64,000 bases of DNA from the NCBI GenBank assembly GCA_046297095.1, contig JBKCNS010000022.1:153175-217174 (forward strand), given 5' to 3'. Source of the DNA: Candidatus Kapaibacterium sp. GTDB taxonomy: Bacteria; Bacteroidota; Ignavibacteria; Kapaibacteriales; NICIL-2. Under the pieces are notes generated by a model, which ran no database searches, was not told where the DNA came from, and worked only from the letters and a program-made list of their open reading frames with translations. The translations under genes and the position numbers were made by a program. This document shows, piece by piece, positions 1-64,000 of this stretch (position 1 is the first letter of the stretch; the number at the start of each line of letters is the position of its first letter).

Positions 1-1263
1 ATCTTCGGCCCCTCAACTATTTGCAGTAACCAAACAATACAGCTCACCGCATCGGCGGGTCATGTTTCCTACACTTGGGTGTCCGGCGAGACTGTGCCGT
101 TTATCACCGTAACGGCACCTGGTAAGTTTAAAGTATTCGTTGTGGATACGAATGGCTGCCAGGGTGAGTCTGCCGAGTTCTCTGTGCGTACAATACCTGT
201 GAAGGGATCGGCGGCGGGCGATATTGATGTGCCCGGCCGCGAGATACTTTTCCAATATCCCGACTCGCGAGTAGAGTATACGAACGAAACAGAAGTGGAT
301 ATTGTTCTTGATACCATTGCGCTGCGTACAGCTAATCGCGACCTGTTTATCGCCTCGGTAACAGTGAACGGAACGAAACGATCACCGGACAGTGTGCGTG
401 GATTGAGCGTAAAGCCACAGCAAAAAATTCTCTTCGATTTGAAGTTCGATCCTACGTATATCGACACCAACGACTATCGCATTACCGTTGCTGTTACGAA
501 GCCGTGTCCGGATACCTTTGCCATACTCGGTAGTGTTCGTTCTTACGATAAAACTATACGCGGTGCGGTGAGCATAGAGAACACTACTGCTCGTCCGAAC
601 CAGATAGTGTACATTCCTATACAGATGCAGTTCGATTCAGAGCTGGATTCCATTGAGGATGCAACGTTGACCTTCAGCATGACACTCAATGGCCATCTTG
701 TGAGCGTGCTTGACGATACAAAGAGAGCTATTCGAAAAATCGAAGACATCGGCAACGGAATGCGTCGCATTAGCTTCGAGTTTGAACATCTTACCGTGAA
801 GTACGATAAACCTTTTAAGCTGACCAGTCTTCGTGTTCTTACACTAGCTTCTATGCTCTTGCAAGACACGATGTCGGTGGATCGCGGATCGGTGGTATGG
901 ACTCAAGGTGCGGTGTTGCTGAAAAAGCCTATAGTGCGCTTGCGCGATGGTATACTCACGGTTTCGTCGTTTTGTTTTCCCTTCGAGTTCGAGCTTGATC
1001 CATTGAGTTTGACGTCGTTTACGGTTACGCCTACGCCTGCCCGGGATTTTGTGGAGCTTTCCGTGGAATGCGGAACCTCGCAGACGGTAGTTATGGAAAT
1101 GTTTTCGTTGGATGGCCGCATGCGCATGCAACAGGATATGCACCTTGGTGCCGGCAAGAACAATCGCCGCATTTCATTGAACGGTTTTGAGAACGGGCAG
1201 TACATCTTGGTTGTTCGTTCCTTCGATCGCAGCGAGTCCAAACGATTTGTTATTGAGAAGTAG
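1..1263 (+). CDS. Secreted cell-surface protein with a T9SS C-terminal sorting domain, 5'-truncated by the window edge
   Basis: The reading frame is open from nt 1, so the listed 79..1263 ORF is an internal GTG. The protein ends ...NGFENGQYILVVRSFDRSESKRFVIEK, a Por_Secre_tail-like T9SS C-terminal domain (CTD), preceded by Ig/PKD-like beta-rich sequence. Confidence 0.8.
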   Translation: MFGPSTICSNQTIQLTASAGHVSYTWVSGETVPFITVTAPGKFKVFVVDTNGCQGESAEFSVRTIPVKGSAAGDIDVPGREILFQYPDSRVEYTNETEVDIVLDTIALRTANRDLFIASVTVNGTKRSPDSVRGLSVKPQQKILFDLKFDPTYIDTNDYRITVAVTKPCPDTFAILGSVRSYDKTIRGAVSIENTTARPNQIVYIPIQMQFDSELDSIEDATLTFSMTLNGHLVSVLDDTKRAIRKIEDIGNGMRRISFEFEHLTVKYDKPFKLTSLRVLTLASMLLQDTMSVDRGSVVWTQGAVLLKKPIVRLRDGILTVSSFCFPFEFELDPLSLTSFTVTPTPARDFVELSVECGTSQTVVMEMFSLDGRMRMQQDMHLGAGKNNRRISLNGFENGQYILVVRSFDRSESKRFVIEK

Positions 1264-1401
1264 CGCCTAACGGTCGCTAGCCATGTACGCACCTGTTTCG
1301 GTTGCTGCCTCTGAGTTCACGCCCATCCTCTATATTTGCGATTGCCACGATCGTGCATGCTTAATCTTTGCGCGACAGGCGTTCATCGCTATTGGAGAGA
1401 G

Positions 1402-3565
1402 TATGCGGTTAGTCATCAGACTTCTATTTTTCCTTGTTGTTCCTCTGTGTGGTATTGCTCAAGACACAGCTGCCCTGAAGGTTACACCAAAGGAGAAAAC
1501 TCCATGGTTGTACGTGGGTGGATACCTGGACTACAACCGTAATGTCTTCAAGGCCAACTTTCCGTACTTCCCCAATCAAGTCAGTTGCAATCAATCCTAT
1601 AAAAACGGAACCGGCCACGGTGTTGCCATCGGTCTTCTTGCCGACTACCCGTTTACACCCGTCTTTTCTGCCGGTGCTCGTCTTGGGTACGCAACATTAG
1701 GCGGAACTCTCACCACGAATTCTATTATTGGTTACAGCGCATCCGTAGGGTCGAATCAACAAACGCCCGATCAGGTTGAAACTCAATACGCATTAGAAGC
1801 CAGTATCGGCGCGCTTAGCTTCGAGCCCATGATGAACATGACCTTGTTCGGTAAGGTCCGGGTAAGTGCAGGCTTAAGAGCAGCTTTTTTACTAAGCTCT
1901 ACCTATTCGGAGAGTGAACGACTCATACGCCCCGATTACGCCTTCTTTCTGCCCGACTCTACAAGAGTTCGTTCGGAACGAAGCGGCTTGATTCCTAATG
2001 TTCAGGCTCTTCAAACTGCTGCTACCGGCAGCGTTGCGGTAGATATACCTGTTTCCTCGAAGATCATTATTGCGCCGGAGATTCGCTATCAGCTTGCGCT
2101 CAATGCGTTGTCTGATGTTGATTGGTCGGTATCTACTATTCAATTCGGCATCGGTGTGCGGTCGCCTTTGTATAGCTCGCCACCGCCGGTGTATAATCGA
2201 GATACCATGCTGGTGAGAGACACAACGGTAATCGCTCGCGTGGACGCTTCGCAACAGAAGTGTACTTTGATCGAAACGTCCATTACCAAGAAAGAGCAAC
2301 AGTCAAGAGTAGACGACCAGTTGTTTGTGAACGAACTCTATACGGTAACAGAGAAATACTCACTGGTGGTGCCGCGCCTTGCGCAGCTGAATGTAAATGT
2401 GGAAGCCTATACTCTTGCTCCAAATGGTGAGCGGGCACAGCTGAAAGAGTTTGTCGTGGAGGAAACAGAGATCGAGGAAAACTATTCCTTGCTGCCGCAG
2501 ATTTTCTTTCCGGAGGGGGAGGCAAGACTTCAACGAACCGGGATGTCGTTGATCGACAAAAGCCGAACCGAAGGCTTTTCGGAATCTACTCTTTCGAAGA
2601 ATACCATCGAGGTGTATCACGACCTTTTGAATATCATTGGTCAACGCATGCGAGAGAATTCTGCGGAGACCATTACGCTGGTAGGATGCAATAGTAACGT
2701 GGGGGATGAACGCAACAATCTTGATTTGTCAAAGGCTCGTGCGGAAGGAGTGCGAAGATATTTGCAAGAGGTATGGGGTATTGATGCCTCACGCATAAAC
2801 ATCAAGGCCATGAACTTGCCGGCGTCGCCGTCGAATAATATGAGTGAAGATGGTCAAGCAGAGAATAGACGTGTGGAAATTGTCCCCGCTAATCCCTCGT
2901 TGCTCCGAGCTGTTGCAATCAAGAATGCTACGGTACGTTCGTCACCGCGCGTTATTGATGTTGTGCCCTCAGTGTATAGCGAAGCCGGGCTTGCGTCGTG
3001 GTCTGCCAGGATCACCCAAGAGGGAAGAGAGTTACGATCGTTCTCCGGCGAGTCCACTCCCGAAAAGTATGTGTGGAACGTGACCGGTGATCCGTATCCG
3101 AAGTTAGAAAAGCCGGTAACAATCAGTTATGAAGCGGTAGATCGTACGGGCCAGCGCAAATCGAATGCGGTGTCTGTGGATGTAAAGCAGATGTCGATTC
3201 GCCGCAAGCGTTTTGAGCAGAAAGATGACAAGCGTATCGATCGATTTTCACTCATAGTGTTCGATTTCAACAAGGCCGACTTAAACGCAGACAACAAAAG
3301 GATTCTTGAGGAAGTGCAATCGCGCATCGAGCCAAACTCGGTGGTAACCATTGCCGGCTATGCAGACAAGTCCGGCGATGCGGAGTACAACCGCGATCTG
3401 GCGCGACGCCGATGCATGGAGGTTGAAAAGGTGATAGCGGTAAAATCCGTGAAGCCGTTGATCAGCCCTATCGGCAGCGACATCTTGTTGTACGACAACT
3501 CTACGCCGGAGGGACGAGCATATTGCCGCACGGTGCAGATTGTCATCGAAACGCCCATCAAATAG
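1402..3565 (+). CDS. OmpA-family outer membrane protein: N-terminal predicted beta-barrel plus two C-terminal OmpA-like peptidoglycan-binding domains
   Basis: Signal peptide MRLVIRLLFFLVVPLCGIAQ starts at the internal ATG at 1402; the ORF opens at 1283. Two OmpA-like segments are present: ...ITLVGCNSNVGDERNNLDLSKARAEGVRRYL...AENRRVEIV and ...TIAGYADKSGDAEYNRDLARRRCMEVEKV... Confidence 0.8.
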
Positions 3566-3713
3566 GCCTTTTTGGGGGAATTTTAGGCTTGGTGTACTGA
3601 GGGTGAAAAAATCTTTGCCATTTCTTTTTGGACTGCTATATTTCCGTCAGGGGGCGGGACAATTCTTTAGAAGACAAGCTTATCTATTCATTCACTTATT
3701 CTACGGGTGATCC

Positions 3714-6700
3714 ATGCATTCTTTTCTACACGGTGTACATCGGCGTTTAAGCCTTGTTGTTGCCGCGGTTCTGTTGGCATTTGCCGCGCAGTCCGGTCAG
3801 TCTTTGTATGCTCAGTGCCAGTGCGCCTGGCAATATGGGGCGATGGGCATAACGAATTTTACTCTTACCCAGGCCGGCTCGCCTGTTATCAACCGTTCAT
3901 CGGGTTGTGATATCAACACGGCCGGTGGCGTTGCCACACCTAACGGTGTTTGGCAGACCGGTGTAACGGGTAACGTTCAGCTCGGTAAAGTGTATAATTT
4001 TTCGATTTCCGGCTTGTCATGGCCGACGAGTGGTACAACCAATTCGTACAGCTTCTGCTATGCTATCTGGATCGACTTGAACGGCAACGGTAACTTCGAG
4101 ACCAACGCCGGCGAGCGTGTTGCTGTAAATAGTGCTGGTCAGTACTTCTATCCTACGGCGACAGGTTCCTTTACCCTCCCGTGTTCGGCTGCATCCGGTC
4201 AGCTGAAAATGCGTGTTATGGGTCTGTACTATTATGATTACAACACCGGTGCACTTGGATTCCAGGCAAATGATCCTTGTGGCAACTACTTCTACGGCGA
4301 AGCAGAAGATTATACCCTCAACGTACTTGGCGACATGGGCGTAACCTTCCCGAATCAGACATCACCGAATAACATTCTTGTTCCCGGAAGTATCTACTCC
4401 GGTACCAACGGTGGTTATGTGAATGTTACGACAGTTGCGGGTCAGTCGGCATACGTTACCTATCGTATTGTTGGTCCTCTTCCTTCAACCAATGCCGTAT
4501 ACACAGCGCTGAATCCTGCTAACCCCAATGACACGACCGTGCCTTGCACAGGAACCGGCAACTACAATCAGTTCTTCTCCAGCGCAAAGGGTCCGTACGC
4601 CGGAGCCGGCGGAGCTATTGACCTGACCGGTTCAAACGTTGTTCCCGGCGCATATCGCTTGGAGGCATCATTTGTAAAATCAAGCGGGTGCTCATCCTTT
4701 GTAGCGCAAAACTTCTACATTCCTCTCCCGTGGGATATTAGTGTTTCCAAGATTATTGCTCCGGCCACGAATGCAGCACCTCAATACTACAAGTATCCCC
4801 GTGGCGTGCCTATCGCAATTTCTTGCCGTGTGCAGAACGTAGGTCAGAACACGGTGAATGCACTTCGCATCATCGACGAGATTCGTGACCAGAACGGAAC
4901 TATAATCCGTACCGATACGTTGACATACAACAACGCTGTTGGATTGTCTACAGGTCAAGAAGTAGGATCGGATGCTGTTAATGGCGGCTTCCCGAACTTC
5001 ACAACCACAACCACAGGTGTTTATTGCGTTACCTTCCGCACGGAATTGATCGGAGTAACCGATCAGCAGTTGTCGAATAACGTTCAGCCCAGCTCAGGTT
5101 GCCATACCTTCGAAGTGCAATACGATATCGAACTTTCGGCCGAGGCTTTCCTCAACCCAACAAGTTCATCGTCGATGTTCGTAGGTCGTCCGTTACGTCC
5201 GGCTATCCGCATTCGCAACAATGGTCTTGCTGATGCATCCGATATCCCCGCGACCTTGGTGATCAAGAAAGACGGCCAGACGGTATATACACAGTCCATT
5301 ACCATTCCTGATTGTTCACGAGGCTTGACCACCGGTGCAACATTCCCGTTCTGGACACCGAATGCCGTTGGTGCATATCAACTCTGCTTCTACACCTCAC
5401 TTACAGAGGATGCTATCAAGACCAACGATACCTTGTGTATCAATGTAAATGTTGGCGACGCTCTTAACGGTACATATACCATTGGTACGTTGAATCAAGG
5501 CCAAGCCCGCAACTTCACAACCATTCAAGATGCTGTGAACGCTTTGTATGGCGCAGGACTCTCCGGTCCTACCATCTTTGAACTTACCGATGCCAGCTAT
5601 ACAGTTGGTAGTGGAGCTGCCGGATTCCCGGCGGTGGATATGACATCACGTGTTGCAGGCGCAAGCGCGTCGAACACGGTAACGTTCCGTCCTTCACTGC
5701 TTCAAAGTTTGACCCGTTCATCGATTTCCATTCGTCTTCGCTCCGGTAACGGAGTGGGCTTCTTGTTTGGTCAAAACTACTTCCCGACCAATGCTAACGC
5801 CATTCAAAACACACAGCCGTTGGCATCAAATGCCAACCCTGCAGGATATGTAGTGTTTGATGGTGGTTCTCAGAAGTCATTCCGCTTTATGTTGGACGTT
5901 GGTGCCGCTACGCCTACACAGTTGCCTCATCGCGCTGTATTCTATTTGGGTAACGGAACCTCGAATGTCACAGTAAAGAATTGCTTGATCGAGAACTTCC
6001 CGCAATCCACAGCCAGCTATGCTTCGTCGTTGCCGGTTGTTCGTTACTTGGCTCCGAACTTTACATTCGAAACCGATGTTCGTCAGTTGTCCAGCGGCCC
6101 CGACAGCTATGCTGCAGGTATCGTTGCGCGTTCCGTTGCTCCCAGCAACCAGGGTAACAACTCTCTTGGCTTGGATACGCTGACCAACAACTACAACCAG
6201 TTTGTTAATAACGAAATCAGCGGCTTCGGCTACGGTATCGTTTCGTTGGGTGTAGGTCCGTTGTTCTACAACGACATTGCTACCAACGGTAACCCTCGCT
6301 TCCAACGTTATTACAACAAGGGAACCGTGATCAGCGGTAACATTATCTCCAGCGTTCGCAGAGCCGGTATCTTCACCGGTTATGGTGAAAGCGAAACCAT
6401 CAGCAATAACCGCATTCTCAATGTAGGCCAAGGTGCTACCGGCATCACCGGTCAGGCTGCAGGTATTATGGTTGGCGGTGAAGCTCGCACAAACCAATTG
6501 TGTTACAATAGCATCAAGGCTACCATTACTCGCAACGAAGTTTCAAACATCTCTTCGGATGTTGCTGCTCAAGGTATTTACGTAGAGCAGACGTTGAACT
6601 CGTTTGTCAACCCTGCCGGCGGTAATGTTTCGTTCCCCAACGTGAACGAAGCTTCGGTTGTATCCGGCAACATGGTTTACGCTCTTGCTCGCACCACACA

Positions 6701-9212
6701 AAATGCAGTAACTGCAGGTATTCATTTGCTCACCACAAGAAGCTTAACAGCTACCGGTTTGAACAAACTGATTACTCCCCAGATTGCTGCGTACAATACG
6801 CGTGGCGACTCGGTGGTGAACAATACCGTTCTTGTTACCGGTGATGCCGTTTCTAATGGTAATAGCCTGGTAGGTATCGGAATCCAGCAAGCAACAAATG
6901 CTGTAATGATCAACAATGCCATTGCAGTAAGTGCAAGCGCAAGCAGTGTTAATACCGCTGCCGGAAACGTGTTGGCATGCTTGTTCTATCAAGGTACATC
7001 GCCGAAGGCTTCGTCGGGTGTTGCCGGATTGCTTCCTGCCGTTAGCGGTGGTTTGACATCCAATCGCAATGCGTTTTTTGCTCCGAACGCGGCTGTGGTC
7101 CGCTACATCGAAACCGATGCAAACAATTCTATTCTCACCTTGGGCTCGCAGAGCGACTACATGACCTTGGGTCAGTGGAAGGGCTGGACAGCTCAGGATA
7201 TCAATAGCGTTGTTGGAAACTTCGTTAATGATCACGTAGCAAGTACTTCATCTCCGTCACGTCTTCGCATCAGCACCAACCCCGTTCCTATTGGTTCCGT
7301 GCTTGATCGTCGCGGCGAGCGCATCGGTGCTAACATCTACGATCTTGACGGTCAACCTCGTGGTCTAAATGGTGCACGGTTCACCATTGGTGCTGATGAG
7401 TTCATTGGTCGCTTGTATGTAAATGATGTAGAAGCAATCGAGATCATCGATCCGGTATCATATCGTGCCGGCAGCGGCAACTTTGCCGATGCAGAGTACG
7501 TGATGACCAAGGCTCCTATCAATGTAACTGCTCGTATGCGTAATAATGGTTCCGCAAATCAGTCCGGTGTTACTATCGTAGCTGAGATTCGCGACCAAAA
7601 CAATGCAGTAGTGGCTACAAATTCCAAGCAGGTAACGATCGCATCCGGCGAGAGTGCTGACATCAACTTTGATTTCAACTACACGCCGATGACCTACTCG
7701 GATATGGGTCAAAGTGCCCCGGCTCCGTTCACGACTATGGGTCGTAACATCACACCGGTGTATACCATTAATGTGTCAACCCCTATTGATGAGAATGTCG
7801 CCAACAACGCAGCTGCGAAGCCTGTTCGTTTCTACCTGATGCGCTCACCGATCAGAATGATGAACAGCGTAGTGGGAACAACCATAGATCCTAACAACTC
7901 AGCTACTCCGTTCAACGATATCGTAGGTCGTCTCAATGCAGATACACTTGCTAAGGCACTTACCTATATCGGTATGACCGGTACAGCATACGATCTCTTC
8001 GATCGTAACGGCTGGGAACCGCGCGCTGTTAACTACGGCGGATGGCGCACATTGTTCTGGTCCGGCGATACTAACAGACTTACACGTCAGCAGCGTACAG
8101 ACCTCCGTATGTTCCTTGCCACCGGTACTGCATCTGACAAGCGCAATCTCATTGCTGCTTCTCAGGAAATCCTTGGTAAGCACATCGGTGTTGATGCTAC
8201 CAACGATGAGCAGTTCGTGCGTAACGTGTTCCGTGCTACCAATGCTACCACCGGTGCGTTGAAGGGCTCGGCCCCCACAGATCGCACCCCGCGTTCTGCC
8301 GGATACAATGGCAATTTGGTTCAAGGTTTGACCATTGCTCTCGGTGTACGTGAAGGAGTTGCCAGCACAACAAACATGTATGATGGTGCTCTTCCGCGTC
8401 CCAGCTTGATGCGCATCTACTCGGACAATCAAACAAACGGATTAGCTCGCGGCGCATACTACTATGTTACACGCGATGCAGGTGTTACCGACAGTTTGAT
8501 GGGCGTTGCCAACAACTCATTGAATTACAACGTTGTATTCTTGGGTGTTGATTGGCGCCACATGCCTCGTTCTGCAGTGAATAGCGGTAGCGAGCGTGTT
8601 CTTCGTGGTATCATTGAGTTCATTGAGCGTTCCAACGGTACAGTTGTACCTGTTGAACTTGTTAGCTTCAATGCACAACGTGCAGGTGCAAACGTGAACG
8701 TTGCATGGGAGACAGCAAGCGAGAAGAATTCGTCGCACTTTGATGTTGAGCGTGCAGCCGTAACTGCTAAGGGTATGGAAGCATACACCCTGGTTCAGTC
8801 GGTAGCCGCGCAAGGCACAAGCACAGTTTCTAAGGAATACTCGGTGCTCGATGCAAATGTGAGCACGGTGTCTGCATGGTCGTACCGCCTGAAAATGGTA
8901 GACCTGGATGGCACAAGCAAGTACTCTCAGGAAGTTCTTGTTGCTGGCGACGGCGCAAGCGACGCAGTGGTGGTTACACCGAACCCTGCAAATGATGTAA
9001 TGACCGTCGAGGTTCGCCTTGAGGGAACAGGTGCAGCAGAAGTTGCTTTGGTTGATGTTCAGGGCCGTACTGTTCAGACCATTGCACAGGGCGAAATGAG
9101 CGGCATGCAGCGCTTCACTGTGAATGTTGATTCGCTTGCATCAGGAACCTACTCTGTTGTTGTAAAGCAGCAGGGAACCGTTCGCGCTCAAACACTGCGC
9201 ATTATCAAGTAA
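3714..9212 (+). CDS. Giant (1832 aa) secreted adhesin-like T9SS cargo protein with a GEVED-like motif, CARDB-like domains and beta-helix-like repeats
   Basis: Signal peptide MHSFLHGVHRRLSLVVAAVLLAFAAQSGQSLYAQ. A YGEAEDY motif resembles the GEVED domain. Several CARDB-like segments occur, e.g. NVTARMRNNGSANQSGVTIVAEIRDQNNAVV. The long N/G/T-rich region is consistent with a parallel beta-helix. The C-terminus ...SGTYSVVVKQQGTVRAQTLRIIK is a T9SS CTD. Confidence 0.9.
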   Translation: MHSFLHGVHRRLSLVVAAVLLAFAAQSGQSLYAQCQCAWQYGAMGITNFTLTQAGSPVINRSSGCDINTAGGVATPNGVWQTGVTGNVQLGKVYNFSISGLSWPTSGTTNSYSFCYAIWIDLNGNGNFETNAGERVAVNSAGQYFYPTATGSFTLPCSAASGQLKMRVMGLYYYDYNTGALGFQANDPCGNYFYGEAEDYTLNVLGDMGVTFPNQTSPNNILVPGSIYSGTNGGYVNVTTVAGQSAYVTYRIVGPLPSTNAVYTALNPANPNDTTVPCTGTGNYNQFFSSAKGPYAGAGGAIDLTGSNVVPGAYRLEASFVKSSGCSSFVAQNFYIPLPWDISVSKIIAPATNAAPQYYKYPRGVPIAISCRVQNVGQNTVNALRIIDEIRDQNGTIIRTDTLTYNNAVGLSTGQEVGSDAVNGGFPNFTTTTTGVYCVTFRTELIGVTDQQLSNNVQPSSGCHTFEVQYDIELSAEAFLNPTSSSSMFVGRPLRPAIRIRNNGLADASDIPATLVIKKDGQTVYTQSITIPDCSRGLTTGATFPFWTPNAVGAYQLCFYTSLTEDAIKTNDTLCINVNVGDALNGTYTIGTLNQGQARNFTTIQDAVNALYGAGLSGPTIFELTDASYTVGSGAAGFPAVDMTSRVAGASASNTVTFRPSLLQSLTRSSISIRLRSGNGVGFLFGQNYFPTNANAIQNTQPLASNANPAGYVVFDGGSQKSFRFMLDVGAATPTQLPHRAVFYLGNGTSNVTVKNCLIENFPQSTASYASSLPVVRYLAPNFTFETDVRQLSSGPDSYAAGIVARSVAPSNQGNNSLGLDTLTNNYNQFVNNEISGFGYGIVSLGVGPLFYNDIATNGNPRFQRYYNKGTVISGNIISSVRRAGIFTGYGESETISNNRILNVGQGATGITGQAAGIMVGGEARTNQLCYNSIKATITRNEVSNISSDVAAQGIYVEQTLNSFVNPAGGNVSFPNVNEASVVSGNMVYALARTTQNAVTAGIHLLTTRSLTATGLNKLITPQIAAYNTRGDSVVNNTVLVTGDAVSNGNSLVGIGIQQATNAVMINNAIAVSASASSVNTAAGNVLACLFYQGTSPKASSGVAGLLPAVSGGLTSNRNAFFAPNAAVVRYIETDANNSILTLGSQSDYMTLGQWKGWTAQDINSVVGNFVNDHVASTSSPSRLRISTNPVPIGSVLDRRGERIGANIYDLDGQPRGLNGARFTIGADEFIGRLYVNDVEAIEIIDPVSYRAGSGNFADAEYVMTKAPINVTARMRNNGSANQSGVTIVAEIRDQNNAVVATNSKQVTIASGESADINFDFNYTPMTYSDMGQSAPAPFTTMGRNITPVYTINVSTPIDENVANNAAAKPVRFYLMRSPIRMMNSVVGTTIDPNNSATPFNDIVGRLNADTLAKALTYIGMTGTAYDLFDRNGWEPRAVNYGGWRTLFWSGDTNRLTRQQRTDLRMFLATGTASDKRNLIAASQEILGKHIGVDATNDEQFVRNVFRATNATTGALKGSAPTDRTPRSAGYNGNLVQGLTIALGVREGVASTTNMYDGALPRPSLMRIYSDNQTNGLARGAYYYVTRDAGVTDSLMGVANNSLNYNVVFLGVDWRHMPRSAVNSGSERVLRGIIEFIERSNGTVVPVELVSFNAQRAGANVNVAWETASEKNSSHFDVERAAVTAKGMEAYTLVQSVAAQGTSTVSKEYSVLDANVSTVSAWSYRLKMVDLDGTSKYSQEVLVAGDGASDAVVVTPNPANDVMTVEVRLEGTGAAEVALVDVQGRTVQTIAQGEMSGMQRFTVNVDSLASGTYSVVVKQQGTVRAQTLRIIK

Positions 9213-9259
9213 TTCCCATGGTACGCGAGTAGCGTTACCTTGATTGCACTATTGGCATG

Positions 9260-9297
9260 AAAAGCCGATTCCTTAACCGGAATCGGCTTTTCTTTTT
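9260..9297 (+). terminator. Rho-independent terminator after the 1832-aa gene
   Basis: Perfect hairpin AAAGCCGATTCC-TTAACC-GGAATCGGCTTT followed by TCTTTTTCC. Confidence 0.75.
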
Positions 9298-9406
9298 CCA
9301 TGCAAAGGTCGCAAGAGCTCCATGGTTGAAAAGTGCATCGATTCTCAACATTTCTGCATCGTAATTTTGACACACTTCGGAATTGACAGATCATCACCAC
9401 CTACAT

Positions 9407-11983
9407 ATGAAACCGCTTCTCACATATACCGTCGCTCCGCGTCTGCCGGAGCGAATAGCTCGCCTTAAAGAGTTGTCCATGAACTTTTGGTGGACGTGGA
9501 ATGCAAAGGCTAAATCTCTGTTCGAAAGTATTCACCCCGAGTTATGGCAGCAGACCCATCACAATCCGGTGATGTTACTCAAGAGCGTTCCGCAAACTGA
9601 TCTAATGCAACTGGCAGCAGACCCCGGCTTTTGTGAGCGCCTGGATGCGGTGCTATCCGCATTTGATTCCTACATGCGCAGGCCGCATGCGCATTCTTCC
9701 GCATCTGCACTTAACGGAACCGTTGCATATTTCTGTGCAGAGTTTGGAATCACGGAGTGCTTTCAAAACTACTCGGGCGGGCTTGGCGTATTGGCAGGGG
9801 ATCATCTCAAAACGGCGTCGGACCGCATGTTGCCGTTGGTAGGCGTTGGGCTGTTGTATCAGCAAGGGTATTTCCATCAATACCTTTCCGAGAACGGCTG
9901 GCAGAGCGAGAAATATGCCGACGTCGACTTTTCGAATCTTCCATTGGAGCTCATCAATGATGGTGCGGGAGCGCCGCTTGTTGTGAATGTAGAGCTACCT
10001 AAGGGGCCGGCATATGCGCAGATATGGTGTGCACGCGTTGGCAGCATTCCTTTGTATTTGCTAGACACAAATATCTCAATGAATGACGCCGTGCCCGAGT
10101 ACCGCGACATCACCGATCAATTGTACGGCGGCACCACCGAGACTCGAATCATGCAAGAAATGATATTGGGAATTGGAGGTATGCGCGCGCTGGCAGCAAT
10201 GGGAATCTCGCCCGATGTATTGCATGTAAACGAGGGTCATGCTGCATTCTGCTCGTTAGAGAGAACCCGCATGCTGAAGAACGAATTCGGAATTGGCTTT
10301 GCTGAAGCACTGGAAGCTACACGTTCCGGCGGTTGCTTTACCACCCATACGCCCGTTCCTGCCGGTAATGAGATTTTTACCGTGGATCTCATGAAGCACT
10401 ATTTCTCTCGTTACTATCCTACCCTTGGTATAAGCGAGCAGGAACTGCTGGACCTTGGTCGTTTACCCGGTGGTTCGGACGAAGACGGTTTCTCCATGAC
10501 GGTACTGGGCCTTAAAACCTCTGTGTTCAGAAATGGTGTGAGCGAGCTTCACGGTGCCGTGGCCAGAGACATGTGGAAAGAGTTATGGCCGCATATGCGA
10601 GTGGACGAAGTGCCCATTCGCGGGGTGACGAACGGGGTGCACGTGATGACCTGGGTTTCCAAAGAGTTTGCTGACGTCTATGCACAAACACTGGGAGAGG
10701 CGTGGCACGAGACCCTTACAGACAACTCCATGTGGAACAAAGTACGGGATATTCCGGATGAAGTTTTGTGGAGAACTCACGAGCGCCGTCGCAGAATTCT
10801 GGTAGATAGAGTGCGCGAGCACGTACGCCGCAAGGATCCGTTACACATCAGCGAAAAAGATAAATCGACTGCCTTTGAATTGCTTCATCCCCACACTTTT
10901 ACCATAGGTTTTGCCCGGCGATTTGCCACCTATAAGCGGTCGGATCTCATGTTTAGAAACATGGAACGGCTCATGCGTCTGCTGTGTTCCGAGCAGCGTC
11001 CGGTGCAGATACTTATTGCGGGAAAGGCGCACCCTAGGGATATCGCCGGCAAAGAGATTATGCATCGCATTATCACATTACTGAAGAAGCATGATTTGGA
11101 ACGAAGAGTAGTGTTCCTGGAAGATTATGATATGGACATTGCCAAGGCATTGGTAAAGGGTGTAGATATATGGTTGAACACACCGCGCCGCCCCTATGAA
11201 GCTTCAGGCACCAGCGGAATGAAAGCAGCACTGAATGGTGTGTTGCACTGCAGTGTTCCGGATGGCTGGTGGGCTGAGGCTTATGATGGATCTAACGGCT
11301 TTTCTATTGGTAGGGGAGAGGAGTATCCCAGCGCGGACGAACAGGATATGATCGAGTCCGAACTTCTCTATCACATGCTCGAAACGATGATCGTGCCTGC
11401 GTTCTACGAACGCGACGATCGTGGAGTGCCGCGGCGCTGGATGGAATGGGTGAAAAATTCCATCGCCACCAATGCCGGTAGATTCTCATCGGCCCGCATG
11501 CTGGATGATTATGTGAACTTCTGTTATGTTCCTTCTGCTCAATTAGTGCAGTCACTGCTGGGCAACAATGCCGAGAATGCAGTGGCACTGTATGCTTGGC
11601 GGCAAGAGATATCACGGCGATGGCAGGGTGTACATGTTCGTGACGTTGTTATTGATGATGCCGGCGATGTGCACGTCGGAAAGACACTTCGGGTACAAGC
11701 TGTAGTTGAAACTTCAGGCATTGATGCTCAATACCTGCATGTGGAGTTGTGTCACGGCACCTTGGATGCACACGGAAGAATCACAAATCCATCTTATCAT
11801 ACCATGCACCTGCAGTTGACGCAAGGCTCAAGTATATGTACCTATACAGGTGAGTACGAGTGCACAAATAGCGGCAGTCAGGGAGTGAATATTCGAGTTT
11901 CTCCAAGCAACGCTTTGGTGCCATTTCCTCAGGATTTGAATTTGGTGCAGTATGCCCAAGGAATCGATGCACAGCATGCGTAA
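9407..11983 (+). CDS. glgP: Alpha-glucan (glycogen/maltodextrin) phosphorylase, GT35 family
   Basis: 866-aa ORF. The N-terminus MKPLLTYTVAPRLPERIARLKELSMNFWWTWN is typical of the alpha-glucan phosphorylase family. Pyridoxal-phosphate region ...IAGKAHPRD...EASGTSGMKAALNG is present. An alternative TTG start lies at 9383. Confidence 0.9.
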   Translation: MKPLLTYTVAPRLPERIARLKELSMNFWWTWNAKAKSLFESIHPELWQQTHHNPVMLLKSVPQTDLMQLAADPGFCERLDAVLSAFDSYMRRPHAHSSASALNGTVAYFCAEFGITECFQNYSGGLGVLAGDHLKTASDRMLPLVGVGLLYQQGYFHQYLSENGWQSEKYADVDFSNLPLELINDGAGAPLVVNVELPKGPAYAQIWCARVGSIPLYLLDTNISMNDAVPEYRDITDQLYGGTTETRIMQEMILGIGGMRALAAMGISPDVLHVNEGHAAFCSLERTRMLKNEFGIGFAEALEATRSGGCFTTHTPVPAGNEIFTVDLMKHYFSRYYPTLGISEQELLDLGRLPGGSDEDGFSMTVLGLKTSVFRNGVSELHGAVARDMWKELWPHMRVDEVPIRGVTNGVHVMTWVSKEFADVYAQTLGEAWHETLTDNSMWNKVRDIPDEVLWRTHERRRRILVDRVREHVRRKDPLHISEKDKSTAFELLHPHTFTIGFARRFATYKRSDLMFRNMERLMRLLCSEQRPVQILIAGKAHPRDIAGKEIMHRIITLLKKHDLERRVVFLEDYDMDIAKALVKGVDIWLNTPRRPYEASGTSGMKAALNGVLHCSVPDGWWAEAYDGSNGFSIGRGEEYPSADEQDMIESELLYHMLETMIVPAFYERDDRGVPRRWMEWVKNSIATNAGRFSSARMLDDYVNFCYVPSAQLVQSLLGNNAENAVALYAWRQEISRRWQGVHVRDVVIDDAGDVHVGKTLRVQAVVETSGIDAQYLHVELCHGTLDAHGRITNPSYHTMHLQLTQGSSICTYTGEYECTNSGSQGVNIRVSPSNALVPFPQDLNLVQYAQGIDAQHA

Positions 11984-12016
11984 AACAATGCACGGAGATT
12001 CACGTCGCACCGGTAT

Positions 12017-13298
12017 GAAACCCATACAACAGTTATTGGCAAGTATAACTCTGGCTCTAGTGATCGTCGCAATGGGTGGGAAGTTGCACGCGCAGACCTT
12101 ACTTATACCGATGGACGCCCGCTCGCAGACAGATCATCTTAAAGCATACGGGATTGTATACTGGATTCTCACGAATAATCAGCCGGTAGACTGGTTGCTT
12201 AATTACCGCGGGGGTTCATTTATGTGCACGTCGACGCCGGCTATTGCGGCTGAATGCAGGGTGCGCGGCGTTAGCTTCGAGACACTTGATGGTTCGTCTG
12301 TGGCCTCTGTGTTGGCTGAAGTGCAGAGCGACAAAAGCAATATGGATGTGGTTAAACTGGAGAAAGCTCCGCGTGTGGCCGTGTATCAACCGCCGGGTTT
12401 TCGACCCTGGGACGACGCCGTAACCTTGGCAATGGAGTACGCCGAGATTAAGTACGACAAGATTTGGGACGAAGAGGTGATGAAAGGGAAGTTGTCTGAG
12501 TACGACTGGCTGCACCTTCATCACGAGGACTTTACCGGCCAGCACGGAAAGTTCTTTAATAATTATGCTAATGCACCCTGGTACATCGCTCAGGTGCAAC
12601 TGTTGGAGAATACCGCGCGCAAACTCGGATTTGCCAAAGTTCCGGAACTAAAGAAAGCGGTGGTGGAGAAGATACGCAGCTACATAGCCGAAGGCGGCTT
12701 CATGTTTGCAATGTGTACGGCTACAGACACCTACGATATTGCTCAAGCGGCAAAGAATACCGACATAGTAGAGAGCATTCTGGATGGCGACCCCTCAGAC
12801 CCCTCGGCGCAGGACAAACTGGACTTTACGCGAACCTTTGCCTTCGAGAATTTTCATGTGATAACGAGTCCCTTCATTGTGGAATACTCGGACATCGATG
12901 TGGACCCTTCGTTGCTTATTCCGCAGCAATCCACGGACTATTTTACTCTCTTTGATTTCTCGGCAAAGTACGATCCCGTGCCCACAATGCTTACTCAGTG
13001 CCACGTGAATCTGGTGCGCGGCTTTCTTGGGCAAACAACATTGTTCAAAAAAGAGTTCTTGAAAAAGTCGGTCACCGTGCTGGCAGAGATGGACGGTAAG
13101 GGCTGGGCAAAGTACATTCACGGAAACTATGGCCGCGGCACATTCACCTGGTACGGCGGGCACGACCCCGAGGATTATCAGCATGCGGTGGGAGATCCTC
13201 CTACCGATTTAGCGCTACACAAGAATTCACCCGGGTACCGATTGATTCTGAACAACGTCCTCTTCCCGGCAGCGAAAAAGAAAAAGCAGAAAACGTAA
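12017..13298 (+). CDS. Hypothetical exported protein, possibly class-I glutamine-amidotransferase-like fold
   Basis: Signal peptide MKPIQQLLASITLALVIVAMGGKLHAQ starts at the internal Met; the ORF opens at 11952 and overlaps the end of glgP. No confident family assignment. Motifs VAVYQPPGF...WLHLHHEDF...GGFMFAMCTATD are reminiscent of ThuA/GATase1-like proteins. Confidence 0.6.
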
Positions 13299-13333
13299 GA
13301 TAGCAGCAGTCACAATACGCAATGGCGCTGGGA

Positions 13334-13408
13334 GCATAGCAGTACGTGCTCGGCCCGCAGCGGTAATCGGCGCATAGCAGTATGCGGCTCGTAGCGGTTA
13401 AACTCCGG
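13334..13408. repeat. Two tandem imperfect ~37-nt direct repeats in a convergent intergenic spacer
   Basis: gcatagcagtacgtgctcggcccgcagcggtaatcgg is followed by cgcatagcagtatgcggctcgtagcggttaaactccgg. A third copy of the atagcag core lies at 13301. Each unit contains a short hairpin, e.g. CGCATA-GCAG-TATGCG. Confidence 0.5.
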
Positions 13409-13449
13409 CCCGGCGTATCATCAGATGAACTTCTACCGTGGTGAGATTG

Positions 13450-13980
13450 TTATTTAGCCTTCTGCGGTGGGTTGGCAATGGCGTCTTTGATCATCTGCTC
13501 CATTTCTGCGTCGAGAATTCCGTTGGAATTCCAGAAATGAACCTCGTGGGTAATGTACGATTCGTTGCCGCTGAGTTCCACCGTCATCACTACTTGAATA
13601 CCCTGCTTCTCCGGTAATTCACGAAGAGCAAAATTGTATTGTACACGGCCTGCTTCCCACACGCCGCCGCGAATCATGGGCACCTTGCCGTATTTCAACA
13701 TGACGTCCCGCGTTGAATCCTCGCCCACAACGATCACACATGCTTCCGAGCGAATGTTTGCTTTGTTTAAGCCGTTGTCGTCTACAGACGAAGGTTTGCT
13801 TTCAATGGCACAACCTTTATTCTTAATGCAACTCAGTACGGTTTTGTATACCGTTGCAAAGGGTTTTTGAAAGGTCATGGTGGTGGTGATCAGCGAGTCC
13901 GGCGTAAAATCAAATTGCGCGCGAACATCTACACACGTTGCCACCAAAAACAGAACAAGCACGGTAAGAAGAGACTTCAT
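13450..13980 (-). CDS. Hypothetical exported protein
   Basis: Signal peptide MKSLLTVLVLFLVATCVDVRAQ. No recognisable catalytic motif. Confidence 0.6.
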   Translation of the reverse strand: MKSLLTVLVLFLVATCVDVRAQFDFTPDSLITTTMTFQKPFATVYKTVLSCIKNKGCAIESKPSSVDDNGLNKANIRSEACVIVVGEDSTRDVMLKYGKVPMIRGGVWEAGRVQYNFALRELPEKQGIQVVMTVELSGNESYITHEVHFWNSNGILDAEMEQMIKDAIANPPQKAK

Positions 13981-14137
13981 AACTCGGAACAATCGTGAAA
14001 CACAACTCATCAGACACGATGAAAATAGGAAAAGCTAACGGATTGACTATAGTTCCCGCGCGCATATCCGAAGCCTGCTACTGTTGCTGCGAATACCGGC
14101 AGAGTGCGCACGTTCCTCGAACCCGTATTTTTGCCCA

Positions 14138-15490
14138 ATGAATGTGTGCATACATACACTGGGCTGCAAACAGAACTATGCGGAATCCTCGTATCTGCGC
14201 GATCAGTTCCGCTCCGCCGGCCATGAACTGGTTGGCTTCGACGGGCAGTTCGATGTATTGCTCGTTAACACATGTTCGGTAACCGAACGCGCCGATGCAG
14301 AGTGCCGTAAAATTGTGCGGCGCGCGTTGCGCCAATGTCCCGATGCCTTTGTGGCCATTACCGGTTGCTACGCGCAGTTACAGCCCGAAGAGATTGCTTC
14401 TATAGACGGCGTGGATGCGGTGTTCGGAGCCCGATATAAGTTCTCTATTACCTCGCTGATAACGGATTTTTCCAAGCGAAACATTCCGTTGATTTTCACA
14501 GACGACAGCGATGATCTTGATGATCTTACCTTTGTTCCTGCCTTAGTTACCGATGCTCATGCCAGAACACGGGCCTTCCTGAAGGTGCAAGACGGATGCG
14601 ATTACTCGTGCAGTTTTTGTACTATTCCTCGTGCCCGCGGCGCAGGCCGTAGCATGGCAGCCAACGATGTGCTGAACAGTGTGCGCCAACTGGCGGAATC
14701 CGGGTACAAGGAAGTAGTGCTCACGGGAATCAACCTGGGCGAATACAAGGCGCCGGGCGGTGAGCGCTTTGCCGATATTGTACAAGCTCTAGACCAAGCG
14801 ATTCGTGGCCTACGATTGAGAATAAGTTCCATAGAGCCGAATAAACTCAGCAATGAGATTATAGACTGTGTTGCACAGTCGCAGGTGTTTTGCCGTCACT
14901 TTCATATTCCGCTGCAAAGCGGCTCTGATACTATTCTGCGCGCCATGCGCCGCCGCTACACGGCAGCATATTACGCGGGATTGATAGATCGAATTCGTGC
15001 CGCCATGCCCAATGCCGGAATAGGCATTGATGTGATATGCGGATTCCCCGGCGAGACCGATGAACTCTTTGCCGAGACGGTAGAGTTCTTGGAAAAACTC
15101 CCGTTCAGTTATCTGCATGTGTTTAGATATAGTGAGCGGGCTTATACGGCAGCAACTGCATTCGCCGATCCCGTGCCCGAGCGCGTGCGCAAGCAACGAA
15201 CTACGATTTTACGAGAGCTGTCTGCGCGCAAACACCATGAGTTTCTGCAAGCTCAAGTTGGAACCGATGCCGTTGTGATTCTAGAGAAGCCGGACCCGGA
15301 GACAGGTTTGCAGTATGGTTATGCCTCGAATTATGCCAGGGTATGTGTGGGCAAGGGTGAGTATTCGGTAAACAGCACGGTGCACATGCATCTTAGCGGT
15401 GTAGGGGATGAAGTGATGCATGGTGTTGTGCTACGTGTAGAGACTCCCACTGCACATAGCGAGTATTTTCCTTTGCCGGTGATGAGTTAA
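14138..15490 (+). CDS. mtaB: MiaB-like radical-SAM tRNA methylthiotransferase (MtaB family)
   Basis: The N-terminal MTTase domain begins MNVCIHTLGCKQNYAES. The radical-SAM CxxxCxxC cluster reads CDYSCSFCTIPRARG. Typical G-rich motifs are present. Confidence 0.8.
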   Translation: MNVCIHTLGCKQNYAESSYLRDQFRSAGHELVGFDGQFDVLLVNTCSVTERADAECRKIVRRALRQCPDAFVAITGCYAQLQPEEIASIDGVDAVFGARYKFSITSLITDFSKRNIPLIFTDDSDDLDDLTFVPALVTDAHARTRAFLKVQDGCDYSCSFCTIPRARGAGRSMAANDVLNSVRQLAESGYKEVVLTGINLGEYKAPGGERFADIVQALDQAIRGLRLRISSIEPNKLSNEIIDCVAQSQVFCRHFHIPLQSGSDTILRAMRRRYTAAYYAGLIDRIRAAMPNAGIGIDVICGFPGETDELFAETVEFLEKLPFSYLHVFRYSERAYTAATAFADPVPERVRKQRTTILRELSARKHHEFLQAQVGTDAVVILEKPDPETGLQYGYASNYARVCVGKGEYSVNSTVHMHLSGVGDEVMHGVVLRVETPTAHSEYFPLPVMS

Positions 15491-15542
15491 TGCCGACAGC
15501 GCTGCGCGCAGCTTTTTATAGTTTGATTGTAGATTCCATGTC

Positions 15543-16157
15543 ATGAGAGTTTGTGCACGAACATATAGTAGCATTATAGGATTGATCCTAGTTGGAGTAG
15601 CGCTGGTTGGTACCGGCTGTGGTTCATCCGGCTTCACGGTGCCCGCTACGTACATCACGAAGGAGCGCCTACGCCTGGGCTACAAAACTGTTGTGATCCG
15701 CGAGCTCACAGGATCGTGGAGTGCGTTCGAAAAAACCGGTTATGTTCCCGCGTATCGATTTGCCATGCTCGACGAAAAAGGAGTCACCGTGTGTGAGTGG
15801 GTTGGTGCTTTGCATTTCGAGCAGTCGTTGCTGAAACAGTCTGCGCAGGTATTGCTGGCCAAGGACTCTGAGGTGGATTCTCTGCGCACATCAACTCTAT
15901 GGAGATTCAGCGACACCCTCCACGTACATACTACAGCAGGCACGGCACCGGCGATAACGCAGTACTGGAGTGTGGATAGCACGGCAGCCGGCGCGGTTTT
16001 CGAAAAATATAGGCTGCCTGTGGGTGAAGGTGGCTCGGGAGGGCGTATCGCGGCAGTACCCGATGCGAGTGCCATGAAGAAGATTATGGACGAGGCAGGG
16101 AAGTATGTCTATTTCGATATTAAGCGATACGTGATTTCTACAGTGGCGGAAATGTGA
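15543..16157 (+). CDS. Hypothetical lipoprotein or exported protein
   Basis: N-terminal hydrophobic segment ending LVGTGCGSS (lipobox-like). No family call. Confidence 0.6.
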   Translation: MRVCARTYSSIIGLILVGVALVGTGCGSSGFTVPATYITKERLRLGYKTVVIRELTGSWSAFEKTGYVPAYRFAMLDEKGVTVCEWVGALHFEQSLLKQSAQVLLAKDSEVDSLRTSTLWRFSDTLHVHTTAGTAPAITQYWSVDSTAAGAVFEKYRLPVGEGGSGGRIAAVPDASAMKKIMDEAGKYVYFDIKRYVISTVAEM

Positions 16158-16921
16158 AAACAGTAGTTCTTCAAGTAGCCTTCGACGGCACACAGTACAG
16201 CGGAATGCAAAACCAGCGCAGCGCTCCCAGTGTGCAGCAGGAGTTAGAACGCGCGTTCCATCAGACCATCGGTTATCATTGTCACGTGATTGCAGCCGGT
16301 CGCACTGATGCCGGCGTGCATGCGCGCGGAATGGTTGTGCACGCTCGAGTTCGCGACGACTGGGCAATTGAGGAAGGTAAAATCAAAGTGGCCATAAACT
16401 CCCGATTGCCGAAGGATATTCGTGTTCGCGGAGCCCAGTTGCGCTCCGACGATGTATTCCATGCGCGCTTCGATGCCATTGGCCGCGAGTATAGTTACAC
16501 ACTGCAAACACGCGAGGATCCATTGCAGCGCCTGTACGCATGGCAAACCCGATATGTTCTGGACCGTAGTGTTTTAACGGATAGTGCCAACGTATTTATC
16601 GGTGCTCATAACTTTACCACCTTCTCGAAGAATAACGAGGAAATTCACTCGTACCTCTGCACGGTGAGCGAGTGCCGATGGGAGCACGTGGACGATATCA
16701 CCATGCGGTTGCATATTCGGGCAAATCGATTTGTGTACGGAATGGTCCGCTCGTTAGTGGGAGCAATGGTAGATGCTGCACGAGGAAAGAGAAGTATCGA
16801 CAATCTTCGCACAAGTTTGGCTGCCTGTGATAGGCGCTTGGTCAGCCCACTGGCCCCCGCGGAAGGTTTGGTGTTTGAAGCCGCTTACTATCCCGACGAA
16901 TTAGGCGTAGTGTTTTTGTAA
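16154..16921 (+). CDS. truA: tRNA pseudouridine(38-40) synthase
   Basis: GTG start overlaps the upstream stop by 4 nt. TruA signature ...VAFDGTQYSGMQNQ...AAGRTDAGVHARGMVVH. Confidence 0.9.
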   Translation: MKTVVLQVAFDGTQYSGMQNQRSAPSVQQELERAFHQTIGYHCHVIAAGRTDAGVHARGMVVHARVRDDWAIEEGKIKVAINSRLPKDIRVRGAQLRSDDVFHARFDAIGREYSYTLQTREDPLQRLYAWQTRYVLDRSVLTDSANVFIGAHNFTTFSKNNEEIHSYLCTVSECRWEHVDDITMRLHIRANRFVYGMVRSLVGAMVDAARGKRSIDNLRTSLAACDRRLVSPLAPAEGLVFEAAYYPDELGVVFL

Positions 16922-16938
16922 TTGATTATCGTACCGCA

Positions 16939-17793
16939 ATGCAAAGAGTAGAAAAGTTTAAGGTGTCAGTCTGGATTCAGCGCACACGGCAAGGAACACG
17001 AGTTCCGCTTTTGATTGCGCTCGCGGTGTGTGTGCTTACGGCCGTTCAGTCATGCCGCGATATCAACGTGTATCCGGTATCGCAGGATGTATCCATGGGA
17101 GCCAGTATTGACAAAGAGCTTCGAACAAACTCGAAGGAGTACAAAATCTACCAGGACGAAGTTGTTCGCGGTTACGTTCAAGACATTGTTAAGAAGATTG
17201 TTGCTCTGCCCGGTATCAAGTATCGTGAGCAGTTTCCCTACACCGTAACTATTATCGACGATTCCAAAACACTTAATGCCTTTTGCACTCCGGGTGGTTA
17301 CATCTATGTGTATACGGGACTCATCAAGGCACTGGATAATGAAGCCTCGCTGGCTGCCGTACTTGGTCACGAGATAGCTCATGCAGAGTGCCGGCATAGC
17401 ACCGAGCGCATGACGAAATCACTGGGAGCGCAGATTGTATTGGATCTGGCTTTGGGCAACGACGCATCGGCTGCCACGCAAACAGCCGCCAATCTTTTTA
17501 CCGGATTGGCATTGTTACGGAACAGCAGAGATAATGAAGATGAGGCGGACGAGCAGTCCTTCAAGTATCTCATGAATTCAGTGTGGTATCCCGGTGCTAT
17601 CTCATACTTCTTCGAGAAGGTGAATAATCGTTCGCGCGGTGGTGCTTTGGAGCGGTGGACATCTACGCACCCACTGCCTCAAGACAGAATTGATGCAACC
17701 GCTCGGCGAATCAAAGAAGCCAAACTTTCATCGCCTACGGAAGCGCAGTTGTTCAGCGATAGATATCTTCAGATGAGAAATAGAATTAGATAA
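16939..17793 (+). CDS. M48-family zinc metallopeptidase (exported)
   Basis: Signal peptide; HEIAHAECRH zinc-binding HExxH motif in an M48-like context. Confidence 0.8.
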   Translation: MQRVEKFKVSVWIQRTRQGTRVPLLIALAVCVLTAVQSCRDINVYPVSQDVSMGASIDKELRTNSKEYKIYQDEVVRGYVQDIVKKIVALPGIKYREQFPYTVTIIDDSKTLNAFCTPGGYIYVYTGLIKALDNEASLAAVLGHEIAHAECRHSTERMTKSLGAQIVLDLALGNDASAATQTAANLFTGLALLRNSRDNEDEADEQSFKYLMNSVWYPGAISYFFEKVNNRSRGGALERWTSTHPLPQDRIDATARRIKEAKLSSPTEAQLFSDRYLQMRNRIR

Positions 17794-17861
17794 CGAATGG
17801 ACGAGCGGAAGAATTTGCTGCATTCAAGAGCTATTGCCAGAACTTCAAACATCATAATACA

Positions 17862-18650
17862 ATGAATATTCTAGAGAGAACGACGGCACTGCAATCCACG
17901 AACAGCATGCTGTGTGTGGGCCTGGACTCGAGCCTGGAAAAGCTTCCCGCCGGTATTCCGCGCACCATGCAAGGCCTGCTTGAGTTCAATAGGCACATTA
18001 TTGATGCTACCAAAGATGTATGCTCCGCCTATAAGCTGAACTTTGCGTTCTATGAGCAATACGGTCACAAGGGTGTGCAAGTATTGGAACAAACCGTTGC
18101 CATGCTACCCTCTACACACATTCGCATTGCTGATGCAAAGCGCGGAGATATAGGCAACACCGCAGAAGCCTACGCGCGCTCGGTGTTCGAGCATATGCCC
18201 TTCGACTCCGTAACGGTGAGTCCGTATATGGGTGCGGATTCGGTAACGCCGTTTCTGGCGTACTCCGAAAAGCTTGTGTTTATCCTGGCGCTTACCTCCA
18301 ATCCGGGGTCGCATGATATTCAGAGACAGCAGTTGCCGTCGGGAACACTATACGAGCACGTGATGCAAACAGCACTTCAATGGGAAGGGCCTGCGGAAAA
18401 AGGATTTGTTGTGGGTGCAACGCATGCTCAGGAGCTTGCCCTGGTGCGCTCTCGTTTTGCCCACGTTCCGTTTCTTATCCCGGGCGTAGGAGCGCAGGGA
18501 GCAGATCCCGCTGATATACGGCGTGCAAACGCGGGGGGCCCTGCATTTGTCAATTCCTCTAGAGCCATACTCTATGCATCAAGCGGCAGCGACTTCGCCC
18601 AGAGGGCCCGGCAGGTAGCTCAATCCACAGCGGCCGAGTTACAGGCCTAA
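17862..18650 (+). CDS. pyrF: Orotidine-5'-phosphate decarboxylase (type 2)
   Basis: LCVGLDS...IADAKRGDIGNTAEAY active-site region typical of long-form PyrF. Confidence 0.85.
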   Translation: MNILERTTALQSTNSMLCVGLDSSLEKLPAGIPRTMQGLLEFNRHIIDATKDVCSAYKLNFAFYEQYGHKGVQVLEQTVAMLPSTHIRIADAKRGDIGNTAEAYARSVFEHMPFDSVTVSPYMGADSVTPFLAYSEKLVFILALTSNPGSHDIQRQQLPSGTLYEHVMQTALQWEGPAEKGFVVGATHAQELALVRSRFAHVPFLIPGVGAQGADPADIRRANAGGPAFVNSSRAILYASSGSDFAQRARQVAQSTAAELQA

Positions 18651-18725
18651 GGTCTGCTCGATGGGGCTCTGCGCTCGCGTGGCTATCTTTGCAGTCGATC
18701 ACATTCACACCACCTTTACAGAATC

Positions 18726-19754
18726 ATGGCGCAGACGTATACCCTTGTAACCGGAGCTAACGGCGAGATTGGCCATTCGCTGCTCGAAGCACTGCACGCA
18801 GAAGGCCAGCATATTATTGCCGTCGATTTACAACCGTTGTCTGCTGAAGCAGCACAGAGCTGTGCGCGCACGTTTAGCGGGGCTATGGGTGATATTACCA
18901 ATCCTGATTTGTATAAGGAGCTGTCTGCCTACGACATCACTGAGGTGTATCATCTGGCAGCATTGCTTTCTACAAGTGCAGAGAAAAATCCGCCACTGGC
19001 GCAAACCGTGAATGTAGGGGGAACGCTTCAGCTATTGGAGTTTTGTAGGGCAACCGGTAAGCGCATGGGTGTGCCGGTAAAGTTCCTCTTTCCCAGTACT
19101 ATAGCCGTGTATGGCTTTGCCACGCTAAGTGATAAAACACGCGCCGGACGTATTGACGAAACTCAAGGCTTGCAACCTCGTACCATGTATGGTATCAACA
19201 AACTCTATTGCGAAAATCTTGGTTCGTACTTCGATGAGCTGTACATGCAGCTTTCACCAACCAAGGAACATGGCTGGGTTGATTTTCGCGGTGTGCGATT
19301 CCCCGGATTGATCTCCGCATTTACCGTGCCTACCGGTGGCACCAGCGATTATGCACCCGAGATGGTGCATGCTGCAGCGCAAGGAAAATCCTATTCCTGT
19401 TTTGTGCGTCCCGATGCGCGCATTCCGTTTATGGCTATGCCCGATGGCGTTCGAGCTCTGCTGATGCTTCGATCAGCACCCAAAGAAAATCTCACCCGGC
19501 ATATCTATAATATCGGCGCTTTTGCACCATCTGCTGCGGACATTTGCCGGCAGGTACAACTCATGTTTCCTGCGGCCGATATCAGTTTCGCACCGGACGT
19601 GCATCGCCAGGCAATTGTGGACTCGTGGTGCGAAGATGTGAACGACGACGCGGCTCGCAACGATTGGGGCTGGCATGCCGAGTACGACTTCCCGCGCACT
19701 TTTACCGAATACCTGGCACCGCACATTACTAAGAGATATGCAAGCGGCAGCTGA
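18726..19754 (+). CDS. NAD-dependent epimerase/dehydratase family protein (SDR; possibly L-threonine 3-dehydrogenase-like)
   Basis: N-terminal Rossmann motif VTGANGEIGHSL; catalytic YxxxK (YGINK). Confidence 0.8.
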   Translation: MAQTYTLVTGANGEIGHSLLEALHAEGQHIIAVDLQPLSAEAAQSCARTFSGAMGDITNPDLYKELSAYDITEVYHLAALLSTSAEKNPPLAQTVNVGGTLQLLEFCRATGKRMGVPVKFLFPSTIAVYGFATLSDKTRAGRIDETQGLQPRTMYGINKLYCENLGSYFDELYMQLSPTKEHGWVDFRGVRFPGLISAFTVPTGGTSDYAPEMVHAAAQGKSYSCFVRPDARIPFMAMPDGVRALLMLRSAPKENLTRHIYNIGAFAPSAADICRQVQLMFPAADISFAPDVHRQAIVDSWCEDVNDDAARNDWGWHAEYDFPRTFTEYLAPHITKRYASGS

Positions 19755-21231
19755 TTATTCTATAGCATCGAAGTATGGCAACGAGAGCTCTAGCGAGCTT
19801 ATCGATAATATCATATTGCTGTTCCTGTTGCCCATTGGTTTTTCCATTGCGCCCTTCAATGTTTTTGGTGTGGATACCTTGCCCGTTGCGGTATGCGATT
19901 TGGCAATGGGTGCGTTTTGCTTCCGCGTTCTTTGGCGATCCATGAAGGGTGTACAGCCCCTTCACTTCAGATTGGATGTGCCAACGATTATGTTGATTCT
20001 GACAATGGCAGCCTGTTTGTTCAGCGCGGTTTCTCCCTTGATTTCAGGAAACTCGGAATATCTGCGACAGTTTATGAAGTCCACATTACACTTTTCGTAT
20101 ATGTGGGTATTTGTACTACTCTGTTGCGCGGTTACTATCTCTTCGGAAAGCATCATTCGGGCATTCCGTATCTACGTGGTGTGCGCAATACCGGTCAATA
20201 TTTTCGGGATTTATCAGGTGCCCGCTCGTGCCTTCGATTGGCCGTTTGCGTGGATTGAATACACCGGCGCATCCCAAAAGTTTACCGAGCAATTGTCGCT
20301 GGAGTTCGAGGGATTTTTCAGAGCAACATCGCTGTTCTCCGAGCCCTCGGCCTTTGCCATGTATACCATGATGGCGGCAATTATGCTGCTCGCCCCGTAC
20401 TTCCTGTATGACTACAGAATTATAAAAAACAGATTCGTTTTTTATACTGCTTTATACTCATGCTTCATTGGCATGTTTCTTACGTTCTCATTGACGATTG
20501 TTGTTCAGCTCGGCGCATTCATAGTAGCCGTTATTCTTATCTCGCAATCGGCTACGGCAAAGAAGTTGGTTACCATGCTTAGCGTGATGACCGTGGTGTT
20601 TTCAATTACCAATGTTGCGATTCAAACCTATAGCGATGCGGATCTGTTCGATTTGTATTTCCGGCGGGTGGCCAGCAACATCGTTGGCGAGGATAAAGTG
20701 GAAGCAACCGTGGGAGATTCCTTTGCCACACGCGCTGATGCACAGAAAACGGCAGTGCGTATATGGAAGAATCAGCCCATGTTCGGTGCGGGACTAGGAT
20801 GCCTGGGCTACGCTCCGGATAACGATGGACTGGTGGGAGTGAGTGCGCATCAAATGTATCTGTTTGTTCTGGCATGTGTGGGTACAATTGGAGGCGTTAC
20901 ACTCGTTATCTACTCCTTTGGACTCAGCTGGATGTTGATGCGGCGATTGGTGCGAAATCGCCGAGAGTATGTTCGCGGCTCCACTCCCTCTGTGCCGGAT
21001 GTTGCGATGGCAATAGCCGCCTTTCTTTGTTGCAATGAAGCGGTTCACGGGCTTTCGTCCGACGATTTTATTGCTCCGTACCATTGGGTAATCATGGGCG
21101 TTGTGAGCCTGGTGTATTATCACCCACAGATTCAAAAGGCTACGCACGATCGCTTCCTCTTTTTAGGAAGAACCGCTCGTTTGCGCGCCGGCGAAAGTTC
21201 CACTGTAAACCTTCAAACCGGAAAGGTATAA
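19738..21231 (+). CDS. O-antigen ligase/polymerase (Wzy_C) family polytopic membrane protein
   Basis: More than 10 predicted TM helices. A Wzy_C-like motif ...VSAHQMYLFVLACVGTIGG is present. The start is uncertain: the ORF opens at 19675 and the internal Met at 19738 is chosen. Confidence 0.7.
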   Translation: MQAAADYSIASKYGNESSSELIDNIILLFLLPIGFSIAPFNVFGVDTLPVAVCDLAMGAFCFRVLWRSMKGVQPLHFRLDVPTIMLILTMAACLFSAVSPLISGNSEYLRQFMKSTLHFSYMWVFVLLCCAVTISSESIIRAFRIYVVCAIPVNIFGIYQVPARAFDWPFAWIEYTGASQKFTEQLSLEFEGFFRATSLFSEPSAFAMYTMMAAIMLLAPYFLYDYRIIKNRFVFYTALYSCFIGMFLTFSLTIVVQLGAFIVAVILISQSATAKKLVTMLSVMTVVFSITNVAIQTYSDADLFDLYFRRVASNIVGEDKVEATVGDSFATRADAQKTAVRIWKNQPMFGAGLGCLGYAPDNDGLVGVSAHQMYLFVLACVGTIGGVTLVIYSFGLSWMLMRRLVRNRREYVRGSTPSVPDVAMAIAAFLCCNEAVHGLSSDDFIAPYHWVIMGVVSLVYYHPQIQKATHDRFLFLGRTARLRAGESSTVNLQTGKV

Positions 21232-21234
21232 GTT

Positions 21235-22116
21235 GTGACTATCATCGATGGTAAATACACGGCCGCATGCATACGCGACGAAATCAAGATCGAGATCAAT
21301 CAACGCGTAGACGCCGGATTTTCCGTGCCGGGCCTGGCATTACTGCTCGTGGGCGATAATGCCGCGTCGGCAGTGTATGTAGGTGGCAAGGACAAGGCCT
21401 GCAAAGAAGTGGGAATGAATTCCACTATTGTTCGATTGCCCGCTACCGCTAGCGAGCAGGAGGTACTGAATATTCTGGCTGAATGGAATGCAGATCCTGC
21501 CGTTCATGGCATACTGGTGCAACTTCCTTTACCCAAACATATCGACGAGCAGCGGGTGATTATGGCAATTGATCCGCGCAAAGATGTGGACGGCTTTCAT
21601 CCGGAAAATGTGGGACGACTATCGTTGGGACTGCCCGGCTTCGTGCCCTGCACTCCTGCCGGTGTTGTGGAGTTGTTGAAGCGGTATTCTATTCCTACCA
21701 AAGGCCGCCATGCGGTGGTGGTGGGTAGGAGCAATATTGTTGGCAAGCCAATGGCCGGTGTACTGCTTCGCAAAGGAGAGGGTGGCGATGCCATTGTTAC
21801 CGTGTGTCATTCCGCTGCAGCTAATCTTCGTGAATACACTTCAAGAGCAGACATTCTTATTGCTGCTGTAGGTGTGCCGAACCTTATCGGTGCCGACGAT
21901 GTAAAAGAAGGTGTTGTGGTGATCGACGTAGGTATGAATAGACTGGATGATCCCACTCGCAAGAGCGGATACAGATTGGTGGGCGATGTCGATTATGACG
22001 CAGTAGCTTCTAAGTGCTCTGCAATTACGCCAGTGCCCGGTGGGGTGGGCCCAATGACGATTGCAATGCTGTTGCGAAACACGCTGGCGGCTGCTACCAA
22101 CGGAGACACCATATGA
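21235..22116 (+). CDS. folD: Bifunctional methylenetetrahydrofolate dehydrogenase/cyclohydrolase
   Basis: GTG start. MTIIDGK...LLVGDNAASAVYVGGKDKACKEVGM...GRSNIVGKPMA motifs. Confidence 0.9.
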   Translation: MTIIDGKYTAACIRDEIKIEINQRVDAGFSVPGLALLLVGDNAASAVYVGGKDKACKEVGMNSTIVRLPATASEQEVLNILAEWNADPAVHGILVQLPLPKHIDEQRVIMAIDPRKDVDGFHPENVGRLSLGLPGFVPCTPAGVVELLKRYSIPTKGRHAVVVGRSNIVGKPMAGVLLRKGEGGDAIVTVCHSAAANLREYTSRADILIAAVGVPNLIGADDVKEGVVVIDVGMNRLDDPTRKSGYRLVGDVDYDAVASKCSAITPVPGGVGPMTIAMLLRNTLAAATNGDTI

Positions 22117-22883
22117 AGAAAAATTCTCTGACAATTCTCTTTGAAGACAGTGACATCGTGATCATCAGCAAGCCATCCGGACTGCTTTCCATTCCGGATA
22201 GATTTAAGAAAGATGAGCCGAATGTACGCCGCATTCTGGAGGAAAAATATGGTCGAATTTTCGTTGTACACCGCTTGGATAGAGATACCAGCGGCGTTAT
22301 GGTGTTTGCTCGAACGGCCGCTGCGCATCGCCATCTATCCATGCAGTTTGAACATCACACCATGGAGAAAAAATACCTGGCCATCGTCGCCGGCACGGTT
22401 CCCAAAGAATCGATTGATATTGATATTCCACTTATGCCGAATCCGCGAGTTCCCGGCACCATGATGCCGTCTGCACGGGGGAAGGAATCTCATACCACCG
22501 TGCGAGTGTTGGAGCGTTTTCGTGTGGCAACATATGTTGAGTGTTTGCTCAAAACGGGGCGGCAGCATCAGTTGCGAGTGCATTGCGCTGCTATTGGATA
22601 TCCATTGCTTATCGATGCCACCTATGGACGTGCGGCGGAGTTCAGATTGTCGCAGATCAAACGCCGCTATCGTTTGCAAAAAGATACCGAAGAGCAGCCA
22701 ATCATGGCGCGAACCACCTTGCATGCACACTCGCTCAGTTTTATCCACCCGAGTTCGCTTCAACCATGTACTTTTGTATCTGATCCGCCCAAGGATTTCA
22801 AGGCATTGTTGACGGTTCTGCGCAAATATTCGGCAGCATTGTCGTCGGTGACGGCTCTCTTGGACGAACAGCAAGAATTGTGA
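22113..22883 (+). CDS. RluA-family pseudouridine synthase
   Basis: The ATG overlaps the folD stop (ATGA). Catalytic motif HRLDRDTSGVMVFAR. Confidence 0.85.
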   Translation: MKKNSLTILFEDSDIVIISKPSGLLSIPDRFKKDEPNVRRILEEKYGRIFVVHRLDRDTSGVMVFARTAAAHRHLSMQFEHHTMEKKYLAIVAGTVPKESIDIDIPLMPNPRVPGTMMPSARGKESHTTVRVLERFRVATYVECLLKTGRQHQLRVHCAAIGYPLLIDATYGRAAEFRLSQIKRRYRLQKDTEEQPIMARTTLHAHSLSFIHPSSLQPCTFVSDPPKDFKALLTVLRKYSAALSSVTALLDEQQEL

Positions 22884-22905
22884 TCCTCATCTTCACTTGT
22901 AACGT

Positions 22906-23457
22906 ATGTATATCATTCTCTTCGGCGCCCCGGGCGTGGGCAAGGGCACACAGGCAGAGGTTCTTTCGCGTCGCACAGGATTGCCGCATCTATCTACCGG
23001 CGATGAGTTTCGCCGTAACATTCAGGGAGAGACCGAACTTGGTTTGCGAGTTCGTCGAATTGTAGATTCCGGACAGCTGGTGCCCGATGATCTGGTGGTA
23101 GAGATTGTGGTGGATGCACTGGAACGTGATACATACGCCAACGGCTGCATCTTCGATGGCTTTCCCAGAACTATCGTTCAAGCGGAAAAATTGGATGCAA
23201 TTCTCGCTTTGAAACATCTGAGCATTTCGAAGGTTATTAATATAGAAGTTCCCGAAAACCGAATAGTCGAGCGATTGATGAAGCGTGGCCGTCAGGACGA
23301 CAATGAAGAGGTGATTCGTCATCGCCTTCATGTGTACGATGAACAAACCTCACCGCTGGTAGATTACTACCGAAGCCAAAACAAACTTGTGAGTGTTGAT
23401 GGTGATGCCGAAGTAGACGTAGTGAACGAGGCAATTATGGCTTTGATGCCCGCATAG
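22906..23457 (+). CDS. adk: Adenylate kinase
   Basis: P-loop ILFGAPGVGKGTQA; LID/AMP-binding motifs. Confidence 0.9.
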   Translation: MYIILFGAPGVGKGTQAEVLSRRTGLPHLSTGDEFRRNIQGETELGLRVRRIVDSGQLVPDDLVVEIVVDALERDTYANGCIFDGFPRTIVQAEKLDAILALKHLSISKVINIEVPENRIVERLMKRGRQDDNEEVIRHRLHVYDEQTSPLVDYYRSQNKLVSVDGDAEVDVVNEAIMALMPA

Positions 23458-23575
23458 AGATCGGGTACGGCGGCGGGCTTCACACGATTTACAATGCATG
23501 ATCGTTTTGATGGGAAGGTGCGACGTTATACTCGATTACAAACTGATTTGAACTGAATACAGAGTCTTATTTGAT

Positions 23576-26071
23576 ATGGATTTTATGAAAAAACTCTTTC
23601 TCATAGTTGCGGTCTCGTTGTTAACCACCGCAGGCATGAATGCGCAGATGCGATACGTCTCTGCAGTACAGTTTATGTTTCCCTCAAAAAGCTCTGTGCC
23701 CGGCTTGGCAACAAACGCTGCCTCGGCTCGTGCTTTTGATTACAACCCTCGGGAAGCTGCGGCGATTTTCCGTAGTCCTGCACCGGCAATGTCCGTTGCA
23801 GATTTCCCTATAGGTCTGGGTGAGACAGGAACGTTGCAGCTGGAAGCTCGCGCGTCGGTATTCGATGGTGAGACACATGCCTATAAGGTTGTGGGTGGCA
23901 AGCGTATTGAAGTAGCACTGCCTGCGTCGCGTACCTATGCAGGTACCATTCGCGGAGAAGAGGGATCAAGAGTTCTTGTGATCTCTACCGGCGACGAAAT
24001 GTTTGCATCTATAGAGCGGGGAAGCGGCACAATGCTGCAAATCTCTCCCGCCACAACAAAGAAAAATACCCTTGTGTTACAGGATAATACACACGGTCAA
24101 TCTTCTTCATTCCGTTGCGGTTTCGAGAATCTTCCGGATGCCCATGAGCCAATGCCCAAGGCATCAATTCAGCGTGACTCCAAGGGCTCCGTGTTGCAAG
24201 CAACAGATTTGCGCGAGGCACTTGTGGCAATCGAAACGGATCGCTTCCTGTGGACAAGAATGGGGAAAGATGAAGCAAAGATTATTCGTTACCTCTATAC
24301 CATCTTTGCTACCGTCAGCTGGATTTACGAACGAGAAGTGAACGTCACGTTTGCGCTTGGCGATATGATCATCCATACCGATGCAGACCCCGATCCCTAT
24401 ACAGAGAATGCCAATGGAGATATCGGTGCGCTGCTCGGAGAATTTTCTAGTTACTGGCGCGCTAATTACGGAACTGTTAAAAGAAATCTTGCAGTGCTGT
24501 TCACGGTGCCCGGTGTGACCGACGTTGGCGGTATTGCCTATCTGTCCACTCTGTGTACGGTGCGCGGCTTTGCAGCGTGCGGAATCAGAACCAATAGCGT
24601 GCTGCCCACGCAGGGGTATCAGTGGGATGCCTTTGTAACGGCACACGAAATCGGCCACGTGTTTGGAGCGAAGCACACACATGCATGCGACTGGAATCCG
24701 CCGTTGGACTCTTGCGTAAGTACCACAGGTTCTATTCCCACGGGAGATGCCTGCTGGAACGGTACACCGAAGCCCAACAAGGGAAGTATCATGAGTTATT
24801 GCCACTTATTTTTCCCGCCGCCGCGCTACACCTTCTTGGAGCCCGTAGCGGCTGTGGTTCGTGCGGGAGCTGAGCGAACCAACTGTTTGAAGCCGCCGGC
24901 AAATGCTACCATCAAGGTCACACAACCCATTGGTGGTGCGGACCAAATTGTCCGCAGTGACACCGGTGTTTCTATTGAGTGGACCAGTACCAAGGTGACA
25001 AACGTCAATATTGAATATAGTCTTGACGCAGGAAAAACATTTGTGCCCATTGCTGCGGCTACCAATCTTCCCGCTACGGATCGTTTCTATAAGTGGTTCC
25101 CGGCAGCCGGTTTGAATTCCACACAAGCTATGATTCGCATTGTGTCGTCGTCGAGTGCGACTATTGCCGATACATCATTTGCCACATTCTCACTGGGTTC
25201 GCCATCCATCACGCTAAAAACTCTCACCGGTGGCGAGCGTATTGGACGAAATACTACCGAGACCATAGTCTGGGAGCGTACGTTTATCACCAAAAACAAG
25301 TTGGAGTTTTCGCCCACTGGTTCTGAGCCGTGGACTACCGTACTGCCTGATACCACGTTGCTGCAGTTCGCGTGGAAAGTTCCGGATATCGAGGCATCTG
25401 CAGCACGCTTGCGTGTATTGGGAGGTGCGAACAACTCTGTGATCGCTATGAGCGGTCCTTTTGCAATAGGCACCCCGGTGCTTAGCGTGGTGGGACCTGT
25501 AGCCGGGGATAGCGCTTGCGCAGGCGGCAAGTATACTGTAAAGTGGCAAAGTGACTTTGTTCGCAGTGTTGATATCAGATATTCCCGAAACAACGGCGGA
25601 ACATTCCCCATCACACAAAGTGTGGTCGCAAACTTTGATGCGGCAGCGCAGTCGTATGTGTGGACCGTCCCGACAAACCGCAATAGTGATAGTGCTATTA
25701 TTAGAATTACAAACCTTGCTGATCCCGCCCAGGTAGTACTCTCGGGACGATTCTCGATTCGAGTTTGTCAGGGAGTAAACTCCGTTGGTGAAACAAACGA
25801 AGTAAACGGCTTGCGCATAGCACGTATTTATCCCGCCCCTGTGAGCGATGTTCTTGGCTTGGTGACGGTAAATAATCGTGGTGCATCGGCCTTTGCCGAG
25901 GTGTCCATTATTTCGGGCGATGGCCGCACGGTCGGCACGTATCCTATCGATCTGGGTACCGGCAGCGTAAGCCACTCGATACCGCTGGGTAATGTTGCGT
26001 CCGGAGCGTACATACTGCTGTTACGCTCGCAAGGAACGGATTTGTCGCTACCCTTTGTTGTGGCGCGCTAA
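23576..26071 (+). CDS. Secreted zincin metalloprotease (reprolysin/M12B-like HExxHxxGxxH) with Ig-like domains and a T9SS CTD
   Basis: Signal peptide MKKLFLIVAVSLLTTAGMNAQ. Zinc-binding motif VTAHEIGHVFGAKHTH. The C-terminus ...SGAYILLLRSQGTDLSLPFVVAR is a T9SS CTD. Confidence 0.85.
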   Translation: MDFMKKLFLIVAVSLLTTAGMNAQMRYVSAVQFMFPSKSSVPGLATNAASARAFDYNPREAAAIFRSPAPAMSVADFPIGLGETGTLQLEARASVFDGETHAYKVVGGKRIEVALPASRTYAGTIRGEEGSRVLVISTGDEMFASIERGSGTMLQISPATTKKNTLVLQDNTHGQSSSFRCGFENLPDAHEPMPKASIQRDSKGSVLQATDLREALVAIETDRFLWTRMGKDEAKIIRYLYTIFATVSWIYEREVNVTFALGDMIIHTDADPDPYTENANGDIGALLGEFSSYWRANYGTVKRNLAVLFTVPGVTDVGGIAYLSTLCTVRGFAACGIRTNSVLPTQGYQWDAFVTAHEIGHVFGAKHTHACDWNPPLDSCVSTTGSIPTGDACWNGTPKPNKGSIMSYCHLFFPPPRYTFLEPVAAVVRAGAERTNCLKPPANATIKVTQPIGGADQIVRSDTGVSIEWTSTKVTNVNIEYSLDAGKTFVPIAAATNLPATDRFYKWFPAAGLNSTQAMIRIVSSSSATIADTSFATFSLGSPSITLKTLTGGERIGRNTTETIVWERTFITKNKLEFSPTGSEPWTTVLPDTTLLQFAWKVPDIEASAARLRVLGGANNSVIAMSGPFAIGTPVLSVVGPVAGDSACAGGKYTVKWQSDFVRSVDIRYSRNNGGTFPITQSVVANFDAAAQSYVWTVPTNRNSDSAIIRITNLADPAQVVLSGRFSIRVCQGVNSVGETNEVNGLRIARIYPAPVSDVLGLVTVNNRGASAFAEVSIISGDGRTVGTYPIDLGTGSVSHSIPLGNVASGAYILLLRSQGTDLSLPFVVAR

Positions 26072-26094
26072 TCAGTCTGCTAACGTTTTTATAG

Positions 26095-26133
26095 GAGTCT
26101 GTTGCCACGTGTGCAGCAGGCTCTTTTTATTTT
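26095..26133 (+). terminator. Rho-independent terminator after the metalloprotease gene
   Basis: GAGTCTGTTGC-cacgtgt-GCAGCAGGCTC forms an 11-bp stem with two G-U pairs, followed by TTTTTATTTT. Confidence 0.6.
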
Positions 26134-26140
26134 GAAGCCG

Positions 26141-27178
26141 ATGAAAGCATTGGAAAATACAATCGTTCGCGTGGCGCTCACGGTGGTCGTCTTCGGCGGG
26201 GGCTTTGCTCTGGCCCTTTGGCTAGCGAATGTGGATGTGCGATTACTTGCAGACAGATTCTTGCGCACCCGATACGCACTGGCTTTAATGTCTATTCCTC
26301 TTGTACTTCTCTCACATTTGGTGCGAGCTTGGCGGTGGCAATCTCTGCTAACTCCGATTAAACCTGCCATTCGCATGCTGAACTTGTTTTCGGCGGTGAT
26401 GGTGGGCTATGCAGCGAACAATATCGTGCCGCGTAGCGGGGAAGTGTTACGGCCCTATACATTGCATCGCCGCGAGCAGCTGCCGCTCTCGGCGCTCATT
26501 GCATCGGTGATAGTTGAGCGATTTATCGACATCGTGAATCTGCTCTTGTTTCTTTCAGTGGCATTGTATGTAATCGGTGAGCAACTGCAGCAGGTTCTGC
26601 CGGACGCAGACTTGCCGCGTATACTCAACTCCGTAGCCCTGAGCAGCTTGGTGCTCCTTGTTCTGCTCGTAGTGTTTGCCGGCACAAGTGTGATTGAGCG
26701 ACTTGTGCGATTTGCTGTTTCTCCCTTTGCTCCATCACTGTGGGAACGAATAGACCACACGCTGCAATCATTTAAGCAGGGGTTGGCAATACTGCGTCAG
26801 CCCGGTCGGTTCCCGGTGATAATCGCGCAATCGTTATTGATATGGTTGTTGTATGTGCTTCCGGTGTATGTAATGTGTTTGGCATTTCCTACCGAGCCCT
26901 TGCAGTCGCGCACCTTTGTTGATGCCTGCGTTATTCTGTTGATCATGGCGGTAGCAACCACGCTCACACCGCCGGTACCCGGTGGCTTTATCGTTATACC
27001 CGCATTGTTGGGCAGTGCGCTGGTGCCACTGTTTGGTTGCACGCGCGAAGATGCGGCAGCCTTTGCCTTCTTAACCTTCATGCTGAATTACCTGCCGGTA
27101 ACGGTTCTTGGCGGGCTGTTTATGATGCGTGAGCAGGTGCGTCCGAACTCGGCTTCCGATTCGACATCTGATTCTTAA
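26141..27178 (+). CDS. Lysylphosphatidylglycerol-synthase-TM-region-like (UPF0104/flippase-like) integral membrane protein
   Basis: Multi-pass membrane protein with ...SHLVRAWRWQSLL...GYAANNIVPRSGEVLRPY typical of the UPF0104 family. The start is taken after the terminator; the ORF opens at 26102. Confidence 0.7.
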   Translation: MKALENTIVRVALTVVVFGGGFALALWLANVDVRLLADRFLRTRYALALMSIPLVLLSHLVRAWRWQSLLTPIKPAIRMLNLFSAVMVGYAANNIVPRSGEVLRPYTLHRREQLPLSALIASVIVERFIDIVNLLLFLSVALYVIGEQLQQVLPDADLPRILNSVALSSLVLLVLLVVFAGTSVIERLVRFAVSPFAPSLWERIDHTLQSFKQGLAILRQPGRFPVIIAQSLLIWLLYVLPVYVMCLAFPTEPLQSRTFVDACVILLIMAVATTLTPPVPGGFIVIPALLGSALVPLFGCTREDAAAFAFLTFMLNYLPVTVLGGLFMMREQVRPNSASDSTSDS

Positions 27179-27251
27179 CTCACCAGTTGTAGCTGCCGGT
27201 GAATAGTTGTTGCGTGCCTAAGCAGCCGGTAACGGCATTCCAACGCGACGA

Positions 27252-27941
27252 TCAATACTCATCCGATTGGTGGCCTGAGGGAGAAGTGAATAAATCGCTG
27301 ATGATTGGAGCAATGATGCTCCAGGAAAATCCCTGACGTTGCAGATACGATTGCACAGCGCTTCGCTGCTTGTCTACAGGCCGATATGCCACTGCGCGCA
27401 ACTTCTTTTCGGCTGCCCGCCTTGCTACCGTGTTGATATCATCGTTGGTGTAATACTCGCGCAAGGCGTTGTCGATATACTCAACATCGACGCCTTTCTT
27501 TTTCAAGTCTGCGCGCAAACGGCCCGGTGATAATTGCCGCATGGTCAGAGCATCACGCACATACATGCGGGCGAACTCGGCATCGTTGAGATATCCGAAC
27601 TCTAGGCAAAACTCCACTGCTTCATCGATTTCGTTCTCGCCGAAGTCCTTACGGCGCAGGCGCTCTCGCAGCTGACGGATGGTTCTGGGTTTGTAGGTAA
27701 CAAATGCCAAAGCAAGCTGGCGCACGTACATGCTGTTCTTATCTGCGCGCAAGAGTGCGTGCAGATCTTCATTGATCTGCATCCCTTTAGCAACGCGATG
27801 CTTTGCGATAATGTCGATGTGAACTTGAATGGCAAACTCGCCATCCACAAACACATTGATGCGTTCAGGTTTTCGCTTGGAAGCCACAAGCTGAGTAACG
27901 ATGCCGCTTGGCGGCGTGGTATGGCTAAGAGGTTTACCCAT
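27252..27941 (-). CDS. recX: Recombination regulator RecX
   Basis: Immediately downstream of recA on the same strand. RecX-like helical repeats (...YLNDAEFARMYVRD...). Confidence 0.8.
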   Translation of the reverse strand: MGKPLSHTTPPSGIVTQLVASKRKPERINVFVDGEFAIQVHIDIIAKHRVAKGMQINEDLHALLRADKNSMYVRQLALAFVTYKPRTIRQLRERLRRKDFGENEIDEAVEFCLEFGYLNDAEFARMYVRDALTMRQLSPGRLRADLKKKGVDVEYIDNALREYYTNDDINTVARRAAEKKLRAVAYRPVDKQRSAVQSYLQRQGFSWSIIAPIISDLFTSPSGHQSDEY

Positions 27942-28026
27942 AGAACAGTGGTTCTTGTAACAAGAACGGCAATGAGTGTTTCTGCAACTCATTGCCGTTT
28001 CTTTAGGTCATCAGTGTTGGGGAAGG

Positions 28027-29091
28027 TTACTTTGCTTCAGCACCCATGCCGAGTTTGGAACGAACTTCCTTCTCCAATCGAGCAAGTACATCGGGGCTTT
28101 CCTGTAGCATCTTGCGCAAGCCATCACGGCCCTGTACGCGATCTTCGCCGTAGGCGAACCACGAACCGCTGCGATTGACTATTCCATGCTCAACGGCTAC
28201 ATCAATCATGTCGCCAATCTTTGATATGCCTTCGTTGTACATGATATCAAACTCGCACTCCTTGAAAGGAGGAGCCACTTTGTTCTTCACAATTTTGGCG
28301 CGAACACGATTGCCGATAATATCGGTGCCGTCTTTGATAACATCCTTGCGGCGGATATCGATACGAACAGATGCGTAGTACTTGAGCGCGTTACCGCCCG
28401 TGGTTGTCTCGGGATTGCCATACACTACACCGATCTTACTACGCAGCTGGTTGGTGAAAATTACCACAGCATTCGAGCGGCCAATCACACTTTGCAGCTT
28501 ACGCATCGCCTGAGACATCAATCGTGCCTGCGAGCCCATCTGTGCATCGCCCATTTCGCCTTCGATCTCAACACGCGGCGTGAGAGCTGCTACGGAGTCC
28601 ACAACGATTACGTCGATGGCACCGCTACGCACCAATGTCTCTACGATTTCCAAAGCCTGCTCACCAAACTCAGGTTGCGAGAGAAGTAAGTTGTCCAGAT
28701 CCACGCCCAATCGCTGAGCATAGGTCATGTCCAGTGCATGCTCGGTATCCACAATGGCTGCCAGGCCGCCATGGCGCTGAGCTTCAGCAATAACCTGCAA
28801 ACAGACGGTCGTTTTACCCGATGATTCCGGACCGTAAATCTCAACGATGCGGCCTCGCGGAAAACCGCCTACGCCTATTGCTGCATCCAGGGAGATACAA
28901 CCGGTAGAGATAGCCTCCACCTGCATGGGGTTCGCATCGCTGAGGCGAAGAATGCTACCTTTACCATGCTGTTTTTCAATTTGTTCTATAGCACTGAGAG
29001 CGATTTTCAGTTTCTGTGCATCCGGCTTTCCCGGATCGCCTTTCTGAGCAGCTGCGGCCGCAGCTTTTTCGACTTTCTTGTCGTCTGCCAT
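28027..29091 (-). CDS. recA: Recombinase A
   Basis: MADDKK...[20 protein letters not shown] (Walker A). Full-length RecA. Confidence 0.95.
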
Positions 29092-29202
29092 GTAATCCTC
29101 CGATGTGACGAGTTGTAAGGAATTGAGATATTGAAGTGAGAGAGGGGCAAAATAGACCGCGGGGTTATCGCAATGCAACAGGCGCGGGCCTATGTTGAAA
29201 AC

Positions 29203-29231
29203 AAAAAACGGCCGGATGAGTATCCGACCGT
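29203..29231 (-). terminator. Rho-independent terminator downstream of rplS (minus strand)
   Basis: Minus-strand RNA ACGGUCGG-AUACUCAU-CCGGCCGU followed by UUUUUU. Confidence 0.6.
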
Positions 29232-29258
29232 CTTTGCACTTTTTCTATGTGGCTATGA

Positions 29259-29648
29259 TTAGCTCTGACGCAATTTTTGACGAACCTTCTTGTCGCTCAT
29301 TCCGCGCAAGTAATACAGCTTGGCACGGCGCACATGTCCGTTGCGATCAACACTGATACCTTGAATGTTCGGTGAGTGCAGGGGAAAGATACGCTCTACG
29401 CCTACACCGTTGGAAATCTTGCGAACGCGGAATGTTGCGTTCGATCCACCACCGCGACGCGCAATGCAGATACCGGTGAAGTTCTGGATACGCTCTTTTT
29501 CACCTTCCACAACGCGTACAGCTACGGTAAGTGTATCTCCGGGACCGAAGTCAGGAATATTACGAGCGTTATCGCCGTCTTTGGTTTTGCGGACCTCTTG
29601 CATGGTAGCAATGGTCATCTGTTCAATCATCTGCACTTTCGGATGCAT
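29259..29648 (-). CDS. rplS: 50S ribosomal protein L19
   Basis: ...[60 protein letters not shown]... is a canonical L19. The start Met is ambiguous (MHPK at 29648, MIEQ at 29630). Confidence 0.9.
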
Positions 29649-29833
29649 TACGGTCTCCGGATATTATAACTTTTTAGAGGAATTTCACGAGTTCTTTAGC
29701 ACGTATCCACCGCCAAGGGTGATTGCAAAGATACAGATACGGCGTAAACTATACAAACCTTGACACTACCACGGCAAAATGGATGAGGGACATGCAATTG
29801 GGTAGAAAGGGGGCCGAACTGCACCGCACCGTA

Positions 29834-30862
29834 TTAAAAGGCGGCAGTTAAGGTAACATAATGGGTTAGACCGGTGGTGGACAGCACTCCCGATGTTACG
29901 GCATAATCCACGCTCATTCTGAAGGGAAGTTCTTCGGCGGGGAATCGGAAACTAACACCGCCCGCCAACGACCTGGACGGCGCAAGAACGGCTACGCCCG
30001 ACTCTTCGCCTACCAATGCTATACCACCGCGTATAGCAAGAAGGTCGGTGATGGAATATTCGGAGCCGAGGGTAAGCGAGGGAATGTCTGAGCCACGAAC
30101 CAGCGCGGCTTCCAGACTAAGCAGAACATAGGTAGGCGAGGGAACGGCAATGGTATCTGTTGCACCCAGAGAAGTAGATCGCACCACATACTGTTCCTTC
30201 GATTCACTGATTTCGGTGCTGAGCCCCGCGCGAATACTCCACGGCAGAGCATCGCGCGTGGACGCGCTATTGTTCCACGTAATAGAACCGATGTTCTGCG
30301 CAGAAATGCCGCATTGAAAGCTCTTTCCAAAAGGGATACGCGCACCTACATCAAAGGCAAAACCCGAGCCGCCTGCGCCATCTCCGCTCACCGCAGTTTG
30401 CAGATATTTTCCTGCGATTCCGATGGATGTTGATGCAACCGTCACTCCCAAACCGGCTTGTGCCACATACGTTGTGTACGTGGCCATTCCAAGTGATTGC
30501 CCTGTGGCATCGGTACGCTCAAACTCGCCGCCATTGAACATTGCAAAGCCTGCTCCGAAGCCGGCTTTTTGCGAGAGATTTTGAGAGACGGAAAGAAGAG
30601 TAATGGAACGCGAAAGACCTAGTCTGCTGTGGGTGGTACTTAGCACGGGAAGTTCTGCCTGACCACTTAACGCAGCTGCATTAATGAAGATCGCATTGGG
30701 TTCGTTTACTGCAGCCGTATATGCTCCGGAGAGACCGGCTACTCTGGCTCCTGCAAACGACCGCAGTAACATAACGGTAGAGTAACCATTCGAGGTGCCT
30801 TGAGCTCCTGCAACTGTCAGAAGGCAGGTAAAGAGAAGCAGAGATGCAATACTCCTGTGCAT
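29834..30862 (-). CDS. FadL-like outer membrane beta-barrel, PorV/PorQ (T9SS-associated) family candidate
   Basis: Signal peptide MHRSIASLLLFTCLLTVAGAQ. The N-terminal motif GARVAGLSGAYTAAVNEPNAIFINAAAL matches the GARxxGMGGAxxA...NPAGL motif recalled for PorV/PorQ and FadL-like proteins. Size is 342 aa. Confidence 0.55.
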   Translation of the reverse strand: MHRSIASLLLFTCLLTVAGAQGTSNGYSTVMLLRSFAGARVAGLSGAYTAAVNEPNAIFINAAALSGQAELPVLSTTHSRLGLSRSITLLSVSQNLSQKAGFGAGFAMFNGGEFERTDATGQSLGMATYTTYVAQAGLGVTVASTSIGIAGKYLQTAVSGDGAGGSGFAFDVGARIPFGKSFQCGISAQNIGSITWNNSASTRDALPWSIRAGLSTEISESKEQYVVRSTSLGATDTIAVPSPTYVLLSLEAALVRGSDIPSLTLGSEYSITDLLAIRGGIALVGEESGVAVLAPSRSLAGGVSFRFPAEELPFRMSVDYAVTSGVLSTTGLTHYVTLTAAF

Positions 30863-30910
30863 GAGTCAACGTCCTTGTTGGCGAATTCCGTAAATCCTGT
30901 TTGGGGCTTT

Positions 30911-31405
30911 CTATCGCGAGATCACTATTCGTATGGCCGAACGAAAATTGCTCCCCTGAGCGGCTACAATATACACCCCGTTGGGTATGTCGCGAATGGT
31001 GTACACCGCTTCTTTCATTTCGCCTTCGCTGAAGGTGGCGTGGTCCAGGTCCTTCACTTTTTTTCCGAGGATGTTATACACCGCAATGTCGACAACCTGC
31101 TCTTCAGCCAGGCTCAGCCATAGCTTGAGCAAGTTGTAGTCGTCCGAAACGGAAAAAGCTTTGATGGCTGATTCTTTTCTGGAAGTGTCGGAGAGAGCTC
31201 TTGGTGATGCAGTTCGACGCTGCGTTTCGTAGGTTGGGCCGTTAACCGCCGCTTGCGATCCATGATTATCCGAACCTACTACTCGAGCTGCATAGGTCCA
31301 CCTGCGCGCGAACTCCGTGGCTCTCTCGAATGTCTGGGCGCTTGTCTCCGCTGCGCAGATAACACACAGTACAGACATCGTTATGGAGAGACTGGCAATT
31401 CGCAT
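30911..31405 (-). CDS. Small secreted protein consisting essentially of a signal peptide, a ~70-aa low-complexity linker and a T9SS CTD
   Basis: The start is taken at the second Met of the 30911..31429 ORF. Signal peptide MRIASLSITMSVLCVICAAETSAQ. The C-terminal 80 aa ...NGVYIVAAQGSNFRSAIRIVISR is a T9SS CTD. Confidence 0.7.
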   Translation of the reverse strand: MRIASLSITMSVLCVICAAETSAQTFERATEFARRWTYAARVVGSDNHGSQAAVNGPTYETQRRTASPRALSDTSRKESAIKAFSVSDDYNLLKLWLSLAEEQVVDIAVYNILGKKVKDLDHATFSEGEMKEAVYTIRDIPNGVYIVAAQGSNFRSAIRIVISR

Positions 31406-31536
31406 GATGCTGATACAATTGATGATCAATCTTTTACGACCGATTCACGCGCAATATAGGTGCTACAGGGACCGCATCGTGTTACAACAAGAGCTTTGTG
31501 GCACTGATTAACACGGTTTAACGCAATTCCTATTCG

Positions 31537-33165
31537 CTACACACCTGTAGTTTTCTTGGCACGACGCTGTGCCTTGATAACTTCAGGGTCCAACCCAATC
31601 TGCAAGGCCAGCTTGTTGATTGATTCATCATCAAGCGGCAATATTCTGGCAGAGCCTTGATCTTGTTCCTCGGCGGCTACATTCAACGCGCCGGAATTGC
31701 TCTCGGCGCTTTGCACATTCTCCGATGCTGTCTTCAACACTGTGCCACCACTTGTCTGCGGCGGAGTGTCACTGTTTAAGATTGCATTGGTCAACGTAGG
31801 CTTATCAGCAACGGGAGGTACCTTCGGCAGAGCAGCAAGCTCAGCACGACGCTTCTCGGCTGCTCGCTCACGGGCAGCATAAAATGCTTCGCTGAAATCA
31901 AACAGTTCATCGGGCGGTTCTTCAGCTTTGGTTGTAGTGCTCGAATCCGTTTCCGTATTTGGTTGCTTCGTTGATGCAGACGACATCTCCTGAGCTTTAT
32001 ACCGGGCAGCAGCCACATGTTCCTGCATAGCCATAGCCGAGTGTAAATCGCTTTGAAAATCCGGTGGTATATTTTCTGAGCCGGCGCCAGAAGCGACCGC
32101 GTTGTGCACCATGCGTTGTTGCTTCCGCCAGCGCAGATAACTGCGAGTAAAAAACACGGCCACTAAAGCAATTGCTGCAGCAAGTCCAAGAAGGAATGTC
32201 ATCACTCCGTCGGGTAGCCCCACAGAAGGCGCTGTGTTTTTAGCAGGCGATGTTGCCGGAGATGATCCTTGTAATGTGCGTAATTGTTGCACCAATGCTT
32301 CTTCTCTGTCCGACGAGGATTTTAAAGCCGTATCGGAGTTCGCTACTGTTTCGCCCGCGTTAGAAGATTGCTCCTCCATTTCCAGCAGCGAAATCGGCTC
32401 CTCGCTAACGTTTGGTACATCGCTGAGCTCGATGCTCTCCGAGCCGTAGGAAGGCAATCGTTTGAAAGTCTTCATGAACACATTTTCGTACTCACGTGCC
32501 TTCATCTCGTTGTTCTTGCTTTTTTCCAACGAGGCCAACGCGCCGTAGATATCCGCATAAGAACTTTTTCGCGAAAGCGCACGCTCCAGTATTACTGCGG
32601 CTTCCGAGGTTTTACCGGCTAAGCTGTACAGAAATCCCAAGAACGCGGTACCGTCCGGATGGCCCGATTGTTCGGCTGTTTGAAAGTATGATCGAGCAAT
32701 GTCAAATGCGCCATTTTGCCAGGCAAGTAAGCCGCTTCTGTAGGCGTTCTCTGAAGCACTGAGGGTGTTCCATTTAAAGAAGTCTACGGAGATAGATTGC
32801 GAATAAGGCATGCGAACGGCTGTAAAACCGGCCGTGTCGCGAAGGTCGGCAATGATTACTGCGTCCTTGCCGTTCTGGCGCACGAAGGCAGTCTGCAACA
32901 AGCCTTTGGCGCTGTTCACCTCACGATTTTCCATACCTACTTGAGCGTTCTTTACCGTGATAATCACCTTGCGTTTATCGCCGGAGAGCACGGATTGAAA
33001 ACTCACCTTATCGGCGGTTGTGGTTAGCACCAAATGATCGGGAGAACCCAATAGGGCACCGGTAAGCTTGGAATCTTGGGCGTGCGCAACCGACAACGCT
33101 GCCACTATACAAAGAAAGGGCAGAGCAATGCGGAGCGAGACGCGATACAAACCTTTATGCTGCAT
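31537..33165 (-). CDS. Hypothetical TPR-containing membrane-anchored protein
   Basis: Signal peptide MQHKGLYRVSLRIALPFLCIVAALSVAHAQ. A TPR-like region (...AYRSGLLAWQNGAFDIARSYFQTAEQSG...) and one internal TM helix (VMTFLLGLAAAIALVAVFF) are present. The ORF extends upstream to 33258. Confidence 0.6.
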   Translation of the reverse strand: MQHKGLYRVSLRIALPFLCIVAALSVAHAQDSKLTGALLGSPDHLVLTTTADKVSFQSVLSGDKRKVIITVKNAQVGMENREVNSAKGLLQTAFVRQNGKDAVIIADLRDTAGFTAVRMPYSQSISVDFFKWNTLSASENAYRSGLLAWQNGAFDIARSYFQTAEQSGHPDGTAFLGFLYSLAGKTSEAAVILERALSRKSSYADIYGALASLEKSKNNEMKAREYENVFMKTFKRLPSYGSESIELSDVPNVSEEPISLLEMEEQSSNAGETVANSDTALKSSSDREEALVQQLRTLQGSSPATSPAKNTAPSVGLPDGVMTFLLGLAAAIALVAVFFTRSYLRWRKQQRMVHNAVASGAGSENIPPDFQSDLHSAMAMQEHVAAARYKAQEMSSASTKQPNTETDSSTTTKAEEPPDELFDFSEAFYAARERAAEKRRAELAALPKVPPVADKPTLTNAILNSDTPPQTSGGTVLKTASENVQSAESNSGALNVAAEEQDQGSARILPLDDESINKLALQIGLDPEVIKAQRRAKKTTGV

Positions 33166-33289
33166 AGGATTGCGTGGATGGTCTCGTTGAACCGCGGGCA
33201 AGATACGAAAAAGAGCTGCGCGTCCAACATTACAGCCGGGCAGCTGAATGCATGGCAAGCACGAACGAAGTAATGACCGTATTGAATTG

Positions 33290-33363
33290 TATCCCCGAGA
33301 GGACTTGAACCTCCGACACCAAGTTTAGGAAACTTGTGTTCTATCCAGCTGAACTACGGGGAC
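33290..33363 (-). tRNA. tRNA-Arg (anticodon CCT)
   Basis: Minus-strand sequence GTCCCCG-TA-GTTC-AGCTGGATA-GAAC-A-CAAGT-TTCCTAA-ACTTG-GTGTC-GGAGG-TTCAAGT-CCTCT-CGGGGAT-A folds into a cloverleaf. The anticodon loop is TTCCTAA. The T-loop TTCAAGT is conserved. CCA is not encoded. Confidence 0.85.
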
Positions 33364-33425
33364 ATTGAAACTGACTGTCGTTGCGTTTGTTACGTCTGCT
33401 ACATCTGCTATGACTGTTCCGTGTG

Positions 33426-33884
33426 CTACCTTTTCTTCTTCGCTGTCGTTTGTGCCCTGACTTTCTCCAATGCTTCGAGAACCCTGTTCTCCTCTTGGTG
33501 CATCCCTTCCCGAAGTTCGGGAGTGGCATCGTCGAAGCCAAGCAAGTGCAATACTCCGTGAATCACCAGGCGAAGAAGTTCCTGCTTGAAACTCACGTTA
33601 TATTCCTTTGCTTGCCGCGCCGCTGTTTCTACACTGATGTAAATCTCGCCGTCAACAGCTTCATCGTCCAGAGGAAATGTGATAACGTCCGTAGCATAGT
33701 CGTGATTCAGAAACTCCACGTTCATCGCACGAATACGACGATCGTTCACCAACACCACAGACACACGCGCCGTGCGGCAGCGGTGCAGGGAGCAGGTGCG
33801 GGTGATCGCTTCGCTGATCGCCGCTCTGGGCACGCGCGGCAATGATGAAGTGTTGTATATGTCTATTTCAATATTCGTGTTCAT
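33426..33884 (-). CDS. ybeY: rRNA maturation endoribonuclease YbeY
   Basis: Histidine triad LVIHGVLHLLGFDD (HxxxHxxxxxH). Confidence 0.9.
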   Translation of the reverse strand: MNTNIEIDIYNTSSLPRVPRAAISEAITRTCSLHRCRTARVSVVLVNDRRIRAMNVEFLNHDYATDVITFPLDDEAVDGEIYISVETAARQAKEYNVSFKQELLRLVIHGVLHLLGFDDATPELREGMHQEENRVLEALEKVRAQTTAKKKR

Positions 33885-34056
33885 GCCCTATACATGGCTG
33901 TACCTAACAGAAACCAAACACAAAAAATGACTAAGCGAGAGTAACGAGAAGCAAGCAAGAATTGCGATGATCTGCGGGCAAATCCGGCGCACATGATAGC
34001 TTCGTTTCTTACGATTTTACCCGCATGAGTGTCTGATGCGTTGCCTTCTCTGACAT

Positions 34057-36504
34057 CTACTTCGTTGCTTTTTTTGTTGCGGCTTTTTTTGCCGGTGCCT
34101 TCTTTGCCGGTGCCTTCTTTGCTGCTGTTTTCTTTGCAGCCGTCTTCTTCGCCGGCGCTTTCTTGGCTGCTGTTTTCTTTGCCGGTGCCTTCTTCGCTGC
34201 TGCCTTTGCGGTGGCGCCTGTCTTGCCGGCCGGTGCATCCTGAGCTGCTATCTGTAAGCAATCTTCCAAGGTCATCACCATCGGATCCGTGCCTTTGGGA
34301 ATGCGATAGTTGTTTTTGCCGATGGCAAGAAACGGACCCCATCTGCCGCGCACAATCTTCACTTCGTCGTTGTCGGGGAAGCTCTTCAAGATGCGGGCAG
34401 CGTCTTTTTCTCGCTTAATATGAACCAGTTCGATTGCGCGAACTGCATCAATGGAGTAGGGGTCGTCCTCTTTAGCAAGCGAAGCAAAGAGCGAGCCCAA
34501 CTGCACGTACGGACCAAAGCGCCCGATGGCAACTTTTAAAGGCAAGCCTTCGTACTCGCCAACAATTCGCGGCAGACGGAAGCAATCCATTGCCTGCTCA
34601 AGGTTCACCGTCTCTAAGGAAAATCCGGAGCGAAGGTTCGCGTATTTCTTGTCCTCGTCGGTGTTTTCGCCTATCTGAACATACGCACCGTAGCGGCCCA
34701 TACGCACATATACATTGCGCTGTGTAGCGGGATCTGTGCCCAGATGACGTTCGCCTGTTTGGCGGCCCGCACCCTCCATTGTCTTTTGCACAACGGAATG
34801 GAATGGTGTGTAGAATTCCTTCAACATTTCATTCCATTGCAACTGACCGCGGGCAATCTCATCGAACTTTTCTTCCACGGCAGCGGTGAAGCCGTAGTCC
34901 ATGATGCCGTCGAAATGTTGAATAAGAAAATCCGTAACGATTATACCGATGTCGGTGGGGAAGAGTTTCGATTTTTCGCTGGCATAGGTTTCAGAATGTA
35001 CTTCCTTGCTAATGGAAGTGCCGCTCAACGTATACACGATTACATCGCGCTGCTTGCCCTCGCGGTCCTCTTTCACCACATAGCCACGCCGCTGAATAGT
35101 AGAGATGGTTGGTGCATAGGTAGATGGACGCCCTATTCCGAGCTCCTCCAAGCGTTTTACCAGCGAGGCCTCGGTGTATCGCGCGGGCGGTCTCGTGAAC
35201 TTCTGCGATGCATTCATTGTTCGCAAAGGCAGGGCCTGACCCACCGACAACGGCGGAAGCATCTTTGCTTCGTCGCTATCGCTGTCCTCGTCTTGTGTCT
35301 CCATATACACCTTCAAGAAGCCGTCGAAGGTTAGCACCTCGCCATTGGCCACCAGGTGCTCAGGGGTAGTGGATATAGAGACAAGGGCGGTGGTTTTTTC
35401 CAGTTGGGCATCGCTCATCTGCGACGCAAGAGCACGCTTGCGGATCAGATCGTACAGGCGGCGTGCGCCGTTATCGCCGTCTACTTCCGTGAGCTCGAAG
35501 TTCGTGGGGCGTATAGCCTCGTGAGCTTCCTGCGCATTGAACGATTTGTTTGTGAATTGTCTGGTTTGCGCATAGCGCTCGCCATAGGCAGAAACAATCT
35601 GAGCACGAGCGGCGTTCAACGCTTCATTGCTCAAATTCACGGAGTCGGTACGCATGTAGGTGATATGACCGGCCTCGTACAACTTTTGCGCAATGGTCAT
35701 CGTTTGCAGAATAGAGAAGCCAAGTTTGCGCGAAGCCTCCTGCTGCAAGGTAGAGGTAGTAAACGGCGCACCGGGCGATTTCTTCCCGGGTTTGGTTTCT
35801 ATGGATGCAATGGAAAAGTCGGCGCCAAGGCAACGCTCCAGAAAGGCCCGCGCATCCTGCTCCGAGTCGTATCGCTTGGGGGCTTCTGCGTTGAGAATTT
35901 TCCCCTGACCTGCGTCGAAGTCTGCCGTGATTTTAAACGAACTTTGGGAATCGAATGCACGAATTTCCTTCTCGCGCTCCACAATAAGCCGCACCGCTAC
36001 CGACTGCACTCTGCCGGCCGAAAGCGAGGGTTTGATTTTACGCCATAGAATGGGGGATACCTCGTATCCTACCAGTCGGTCCAGCACTCTGCGTGCTTGC
36101 TGTGCGTCCACCAAATGCTCGTCGATGGTCCGCGGCTCGGCAATGGCCTTGAGAATCGCTGTTTTTGTTATCTCGTTGAAAACAATGCGCTTGGTGTTTT
36201 CTTTGCGAAGTTTCAATGCTTCGAACAAATGCCAGGAAATTGCCTCTCCCTCACGGTCTTCGTCGCTTGCAAGCCAAACAATTTCAGCATCTTTGGCCAT
36301 TCGTTTGAGCTCATTTACCAAGCGTTCCTTATCGGAGGAAACTTCGTAGTGAGGAATAAACCCGTTTTCAATGTCGATAGCCCCATCGCCTTTAACCAAG
36401 TCTCGAATATGGCCCTGGCACGAACGCACCGTGAAGTCCTTTCCCAGGTACTTCTCAATGGTTTTGGCCTTGGCAGGCGACTCAACAATCACAAGATTCT
36501 TCAC
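34057..36504 (-). CDS. topA: DNA topoisomerase I with a lysine/alanine-rich histone-H1-like C-terminal tail
   Basis: MKNLVIVESPAKAKTIEKYLG Toprim N-terminus. The catalytic Tyr region and zinc-ribbon region are present. The tail reads KAAAKKAPAKKTAAKKAPAKKTAAKKTAAKKAPAKKAPAKKAATKKATK. Confidence 0.95.
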   Translation of the reverse strand: MKNLVIVESPAKAKTIEKYLGKDFTVRSCQGHIRDLVKGDGAIDIENGFIPHYEVSSDKERLVNELKRMAKDAEIVWLASDEDREGEAISWHLFEALKLRKENTKRIVFNEITKTAILKAIAEPRTIDEHLVDAQQARRVLDRLVGYEVSPILWRKIKPSLSAGRVQSVAVRLIVEREKEIRAFDSQSSFKITADFDAGQGKILNAEAPKRYDSEQDARAFLERCLGADFSIASIETKPGKKSPGAPFTTSTLQQEASRKLGFSILQTMTIAQKLYEAGHITYMRTDSVNLSNEALNAARAQIVSAYGERYAQTRQFTNKSFNAQEAHEAIRPTNFELTEVDGDNGARRLYDLIRKRALASQMSDAQLEKTTALVSISTTPEHLVANGEVLTFDGFLKVYMETQDEDSDSDEAKMLPPLSVGQALPLRTMNASQKFTRPPARYTEASLVKRLEELGIGRPSTYAPTISTIQRRGYVVKEDREGKQRDVIVYTLSGTSISKEVHSETYASEKSKLFPTDIGIIVTDFLIQHFDGIMDYGFTAAVEEKFDEIARGQLQWNEMLKEFYTPFHSVVQKTMEGAGRQTGERHLGTDPATQRNVYVRMGRYGAYVQIGENTDEDKKYANLRSGFSLETVNLEQAMDCFRLPRIVGEYEGLPLKVAIGRFGPYVQLGSLFASLAKEDDPYSIDAVRAIELVHIKREKDAARILKSFPDNDEVKIVRGRWGPFLAIGKNNYRIPKGTDPMVMTLEDCLQIAAQDAPAGKTGATAKAAAKKAPAKKTAAKKAPAKKTAAKKTAAKKAPAKKAPAKKAATKKATK
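34085..34215. repeat. Tandem DNA repeats (unit tttgccggtgccttcttt and variants) encoding the AKK(A/T)P-type tail of TopA
   Basis: Direct reading of the plus strand shows about 7 degenerate 15-18 nt units. Confidence 0.6.
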
Positions 36505-36576
36505 GTTGTTTCCTTTGGTATTCGTTGGTTCGGTGGCTCACAATTGCGGGCCGGCGAAACCTGTGTACTCTGCCCT

Positions 36577-36618
36577 AACTCTCAAATCTCAACTCTCAAC
36601 TCTCAACTCTAGACTCTG
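36577..36618. repeat. Heptamer tandem repeat (AACTCTC)x6 between the fur-family gene stop and the topA start
   Basis: Reads aactctc aaatctc aactctc aactctc aactcta gactctg. Confidence 0.7.
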
Positions 36619-36663
36619 TTTTACGTCTATCTTATCGGCCTCAACTTTTCAACTACGCTGTGC

Positions 36664-37185
36664 CTACCTCTGTGCCGATTCCGCCAATAATGCCGTACCA
36701 CCCGATTTTGCGTTGTGTTCGCAGCTGTCGGAATTGCGGCATCGGGCAAAAATTTGCAGCGAATGTTCCTCCGAGAGAAAGCCGTACTTCGATGCAATCT
36801 TTTTCTGTGCAGATTCCACTTCCACGGCATTGAACTCGATGATGTGTCCACAATCACGGCAAATCAAGTGATCATGATGAGGCATTCTGCTGGAAAGCTC
36901 GTAGGTAGCACTGCCGCCTTGAAAGCGATGCTTTACAACCAGTCCGCATCGGGTAAGGAGATCCAGGGTGGAATAGATTGTAGCCCTGGAAACTCTATCG
37001 CCCAAATTGTTCATGTGAACATACAATTCATCGGCACTGAAATGCCTGTCTACCACAGCAATACGCTCCAGAACGCGGAAGCGTTCCTGCGTGTTGCGGT
37101 ACATTTTCTTCTTCAGAAAGTCGGCGAAATCGCGCTTCAAACGCTCAACGTCGACTGCTGCAGAGGTATGTAGAGAGGTGTCCAT
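36664..37185 (-). CDS. Fur-family transcriptional regulator (Fur/Zur/PerR not distinguishable)
   Basis: Winged-helix N-terminus ...RNTQERFRVLERIA.... Metal-binding motifs HHDHLICRDCGHIIEF and C-terminal Cys residues. Confidence 0.85.
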   Translation of the reverse strand: MDTSLHTSAAVDVERLKRDFADFLKKKMYRNTQERFRVLERIAVVDRHFSADELYVHMNNLGDRVSRATIYSTLDLLTRCGLVVKHRFQGGSATYELSSRMPHHDHLICRDCGHIIEFNAVEVESAQKKIASKYGFLSEEHSLQIFARCRNSDSCEHNAKSGGTALLAESAQR

Positions 37186-37494
37186 AAACCGGCGCTGTGT
37201 AGTACCTATAGCGCACGAATATACAAAAGCAAGTATGCCGACAAGGGGAACGAACTATGCACACAAGGTTTGCCCACGCCAAAATTGTTCTCAACATATT
37301 GGTTCACCATGTTCTTTACCGGCATCTTCAACAACCCGTCTTCGCATCGCTTTGCCTCTACCGGCAATAGGGTAGGGAAATACAATCGGGCTACAGTCGT
37401 TATCATGGAAACAAGCAGCGGCAGGCGTAGTTTTGCCGCGGTGCCGCTCAGTGCTACGGCCTTGCTTTGAATCACTTTATCGGAGAATCACACA

Positions 37495-37944
37495 ATGGAT
37501 TTTACCCAGCTTATCAACGACGAAATCAAGAAAGCCATGCTTGGCGGCGAGAAGTTGCGCTTGGAAACCTTGCGTTCCTTGCGTGCCGGTATCATTGAGT
37601 TTGAAAAAAACGGCACGGGAAAAGACTTAGGCGCCGACGACTTTTTGAAGATCGTTTCGAGCAACGTGAAGAAGCGCAAAGATTCCATCGAGCAGTTTAA
37701 AGCGGCCGGCCGCACCGAGCTTATGCAAAAAGAAGAAGCAGAGCTGGCAGTGCTCATGGAGTTCATGCCTCGGCAGTTAAGCGCCGACGATGTTGAAAAA
37801 ACCGTGGCTGAGATTGCAGCGAAGATTTCCGAGCAGGGACCCTGCGATTTCAAAACGTTGATGCCTGCCGTCATGAAAGAACTCAAGGGCAAAGCCGATG
37901 GCGCAGTAATCCAAGCGGCAGTGAAGAAGGCGGTAGGTCAATGA
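37495..37944 (+). CDS. GatB/YqeY domain-containing protein
   Basis: MDFTQLINDEIKKAMLGGEKLRLETLRSLRAGI... is a typical YqeY family sequence. Confidence 0.85.
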   Translation: MDFTQLINDEIKKAMLGGEKLRLETLRSLRAGIIEFEKNGTGKDLGADDFLKIVSSNVKKRKDSIEQFKAAGRTELMQKEEAELAVLMEFMPRQLSADDVEKTVAEIAAKISEQGPCDFKTLMPAVMKELKGKADGAVIQAAVKKAVGQ

Positions 37945-40373
37945 GCGAATACGGGCATTCAGGAGAGTTAGAAAGCAGTGTTAACGGCGGAGTTCCGTCC
38001 ATGAATAGCTTGCATCGATCCCTCAGCGAGCTGGAGCGAGTGTCTCTGCAAGAGCTTGAGTACCCGAAGGTACTCGCGGTAGTGGCACGATATGCTATGT
38101 CTGATCGTGCTAAAGATGCCATCGCAGAGATACTACCATTTTCCGATGCGGAAGAGTTACGCAAGGAGCTTCGCGCCGTTCGCGACATGCTCGGCCTGCT
38201 GCGCGGTGCCGAGACTCTTCCCTTAGAGCACACCGAAGATATCTCCTCGCATCTTTCCCGTTCCGTGATTTCCGGCTCCGCTTTATCGGCACCGCAGATC
38301 ACCGATGTGCTCGATGTACTGCAGATTACCCGCCGTTGCTCATCACATTTGCGTGCGCGCGCAGAAGCCGTGCCGGCGCTTGCCTTGCTGGTTGAAAATA
38401 TCAGCGAACATCGTTTGCTGGAGAAACACATAAGTGATGCCATCGACGAAACAGGCGCCGTGAGGGATACCGCATCCCGAGAGCTGCGCGACATTCGCCA
38501 AGAGATAGTGCGCACTTCAGCCCGCTTACGGCAGCGTCTCACCAAGTTGCTGGGAAAGCTCAACGACGAAGATCTCTTGCAAGATGAATACATCACCCAG
38601 CGCGATGGTCGCTTTGTGGTTCCCTTGAAAACTACCAACAAGCGCGCCCTTCCGGGTATCATTCATGGTGTGTCGCAATCCGGCTCCACGGTATTTCTGG
38701 AGCCCGCCGAAGTATTCGAATTGAATAATGAATTGTCGTTGCTGCATAACGCAGAGCAACGCGAGGTGCTGCGTATTCTCACCACGCTTACGGCAGAGAT
38801 CGGCAGTGTTGCGCACGAGATTCGCATTAACCAAGAAGTTCTCACGCATCTGGACTGTGTGTTTGCGAAGTCGTCGTACGCAGATGCATTCCGCGGCATA
38901 GAGCCCGTGATTGTGGACGATGGCGAGTGTGAGTTGAAAAACGCCGTGCATCCCTTGCTGGCGCATTCTCTGCCGCGTGCAAGCGTGGTGCCGCTAAGCG
39001 TGCGCTTCGACCGCACCACACTTGGATACTTAGTGTCGGGACCAAACGCCGGCGGAAAATCGGTTGCGCTCAAGAGCATTGGCTTGAATATCGCCATGGC
39101 AGTGTCGGGGATTTTTCCCCTTGGCGAGTGCGTAACTACACTGTGCACCTTCCTTGTGTCTATTGGTGATCATCAAAGTATAGAGTCGAATCTATCAACG
39201 TTTTCTTCGCAGATACTTCGGCTTAAGCACATCGTGGATGTGGCGGACAGTCACTCTCTGATTCTGGTGGATGAAATTTGTTCCGGTACCGATCCCGCAG
39301 AGGGCAGTGCTTTGGCCTGCGGTATCATCGACGAATTTCTGCGTACTCACGCCCGCTTCATTGTTACAACGCATCAATCTTCTCTGAAGAGTTACGCGCT
39401 GCAGCGCGAGGGAATTGCCAACGCATCTATGGAGTTCGACTCGCAAAAGCTCATTCCAACGTACCGATTTCTGCCGGGTATTCCCGGGAACTCCTATGCC
39501 TTTGAACTTGCCCGTTCGGTGAGTCTTTCTGCTACGGTTTTGGAAAAAGCCATGGAGTATCTGGGAGATAAACACGGCAATCTGGAAAAGAGCATTGCGA
39601 AGCTTCAGGATTTTGTGCGCGAGACCGAGCAGCGCCTGGCATCTGCACGTGAAGCAGAACAAAAGGCCATTGCGAAGAATAGGGAGTATGAAGAACGGTT
39701 TTCCTCCTTTGCAAAAAAGTATCGCGAACTGATGCGCGCCGCCAACGAAGAAGCCGCCGAAGTGATTCGCAGTGCGTCTGCACAAGTGGAGCGAGCTGTG
39801 CGAGAGGCGCGCGAGCAAACACGTGAACCCAAGGACATACGTGCTGATCTGGAACAACTGCGCGCCGACCTTGCCAAGAAGTTAGAGAAGGAGCGTGTGC
39901 AGCAACGCAAGGACAACAGAACATTCTCTGTGGGAGATACCGTGCGTTTGGAGTCGAGTAATCAATCCGGTGTTATCGTAAAAGTTCAGGATGATGCGGC
40001 GCTGGTGGAGTTCAATGGAATACAGTTTCGCGTAAAGCAAAGCGAGTTGGTGCATACTCAGGATGCGCCTAAAAGATTCAGGTCAGGCTCCGGCTTTGCC
40101 TCGTCTTCACCTGCATTTAGCAAAGCTTCTGTCTCGGCCACTGCCGATCTCCGCGGCATGCGAGCCGGAGAGGCTATTGCCAAATTAGACACACAGATCA
40201 GCGACGCCATTGTTGCCAATATTCCGTACCTCACCGTGATTCACGGCAAGGGTACGGGAGCATTACGCCAGGCCGTGCACGAGTTTCTCCGCGATCATCC
40301 CTCGGTAGCGAACTACCGCATTGGTGCTCAGGGTGAGGGCGATGCAGGAGTAACGCAGGTTGAGCTGCGCTAA
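37941..40373 (+). CDS. mutS2: Endonuclease MutS2 (MutS domain plus C-terminal Smr domain)
   Basis: ATG overlaps the yqeY stop. Walker A GPNAGGKSVALKSIGL; Walker B ILVDEICSGTDPAEG. The C-terminal Smr domain reads ...LTVIHGKGTGALRQAVHEFL.... Confidence 0.9.
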   Translation: MSEYGHSGELESSVNGGVPSMNSLHRSLSELERVSLQELEYPKVLAVVARYAMSDRAKDAIAEILPFSDAEELRKELRAVRDMLGLLRGAETLPLEHTEDISSHLSRSVISGSALSAPQITDVLDVLQITRRCSSHLRARAEAVPALALLVENISEHRLLEKHISDAIDETGAVRDTASRELRDIRQEIVRTSARLRQRLTKLLGKLNDEDLLQDEYITQRDGRFVVPLKTTNKRALPGIIHGVSQSGSTVFLEPAEVFELNNELSLLHNAEQREVLRILTTLTAEIGSVAHEIRINQEVLTHLDCVFAKSSYADAFRGIEPVIVDDGECELKNAVHPLLAHSLPRASVVPLSVRFDRTTLGYLVSGPNAGGKSVALKSIGLNIAMAVSGIFPLGECVTTLCTFLVSIGDHQSIESNLSTFSSQILRLKHIVDVADSHSLILVDEICSGTDPAEGSALACGIIDEFLRTHARFIVTTHQSSLKSYALQREGIANASMEFDSQKLIPTYRFLPGIPGNSYAFELARSVSLSATVLEKAMEYLGDKHGNLEKSIAKLQDFVRETEQRLASAREAEQKAIAKNREYEERFSSFAKKYRELMRAANEEAAEVIRSASAQVERAVREAREQTREPKDIRADLEQLRADLAKKLEKERVQQRKDNRTFSVGDTVRLESSNQSGVIVKVQDDAALVEFNGIQFRVKQSELVHTQDAPKRFRSGSGFASSSPAFSKASVSATADLRGMRAGEAIAKLDTQISDAIVANIPYLTVIHGKGTGALRQAVHEFLRDHPSVANYRIGAQGEGDAGVTQVELR

Positions 40374-40389
40374 GCAGGAGGAGTTGCAT

Positions 40390-40425
40390 GAGCATGAGCT
40401 CGAGTCTGAGCATGAGTTCGAGTCT
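40390..40425. repeat. Perfect-to-1-mismatch tandem 18-nt direct repeat filling the spacer between convergent mutS2 and dprA
   Basis: gagcatgagctcgagtct followed by gagcatgagttcgagtct. The repeat contains SacI/XhoI-type palindromic hexamers. Confidence 0.6.
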
Positions 40426-40440
40426 GATCTCAACCATCGT

Positions 40441-41556
40441 CTATTGAATTTTCATCACGCGTACAAACATGCGCCCGGGAAGTTGGCGCACATAGCCTTT
40501 GAACTCCAGCGTGAGCGCGCACACGAGTACATCGGAGGATGATGCTGCCAGCTGTTCGGCAACGTCGTCCAGATGCACACTACGGTGATCGATGTTTTCA
40601 AAAACTCTCTGTTCAAGCTCCGAGCCGAACTCGGGAGCCGGCTGAGCTACTGCTGCTGAATCAATACCATAGTCCAAAAGAATTTGACTCGGTGATAATG
40701 CCGCTATCGCTGTGTTGTTGGCAATGAGCGCGTTTGTGCCCATGCTTCTCTCAGCGCTGATCATTCCCGGTACGGCATAGACCTCGCGCGATTGGTCCAT
40801 CGCGAACTGCGCCGTAATCAATGAGCCGCCACGCTTGCCGCTTTCTACCACTAAGAGAGCGCGACTGATTCCGCTGATGATACGATTGCGCTGCGGGAAA
40901 TATGCGGGCAGTGCGCGCACACCGCATGGATACTCAGAGATGATTGCTCCGCCGTTATCGGATATCGCCAATGCGAGGCGCGCCGCGTACGATGGCCCTA
41001 TCATATCTATGCCGCAGGCTATCACGGCGTAGGTAACCGCGCCACTCTCCACCGCAGCTTTGTGAGCAATGCTATCTATGCCGGCGGCAAGGCCGCTGGT
41101 GATAATCAAGCCGGCTCTGCCGCACTCACGGGCAAATTCCTCCGTAACTGCCTGGCCATATTGTGTGCATTGCCGCGTGCCCACGATACTCAACGAGAGT
41201 GCTTCGGGATGCTGTAACATGCCCCGCACAAACAAGAGGTTCGGCGGATACGGTATATGCCGCAGCAGACGTGGATATTGATCGTTGCATATGCTGACAA
41301 TCGCCACCTGCGAGCGAGCGCATCGCTCCAGTATGCGGTCTGCCTCTTCGGCAACACGAGCGATGTTAAACATTTCGCTGCCCAATTCCATGCGAAGCGT
41401 GGCAGACGGCTGTTCGGCATCGATGCTCAAGAAATGCTCCAGGCAGGAGGTATGCTCGAGTGCAAAACGAAAGCGCTTGGTTGTCATGCGCGGAAGGCTG
41501 CGAAGAATCAGAAGGTCTTTGTCGGACCAAGACGGTACGTAGTGGTGTGGCTTCAT
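40441..41556 (-). CDS. dprA: DNA-processing protein A (Rossmann-fold DNA-protecting protein, SMF family)
   Basis: ...GLAAGIDSIAHKAAVESGAVTYAVIACGID...ESGKRGGSLITAQFAMDQSREVYAVPG... is a canonical DprA. Confidence 0.9.
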   Translation of the reverse strand: MKPHHYVPSWSDKDLLILRSLPRMTTKRFRFALEHTSCLEHFLSIDAEQPSATLRMELGSEMFNIARVAEEADRILERCARSQVAIVSICNDQYPRLLRHIPYPPNLLFVRGMLQHPEALSLSIVGTRQCTQYGQAVTEEFARECGRAGLIITSGLAAGIDSIAHKAAVESGAVTYAVIACGIDMIGPSYAARLALAISDNGGAIISEYPCGVRALPAYFPQRNRIISGISRALLVVESGKRGGSLITAQFAMDQSREVYAVPGMISAERSMGTNALIANNTAIAALSPSQILLDYGIDSAAVAQPAPEFGSELEQRVFENIDHRSVHLDDVAEQLAASSSDVLVCALTLEFKGYVRQLPGRMFVRVMKIQ

Positions 41557-41620
41557 GCTCCATAGTATCAGATGTCACAGTTTCTACTGCGAAGAGTGTG
41601 CGGCTAGGCGAATGTCTAGA

Positions 41621-41643
41621 GAGAATAGTTGCATACTATTCTC
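41621..41643. promoter_or_regulatory. Perfect 9-bp inverted repeat (GAGAATAGT-tgcat-ACTATTCTC) about 65 bp upstream of dprA; candidate operator
   Basis: Seen directly in the sequence. Not followed by a T-run on either strand, so it is unlikely to be a terminator. Confidence 0.4.
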
Positions 41644-41826
41644 ATAGAGCATTCGGCGCATCGCTTCACACGCGTAAAAGCTGTGGAGTAAAAGATTGGA
41701 GCGGATAGGTTTTCTTAAGGGCCGTTAGACTGCCATGCAGGCGTGGTACATCAAGGAGTATGCGCAAGTAAGTGGTGTACCGAGTAACGAGTTGCGAGCC
41801 ATTAGTTACGAGTCACGAGGCACGAG

Positions 41827-43008
41827 TCAGACGCTACTGTGCACAGGTCCTTCGCTACAGCTTTCTGCGAAAGCAGCAAAACGTTCGCGAGCGGATTCTA
41901 TAGTTTCTTCGCGTTTGCAAAAAGCAATGCGCACCTGAGAATGCCCAAGGTGCTCATTCACATAGAACTTCTGTAATGGAATAACGGCTATGCCATATTC
42001 CGTGATAAGCTTTTTGCAAAAGCTGATGCCGTCGGCCTTGGTTGCCCGCGAGATATCCGCCGTGATAAAATAGGAACCGCCGGGAACGGTAAAATCGAGC
42101 GGTGTTTGGCGAAGAATCTCGATGAGTAAATTTCGGCGACGGGTGTAGTCATTGCGCAGCGAGGTATAGAACGCATCATCGCTTTGCAAGCCAAGAGCAA
42201 TTGCGTAGTGAAAGGGTGTGGACGAAGCGAACACGGTGAACTGATGCACACGACGAATACACGAAATCAACGATTCATCGCCAATAGCCCATCCGCACTT
42301 CCAACCGGTGGAGGAGAATGTTTTACCACCGCTGGAGATGGTTACACATCTCTTCTGCATGCCGTCCATCGCACCCAAGCGACCATGGCGTGAATCGTCA
42401 AACACAATGTGCTCGTAGACCTCGTCGCATACGGCAATTACAGCGTGTTCAATACACAAATCGCGAATAAGCTGCAGCTCACTTTGGTTGAACACCGTGC
42501 CACAGGGATTGTGCGGAGTGTTGATGAGTATAAGCTTCGTTCGGGGGCTGAAGGCTCGGCGAAGTTCATCGGGGTCGAAACGATACTCGGGGCCATGAAG
42601 AGTAACAGGAACCGCAGTGCCGCCTGCCATGGTGATATTCGGTATGTACACATCAAAACAGGGCTCGAACACTATGACTTCGTCACCGGGTTCAACAAAA
42701 GCAAACATTGTGCACCACAAAGCCTCGGAAGCGCCGGCTGTTACACACACTCCGGAGTCCGGATCAATAGAGTGACGGTAGAAGCGCATGCCGTGCTCAC
42801 TTATGGCTTGGCGCAGTACCGGCTCACCATGAGACATCGCGTATTGATTATGCCCGTCCATGATAGCCTCGCACGCAGCGTTCTTCACGTGCAGCGGTGT
42901 GTCGAAGTCGGGAAATCCCTGCCCCAGATTTACAGCTCCGTGCTTATTGGCCAGGGCGGTTATCTCGGAAAAAACCGACGCTCCAAATCCGGCGATGCGA
43001 TCTATCAT
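41827..43008 (-). CDS. Class I/II PLP-dependent aminotransferase (YbdL/kynurenine-aminotransferase-like)
   Basis: ...AVNLGQGFPDFDTP...GHNQYA...GDEVIVFEPCFDVY.... The start is taken at MIDRIAGFG; the ORF extends to 43143. Confidence 0.8.
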   Translation of the reverse strand: MIDRIAGFGASVFSEITALANKHGAVNLGQGFPDFDTPLHVKNAACEAIMDGHNQYAMSHGEPVLRQAISEHGMRFYRHSIDPDSGVCVTAGASEALWCTMFAFVEPGDEVIVFEPCFDVYIPNITMAGGTAVPVTLHGPEYRFDPDELRRAFSPRTKLILINTPHNPCGTVFNQSELQLIRDLCIEHAVIAVCDEVYEHIVFDDSRHGRLGAMDGMQKRCVTISSGGKTFSSTGWKCGWAIGDESLISCIRRVHQFTVFASSTPFHYAIALGLQSDDAFYTSLRNDYTRRRNLLIEILRQTPLDFTVPGGSYFITADISRATKADGISFCKKLITEYGIAVIPLQKFYVNEHLGHSQVRIAFCKREETIESARERFAAFAESCSEGPVHSSV

Positions 43009-43259
43009 GCGTGTGTGTTGAGTGTACTCGAAAGCCCGCGAATATATGCGGCTATGCACTTCACAAACGGAGAATAGATTTCCACTTTTATCCGGAGCAT
43101 GTCCGGCTGTGAACCGTGTGCTCCGGACATGGTATTTTCCCACATGTAGTCATGAAGAAAACTTGTTTTCCATGCTTCGCTCCATCGCTACATTTCCGTA
43201 GTGAATGAGTGCGGTACACAAATCCGGTAAACGTTCGCTATTCACTCAGAGAAAAAATT

Positions 43260-43514
43260 ATGCAATGCCGATCAGGATGTGGCGCGTGTTGTATTGCACC
43301 GTCCATAACAACTGCGTTCTATGGAATGCCCGCCGGTAAGAAAGCGGGGGAGCGATGCGTGCATCTGGATGCGAACATGAGGTGCAAACTGTTTGGTAAG
43401 CCGGAGCGGCCGGCCTTCTGCTCCACGCTACCACCCTCGCCGGAAATGTGTGGTACTACAGCAGGGGAGGCGATGCAGATTCTTCAGCAGTGGGAGATTA
43501 TAACAGCACCATAA
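43260..43514 (+). CDS. Small cysteine-cluster (CxxxCxxCC) putative zinc/iron-chelating protein, YkgJ-like
   Basis: MQCRSGCGACCIAPSI...CVHLD...CKLFGKPERPAFC. The ORF opens at 43209. Confidence 0.6.
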   Translation: MQCRSGCGACCIAPSITTAFYGMPAGKKAGERCVHLDANMRCKLFGKPERPAFCSTLPPSPEMCGTTAGEAMQILQQWEIITAP

Positions 43515-43715
43515 CTTCTCTGCCTTTACGTCGTGGAAAGTCGTGTGCATACTAGATTATTTGCGACCTACATTTCGATACCTTGTATCGCCGCGGGAAG
43601 CAGTTACCCACTGCCTACGTTTTTCTCAACATTTTTCCGTAATTACGCACTCAAATCAGCAGCGGAACAGCATGGCAACGGATGCCGTTTCAGTACTTTT
43701 TACTCTCGTCGTATC

Positions 43716-44012
43716 ATGAATCAGTTTCTGGTAGAATTCGATTTACCCGACACCTACACCGAATATTTTATTTCTCGTATTCCTGCTCAGCGAGCTACCG
43801 TGCATCGTTTGATGCGCGAAGGAAAAATTCCCAACTACGCGTTGTCCATGGACAGGCGCAAACTGTGGGTGTTTGTGGCGGCCGACAGCGAGCGTGAAGT
43901 TGAATCGGTGATCAACGAGTTTCCACTTATCGACCAGATGATTCCCACTATCTTTCCGTTGATGTTTCACGAGAACATCGCCATGCAATTCCCGGCGATG
44001 TCGTTGAACTAA
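43716..44012 (+). CDS. Muconolactone-isomerase-like (Dabb-fold) small protein
   Basis: MNQFLVEFDLP...RLMREGKIP...WVFVAADSEREVESVINEFPL... resembles the muconolactone isomerase-like family at about 99 aa. Assigned from memory. The start is taken at an internal Met of the 43533..44012 ORF. Confidence 0.45.
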   Translation: MNQFLVEFDLPDTYTEYFISRIPAQRATVHRLMREGKIPNYALSMDRRKLWVFVAADSEREVESVINEFPLIDQMIPTIFPLMFHENIAMQFPAMSLN

Positions 44013-44183
44013 GATGCCTCATGTGTGCGCGTTCTTAGCATGATCTCGTGACGAAGCAGTAACACTACAACATTGCAGGTATACGTCCTCTAGCGAGCAG
44101 AACGGGTCCGCAGGAGGGTTGAAGCCAATGACTTTAACGCCAATGCTCGCGCTCAATAGATTTAAGACACCAACCACAACACC

Positions 44184-44771
44184 ATGATTCACTTCGAAGA
44201 AGAAACCGAGAAAAACGAGTCGGCTGAAAAAAATGCTCCGATGTTCATTGGAAAGAAACTACTGGAATCCCGCAAGGTGTTTTTGTGGGGGCAGGTGGAC
44301 GATGCATCGGCGCGCCACGTCATCGATCGCCTCATGTATCTGGAGCTCAAGGAGCCGGGCAAAGAGATTACCTTCTATATCAACTCCCCGGGTGGGTACG
44401 TAACCTCCGGCATGGCCATGTATGATGTGATGAAGAGTATCAGCTCGCCCATCTCGACAGTGTGTATGGGTCTGGCCGCCTCGATGGGTTCGATATTGCT
44501 TTCAGCCGGTACCAAGGGGCGCCGATTTATGTTTCGTCATGGCAAAGTGATGATTCACCAGCCCAGCGGCGGCGCGCAGGGCAGCAGTACCGACATCGAA
44601 ATTCAGATGCGTGAGATTCTCAAAACCAAAGAGATTGGCGCGCGAATTCTTGCGGAGAATTGCGGACAGAGTTTGGATCGCATTCTCAAAGACTTTGAGC
44701 GCGATTACTGGATGGATGCGGCGGAATCCGTGGAATACGGAATAGTGGACGGTATAGTAGAGAGAATCTAA
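44184..44771 (+). CDS. clpP: ATP-dependent Clp protease proteolytic subunit
   Basis: ...INSPGGYVTSGMAMYDVMK...GLAASMGSILLSAG...MIHQPSGG... shows the catalytic Ser/His context. No clpX follows. Confidence 0.9.
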   Translation: MIHFEEETEKNESAEKNAPMFIGKKLLESRKVFLWGQVDDASARHVIDRLMYLELKEPGKEITFYINSPGGYVTSGMAMYDVMKSISSPISTVCMGLAASMGSILLSAGTKGRRFMFRHGKVMIHQPSGGAQGSSTDIEIQMREILKTKEIGARILAENCGQSLDRILKDFERDYWMDAAESVEYGIVDGIVERI

Positions 44772-44810
44772 AGACATCGTAAAGATGTTCTCAGAGCGAC
44801 TGCTACAGTC

Positions 44811-44826
44811 AAAAAATCGATTTTTT
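44811..44826. promoter_or_regulatory. Perfect 16-bp palindrome AAAAAATCGATTTTTT about 95 bp upstream of the DUF4295-rpmE-rpsR cluster; candidate operator or UP-like element
   Basis: Seen directly. Symmetric A6-ATCGAT-T6. Confidence 0.4.
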
Positions 44827-44921
44827 GGCGATTTCTGTGTGCAAGCGCCGAAAAACTTTGAAAAAACCGACGTGCAGTCTATATTTGCAGTCTTATTCAA
44901 CCACAAGAGTAGTAAAGCGCA

Positions 44922-45095
44922 ATGGCAAAGCAGCAGACCTTTCAGGACAAGCTCAAGAAAATGAAGACCGATTCGCGCGTCAACGTGCGAGTTATCAAGG
45001 CGTATCGCGGAGACAAAGGTTCCGTGAAGTTTGTAGAGCGCTTTGTTAAGGTTGACGACGCAAATCAGATAGAAAAGATTGATATTTCACGATAA
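44922..45095 (+). CDS. DUF4295-like small basic protein (57 aa), below the ORF-track size cut-off
   Basis: Hand-translated to MAKQQTFQDKLKKMKTDSRVNVRVIKAYRGDKGSVKFVERFVKVDDANQIEKIDISR. Resembles the small DUF4295 proteins that accompany ribosomal-protein genes in Bacteroidota. Confidence 0.6.
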   Translation: MAKQQTFQDKLKKMKTDSRVNVRVIKAYRGDKGSVKFVERFVKVDDANQIEKIDISR

Positions 45096-45106
45096 CGTAG
45101 AAGCGT

Positions 45107-45340
45107 ATGAAAAAGGGAATACATCCCTCGTATAAAGAAGTTACGGTACACATGACCGACGGTACGTCGTTTGTTACCCGTTCCTGCTATAAGGGCGAAA
45201 AGATGGTTTTGGAAATTGATTCCAAGTCGCACCCGTTTTTTACCGGCAAGCAAATGTTGGTAGACACGGCCGGCCGTGTAGATAGATTTAAGAAGCGTGC
45301 AGAGCGCTCTAAGGCAATCAAAGAAAAAGGAGAAGCATAA
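45107..45340 (+). CDS. rpmE: 50S ribosomal protein L31, type B (zinc-ribbon-less form)
   Basis: MKKGIHPSYKEV...DSKSHPFFTGKQ...TAGRVDRF. Only one Cys is present, with SKSH in place of CxxC. This is the YkgM-like type B form. Confidence 0.9.
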   Translation: MKKGIHPSYKEVTVHMTDGTSFVTRSCYKGEKMVLEIDSKSHPFFTGKQMLVDTAGRVDRFKKRAERSKAIKEKGEA

Positions 45341-45342
45341 CA

Positions 45343-45636
45343 ATGGCAATGCAACGCAACCAAAACGACGTTTTGCAACCACCGATGGCAGCGGCATCTT
45401 CGCCGTTCAGAAATCGCCAGCAGGTAGTTCGTAAGAAAACCAGCCCGATGAAGGAGTCACGTATCGTTGACTATCTTGATCACAAGTTTTTGTCTCGCTT
45501 TATCAACGATCAAGGTAAGATTCTTCCTCGTCGTATCACCGGATTGACCGCGTTTCAACAGCGCGAGATCTCCCGCGCGGTAAAGTATGCTCGTCACCTT
45601 GCTTTGATTCCTTTCGTAGCACAGGATACGAAGTAA
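45343..45636 (+). CDS. rpsR: 30S ribosomal protein S18 (Cys-free; long N-terminal extension)
   Basis: ...IVDYLDHKFLSRFINDQGKILPRRITGLTAFQQREISRAVKYARHLALIPFV matches the S18 core. Not adjacent to rpsF or rplI. Confidence 0.85.
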   Translation: MAMQRNQNDVLQPPMAAASSPFRNRQQVVRKKTSPMKESRIVDYLDHKFLSRFINDQGKILPRRITGLTAFQQREISRAVKYARHLALIPFVAQDTK

Positions 45637-45712
45637 CGTCGCTATTGTGCGAATCGTTGAGCATCACCGAATGCTCTTCATCATGATTCGAACACACGCA
45701 GACCAAACATTG

Positions 45713-45749
45713 AAAAGACCGTCTCTATCCAGAGGCGGTCTTTTTTTTT
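45713..45749 (+). terminator. Rho-independent terminator after rpsR
   Basis: AAAGACCGTCTC-tatcca-GAGGCGGTCTTT followed by a T9 run. Confidence 0.8.
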
Positions 45750-45750
45750 C

Positions 45751-46436
45751 TGCATGGTGTTTGAACCGTAGCAACCGTAGCAGTGAGAATTGCTGAATCG
45801 ATATGTTCGGCTGCTGCTCCAATCCGGTTTGAATCCGGCTTACGTCTTAGTCACTGCTTACGTACCTCTCGCTTAAGTACTTACTCGTAACTCAATGCTA
45901 GTTCGTTGTGAGGCACCTCACTGCACGCCACTCAGAGCTTTGGTCGGTACAGCAGTGCTTGAGCAAAACAGGAGGGTTCGCTAGCCCTGCCGAACACAGC
46001 CGGCCCGAGAGAGTATATGACAAACAAGTGTTTAGGTCCTGATGAGACGGGTAAACAACTAATCATGTTTGTTCGGGACTTGCATTTACAAGTGCACCGT
46101 CGCAGACTTTTTTAGCAAAAAAAAGCGCCTGAAAAAGCTTGAAGCCGGAATGGTAAAAAAATTTTTCCCCAGGGCATCTGCCCGCCAGAGCGCATCAATA
46201 CTACGTTGTGGAAAACTATGAGATATGCAAGCGGAATATTTCATTTCGATGAAATTTTCTTCTTTGAGAGACGTTTCGTGAGCATGATCTTTGCGCCGAC
46301 GTAAAGATACCTGCACGTTGTGCACGTGATGTTGGGAATGAGACCATCGGTTATCAACAGGGGAGACCACGGTCCATCGAGAGTTCCCGGCGTGTGTGCA
46401 TACACTATCCGAACATGTAATTGAACGAGGTGAACA
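45751..46436. other. Candidate chromosomal replication origin (oriC) upstream of dnaA
   Basis: 686-bp non-coding region. An AT-rich tract spans 46106..46165. DnaA-box-like 9-mers TGTGGAAAA (46207) and TTATCAACA (46350) each differ by 1 mismatch from TTATCCACA. A palindrome ATTTCAT-ttcg-ATGAAAT lies at 46239..46256. Confidence 0.5.
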
Positions 46437-47948
46437 TTGGCCAAGAAGTCCGATGCGCTTAACCTGTTTCCGCAGGCAGCTCAGAATAATATCACCGCGC
46501 CTCGCAAGACAGGAGGTCGCGCGAAAGAAACAAACGCTTCGAGCACGGAGCTAGATAGGATTTGGAAACAGTGCCTGGAAATTATCCGGGACAATGTTTC
46601 AGTTCAAGTTTTCAAAACTTGGTTTGAGCCCATCAGAGCTCTTAGCTTCGATGGTGCAGATATTATTGTTGAAGTACCCAGCCAGTTTTATTACGAATGG
46701 CTTGAAGAGCATTACACGACGCTGATTCAGCGCAGCGTGGCACAGACCTTCGGCTCGAAGGTTCATTTAAAGTATCAGGTGGTGATGGATACCACCACGG
46801 AATCTTTGGAAGAGCGTACCGTGATTCTTCCGGCGATGCGTCACGGCACACAGGGCGCAGTGCAGTCCAAGATTCCTTTTGCAGCCGGCTCAACGGATGC
46901 GCCGTCTAATCACGCCAGCTTCCTGAACCCTCGATATACCTTTGATAACTTCGTCAGCGGAGACAGCAATCAGTTGGCGTTCTCGGCATCGGTAGCGGTA
47001 ACGGAAAGCGCCGGTAAATCTCGTTACAACCCACTGGTGATCTACGGAAAAACCGGCCTTGGCAAAACGCACTTGGTACAGGCAATCGGTAATCGCATTG
47101 TGGAAAAGAACAAGCGTGCACGGGTATTGTACACTACCAGTGAGCGATTTACTATGGAGTATGTGAGCGCTCTGCAAACCAACCGCTTCAATGAGTTCAC
47201 TGCCTATTACCGTAGCATGGATGTGTTGATCATCGACGACATCCAATTTTTTGCGGGCAAAGAGAAAACACAGGATAATTTCTTCCATACCTTCAACGCT
47301 TTGCTCCAGGCGGGCAAGCAGATTATTCTGACCAGCGACGTAGCACCGGGCGACTTGCGCGATGTGGATGCACGTTTGATCTCGCGCTTCCAGTGGGGCC
47401 TTACTGCCGACATTCAGTCTCCTGATTACGAAATGCGTCTTGCGATTGTCAATAAAAAGAGCGCCGACGAAGGATTGCAGCTGCCGGACGAAATTGCCGA
47501 GTACATTGCACGCCACGTAACCTCGAGCATTCGTCAGATAGAGGGCTGTTTGATCCGCCTGTTTGCCAGCGTATCGCTGGATAATCGCCGCATCAGTTTG
47601 CCCCTGGTTCAAGAGGTAGTGAACTCCGTGATTGGCGAGCCGCGTCAACGGCCCTTACACATGGAGGATATCAAGATTTTGGTTGCTTCGTACTACAACT
47701 TGCCTGTGGAGCTTTTGGCCGGCAAGACACGCAAGCACGAGATCGTGCTAGCACGTCAAGTGGCTATGTACCTTGCCAAGCAGTTGACGAATCTCTCACT
47801 GAAATCCATTGGCTCGTACTTTGGCGGCCGCGATCACACAACCGTACTGCACTCTATTCAGATGATTGAGAATTACTTCGACACTGACCAGACTGTGACA
47901 CAATCTGTAGAGCACCTGCATCGTAAGCTGAGTGTGAAGCTGCAGTAA
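46437..47948 (+). CDS. dnaA: Chromosomal replication initiator protein DnaA
   Basis: TTG start. Walker A VIYGKTGLGKTHLVQA. The sensor and C-terminal DNA-binding helix-turn-helix ...LAGKTRKHEIVLARQVAMYLAKQLT... are present. Confidence 0.9.
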   Translation: MAKKSDALNLFPQAAQNNITAPRKTGGRAKETNASSTELDRIWKQCLEIIRDNVSVQVFKTWFEPIRALSFDGADIIVEVPSQFYYEWLEEHYTTLIQRSVAQTFGSKVHLKYQVVMDTTTESLEERTVILPAMRHGTQGAVQSKIPFAAGSTDAPSNHASFLNPRYTFDNFVSGDSNQLAFSASVAVTESAGKSRYNPLVIYGKTGLGKTHLVQAIGNRIVEKNKRARVLYTTSERFTMEYVSALQTNRFNEFTAYYRSMDVLIIDDIQFFAGKEKTQDNFFHTFNALLQAGKQIILTSDVAPGDLRDVDARLISRFQWGLTADIQSPDYEMRLAIVNKKSADEGLQLPDEIAEYIARHVTSSIRQIEGCLIRLFASVSLDNRRISLPLVQEVVNSVIGEPRQRPLHMEDIKILVASYYNLPVELLAGKTRKHEIVLARQVAMYLAKQLTNLSLKSIGSYFGGRDHTTVLHSIQMIENYFDTDQTVTQSVEHLHRKLSVKLQ

Positions 47949-48130
47949 GAATGCAGTACGTATTCGTAGAGCATCCGGTAAAGCAATACATGCCGCTCGC
48001 TAGATAGCTAATGGTAGTACGCAAGAAAGGTGATACAGAAGCGGTGGTAGGTTGGAAATGCGCCTTAGTATCAGTCAACCTGATACTCTCTGGTAAAGAA
48101 ATTTGGGACGTTTGAGGGAACGTACAAAGA

Positions 48131-48163
48131 AAAAGCCCGGCAAGTACTTTGCCGGGCTTTTTT
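48131..48163. terminator. Bidirectional rho-independent terminator between convergent dnaA and ftsH
   Basis: AAAAAGCCCGGCAAgtactTTGCCGGGCTTTTTT. An A-run and a T-run flank a 9-bp GC-rich stem. Confidence 0.75.
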
Positions 48164-48228
48164 GCTTTCATGCGTTACTGCTTATACGCCGCACCTCACT
48201 GCAATGGCAGCGCTGCCTCACAGACTAA

Positions 48229-50271
48229 CTACGCTCCGCTTGGAGCCGGATTGAGAGGCATGTCGTGTGCATTGTCGTTACTGCGATTGGCGGAGGTACT
48301 CAGCGCAGCGCCTGCTTGTGGCGGAACAGTACCCGACGTAGGCGGCTCCGGCAGAGATGGCAGTGTGCCACCGCTGATGAGAATGTCCAGCTGTTCGGAA
48401 TCCAACGTCTCTCTCTCTACCAAAGCAGCAGATAAACGATGTAACAGCTCCAGGTTGTCTCGCAGCAATTGTTCTGTTTCATCGGCCAAGCGATTGAGCG
48501 TGCGCGACACTTCTTCGTCGATGAGTTGCGCGATCTGTTCAGAATATTCTCTGGTGTGGCCATAGTCACGGCCCAGGAATACTTCCTGATTTCCGTTGCT
48601 ATAATTTACCGGTCCTATGCGGTCGTTCATACCCCACTCCTTGACCATCTTTCGTGTCAAAGATGTGGCACGTTCAAGATCGTTTGATGCACCGGTGGTG
48701 TATTGATCGAACACAATCTTCTCGGCTGCACGGCCTGCAAGCAAGCATCGCACGCGTGTTTCTATATAGGCCTTCGACATCGAGTGCACATCTTCCTTCG
48801 GCAAGTATGCAGTCACTCCCAATGCAGGGCCACGAGGAATAATGCTGACCTTGTGCACCGGATCGCTTTCAGGGAGTAGCTTTCCTGCCAGTGCATGGCC
48901 CATCTCGTGGTATGCCGTTGTCTTCTTTTCATGATCGGAAAGCACCATGCTTTTGCGCTCGATACCCATCAGCATTTTGTCTTTGGCTTGCTCAAAATCT
49001 TCCATGGCTACGTTGTTGCTGTTACGGCGCGCTGCAAACAACGCGGCTTCATTCACAACATTCGCCAGGTCTGCCCCGGAGGCGCCGGGAGTGCCGCGCG
49101 CAACGATATTGAGATCTACATCGGGATGCAAAGGAATGTTCCGTGTGTGCACTTTCAGAATGCCTTCGCGGCCTTTGATGTCCGGTCTGTCCACCACAAT
49201 GTGACGATCGAATCGGCCGGGCCGCAGAAGAGCGGGGTCCAGAACATCGGCACGGTTGGTAGCTGCAATGATGATCACACCGTTATTCACTTCAAAGCCG
49301 TCCATCTCTACAAGAAGCTGATTCAATGTTTGCTCACGCTCGTCGTGACCGCCGCCCAGTCCGGCACCGCGGTGGCGACCAACAGCATCAATCTCATCGA
49401 TGAAGACAATACAGGGTGCATTGCGCTTGGCTTGATCGAACAAATCGCGAACACGGCTGGCACCCACACCAACAAACATTTCCACGAAGTCGGCACCCGA
49501 GATCGAGAAGAAGGGAACATTCGCTTCGCCGGACACAGCTCTTGCTAATAAGGTCTTGCCGGTACCCGGAGGTCCTAAGAGCAAAACGCCTTTGGGAATC
49601 TTGCCGCCCAGCTTTTGAAACTTCGAAGGCTCGCGCAGAAAGTCTACCACTTCTTGCAATTCAAACTTCGCTTCTTCAGCGCCGGCTACGTCCATAAAGG
49701 TGGTACGCTTCGTTTGATCGCCGGACATTCTGGTGCGTGCTTTACCGAAAGAAAAAATATTGCGTGAACCACCCGCACCGCCACCGCCCTGCATACGCCT
49801 CATCATGACGAAGAACAACAAGAACAAGCCCGCCCACATAAGCACTGTCACTGCCGTGCCTATCCAAGGATTGTCACTTTGCTCATATTGCCATGTGATT
49901 CCTTGTGCTGCCCATACTTCCTCGGTTTTGGAGTCCACCACACCAAGTTTAGTCACGAAGTACTGGATAGTGTGCTGGCGTCCGTCGATCGCTCTGGACA
50001 AAGGCTCTTTAAGCTCACCATGAAACTCAAAGTCGTTGAGATTGCTTTTCGTAATGGTGGCGCTTTTGATCAGGTTTCCGTTCAAAAACTCGATGTAGTC
50101 CGTATACCGCACCGGGAACTCCTGTCGTGAAGCTCCATGAACGAACATGTATACCAGACTGACACCAACCAGTATAACCACCCATATAAGTACGGAGCGT
50201 ATCACCTTGCCAACTTGAGAGTCGTCGTCGTTGTTTCCGGATGGGCGTTGAGAGGGGTTTTTGGGGCTCAT
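48229..50271 (-). CDS. ftsH: ATP-dependent zinc metalloprotease FtsH
   Basis: Two N-terminal TM segments. AAA+ Walker [19 protein letters not shown]. Zinc motif HEMGHAL. The start is taken at MSPKN; the ORF opens at 50334. Confidence 0.9.
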
Positions 50272-50866
50272 GATCAGGATTGAATTGCTAGTAGTGAAAA
50301 ACGGCGTTTTGCCACGCCGTCTTGACGTATTCATTGAAAAAATGGTGTATTCGTACTTCCAAATATACGATTCCCCGGAGCGGAGGCGGCTTTCGCGGGT
50401 GGCAACCGGGCGTTGAGGGCGGCGTTTGTTTACCGGCGTTTGGAGTGTGCTGAGGCAAACGTAGGCCCGAGCTCTACTGCGAGTCCAATCTAATATGCCT
50501 TTCTGAGGTGGTCCTTCGCGTCAGGGATGGAGCGAACACCATTGAAGAACGTGTTTGTCAATTCTGCGCTTTGTTTGATTATGAACTCTGTGTATTTTGA
50601 CCTCAGCATACACACCCGCTATACGCCCGAGGGGAAACTTGGCCATAGCATGGGTTAGGGGAGAGAGTCATTTCATAGTCGGAATCAGGATCATCAGCGA
50701 ATGTACAAGGACGTTACACGGCATCGTGCTGTGTGCTGACGCATTTGTGCGTTGGAGTTGTGTACATGATCGACGCGGAACCGCGCGTTCTTGTCTGATG
50801 CTTACGATTGCCGAACTATGAACCTAAATGAAAATCTACTTTTTTTAACATCATTATTGTTTCATT

Positions 50867-53800
50867 ATGAAGCACTCAATCTCAGTGGGTTCTTTTATCC
50901 TGGCGATGTTTGTACTCGTCTCGATTGGCCAAGCACAGAGCTTGTCGAGTTATGTTTTCTCCTCCACGTCTTCCACGTATACGACTATTATAGGTCAAGG
51001 TGGAACCACATTGGTTTTCGACCCCGGAGTTAACTCCGACGATGATGACGGTTATTATACAGGCATACCCATCGGATTTAATTTCAGCTATTTGGGAAAT
51101 TCCTACTCTACCATGGCTTCGTGTGCCAACGGATTTGCCATGCTTGGCGGTACGAATGTGAGCGGCAGTTCTTGGGTGCCCGATCTTTCCGGTAGTTCCG
51201 GGTCGTCCGGACGTCCGGTGCTCGCGCCATTTTGGTCGGACATGCAATTGATTAGTGGAACAGGAGGATCGTCCCTAGGGTATCGTACCGATGGATCTGC
51301 CCCTAACCGTGTCTTTACGCTGGAGTGGAATAAACTTGAATGGACCTACACCTCAGCAGTATTGTCTGTATCGTTTCAGATAAAGCTGTACGAGGCATCG
51401 GGAGCAGTCGAGTACTTGTACAATCAGGAAGCCACACAAACATCTACTCAATCAGTTGGCATCGGTATAACATCCGCCGGTACCGGCGCAGGTTCATACT
51501 GGGCAATTCAGGACAACAACTTTAATACAGTAAGCGGAACGGCAACGGGAAGTGTTTCAGCTCGCCCCGCCTCCGGTACTCGTTTGTCGTGGGTGCCTAT
51601 TTCCACTGCACTTTCTACTCCTACAGCATTTAATGCAACAAACGTTACATCGAGCAGTATGACTGTTTCATGGACAAACAATGCTGCATCAGCATATGCA
51701 GCGGGAGTGTTTATCTCAACGGACAACAACACGTTTACCTACCGCGGATTTACTCCGATGAGCGGCACCGGTACCTACTCCATGAATATGTCGGGATTGA
51801 CCGGAAACACATTGTACTACTACAGAATTTATGCGCTATCCTCCGAGGGTACAAGCGCAGCACTCACCGGTTCGCAGTCCACTGCTTCAGGTACATTGTC
51901 CGGAGTGCGCCAGATCCCTTCCTCCTCGTATCCTACAATCAAGAGTGCTATCGACAGCTTGAACGCATACGGCTTGGCGGGTGCACTTACATTCGAGTTG
52001 CTCTCGAGTTACACAAGCACTGCCGAGACCTATCCGTTGGTTATTGGCTCTATAGCTGGATCGTCTGCAAACAATGTAGTGACCTTCCGTCCGGCATCCG
52101 ACGTTTCGTCGGTGTTGAATATTACCGGATCAAACTCGACGGCACTCATTCAGTTCAATGGTGCAAAGTATGTTCGTATTGATGGTCGTCCGGGTGGAAC
52201 GGGCACCACCAGCGTGTTGAATATTGAAAACACATTGGTGGGCACATCAGCAACCATTCGATTCACCAACGATGCTTCTTACGATACCGTGCGGTATTGT
52301 ACCATTAGAAGTGCGAACTCATCCACAACCACGTCGGGTACTATCTTTTTTGGTTCGCCAACAGTGAACGGAAACAGTTACAATTCCATTGCGAATTGTA
52401 CTATTCGTGAGCTCACAAGCGGTTCAACTCCTTCTTGTGCCGTATACATCTCGGGTAGTTCATCCGCTGTTTCAACAAACAACAGTTTGCTGAATAACAA
52501 CATTGCAAACTTCGCGGGTACATCCACCGTGTACGCTATATACAGCTCTAGCTCGTACACCAACAACTGGACGATTTCGGGCAACAGCTTTTACCAAACG
52601 GCTGCGCGTACATACTCGAGTACCTTCGCTTGTATTTATATGTCCGAAACCGGCGGCGTGTCGGGCCTTGGAAATGCCATCAACAACAACTTCATTGGTG
52701 GTACAGGCCCCGGTTGCAGCGGATCGGCATGGAGCTCCACTCATTCCAGCACATGGTATGCAATTTTTTCGCCAGGATCGTCCTCCAGTAATGGCAGTAG
52801 AACATTCAACGGAAATACGATCACGAATATGAACGTGACTACCAGTAGTACAACGTTCTATCCTATCTATGTATACAACACCAACCTCACGATAAATAAC
52901 AATACCATTGGCAGCTCAAGTGCCACCGGTGCGATAAATCTTACATACACAGGAACCGGTACGGTTACCGTGTATGCCATTTACGCGTATCCGGCGTCGA
53001 GCTTGAATCAGAATGTGAATGTAAACAACAATGTGATCGGTGGTATCAACTGTTCCAGCACCTCTACGGGAGGTTTTGGATTTAATGGGGTTTGGATTGG
53101 CTCTACCATTGGAGGATCTACGTCGACCGTCTCCAACAATCTTATTGGAAGTACATCCGTAGCAAACTCAATCACTCTTCCGAGCACTTCCGGTGCAGCA
53201 TCTCTTTTCCGGGGCATTTATGCAGCATCAAGCACCGGCGCGTTTGCGCTTACAGTGGACAACAACACAATTGCGAACGTAAGGAACAACAGTACCTTTA
53301 CCACTTCTGGTGGTGCGTTTATGTTCGGTTTTTTTGGCGCAAGTGGTATCCACTACGTGACAAACAACAATATTTACAACCTGACGAGCGCAAACAACAA
53401 CCCAAGTTCCACCAACACCTCGATGTGTATAGTGGGCGTAAACGAGGCATCGTCGACGTCTCCTTCCGGGTTGAACGGTCACATTATCAGTGGTAACAAA
53501 ATATACGGGCTCTTTAACGCTAACGCAGCAGCGTCCTCCAATTGGTTGGTTGGTATGAATGTGGCGGGTGCCAGTGCCAGCACGCGCGTGCTGATTGAGA
53601 ATAATTTCGTTCACAGCTTCGCATACCAGAGCACTAATTCAAACATCATGGTTGGTGTTCTTACGTACACAATACCTGCGTTTGTTGTCAACAACAATGT
53701 GCGTTTCGGAATTGATGCATCAGGATCCTCCGTCACGAATCCTGTCAGCATGTACGGTATCTACAAAAACGGAACATTGCCCACCACCATCGCCTATAAC

Positions 53801-56800
53801 AGTATTTACATTGGTGGCTCGAATGTTACTGGAACCGGCAGCACATTCTGCTTATGGCGTAATGGTTTACCGGCCTCAGGTTCGGATAATATTCGCAACA
53901 ACATCATGCACAATGCGCGCACAAATGGAAGCGGCACTGGTGGTCATGTGTGTGTTCTGATCGGCAATACATCAGCAACAACGAACGCAGTTGCAGCATC
54001 GAATCTGGTGTTGAACAATAATCTCTACTATCACTCCGGTGCAGGAGGTATTGTCGGAGCAATACAATTGAGTGCCGGAATTACAGGGTACACGAGCATG
54101 CAGGCGTGGAGCGGCGTTTCCTCTCACGATGGAGCATCCGGATACGCATCACCGAATTTCGTTTATCCTATAGGTACCAGCGCAAATGTGAATTTGCATA
54201 TCAACGGAACTACCGCCGCTCGTGGTGGTGGTGTGCCTATTTCGGGAGTGACTACAGATTACGACGGAGATTCACGTCCATCGGTGTTTACCGATATTGG
54301 TTCAGACCAATGTTCAAGCTGTAACGCCAACGACATTTTCCCGCCGACGATTGCATATACAGCGTTGCCCAATGGTATCACGGAAGCCACACGGTCCGTA
54401 TCGGGTATCAGCGTTGTGGACTATTCCGGCGTAAATGTCAACTCCGGCAGCCGCCCCCGTGTGTACTACAAGAAGTCCACCGATCAAAATCAGTTTGTAG
54501 GTAACACCAGCACCGATAATGGTTGGAAGTGGGTAGAGGCAACGAACACCGCTTCGCCATTCACGTTCACGGTAAACTATGGTCTGTTGCAGTCCGGAGT
54601 GAGCGTAGGCGATACCATACAGTACTTTGTCGTAGCGGAAGATGTTATTGCTACTCCCAATGTGGGTGTTAATGCATGTGCGTTCACCACATACCCATCT
54701 ACCGTGAACCTCACCAATGCTGCATTCCCGGCCGGAAACTTTAGATCGTATGTGATTAGCAGTACCATCAGCGGAACGGTGAACGTGGGCCCCGCAGAGA
54801 CAATTACGTCACTTACTAATGCAGGTGGTCTGTTTGATGTAATTAATCAGCGCGTGGTGACAGGAAATATCAACGTGGTCATTACAGGAAACCTTACAGC
54901 GGAAAGCGGTACGGTTGCCCTCAATCAAACCGCTGAGTACGGCAGTGGTAATTATTCAATTACTATTCGTCCTTCTGCCGGAGCTCCGGATACGGTTAGC
55001 GGTTCGTATGCCGGCGGATTGATTCGTTTGAATGGCGCCGATAGAGTTGTCATCGATGGTCGTCCGGACGCATCGAGCACCGCTCGCATGTTGACGTTTA
55101 TCAACACGGCAACGTCCGGTAGTGTTGCAACCATTCAGCTTATTAGTCAGGGAACCGGTTTCGGTTGCGTGAGTGATACAGTGCGCTATTGCAATATCAG
55201 AAGTGGTTCTCGTTCAAATTCTAGCTCATATCTGCTGGTATCAGGTGGAACCACCATTAATTCGGCGGGAGATGACAACGACAAGCTTGCCGTCATGAAT
55301 AACCATTTCGCCTCGGCGTATTATGGTGTGAGAATACTGGGAAGCGGTGCGGGAGCACACGATAGCATTAATGTATCCGGAAATCAGTTCAGTTGGCCCG
55401 GTTCGGCAACACCGGTTGCAGATACCCTGTCTCATTCATCGTTGTTTGTTTCTAACGCATATGTTGCTTCTGTTCGTAACAACACGTTCCGCGACATTTC
55501 CCATCTTGCCAGCACCGTGCCGGTTGTGAGTTTTGATAACAGCCAATTCGTGAATTTCGAAGCTAATGTATTGGATAACGTAGGGGGCTTTTCGTCTTCG
55601 GGTTACAATGTCATTGGAATTACCATTGGAAGCAATGTTCGCAACTCGATGTTCGTGCGAAATACAATTAATAACTTATGCTACAGGAGTACTGGCAACT
55701 GGTATGCCTATGCAATCAACGTAAACACCGGTGTTCAAACATCCAATGTGGTGATTGCGAACAATGTCATCTCGACCATAGCTCATGATTACGGAACATC
55801 CACGACGTTCGTCACGAACGGTTTGCGTATTACCTCTACGGGTGGTATAAAGATTTATAACAATTCGTTCCTGTTGCGCGGACCGTACTTCAACATGAGT
55901 TCTACTGCGCAAAGCTATTGTGTGATGATTCTCACGGGTTGCTCTAACCTGGAGCTCGTCAATAACATCTTTTCGAACAGAATGTACGGCTTCTCAGGCT
56001 CGAAGTCGTACGCATTGTATCTGGGAGCCACCGGTCAACTGGCGGCTAACGATTACAATATCTATGATGTAACTCTTGGTACAACCCAAGGAGTGATTGC
56101 AAGCCTTGCAGGTACCGATATAACATCGTTGGCAGCCTTGAGAACCTCAATTGGCGGTGAAGCCAACTCGATGGCAGTCCCCGTGATGTACAAGGACAGC
56201 TCTGCCACTGCGGATCTGCACTTAACAATGCAGGAGCCCACGCTTCGTGGTTCGTCCGCGGTCAGCTCCACCATCAACACCGATTTTGATGGTTATACGC
56301 GTACACGCTATCTAATAGGTGCCGACGAAGTAACGCCGGTTATGAACATTTCTCAACAACCCTCGTCAACATCGAAGTGCGAGGGCGAGTCCTTTACGCT
56401 TACCGCCGCGCTGACTACTCCGGTGGCCTTCGACGACGGCGTAGCGAGAAGTTCAACCATCAGTTACCAATGGTACAAGGGATCCAGTGCTATAGCAGGT
56501 GCTACGGATGCGTCTTATACGGTTTCGTCATCAACAACAGCTAATGCAGGTAGCTACACGGTACGCATATTCTCGTCGACAATAGACTCGGTGGTAAGTA
56601 ACGCCGCTGTTGTGACAATTAATACGCTGCCCAATATCACACAACAGCCGTCGGATGTGTCTCGCTGTCTTGGCACCTTGACCACCTTGTCCGGCGCGGC
56701 TACCGGTACAGGCATTACGTATCAATGGCAAAAGCAGAACGGTGCAAGTTGGTCCGATGTTTCCGGTGCTACCGGTTCAACGTTCACAATACCCTCGATG

Positions 56801-59800
56801 ACTGCCGGTGATTACGGCAGCTACAGATTTGTCGTGACCGGTACCTGTGCACCCGCTGCAACGTCGAACACCGCTACCATCACCCAATTGACCTCAACAT
56901 CGATTAGCGCTCAGCCTTCAGCCACTCCGTCAAGTGTGTGCTTGGGCGGAAGCTTTACGTTGTCCGTAACAGCGACTGCATCGAACATTGGCTATCAATG
57001 GAGAAGAAACGGTGTATCGATTTCCGGAGCAACGAACGCGACCTTTACCGTAACCAATGCACAACTCAGCGACTTCGCTACATATAGTGTGGCGGTATCG
57101 GGCGATTGCGGCGTGATAGTTTCGAGTAACGTTGCTGTAACTCAAGTGGCTGCCACCGCAATTACTTCGCAGCCGTCGAGCACCACGCCTCAAGTATGTC
57201 TGGGTGCTCCGTTTACAGTTACTGTCAGTGCTACCGGTGCATCGCTTGGCTATCAGTGGCAGCGTAACGGAACAGCTATCACCGGTGCCACAAACGCGTC
57301 GTTCACAGTTGCTGCGGCAACGTTGGCAGACTTCGCTTCCTATACGGTATCGGTAACGGGAACTTGCGGTACGGTGAATTCTCAAGCAGTAACCATCGTT
57401 CAGATTCCTTCCACCGTAATCACTGCTCAGCCTGCGTCAACAAACACATTGTGTTCCGGTTCTACACTCACTCTCAGTGTGGTAGCAACGGGTGCTAATC
57501 TTTCGTATCAATGGCAAAAACAATCGGGCGCCAGCTTTAACGCTATTTCCGGTGCCACCGGATCTTCCCTTACCATTGGATCGATCGTTCCGTCGGATGC
57601 CGGCACGTATCGTGTTGTAGTGACAGGAACTTGCGGCGCGGTGAATTCGTCGAATTCGGTGTTGGTTGTCACCACACCTGTTTCAATTACTTCGCAGCCG
57701 TCATGGTCGTTCCCGAATGCATGTACGGGTGAGTCGACAACAATTAGCATGTCTGCCTCGGGAACTATTACCTCATATCAATGGCAAAAGTTCGATGGTT
57801 CCTCGTGGCAGAATCTGAGCGGGGCTACCTCTAACTCCTATACCATAGCATCATTGACTATGGCTGATGCAGGCGGTTATCGCATTCAGATTGAAGGACC
57901 CTGCAGCCCTACCACGGTTTCCAATCAGGCAACGTTGACTGTTCAACAAAATGTTCAGATCAATGCTCAGCCCGGTCCTCAAACAGCATGTGTGGGCTCA
58001 TCGATCAGTTACTCGGTAACCACCATAGGTACGGTTGTAGGTTATCAGTGGGAGCAAGACAGACTGCGTAACGGATCATGGACTACCATTCCGGGAGCAA
58101 CAAGCGCTACGTACACCAAATCCGGTGTAACAGCCGCCGATTCAGGTTTGTACCGCGTGAAGGTTACCGGTAACTGTAGCGCCATTCCTGTGGTGTCGAG
58201 CAGCGCCTCTGCAACTATTCAGAGTATCTACAACATTACATCTCAGCCTTCGTGGCCTGCCACACCAACAAACGTAGGCACGGTGGTATCTATGTCCGTA
58301 GGGTTTACGGGTTCGGCAAACTTCCAGTGGCAGCGCGATCAACAACGCTCGGGTAACTGGGTGAATGTAGGTACCAACGCATCCGTGTACTCATTTACCA
58401 TTACATCAGTGGCAGACTCCGGTAACTATCGTTGTGTAGTATCCGGACCGTGCGGAGCGGTTACGCAAAACACAAACATTGTTGCTGTATATACTTGTCA
58501 ACCACCGGTCGTTACCAATCAACCGGCCACTCCTCAACCTGTTTGCGCAGGCGGTGCATTTTCATTGAGTGTTGCCGTGAACTCCAACGGTCAGGCCGTA
58601 ACATATCAGTGGCAGTTGGATGCCACACGTACCGGCAGCTACACCAATATCCCCGGTGCAACCAATGCATCGTATATCAAGACCAATGTTCAAACAAGCG
58701 ACGACGGTATGTATCGCGTACAGGTAACAAGCGCTTGTGCCGTTACACCCGTTTACAGCAATGCTGTATCATTTGTCGTTCTCTCGGCAAATCTTGTGCT
58801 TAGCCATCCTAGTTCTGCTACCGTGTGCGGTGGCTCGAATGTAACGATGAGTGTTTCTGCAGGTGGAGCCAGCCCGTCGTATCAGTGGTTCTACAACGGA
58901 GCTCCGATGAATGTGGGACAAAACCCCACGGCTCAAACGGCTAATCTCCAGTTGACCAACGTAACACCCGGCATGGCCGGTTCCTATCGTTGCTTTGTTA
59001 CCGGTCCTTGTTCACCGAACGGTGTGTTCTCCAACATTGCAACACTTACCGTTAATACACCGGTTATGCAGTTGCAGCCGCAATCACAAACCGGTTGCGT
59101 GGGTACTCCTGTTACTTTCAACGTTCAGGTGTTAGGATCGGGTCTTGCTTATCAGTGGCGCAAGAACAGCGTTGCAATTGCCGGAGCAACCGATGCTTCG
59201 TATACCATTGCAAGCCCGGTTGTAGCAGATGCCGGAACGTACAGCGTTGTTGCGTCGAATACATGCGGCACGGTGACCTCAGCTAATGCAGTGCTTACGA
59301 TGACAGTTCCTGCGGCCTTCACTTCGCAGCCTTCATCGCAGAGTATCTGCCGCGGATCTAATCTTACATTGTCGGTGGGTATTAATTCCGATGCAACCAC
59401 GCCTACCTATCAATGGAGGCTCAATGGCAGTAACCTGCCGTTGTCCGCATACCCCAGCGCCAATACTCCGGTGTTGACGATCAATAACATCCAAGCAACA
59501 GAGGCAGGAAGCTACACATGTAGCGTAGTTACACCTTGTCAGCCTTTAGGCACGGTGTCGGCCGCTGCGGTAGTGACGGTAAATCCGAACACATCCATTT
59601 CACAACAACCGAGCGGAACAACGGTCTGCGAAGGCAACCCGGTAACATTTGTTGTCGGAGCAGGCGGAGTTTCTTTGGGTTATCAGTGGCTCAAGGATGG
59701 CTCGCCTATAGCCGGAGCTACAAACAGCATCTATATTATCACGAACACAGTAGGCATTGATAACGGTAATTACTCGGCGGTTGTAAGCGGCACATGTGCT

Positions 59801-62023
59801 CCTACACCGATCACATCGAATGCTGCAACGCTGGTAGTGAACACCAATCCGCGTATCACCGCAGCTCCGGTTGCCGGTCGCGCGGCATGTCAGGGATCTA
59901 CCGTTACCTTTAGTACCGGTGCTTCCGGTACCGGTCTGGTGTATCGCTGGAGATTTAATGGCAGTACCATTACCGGCAATGCGTCGGCATCTACTCCCAC
60001 GCTTGTAGTGACGGGAATCACGGGTGCTAATGCAGGAGCGTACGATTGCGTAATCACGGGATCGTGTAGCACCACCGGCGTTACAACGAATGCAGGTATT
60101 CTGACTATCAATACACCGGTTTCTATTAGCTCACAACCTGCAAGCCAGGTAGTATGCTCACGTGCAGATGTAGTCTTCACAGTTGCGAATGTGGGAACAG
60201 GCGCAGTATATCAGTGGCGTTATAATGGTGTATCGATTAACGGTAATCCCTCTGCTGTAACCAACCGACTCACTCTAAGCGGAGTAACCACATCAAACGC
60301 AGGTTTGTATGACGTGGTGATTTCCGGTACGTGTAACACCGTTACAAGTTTGCCGGCAGCTTTGGGAGTTCAGAATGTGCTCAGTATCACATCGCAACCC
60401 GAGCCCAGCCGTATTTGTGCAGGTTCAACTCTGCAAGCAACGGTAGCGGCAACAGGAACGATCTTGGGATATCAATGGCAGAAAGACGGCGTAAATATTC
60501 CGGGTCAGAATTCGGCAACACTTACAATCTCGGGCGCCAGCGTGGCTCAATCAGGTGGATATCGTTGTGTGATTTCCGGTAGCGCTGCATGCGGTACCGC
60601 ACTTCAGGTTTCGAACACCGTTGAAATGATTGTAGGAACTGCAGCAACCATTACCAAGCAGCCTTCGAACGTAGCAGTATCGTTCGGCTCTACCGTAAGT
60701 GCGCAAGTTGATGCTTCGGGATTGGGCTATGGTGTTAACAACACGCTGCAGTACTCATGGTTCAAGGGTTCAACACGACTTGCCGATGGTTCGCGATTCA
60801 GCGGAACAGGTACAAGTGTACTAACCATCCGTGGTGTACAGCCTTCAGATATCGGTAATGATTACTACGTAGTGGTGAGCGGCGTTTGCGGCAACACAAC
60901 ATCAAATCAGTTCGCGTTGTTTGTACCGGCGGTGAATATCACCGGCCAACCGCAAGCAGCCGAGTTGTGTGCAGGTCAAAGCACGGTGTTCTCGGTAGTT
61001 GCAGTGCCTAATCCTTCCACTAGCCAACTCTCGTATCAATGGTTCCGCGGCACAACGCGTTTGAGTGACGGACCCAACGTAACGGGATCGGCAACATCGA
61101 GCATGACAGTAAGCAACGTTAGTGCAACCGATGCCGGCGATTATACCTGCGAGATCACCGTACAACCCGGCGGCTCGCGCGTTACAACATCCATCGCGAA
61201 ACTTACCGTGAATACTCAACCTTCCATTACTGCACAGCCTGCAGACCAGGCGGTGTGCGATGGTTCAGCATTGAACCTTAGCGTAACCGGTGCAGGTGGC
61301 AGCTTGCAGTATCAGTGGAAGAAGGGTGGTACGGATATCGGCGGCGCTACGGCTTCGTCCTATACCGTATCGGCCAGCAGTGCGGCTGATGCAGGCACCT
61401 ACACCGTAACCGTACGAAACGGCTGCGGCACGGTGACATCGCAATCGGTCACAGTGAGCATTTCAACGAAGCCCACAATTACCACGCAGCCTACTGCAAC
61501 ACAAACAGTGGTGGTAGGCGGTACCCTAACCCTGAGCACAACAGCAACGGGCAGTGGCACACTTAAATATCAATGGAAGCAGAACGGCAACGCAATTGCG
61601 GGAGCCACCAATGCTACGTATACGAAGTCGCCGGCATCGAAGAACGATGAAGGTACCTATGTGTGCGAGGTGACCAATGATTGCGGAGCCGTAAGCACAA
61701 GCAATGCAGCAGTAAGTGTCTCCACCACCAGCATCACCGACGCTGAAGTGTACGGCTATATGCTTGGCACTCCCGAACCGAACCCGATGGGCGAGGTAGC
61801 ATCCTTGAAGGTACGAGTACCGCTAAGCGGTGCCGTTCGACTGGATCTCAGTGATATGTCGGGTAGGGTGGTAGCAACCCTTATCGATGGCGTTCTTGAT
61901 GCAGGCGAGCACACAGAAGTGCTGAGCGCATCACGAAACAATCTTGGTTCGGGTGTGTATACACTGCGTCTTGTAACATCGGAAGGATACGTAACAACGA
62001 AGCGATTAGTTATTGTTCGCTAA
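50867..62023 (+). CDS. Giant (3718 aa) T9SS-secreted surface protein: N-terminal FN3 plus beta-helix-like region, about 20 tandem Ig (I-set-like) domains, C-terminal T9SS CTD
   Basis: Signal peptide MKHSISVGSFILAMFVLVSIGQAQ. An FN3-like segment reads ...SSMTVSWTNN...LYYYRIYALS. About 20 repeats of about 88 aa each carry Cys...YQWxKxG...GATxxxYTI...DxGxYxCxVxxxCG. The C-terminus ...GVYTLRLVTSEGYVTTKRLVIVR is a T9SS CTD. Confidence 0.9.
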   Translation: MKHSISVGSFILAMFVLVSIGQAQSLSSYVFSSTSSTYTTIIGQGGTTLVFDPGVNSDDDDGYYTGIPIGFNFSYLGNSYSTMASCANGFAMLGGTNVSGSSWVPDLSGSSGSSGRPVLAPFWSDMQLISGTGGSSLGYRTDGSAPNRVFTLEWNKLEWTYTSAVLSVSFQIKLYEASGAVEYLYNQEATQTSTQSVGIGITSAGTGAGSYWAIQDNNFNTVSGTATGSVSARPASGTRLSWVPISTALSTPTAFNATNVTSSSMTVSWTNNAASAYAAGVFISTDNNTFTYRGFTPMSGTGTYSMNMSGLTGNTLYYYRIYALSSEGTSAALTGSQSTASGTLSGVRQIPSSSYPTIKSAIDSLNAYGLAGALTFELLSSYTSTAETYPLVIGSIAGSSANNVVTFRPASDVSSVLNITGSNSTALIQFNGAKYVRIDGRPGGTGTTSVLNIENTLVGTSATIRFTNDASYDTVRYCTIRSANSSTTTSGTIFFGSPTVNGNSYNSIANCTIRELTSGSTPSCAVYISGSSSAVSTNNSLLNNNIANFAGTSTVYAIYSSSSYTNNWTISGNSFYQTAARTYSSTFACIYMSETGGVSGLGNAINNNFIGGTGPGCSGSAWSSTHSSTWYAIFSPGSSSSNGSRTFNGNTITNMNVTTSSTTFYPIYVYNTNLTINNNTIGSSSATGAINLTYTGTGTVTVYAIYAYPASSLNQNVNVNNNVIGGINCSSTSTGGFGFNGVWIGSTIGGSTSTVSNNLIGSTSVANSITLPSTSGAASLFRGIYAASSTGAFALTVDNNTIANVRNNSTFTTSGGAFMFGFFGASGIHYVTNNNIYNLTSANNNPSSTNTSMCIVGVNEASSTSPSGLNGHIISGNKIYGLFNANAAASSNWLVGMNVAGASASTRVLIENNFVHSFAYQSTNSNIMVGVLTYTIPAFVVNNNVRFGIDASGSSVTNPVSMYGIYKNGTLPTTIAYNSIYIGGSNVTGTGSTFCLWRNGLPASGSDNIRNNIMHNARTNGSGTGGHVCVLIGNTSATTNAVAASNLVLNNNLYYHSGAGGIVGAIQLSAGITGYTSMQAWSGVSSHDGASGYASPNFVYPIGTSANVNLHINGTTAARGGGVPISGVTTDYDGDSRPSVFTDIGSDQCSSCNANDIFPPTIAYTALPNGITEATRSVSGISVVDYSGVNVNSGSRPRVYYKKSTDQNQFVGNTSTDNGWKWVEATNTASPFTFTVNYGLLQSGVSVGDTIQYFVVAEDVIATPNVGVNACAFTTYPSTVNLTNAAFPAGNFRSYVISSTISGTVNVGPAETITSLTNAGGLFDVINQRVVTGNINVVITGNLTAESGTVALNQTAEYGSGNYSITIRPSAGAPDTVSGSYAGGLIRLNGADRVVIDGRPDASSTARMLTFINTATSGSVATIQLISQGTGFGCVSDTVRYCNIRSGSRSNSSSYLLVSGGTTINSAGDDNDKLAVMNNHFASAYYGVRILGSGAGAHDSINVSGNQFSWPGSATPVADTLSHSSLFVSNAYVASVRNNTFRDISHLASTVPVVSFDNSQFVNFEANVLDNVGGFSSSGYNVIGITIGSNVRNSMFVRNTINNLCYRSTGNWYAYAINVNTGVQTSNVVIANNVISTIAHDYGTSTTFVTNGLRITSTGGIKIYNNSFLLRGPYFNMSSTAQSYCVMILTGCSNLELVNNIFSNRMYGFSGSKSYALYLGATGQLAANDYNIYDVTLGTTQGVIASLAGTDITSLAALRTSIGGEANSMAVPVMYKDSSATADLHLTMQEPTLRGSSAVSSTINTDFDGYTRTRYLIGADEVTPVMNISQQPSSTSKCEGESFTLTAALTTPVAFDDGVARSSTISYQWYKGSSAIAGATDASYTVSSSTTANAGSYTVRIFSSTIDSVVSNAAVVTINTLPNITQQPSDVSRCLGTLTTLSGAATGTGITYQWQKQNGASWSDVSGATGSTFTIPSMTAGDYGSYRFVVTGTCAPAATSNTATITQLTSTSISAQPSATPSSVCLGGSFTLSVTATASNIGYQWRRNGVSISGATNATFTVTNAQLSDFATYSVAVSGDCGVIVSSNVAVTQVAATAITSQPSSTTPQVCLGAPFTVTVSATGASLGYQWQRNGTAITGATNASFTVAAATLADFASYTVSVTGTCGTVNSQAVTIVQIPSTVITAQPASTNTLCSGSTLTLSVVATGANLSYQWQKQSGASFNAISGATGSSLTIGSIVPSDAGTYRVVVTGTCGAVNSSNSVLVVTTPVSITSQPSWSFPNACTGESTTISMSASGTITSYQWQKFDGSSWQNLSGATSNSYTIASLTMADAGGYRIQIEGPCSPTTVSNQATLTVQQNVQINAQPGPQTACVGSSISYSVTTIGTVVGYQWEQDRLRNGSWTTIPGATSATYTKSGVTAADSGLYRVKVTGNCSAIPVVSSSASATIQSIYNITSQPSWPATPTNVGTVVSMSVGFTGSANFQWQRDQQRSGNWVNVGTNASVYSFTITSVADSGNYRCVVSGPCGAVTQNTNIVAVYTCQPPVVTNQPATPQPVCAGGAFSLSVAVNSNGQAVTYQWQLDATRTGSYTNIPGATNASYIKTNVQTSDDGMYRVQVTSACAVTPVYSNAVSFVVLSANLVLSHPSSATVCGGSNVTMSVSAGGASPSYQWFYNGAPMNVGQNPTAQTANLQLTNVTPGMAGSYRCFVTGPCSPNGVFSNIATLTVNTPVMQLQPQSQTGCVGTPVTFNVQVLGSGLAYQWRKNSVAIAGATDASYTIASPVVADAGTYSVVASNTCGTVTSANAVLTMTVPAAFTSQPSSQSICRGSNLTLSVGINSDATTPTYQWRLNGSNLPLSAYPSANTPVLTINNIQATEAGSYTCSVVTPCQPLGTVSAAAVVTVNPNTSISQQPSGTTVCEGNPVTFVVGAGGVSLGYQWLKDGSPIAGATNSIYIITNTVGIDNGNYSAVVSGTCAPTPITSNAATLVVNTNPRITAAPVAGRAACQGSTVTFSTGASGTGLVYRWRFNGSTITGNASASTPTLVVTGITGANAGAYDCVITGSCSTTGVTTNAGILTINTPVSISSQPASQVVCSRADVVFTVANVGTGAVYQWRYNGVSINGNPSAVTNRLTLSGVTTSNAGLYDVVISGTCNTVTSLPAALGVQNVLSITSQPEPSRICAGSTLQATVAATGTILGYQWQKDGVNIPGQNSATLTISGASVAQSGGYRCVISGSAACGTALQVSNTVEMIVGTAATITKQPSNVAVSFGSTVSAQVDASGLGYGVNNTLQYSWFKGSTRLADGSRFSGTGTSVLTIRGVQPSDIGNDYYVVVSGVCGNTTSNQFALFVPAVNITGQPQAAELCAGQSTVFSVVAVPNPSTSQLSYQWFRGTTRLSDGPNVTGSATSSMTVSNVSATDAGDYTCEITVQPGGSRVTTSIAKLTVNTQPSITAQPADQAVCDGSALNLSVTGAGGSLQYQWKKGGTDIGGATASSYTVSASSAADAGTYTVTVRNGCGTVTSQSVTVSISTKPTITTQPTATQTVVVGGTLTLSTTATGSGTLKYQWKQNGNAIAGATNATYTKSPASKNDEGTYVCEVTNDCGAVSTSNAAVSVSTTSITDAEVYGYMLGTPEPNPMGEVASLKVRVPLSGAVRLDLSDMSGRVVATLIDGVLDAGEHTEVLSASRNNLGSGVYTLRLVTSEGYVTTKRLVIVR

Positions 62024-62057
62024 GAAGGGAACGGTATCCGTCAACATCGGTTTTTCC

Positions 62058-62100
62058 TCAACGGGATGTTCGCTGTGCGAGCATCCCGTTGATGTTTGTA
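62058..62100 (+). terminator. Candidate terminator hairpin after the giant gene
   Basis: TCAACGGGATG-(13-nt loop)-CATCCCGTTGA gives a 10-11 bp perfect stem. The T-tail is weak (ATGTTTGT). Confidence 0.4.
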
Positions 62101-62217
62101 GCCGGCGTCTGCCCGTAGTGTTGTTCGAAAGGCCGGAATCTTCGTGAATCTTAAATGGATGTTGAAGAAAAAAGTAGTAGGTTGATGTGTAGGATATATT
62201 ATTCATGGAATAAAGTT

Positions 62218-62955
62218 ATGACAAAGGCATCGCGGTTTTTTTTCATGCAGATGCGGAACTGTTTTGGAACTGCCTCGGTTGCTTGCAGGTATGCTGCAGG
62301 AACAACGCTTTGTGTGGTAGTGAGTTTTGTTACCTCGTGCGGAAATCTAGAACTGCCCTTAGCTTACGATCGCGGCCCATGCGGGGACAATGTTGATACC
62401 ACCTCAGTAAACTCGTACATCTTTACCATGCCTCGCACTGATGTGGTGGTGAGAGTGGGAACGCAGCAGCAGTTCTGGACGACTATCGAAGAACTGAGCT
62501 GTACATCCGTTCGATATACCTTGAGCAAGGCGCTGGGAAGCGTGGATGCAAGCGGCTTGTACACAGCGCCAACAACCTTGGCCACGAATAGCGATTCAGT
62601 GTGGTTGTATGTTCAATCCTATGCCAAGAGATCGCTGATGGACACTGTTCTTATCGTGGTGGAGAAGAAGTATGCAGACTGCACTCCCGATGCGGTTACG
62701 TATTCGGGTACAATCGAGCCCTTGATGCAGGAACATTGCACGGGTTGTCATTCCTCGCAGAGTTATACAAAATCTGGCGGGGGAGTGCTTCTGGAAACCT
62801 ATGCAGACGTGCGGCGCAGCGCATTGGAAGGACGGCTGCTTGCTACCATCGATTATGTAAGTCCCTACAAGATGCCGAAGAACTCCCTTCGGCTGGACAG
62901 CTGTAGCATCGAAGCTGTACGTAGCTGGATAGTGAAAGGAGCTCTGAATGACTAA
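62218..62955 (+). CDS. Lipoprotein with a BIG2-like Ig domain and a C-terminal mono-heme cytochrome c domain (PSCyt1/Planctomycete-cytochrome-C-like)
   Basis: Lipobox ...VVSFVTSCGN. Heme-binding CTGCH is followed by YKMPK (Met ligand) and ...WIVKGA, the expected ending of the PSCyt1 domain. The start is uncertain (ORF opens at 62155; Met candidates at 62218, 62245 and 62251). Confidence 0.7.
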   Translation: MTKASRFFFMQMRNCFGTASVACRYAAGTTLCVVVSFVTSCGNLELPLAYDRGPCGDNVDTTSVNSYIFTMPRTDVVVRVGTQQQFWTTIEELSCTSVRYTLSKALGSVDASGLYTAPTTLATNSDSVWLYVQSYAKRSLMDTVLIVVEKKYADCTPDAVTYSGTIEPLMQEHCTGCHSSQSYTKSGGGVLLETYADVRRSALEGRLLATIDYVSPYKMPKNSLRLDSCSIEAVRSWIVKGALND

Positions 62956-64000
62956 CATTATTGCAATTCGTTTTCGAGGCGTAACAATGTGGATAGCTGT
63001 GCTGCTCATGAGTACAGTAGTAACGTTCGCCATTCCTGAGTATTCGTTGCTAACCGGGAATCGATGCATCAACTGTCACGTGAAGGCACAGGGCGGTGGG
63101 TTGCGCAATGATTTGGGATTCTACGCGAACGAGGGAGTGTCGTTGTTCCAGCCGTCGAAGCAGAGTACGCTTGGAGGGTTGTTCTCCAACATGCAGAACA
63201 CAGCACTGGATGGTATTCTCACCTTTGGCTCCGACATTAGGCTCATGAGCGCGCGCTCTGCTGTGTCGCCAATCACTGCCGAACCGCCCAAACGAAAGCT
63301 CTTCCCCATGCAGGTGTCGTTCATGGCTGCACTGCAAGCAGCATCATGGTTAATAGTAGAGGCGCAGTATAATGCAGGGCGCAGCGTGTATCCCGGGCAG
63401 CAGCCGGGCTCAGCGTCGTTGATTGTTCAACCCTCGTTGGATCTGCCGTCGCTGCGAGTAGGATATTTCCAGCCCTCTGTAGGCATCAGTTATGATGATC
63501 ACACTATGCTTGTGCGGCAGGAGCCCGACGCAACGCCGTCGCCGATTATACCGCCGTATTATGCAGAGGCGGGCGCGGAGATCAGATATAACGCACCATT
63601 GTGGCTGGATGTGTCCGCCGGTGTTTTTTCGTCGAAGAATCTTTCCGACGTGTACACTAAAGACAGCGCCGGTCTGGCGCGCTCGTTGATTTCCGGCGCA
63701 GGCAGTCCATTACTTAATGGACGTGTCTGCCTTACTCCTCGCTTCTTCGAAGATCAGGTGAATTCCTATGCAGGAGCATCGATTGTACATTCCGATGACT
63801 TCACCATGATCAACAGTTTTGCCGGAGTGGCATGGCAGGATAAGGTGGGGATACTGATGGAGTCTGTGATGCAGGGTAATCGCGATGCGCGTCAAGTGCG
63901 AGCTGTGTCCTCGGAGTTGTTCGGGCGCGTGGCAGATCCACTGTACGTGTTCGTGCGCATGGAGCACGGTACATCCACCAACGTCATTAAGGGCGAAAGG
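62948..64000 (+). CDS. Cyc2-like fused mono-heme cytochrome c / outer-membrane beta-barrel protein, 3'-truncated by the window edge
   Basis: Not in the ORF track because it has no stop within the window. Read by hand. The ATG at 62948 overlaps the upstream stop by 8 nt. Signal peptide MTNIIAIRFRGVTMWIAVLLMSTVVTFA. CINCH (CxxCH) begins about 10 aa after the predicted cleavage site. More than 300 aa of alternating hydrophobic, beta-strand-like sequence follows with no further heme motifs, and the frame is still open at 64000. Confidence 0.65.
   Translation, partial: MTNIIAIRFRGVTMWIAVLLMSTVVTFAIPEYSLLTGNRCINCHVKAQGGGLRNDLGFYANEGVSLFQPSKQSTLGGLFSNMQNTALDGILTFGSDIRLMSARSAVSPITAEPPKRKLFPMQVSFMAALQAASWLIVEAQYNAGRSVYPGQQPGSASLIVQPSLDLPSLRVGYFQPSVGISYDDHTMLVRQEPDATPSPIIPPYYAEAGAEIRYNAPLWLDVSAGVFSSKNLSDVYTKDSAGLARSLISGAGSPLLNGRVCLTPRFFEDQVNSYAGASIVHSDDFTMINSFAGVAWQDKVGILMESVMQGNRDARQVRAVSSELFGRVADPLYVFVRMEHGTSTNVIKGER

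Follow-up and report, generated by a model that had tools for sequence, protein, structure and literature searches.

Near its end, the 64,000-nucleotide stretch of Candidatus Kapaibacterium DNA analysed here (the window) carries two overlapping genes, which raise the question of whether this bacterium encodes a Cyc2-like outer-membrane cytochrome-porin together with a lipoprotein cytochrome c, as a sequence-only reading had proposed for extracellular electron transfer or Fe(II) oxidation. The gene pair is indeed present as described (Table 1). The ATG of the downstream gene (ORF B) and the TAA stop of the upstream gene (ORF A, 62953-62955) both lie within ATGACTAA, which gives the 8-nt overlap that had been claimed, and an 8-nt overlap is likewise present in a 75%-identical relative (L002). 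A terminator-like hairpin divides this unit from the gene of a 3718-aa Ig-repeat protein. The latter gene also lies upstream in L002 and L009 but not in L005, so that any functional tie between its product and the ORF A/ORF B unit may be plain synteny.

Our best explanation, to which we assign a joint probability of roughly 60%, is that ORF B is an outer-membrane porin of the 16-strand type with a single fused N-terminal c-type heme, that it is a distant relative of the Cyc2 fused cytochrome-porins, within a large sister clade that carries no annotation, and that it transfers electrons across the outer membrane. Trans-outer-membrane electron transfer is the most likely function, although there has been no experiment on any clade member; heme attachment, the place of the heme in the pore and the flow of electrons are inferred.

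Table 1. Features of the ORF A/ORF B unit and its upstream boundary, in window positions.
Feature	Positions	Strand	Basis or remark
Terminator-like hairpin, 16-bp stem	62058..62092	+	3' of the 3718-aa Ig-repeat gene
ORF A, 245-aa lipoprotein-type monoheme cytochrome c	62218..62955	+	Stop-free translation
ORF A heme-binding CTGCH, aa 174-178	62737..62751	+	Motif
8-nt overlap, ATGACTAA	62948..62955	+	ORF B start and ORF A stop inside
ORF B, putative fused monoheme cytochrome-porin, first 351 of 398 codons	62948..64000	+	Cut by the window end
ORF B predicted signal peptide, aa 1-28, ending ...VVTFA, followed by IPEY	62948..63031	+	By inspection
ORF B N-terminal heme region, AIPEYSLLTGNRCINCHVKAQGGGLRNDLG	63032..63118	+	Sequence, family comparison
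In-window part of the predicted porin beta-barrel, from about aa 85	63200..64000	+	Model, barrel pLDDT about 85-95
ORF B PMQ motif, aa 120-122	63305..63313	+	Strand 2
ORF B DDHT motif, aa 183-186	63494..63505	+	Long loop between strands 5 and 6, predicted constriction loop

ORF A, for which an alternative ATG start exists at 62155, encodes a signal peptide with a lipobox-like FVTS-C41 (Cys41 at 62338-62340), an Ig-like beta region (approximately residues 60-150) and a cytochrome c domain (residues 154-245), in which Met219 (62872-62874) of the YKMPK stretch is the likely distal heme ligand. The CxGCH and MP motifs are invariant across eight ORF A homologues, and the relative at L005 has CxxxCH in place of CxxCH. 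Scanning of the whole protein gave no significant Pfam or NCBIfam match, with PF13442 reaching only E 0.06; residues 154-244 nonetheless match domains in relatives that do pass the PF13442 cutoff, with alignment E values of 1e-15 to 1e-17. This relationship and the invariant motifs suggest that the lipoprotein monoheme cytochrome claimed for ORF A is of the Cytochrome_CBB3/PSCyt1 kind. The BIG2-like domain also claimed for it has only indirect support: residues 60-150 align to the Ig region of the relatives (E 3.5e-9), but ORF A itself has no Pfam match there, and a single relative exceeds the Big_2 cutoff, by 0.4 bit, while others fall below it. The AlphaFold model of ORF A (pLDDT 57) contains three helices and is of low confidence.

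The ORF B frame is open for 351 codons up to nt 64000, and its remainder could be completed, to 398 aa, from a 99%-identical protein of that length (P0001) and from a contig (L210) whose DNA is 98.6% identical across window positions 61912-64000. Both end in ...QLHFYY, an aromatic, OMP-type C-terminus, followed by the stop codon; a stop or frameshift just beyond the window edge, which would have undone the frame opened at 62948, is absent from either. On inspection, the signal peptide has a basic n-region (R9, R11), a hydrophobic core and a predicted cleavage site between TFA and IP, giving the predicted mature N-terminus IPEYSLLTGNRCINCH. The single CxxCH reported at the start of the mature protein was recovered as CINCH (aa 40-44, nt 63065-63079), the only CxxCH in ORF B. 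Since every N-terminally complete family member (about 190 sequences were retrieved) has exactly one CxxCH in the same place, the motif in ORF B is not due to chance.

The porin-sized barrel inferred earlier is likewise supported by structure prediction. The AF2 model of ORF B has an overall pLDDT of 82.8 and forms a porin-type beta-barrel across residues 91-397, with a strand number that is ambiguous by DSSP (16-18), and its best structural match is OprP, at 13% identity over the aligned residues; the 398-aa protein is thus predicted to be neither short nor soluble. OprO and OprP have been described as structural homologues of Cyc2 (Keffer et al. 2021, PMC8406198). Model confidence is low in the heme region (pLDDT below 50), and hence the model does not place the heme within the pore.

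To compare ORF B with Cyc2, we have used a canonical set of 89 proteins with the motif PxFAR[QK][TY]xxxCxxCH, which were found in genome contigs by means of the back-translated motif and take in Mariprofundus, Zetaproteobacteria and Acidithiobacillus sequences. Alignment of the ORF B family profile (alignment A1) with this set by hhalign gave a probability of 97.5% (E 7e-12, 328 columns). Each part remained detectable by itself (barrel, 90.6%, E 1.3e-6; N-terminal region, 94.4%, E 9e-8), compared with 0.1-0.2% for reversed-sequence controls. Bridging distant members with 'ALPRFAARTG..C..CH' join the canonical and ORF B-type motifs, and an HMM of the canonical set matches a distant family member (P0186) at 6e-17, although it is weak on the closest relatives of ORF B (P0002 at E 1e-3, in a search of 191 sequences only; P0001 not among the matches listed). 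Homology to Cyc2, rather than to some unrelated family, is therefore established at the profile level for the heme region and the barrel each, as the sequence-only reading had anticipated. The clade of ORF B comprises 930 representatives at 50% identity, its named hosts being chiefly Kapabacteria, Ignavibacteria and Latescibacterota; it has no Pfam or NCBIfam model and is annotated only as 'hypothetical protein'. We found no account of the clade or of its gene module in the literature searched, the coverage of which was incomplete and does not prove absence.

The neighbours of ORF B show which partners are conserved. The count covers 29 non-redundant loci, each flanked on either side by 1.8 kb or more, a partner being a gene within 3 kb on the same strand. 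A Rieske gene lies near the clade porin in 25 of the 29 loci, as against 5 of 120 canonical loci; 14 of the clade loci have YceI, 14 a 2-TM protein and 10 an ORF A-like cytochrome c. Canonical Cyc2-type loci have YceI in 1 of 120 and an ORF A-like gene in none of 120, with no enrichment of the clade partners. The cytochrome that had been expected directly upstream as electron acceptor is thus present as ORF A, but the conserved partner is the Rieske lipoprotein, accompanied by the 2-TM protein and YceI. At some loci without a Rieske gene, a small cytochrome c lies directly downstream instead, suggesting that the one-electron partners are interchangeable.

RR signals and lipoboxes are present in the Rieske partners, whose consensus reads CTHQGC...CPCH. 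They share the CxHxGC...CxCH boxes and TAT export with the Rieske proteins of bc1/b6f (PetA/PetC), AioB and sulredoxin, which are their best sequence matches, although their scores are far under every equivalog cutoff. Unlike the respiratory Rieske proteins, however, they are stand-alone lipoproteins with no adjacent cytochrome b or molybdoenzyme, and in the window's lineage the second box is altered, reading C-x6-C-G-H and not CPCH, which makes binding of a Rieske cluster there uncertain. In the window's own species, genes for the 2-TM protein, YceI and the Rieske-like protein lie directly downstream of ORF B, just past the window end (on L210). Of the additional cytochromes, cupredoxins and terminal oxidases that the sequence-only reading had proposed looking for downstream, no terminal oxidase or cupredoxin is adjacent. 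No terminal oxidase, cupredoxin or carbon-fixation genes adjoin the clade loci inspected.

According to our best explanation, a heme in or at the pore would exchange electrons one at a time with a small, soluble redox species entering the pore, which by analogy with Cyc2 would most likely be Fe2+. The Asp-Asp-His-Thr motif on the predicted constriction loop could either bind this species or supply a His ligand to the heme; Met121 of the PMQ motif, which is invariant in the close family, is a second candidate for the distal heme ligand. Electrons would then pass to lipid-anchored periplasmic one-electron carriers, namely the ORF A cytochrome c and the TAT-exported Rieske-type lipoprotein encoded past the window, and the 2-TM protein and YceI, which has a polyisoprenoid/quinone-binding fold, would possibly tie this chain to the inner-membrane quinone pool. 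That a Rieske gene is nearly always adjacent points to a route for electrons across the outer membrane that has not been described before. An Fe(II) substrate, Fe(II) oxidase activity and the direction of flow are only inferred, and Kapabacteria are not known to us as iron oxidisers. Nor, to our knowledge, are there iron oxidisers in Burkholderia, Ralstonia or Xanthomonas. Cyc2 homologues from highly sampled genera, these three among them, were pruned by Keffer et al. (PMC8406198).

A more specific proposal, which we regard as tentative and would not yet rely upon, is that the clade porin, the Rieske lipoprotein and a membrane-anchored YceI make up an unrecognised minimal conduit of three or four components, which would link the cell exterior with the respiratory chain or quinone pool and need neither a bc1 complex nor multiheme cytochromes. 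The relay in the periplasm would be the Rieske cluster and the substrate site the DDHT loop, and such a conduit would have a wide distribution, across Kapabacteria, Ignavibacteria, Latescibacterota and further uncultured lineages.

The same partners might also work in the opposite direction, with quinol delivered by YceI reducing the Rieske protein and, through it, the porin heme, from which electrons would reach Fe(III) chelates, humics, reactive oxygen species or another acceptor that is either outside the cell or pore-accessible. The Rieske partner is closest to bc1/b6f-type proteins, which natively accept electrons from quinol, the quinone-binding YceI is fused to the 2-TM protein at some loci (for example, L009), and no oxidase adjoins. 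We nevertheless consider outward flow rather unlikely, since the unit has no cytochrome b-type quinol-binding membrane subunit, only about half of the loci have YceI and the 2-TM protein, and the Cyc2 proteins, the only relatives studied by experiment, work inward (PMC8406198).

That ORF B is simply an orthodox Cyc2, a lithotrophic or detoxifying Fe(II) oxidase feeding a cytochrome c and a terminal oxidase, has much of the architecture behind it. Like Acidithiobacillus ferrooxidans Cyc2 and Mariprofundus Cyc2PV-1, whose barrels are also closest to OprP, ORF B combines a signal peptide, a CxxCH at the mature start and a porin barrel of about 350 aa in a total of about 400 aa, and in the profile-profile alignment the two keep the same register from the heme motif across most of the barrel. 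The Cyc2 length criterion (at least 365 aa) is met by its 398 aa, as are those of a signal peptide (by inspection), a single N-terminal CXXCH, an OprO/OprP-like barrel and detectable homology. An A-x-P-x-aromatic-x3-T-G-x2-CxxCH core is also common to both, with identical spacing. The defining sequence motifs are nevertheless missing. For the Cyc2 consensus AXPXFAR[Q/K][T/Y], ORF B has AIPEYSLLT and its family ALPQFSLLT, so that ORF B keeps only the A, P, aromatic and T positions and has SLL for FAR[Q/K]; the PXL expected four residues past the CXXCH is likewise not met, with Gly for Pro in CINCH-VKAQ-GGL. Since the motif upstream of CXXCH served as an inclusion filter in the work of Keffer et al. 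(PMC8406198), ORF B is correctly called Cyc2-like, as in the sequence-only reading, but does not satisfy published membership of Cyc2 itself.

Further differences also make an orthodox Cyc2 quite improbable. The predicted constriction loop carries the DDHT insertion in 129 of 145 clade members and in none of the 89 canonical proteins, and the Rieske counts given above separate the two groups by their partners. At least one Kapabacteria genome (L022) has a gene for a Cyc2-type protein with the canonical motif, an argument that the families are two and separate.

Very little weight can be given to the view that transport, of iron or an anion, for example, is the main role of the ORF B porin, its heme serving to sense the cargo, for gating or for redox conditioning of what is carried, and not in energy metabolism. 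The anion-specific OprP is indeed the best structural match, and conserved Arg, Asp and His residues are found on the predicted constriction loop and strands. OprP has no heme-binding extension and ORF B no Pfam porin match. Against this view, the heme motif of the family is invariant and one-electron-carrier neighbours are near-universal, which would not be expected for a plain porin. An incidental CxxCH in a generic outer-membrane or thiol-disulfide protein can hardly be entertained: Pfam and NCBIfam scans gave no significant family match for ORF B, but this silence is uninformative because the same libraries also miss canonical-motif Cyc2-type proteins, and such a reading is ruled out by the CxxCH and flanking motif, invariant in every N-terminally complete member, and by the barrel, as opposed to thioredoxin, fold.

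Multiheme systems of the Mtr/Pcc type were also considered. In MtrAB/MtoAB, PioAB and Pcc, a separate multiheme cytochrome is threaded through a larger barrel; an outer-membrane barrel, c-type heme and periplasmic partners are common to these systems and ORF B, but in the latter a porin-sized barrel bears one fused heme motif. The genes close by encode no multiheme partner, those of the window's lineage having at most one CxxCH each, and this type of system is ruled out.

Neutrophilic iron oxidisers are recognised in genomes and metagenomes mainly by Cyc2 as a genetic marker. In published pipelines, candidates are screened by PxFAR[Q/K][T/Y] (PMC8406198), and although the ORF B clade has the Cyc2 architecture and a detectable common origin with Cyc2, this filter would drop it. 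If the minimal-conduit proposal is true, surveys based on Cyc2 as a marker would miss a whole group of iron- or other metal-cycling bacteria. If the clade does move electrons across the outer membrane, then more lineages would be able to exchange electrons with iron or other extracellular species, the use of a Rieske protein to relay electrons in the periplasm for an outer-membrane cytochrome would be a wiring scheme not seen before, and the Asp-Asp-His-Thr loop would offer a concrete site for mutation in studying how a monoheme porin handles its substrate.

ORF B, the fused monoheme cytochrome-porin gene at the window end, starts ahead of the ORF A stop codon, and ATGACTAA contains both this start and this stop, with the 8-nt overlap described in the sequence-only reading indeed present. 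Since a terminator-like hairpin lies 3′ of the upstream gene for a 3718-aa protein, the two ORFs are regarded as a separate unit. The barrel gene is complete in L210, a near-identical contig that shares 98.6% DNA identity with window 61912-64000 and extends beyond the window end. A stop or frameshift just past nt 64000, which would have overturned the proposal, is absent there; the frame continues to 398 aa and closes with ...QLHFYY, and such an aromatic C-terminus is typical of outer-membrane barrels. The full-length protein P0001, likewise of 398 aa, shares 99% identity with the fragment in the window. In L210, the barrel gene is followed by genes for a protein of 100 aa with two hydrophobic stretches, a protein with a YceI domain, a 167-aa Rieske-like protein with an RR signal, lipobox and Rieske-like boxes, and another Ig-repeat protein, in this order.

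Coordinates of features in the window and in related loci (L numbers)
Feature	Location	Strand	Remarks
ORF A	62218-62955	+	translation, 245 aa; alternative start ATG at 62155
ORF B	62948-64000 (window end)	+	351 open codons from ATG
Terminator-like hairpin	62058-62092		16-bp stem, 3′ of 3718-aa gene
3718-aa protein gene	50867-62023	+	many Ig_3/I-set repeats and fn3 domain
Stretch upstream of dnaA	44772-46436		~1.6 kb; no ORF of at least 150 aa, no Rfam/tRNA match
dnaA	46437-47948
Second large type-IX-secretion cargo	3714-9212	+	1832 aa, GEVED domain and Por_Secre_tail
Rieske-like partner	L210 3319-3822
Rieske-like partner	L002 12430-13032
Rieske-like partner	L005 12528-13034
Fused 2-TM/YceI protein	L009 11175-12122		315 aa
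ORF A homologue	L005 9301-9972		related Kapaibacterium MAG; CLAACH (CxxxCH) replaces CxxCH

The N-terminus of ORF B is basic, then hydrophobic, and ends at TFA/IPEY; together with the sole CxxCH (CINCH, residues 40-44), it agrees with the signal peptide and single heme motif proposed earlier. From the AlphaFold2 model (45-sequence alignment, mean pLDDT 82.8, pTM 0.78), the fold is predicted to be a porin barrel over residues 91-397 (pLDDT ~85-95), as had been expected. The heme region (residues 22-54) has pLDDT <50, which is unsurprising since the model contains no heme. A DDHT motif (aa 183-186) is placed on the long loop joining strand 5 to strand 6, which folds into the lumen in porins of 16 strands.

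The published criteria for Cyc2, the outer-membrane Fe(II) oxidase, comprise a signal peptide, one CXXCH, a porin and a length of at least 365 aa, and further AXPXFAR[Q/K][T/Y] before CXXCH and PXL four residues after it (PMC8406198). ORF B satisfies the first four and fails both motifs, reading AIPEYSLLT-GNR-CINCH-VKAQ-GGL. For comparison, the back-translated Cyc2 motif was scanned over genome contigs, giving 120 canonical loci (hosts include Mariprofundus, several Zetaproteobacteria, Acidithiobacillus, Chlorobiaceae and one Kapabacteria MAG), from which 89 full-length proteins were extracted. When the ORF B family alignment was compared with the canonical one by hhalign, the two matched with 97.5% probability (E 7e-12, 328 columns), the register being held from the AxPxF...CxxCH segment across most of the barrel. 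The barrel alone (90.6%, E 1.3e-6) and the N-terminal 60 residues alone (94.4%, E 9e-8) also matched, against 0.1-0.2% for reversed-sequence controls that kept composition and strand periodicity. The P-x-aromatic-x3-T-G-x2-C spacing is the same in both families, and distant family members with 'ALPRFAARTGAKCxSCH', matched by the canonical HMM down to E 6e-17, bridge the two motifs. We are highly confident that ORF B is a fused heme-porin related to Cyc2. However, DDH[TS] occurs in 129 of 145 full-length family members and in none of the 89 canonical proteins, and the canonical HMM barely detects the nearest relatives of the window protein; on these grounds we file ORF B, by sequence comparison, as a putative sister clade inside a Cyc2 superfamily. 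The Cyc2 assignment of the sequence-only reading therefore stands for architecture and remote homology, but not for Cyc2 as published. No Pfam or NCBIfam model matches ORF B, which is uninformative because the canonical-motif set is likewise unmatched.

The ORF B family, which has no name, is large: 46 homologues of 380-460 aa came from a word-seeded search, and when 1.84 billion representatives were searched exhaustively with a profile, 930 passed E<=1e-3 and 137 passed E<=1e-30. Members with an existing name are called 'hypothetical protein' or 'outer membrane protein'. Named hosts are Kapabacteria/Kapaibacterium, Ignavibacteria, Bacteroidota, Latescibacterota, Bradymonadia and one Didemnitutus bin. 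Among about 190 retrieved sequences, one CxxCH and no more stands at a constant position in each member with a complete N-terminus, and nearly all complete members end in an aromatic QLH[VIL][FY][YF]. Residues C40, C43, H44, M121-Q122 and D183-D184-H185-T186 are among those invariant in the close family. In the papers found, with incomplete literature coverage, neither the clade and its DDHT motif nor a Cyc2-like/Rieske/YceI module is described. Canonical-motif proteins of ~390-400 aa were also seen in a Candidatus Kapabacteria MAG (L022), Melioribacteraceae (L042/L048) and Ignavibacteriaceae (L068); both heme-porin types thus exist in the Kapabacteria/Ignavibacteria part of the tree.

To survey the neighbourhood, ORFs from 79 metagenome loci, plus contigs from exact protein look-up, were searched with profiles seeded from barrel neighbours. 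Among 29 barrel clusters (80% identity) with at least 1.8 kb on both sides, a Rieske protein was encoded no more than 3 kb away in the same orientation in 25, a YceI protein in 14, a 2-TM protein in 14 and an ORF A-like cytochrome c in 10; three had none of these. On the 120 canonical loci, the same profiles gave 5 with Rieske, 1 with YceI and none with an ORF A-like protein. These five Rieske-type ORFs lie within the 8-kb loci L088 (Planctomycetota), L020 (Eisenbacteria), L100, L032 and L037, those of L088 and L020 being 0.6-2.3 kb downstream on the same strand, and the heme-porin/Rieske pairing may not be exclusive to the DDHT clade. The Rieske partners carry a near-universal RREFL twin-arginine signal plus a lipobox, and a CTHQGC...CPCH consensus in which conservation is at least 90% at all four ligand positions; in sequence they come closest to bc1/b6f Rieske subunits, AioB and sulredoxin, with all scores far short of the equivalog cutoffs. 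In the window's lineage (L210, L002 and L005), box I is CNHQGC and box II is C-x6-C-G-H instead of CPCH, and in this partner, cluster binding may be altered or even lost. Where a Rieske gene is lacking, a small cytochrome c is often encoded immediately downstream instead. The 2-TM and YceI proteins are fused in L009, L135, L137 and L145, which argues that they work together and that YceI is membrane-tethered.

ORF A has a lipobox-like FVTS-C41, a beta-rich middle and a C-terminal CTGCH...YKMPK...WIVKGA. It has only eight homologues; these are close relatives from Kapaibacterium-like sources and keep CxGCH and MP invariant. Its own Cytochrome_CBB3 match is marginal (E 0.06), and its AlphaFold model, a beta domain then three helices, is poor (pLDDT 57). 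Longer relatives adjoin other family barrels and match PSCyt1 and Cytochrome_CBB3 above the Pfam cutoff, with Big_2 just above it in one; their Ig region aligns with residues 60-150 of ORF A, and their cytochrome domain with residues 154-244 (E 1e-15 to 1e-17). The proposed lipoprotein with Ig-like and cytochrome c domains is thus right in kind, but ORF A, found in about a third of loci, is accessory rather than the conserved partner. Several longer relatives show an unusual heme-attachment motif, C-x4-CH, in the PSCyt1-like domain, and the CxxxCH of the L005 homologue is likewise unusual.

The window is ordinary chromosome, most likely of a Kapaibacterium-like bacterium, with dnaA, ftsH, clpP, topA and type-IX-secretion cargo; the ORF-free stretch upstream of dnaA is possibly a replication-origin region. 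By inspection, the C-terminal tail of the 3718-aa protein resembles a type-IX-secretion sorting signal (Por_Secre_tail is unmatched). In L002 and L009/L010 (3732 aa), though not in L005, a comparable giant gene immediately precedes the barrel module, and in L210, L002 and L004 the module is followed by another Ig-repeat gene; this arrangement may reflect either a functional association or mere synteny.

Beyond the observed gene structure, family conservation, modelled barrel fold, remote homology to Cyc2-type proteins and conserved redox neighbours of ORF B, we infer that its CxxCH binds heme c in or at the pore, that this heme exchanges electrons with a small solute, and that the Rieske and cytochrome c lipoproteins relay these electrons. 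The Asp-Asp-His of DDHT might bind Fe2+, or its His might be the sixth heme ligand, Met121 being an alternative with weaker conservation in the wider family (97/145). Inward Fe(II) oxidation specifically can be proposed only tentatively: no terminal oxidase or cupredoxin was found beside the barrel module in the loci examined, the second Rieske box in the window's lineage is unusual, and Kapabacteria are not known to oxidise iron. A rival reading, in which electrons from quinol pass outward through YceI and the Rieske protein, is one that we consider unlikely. Our case for electron transfer as the task of the barrel rests mainly on its invariant heme, beside interchangeable periplasmic one-electron carriers, and we put the probability of trans-outer-membrane electron transfer by ORF B at about 0.7.
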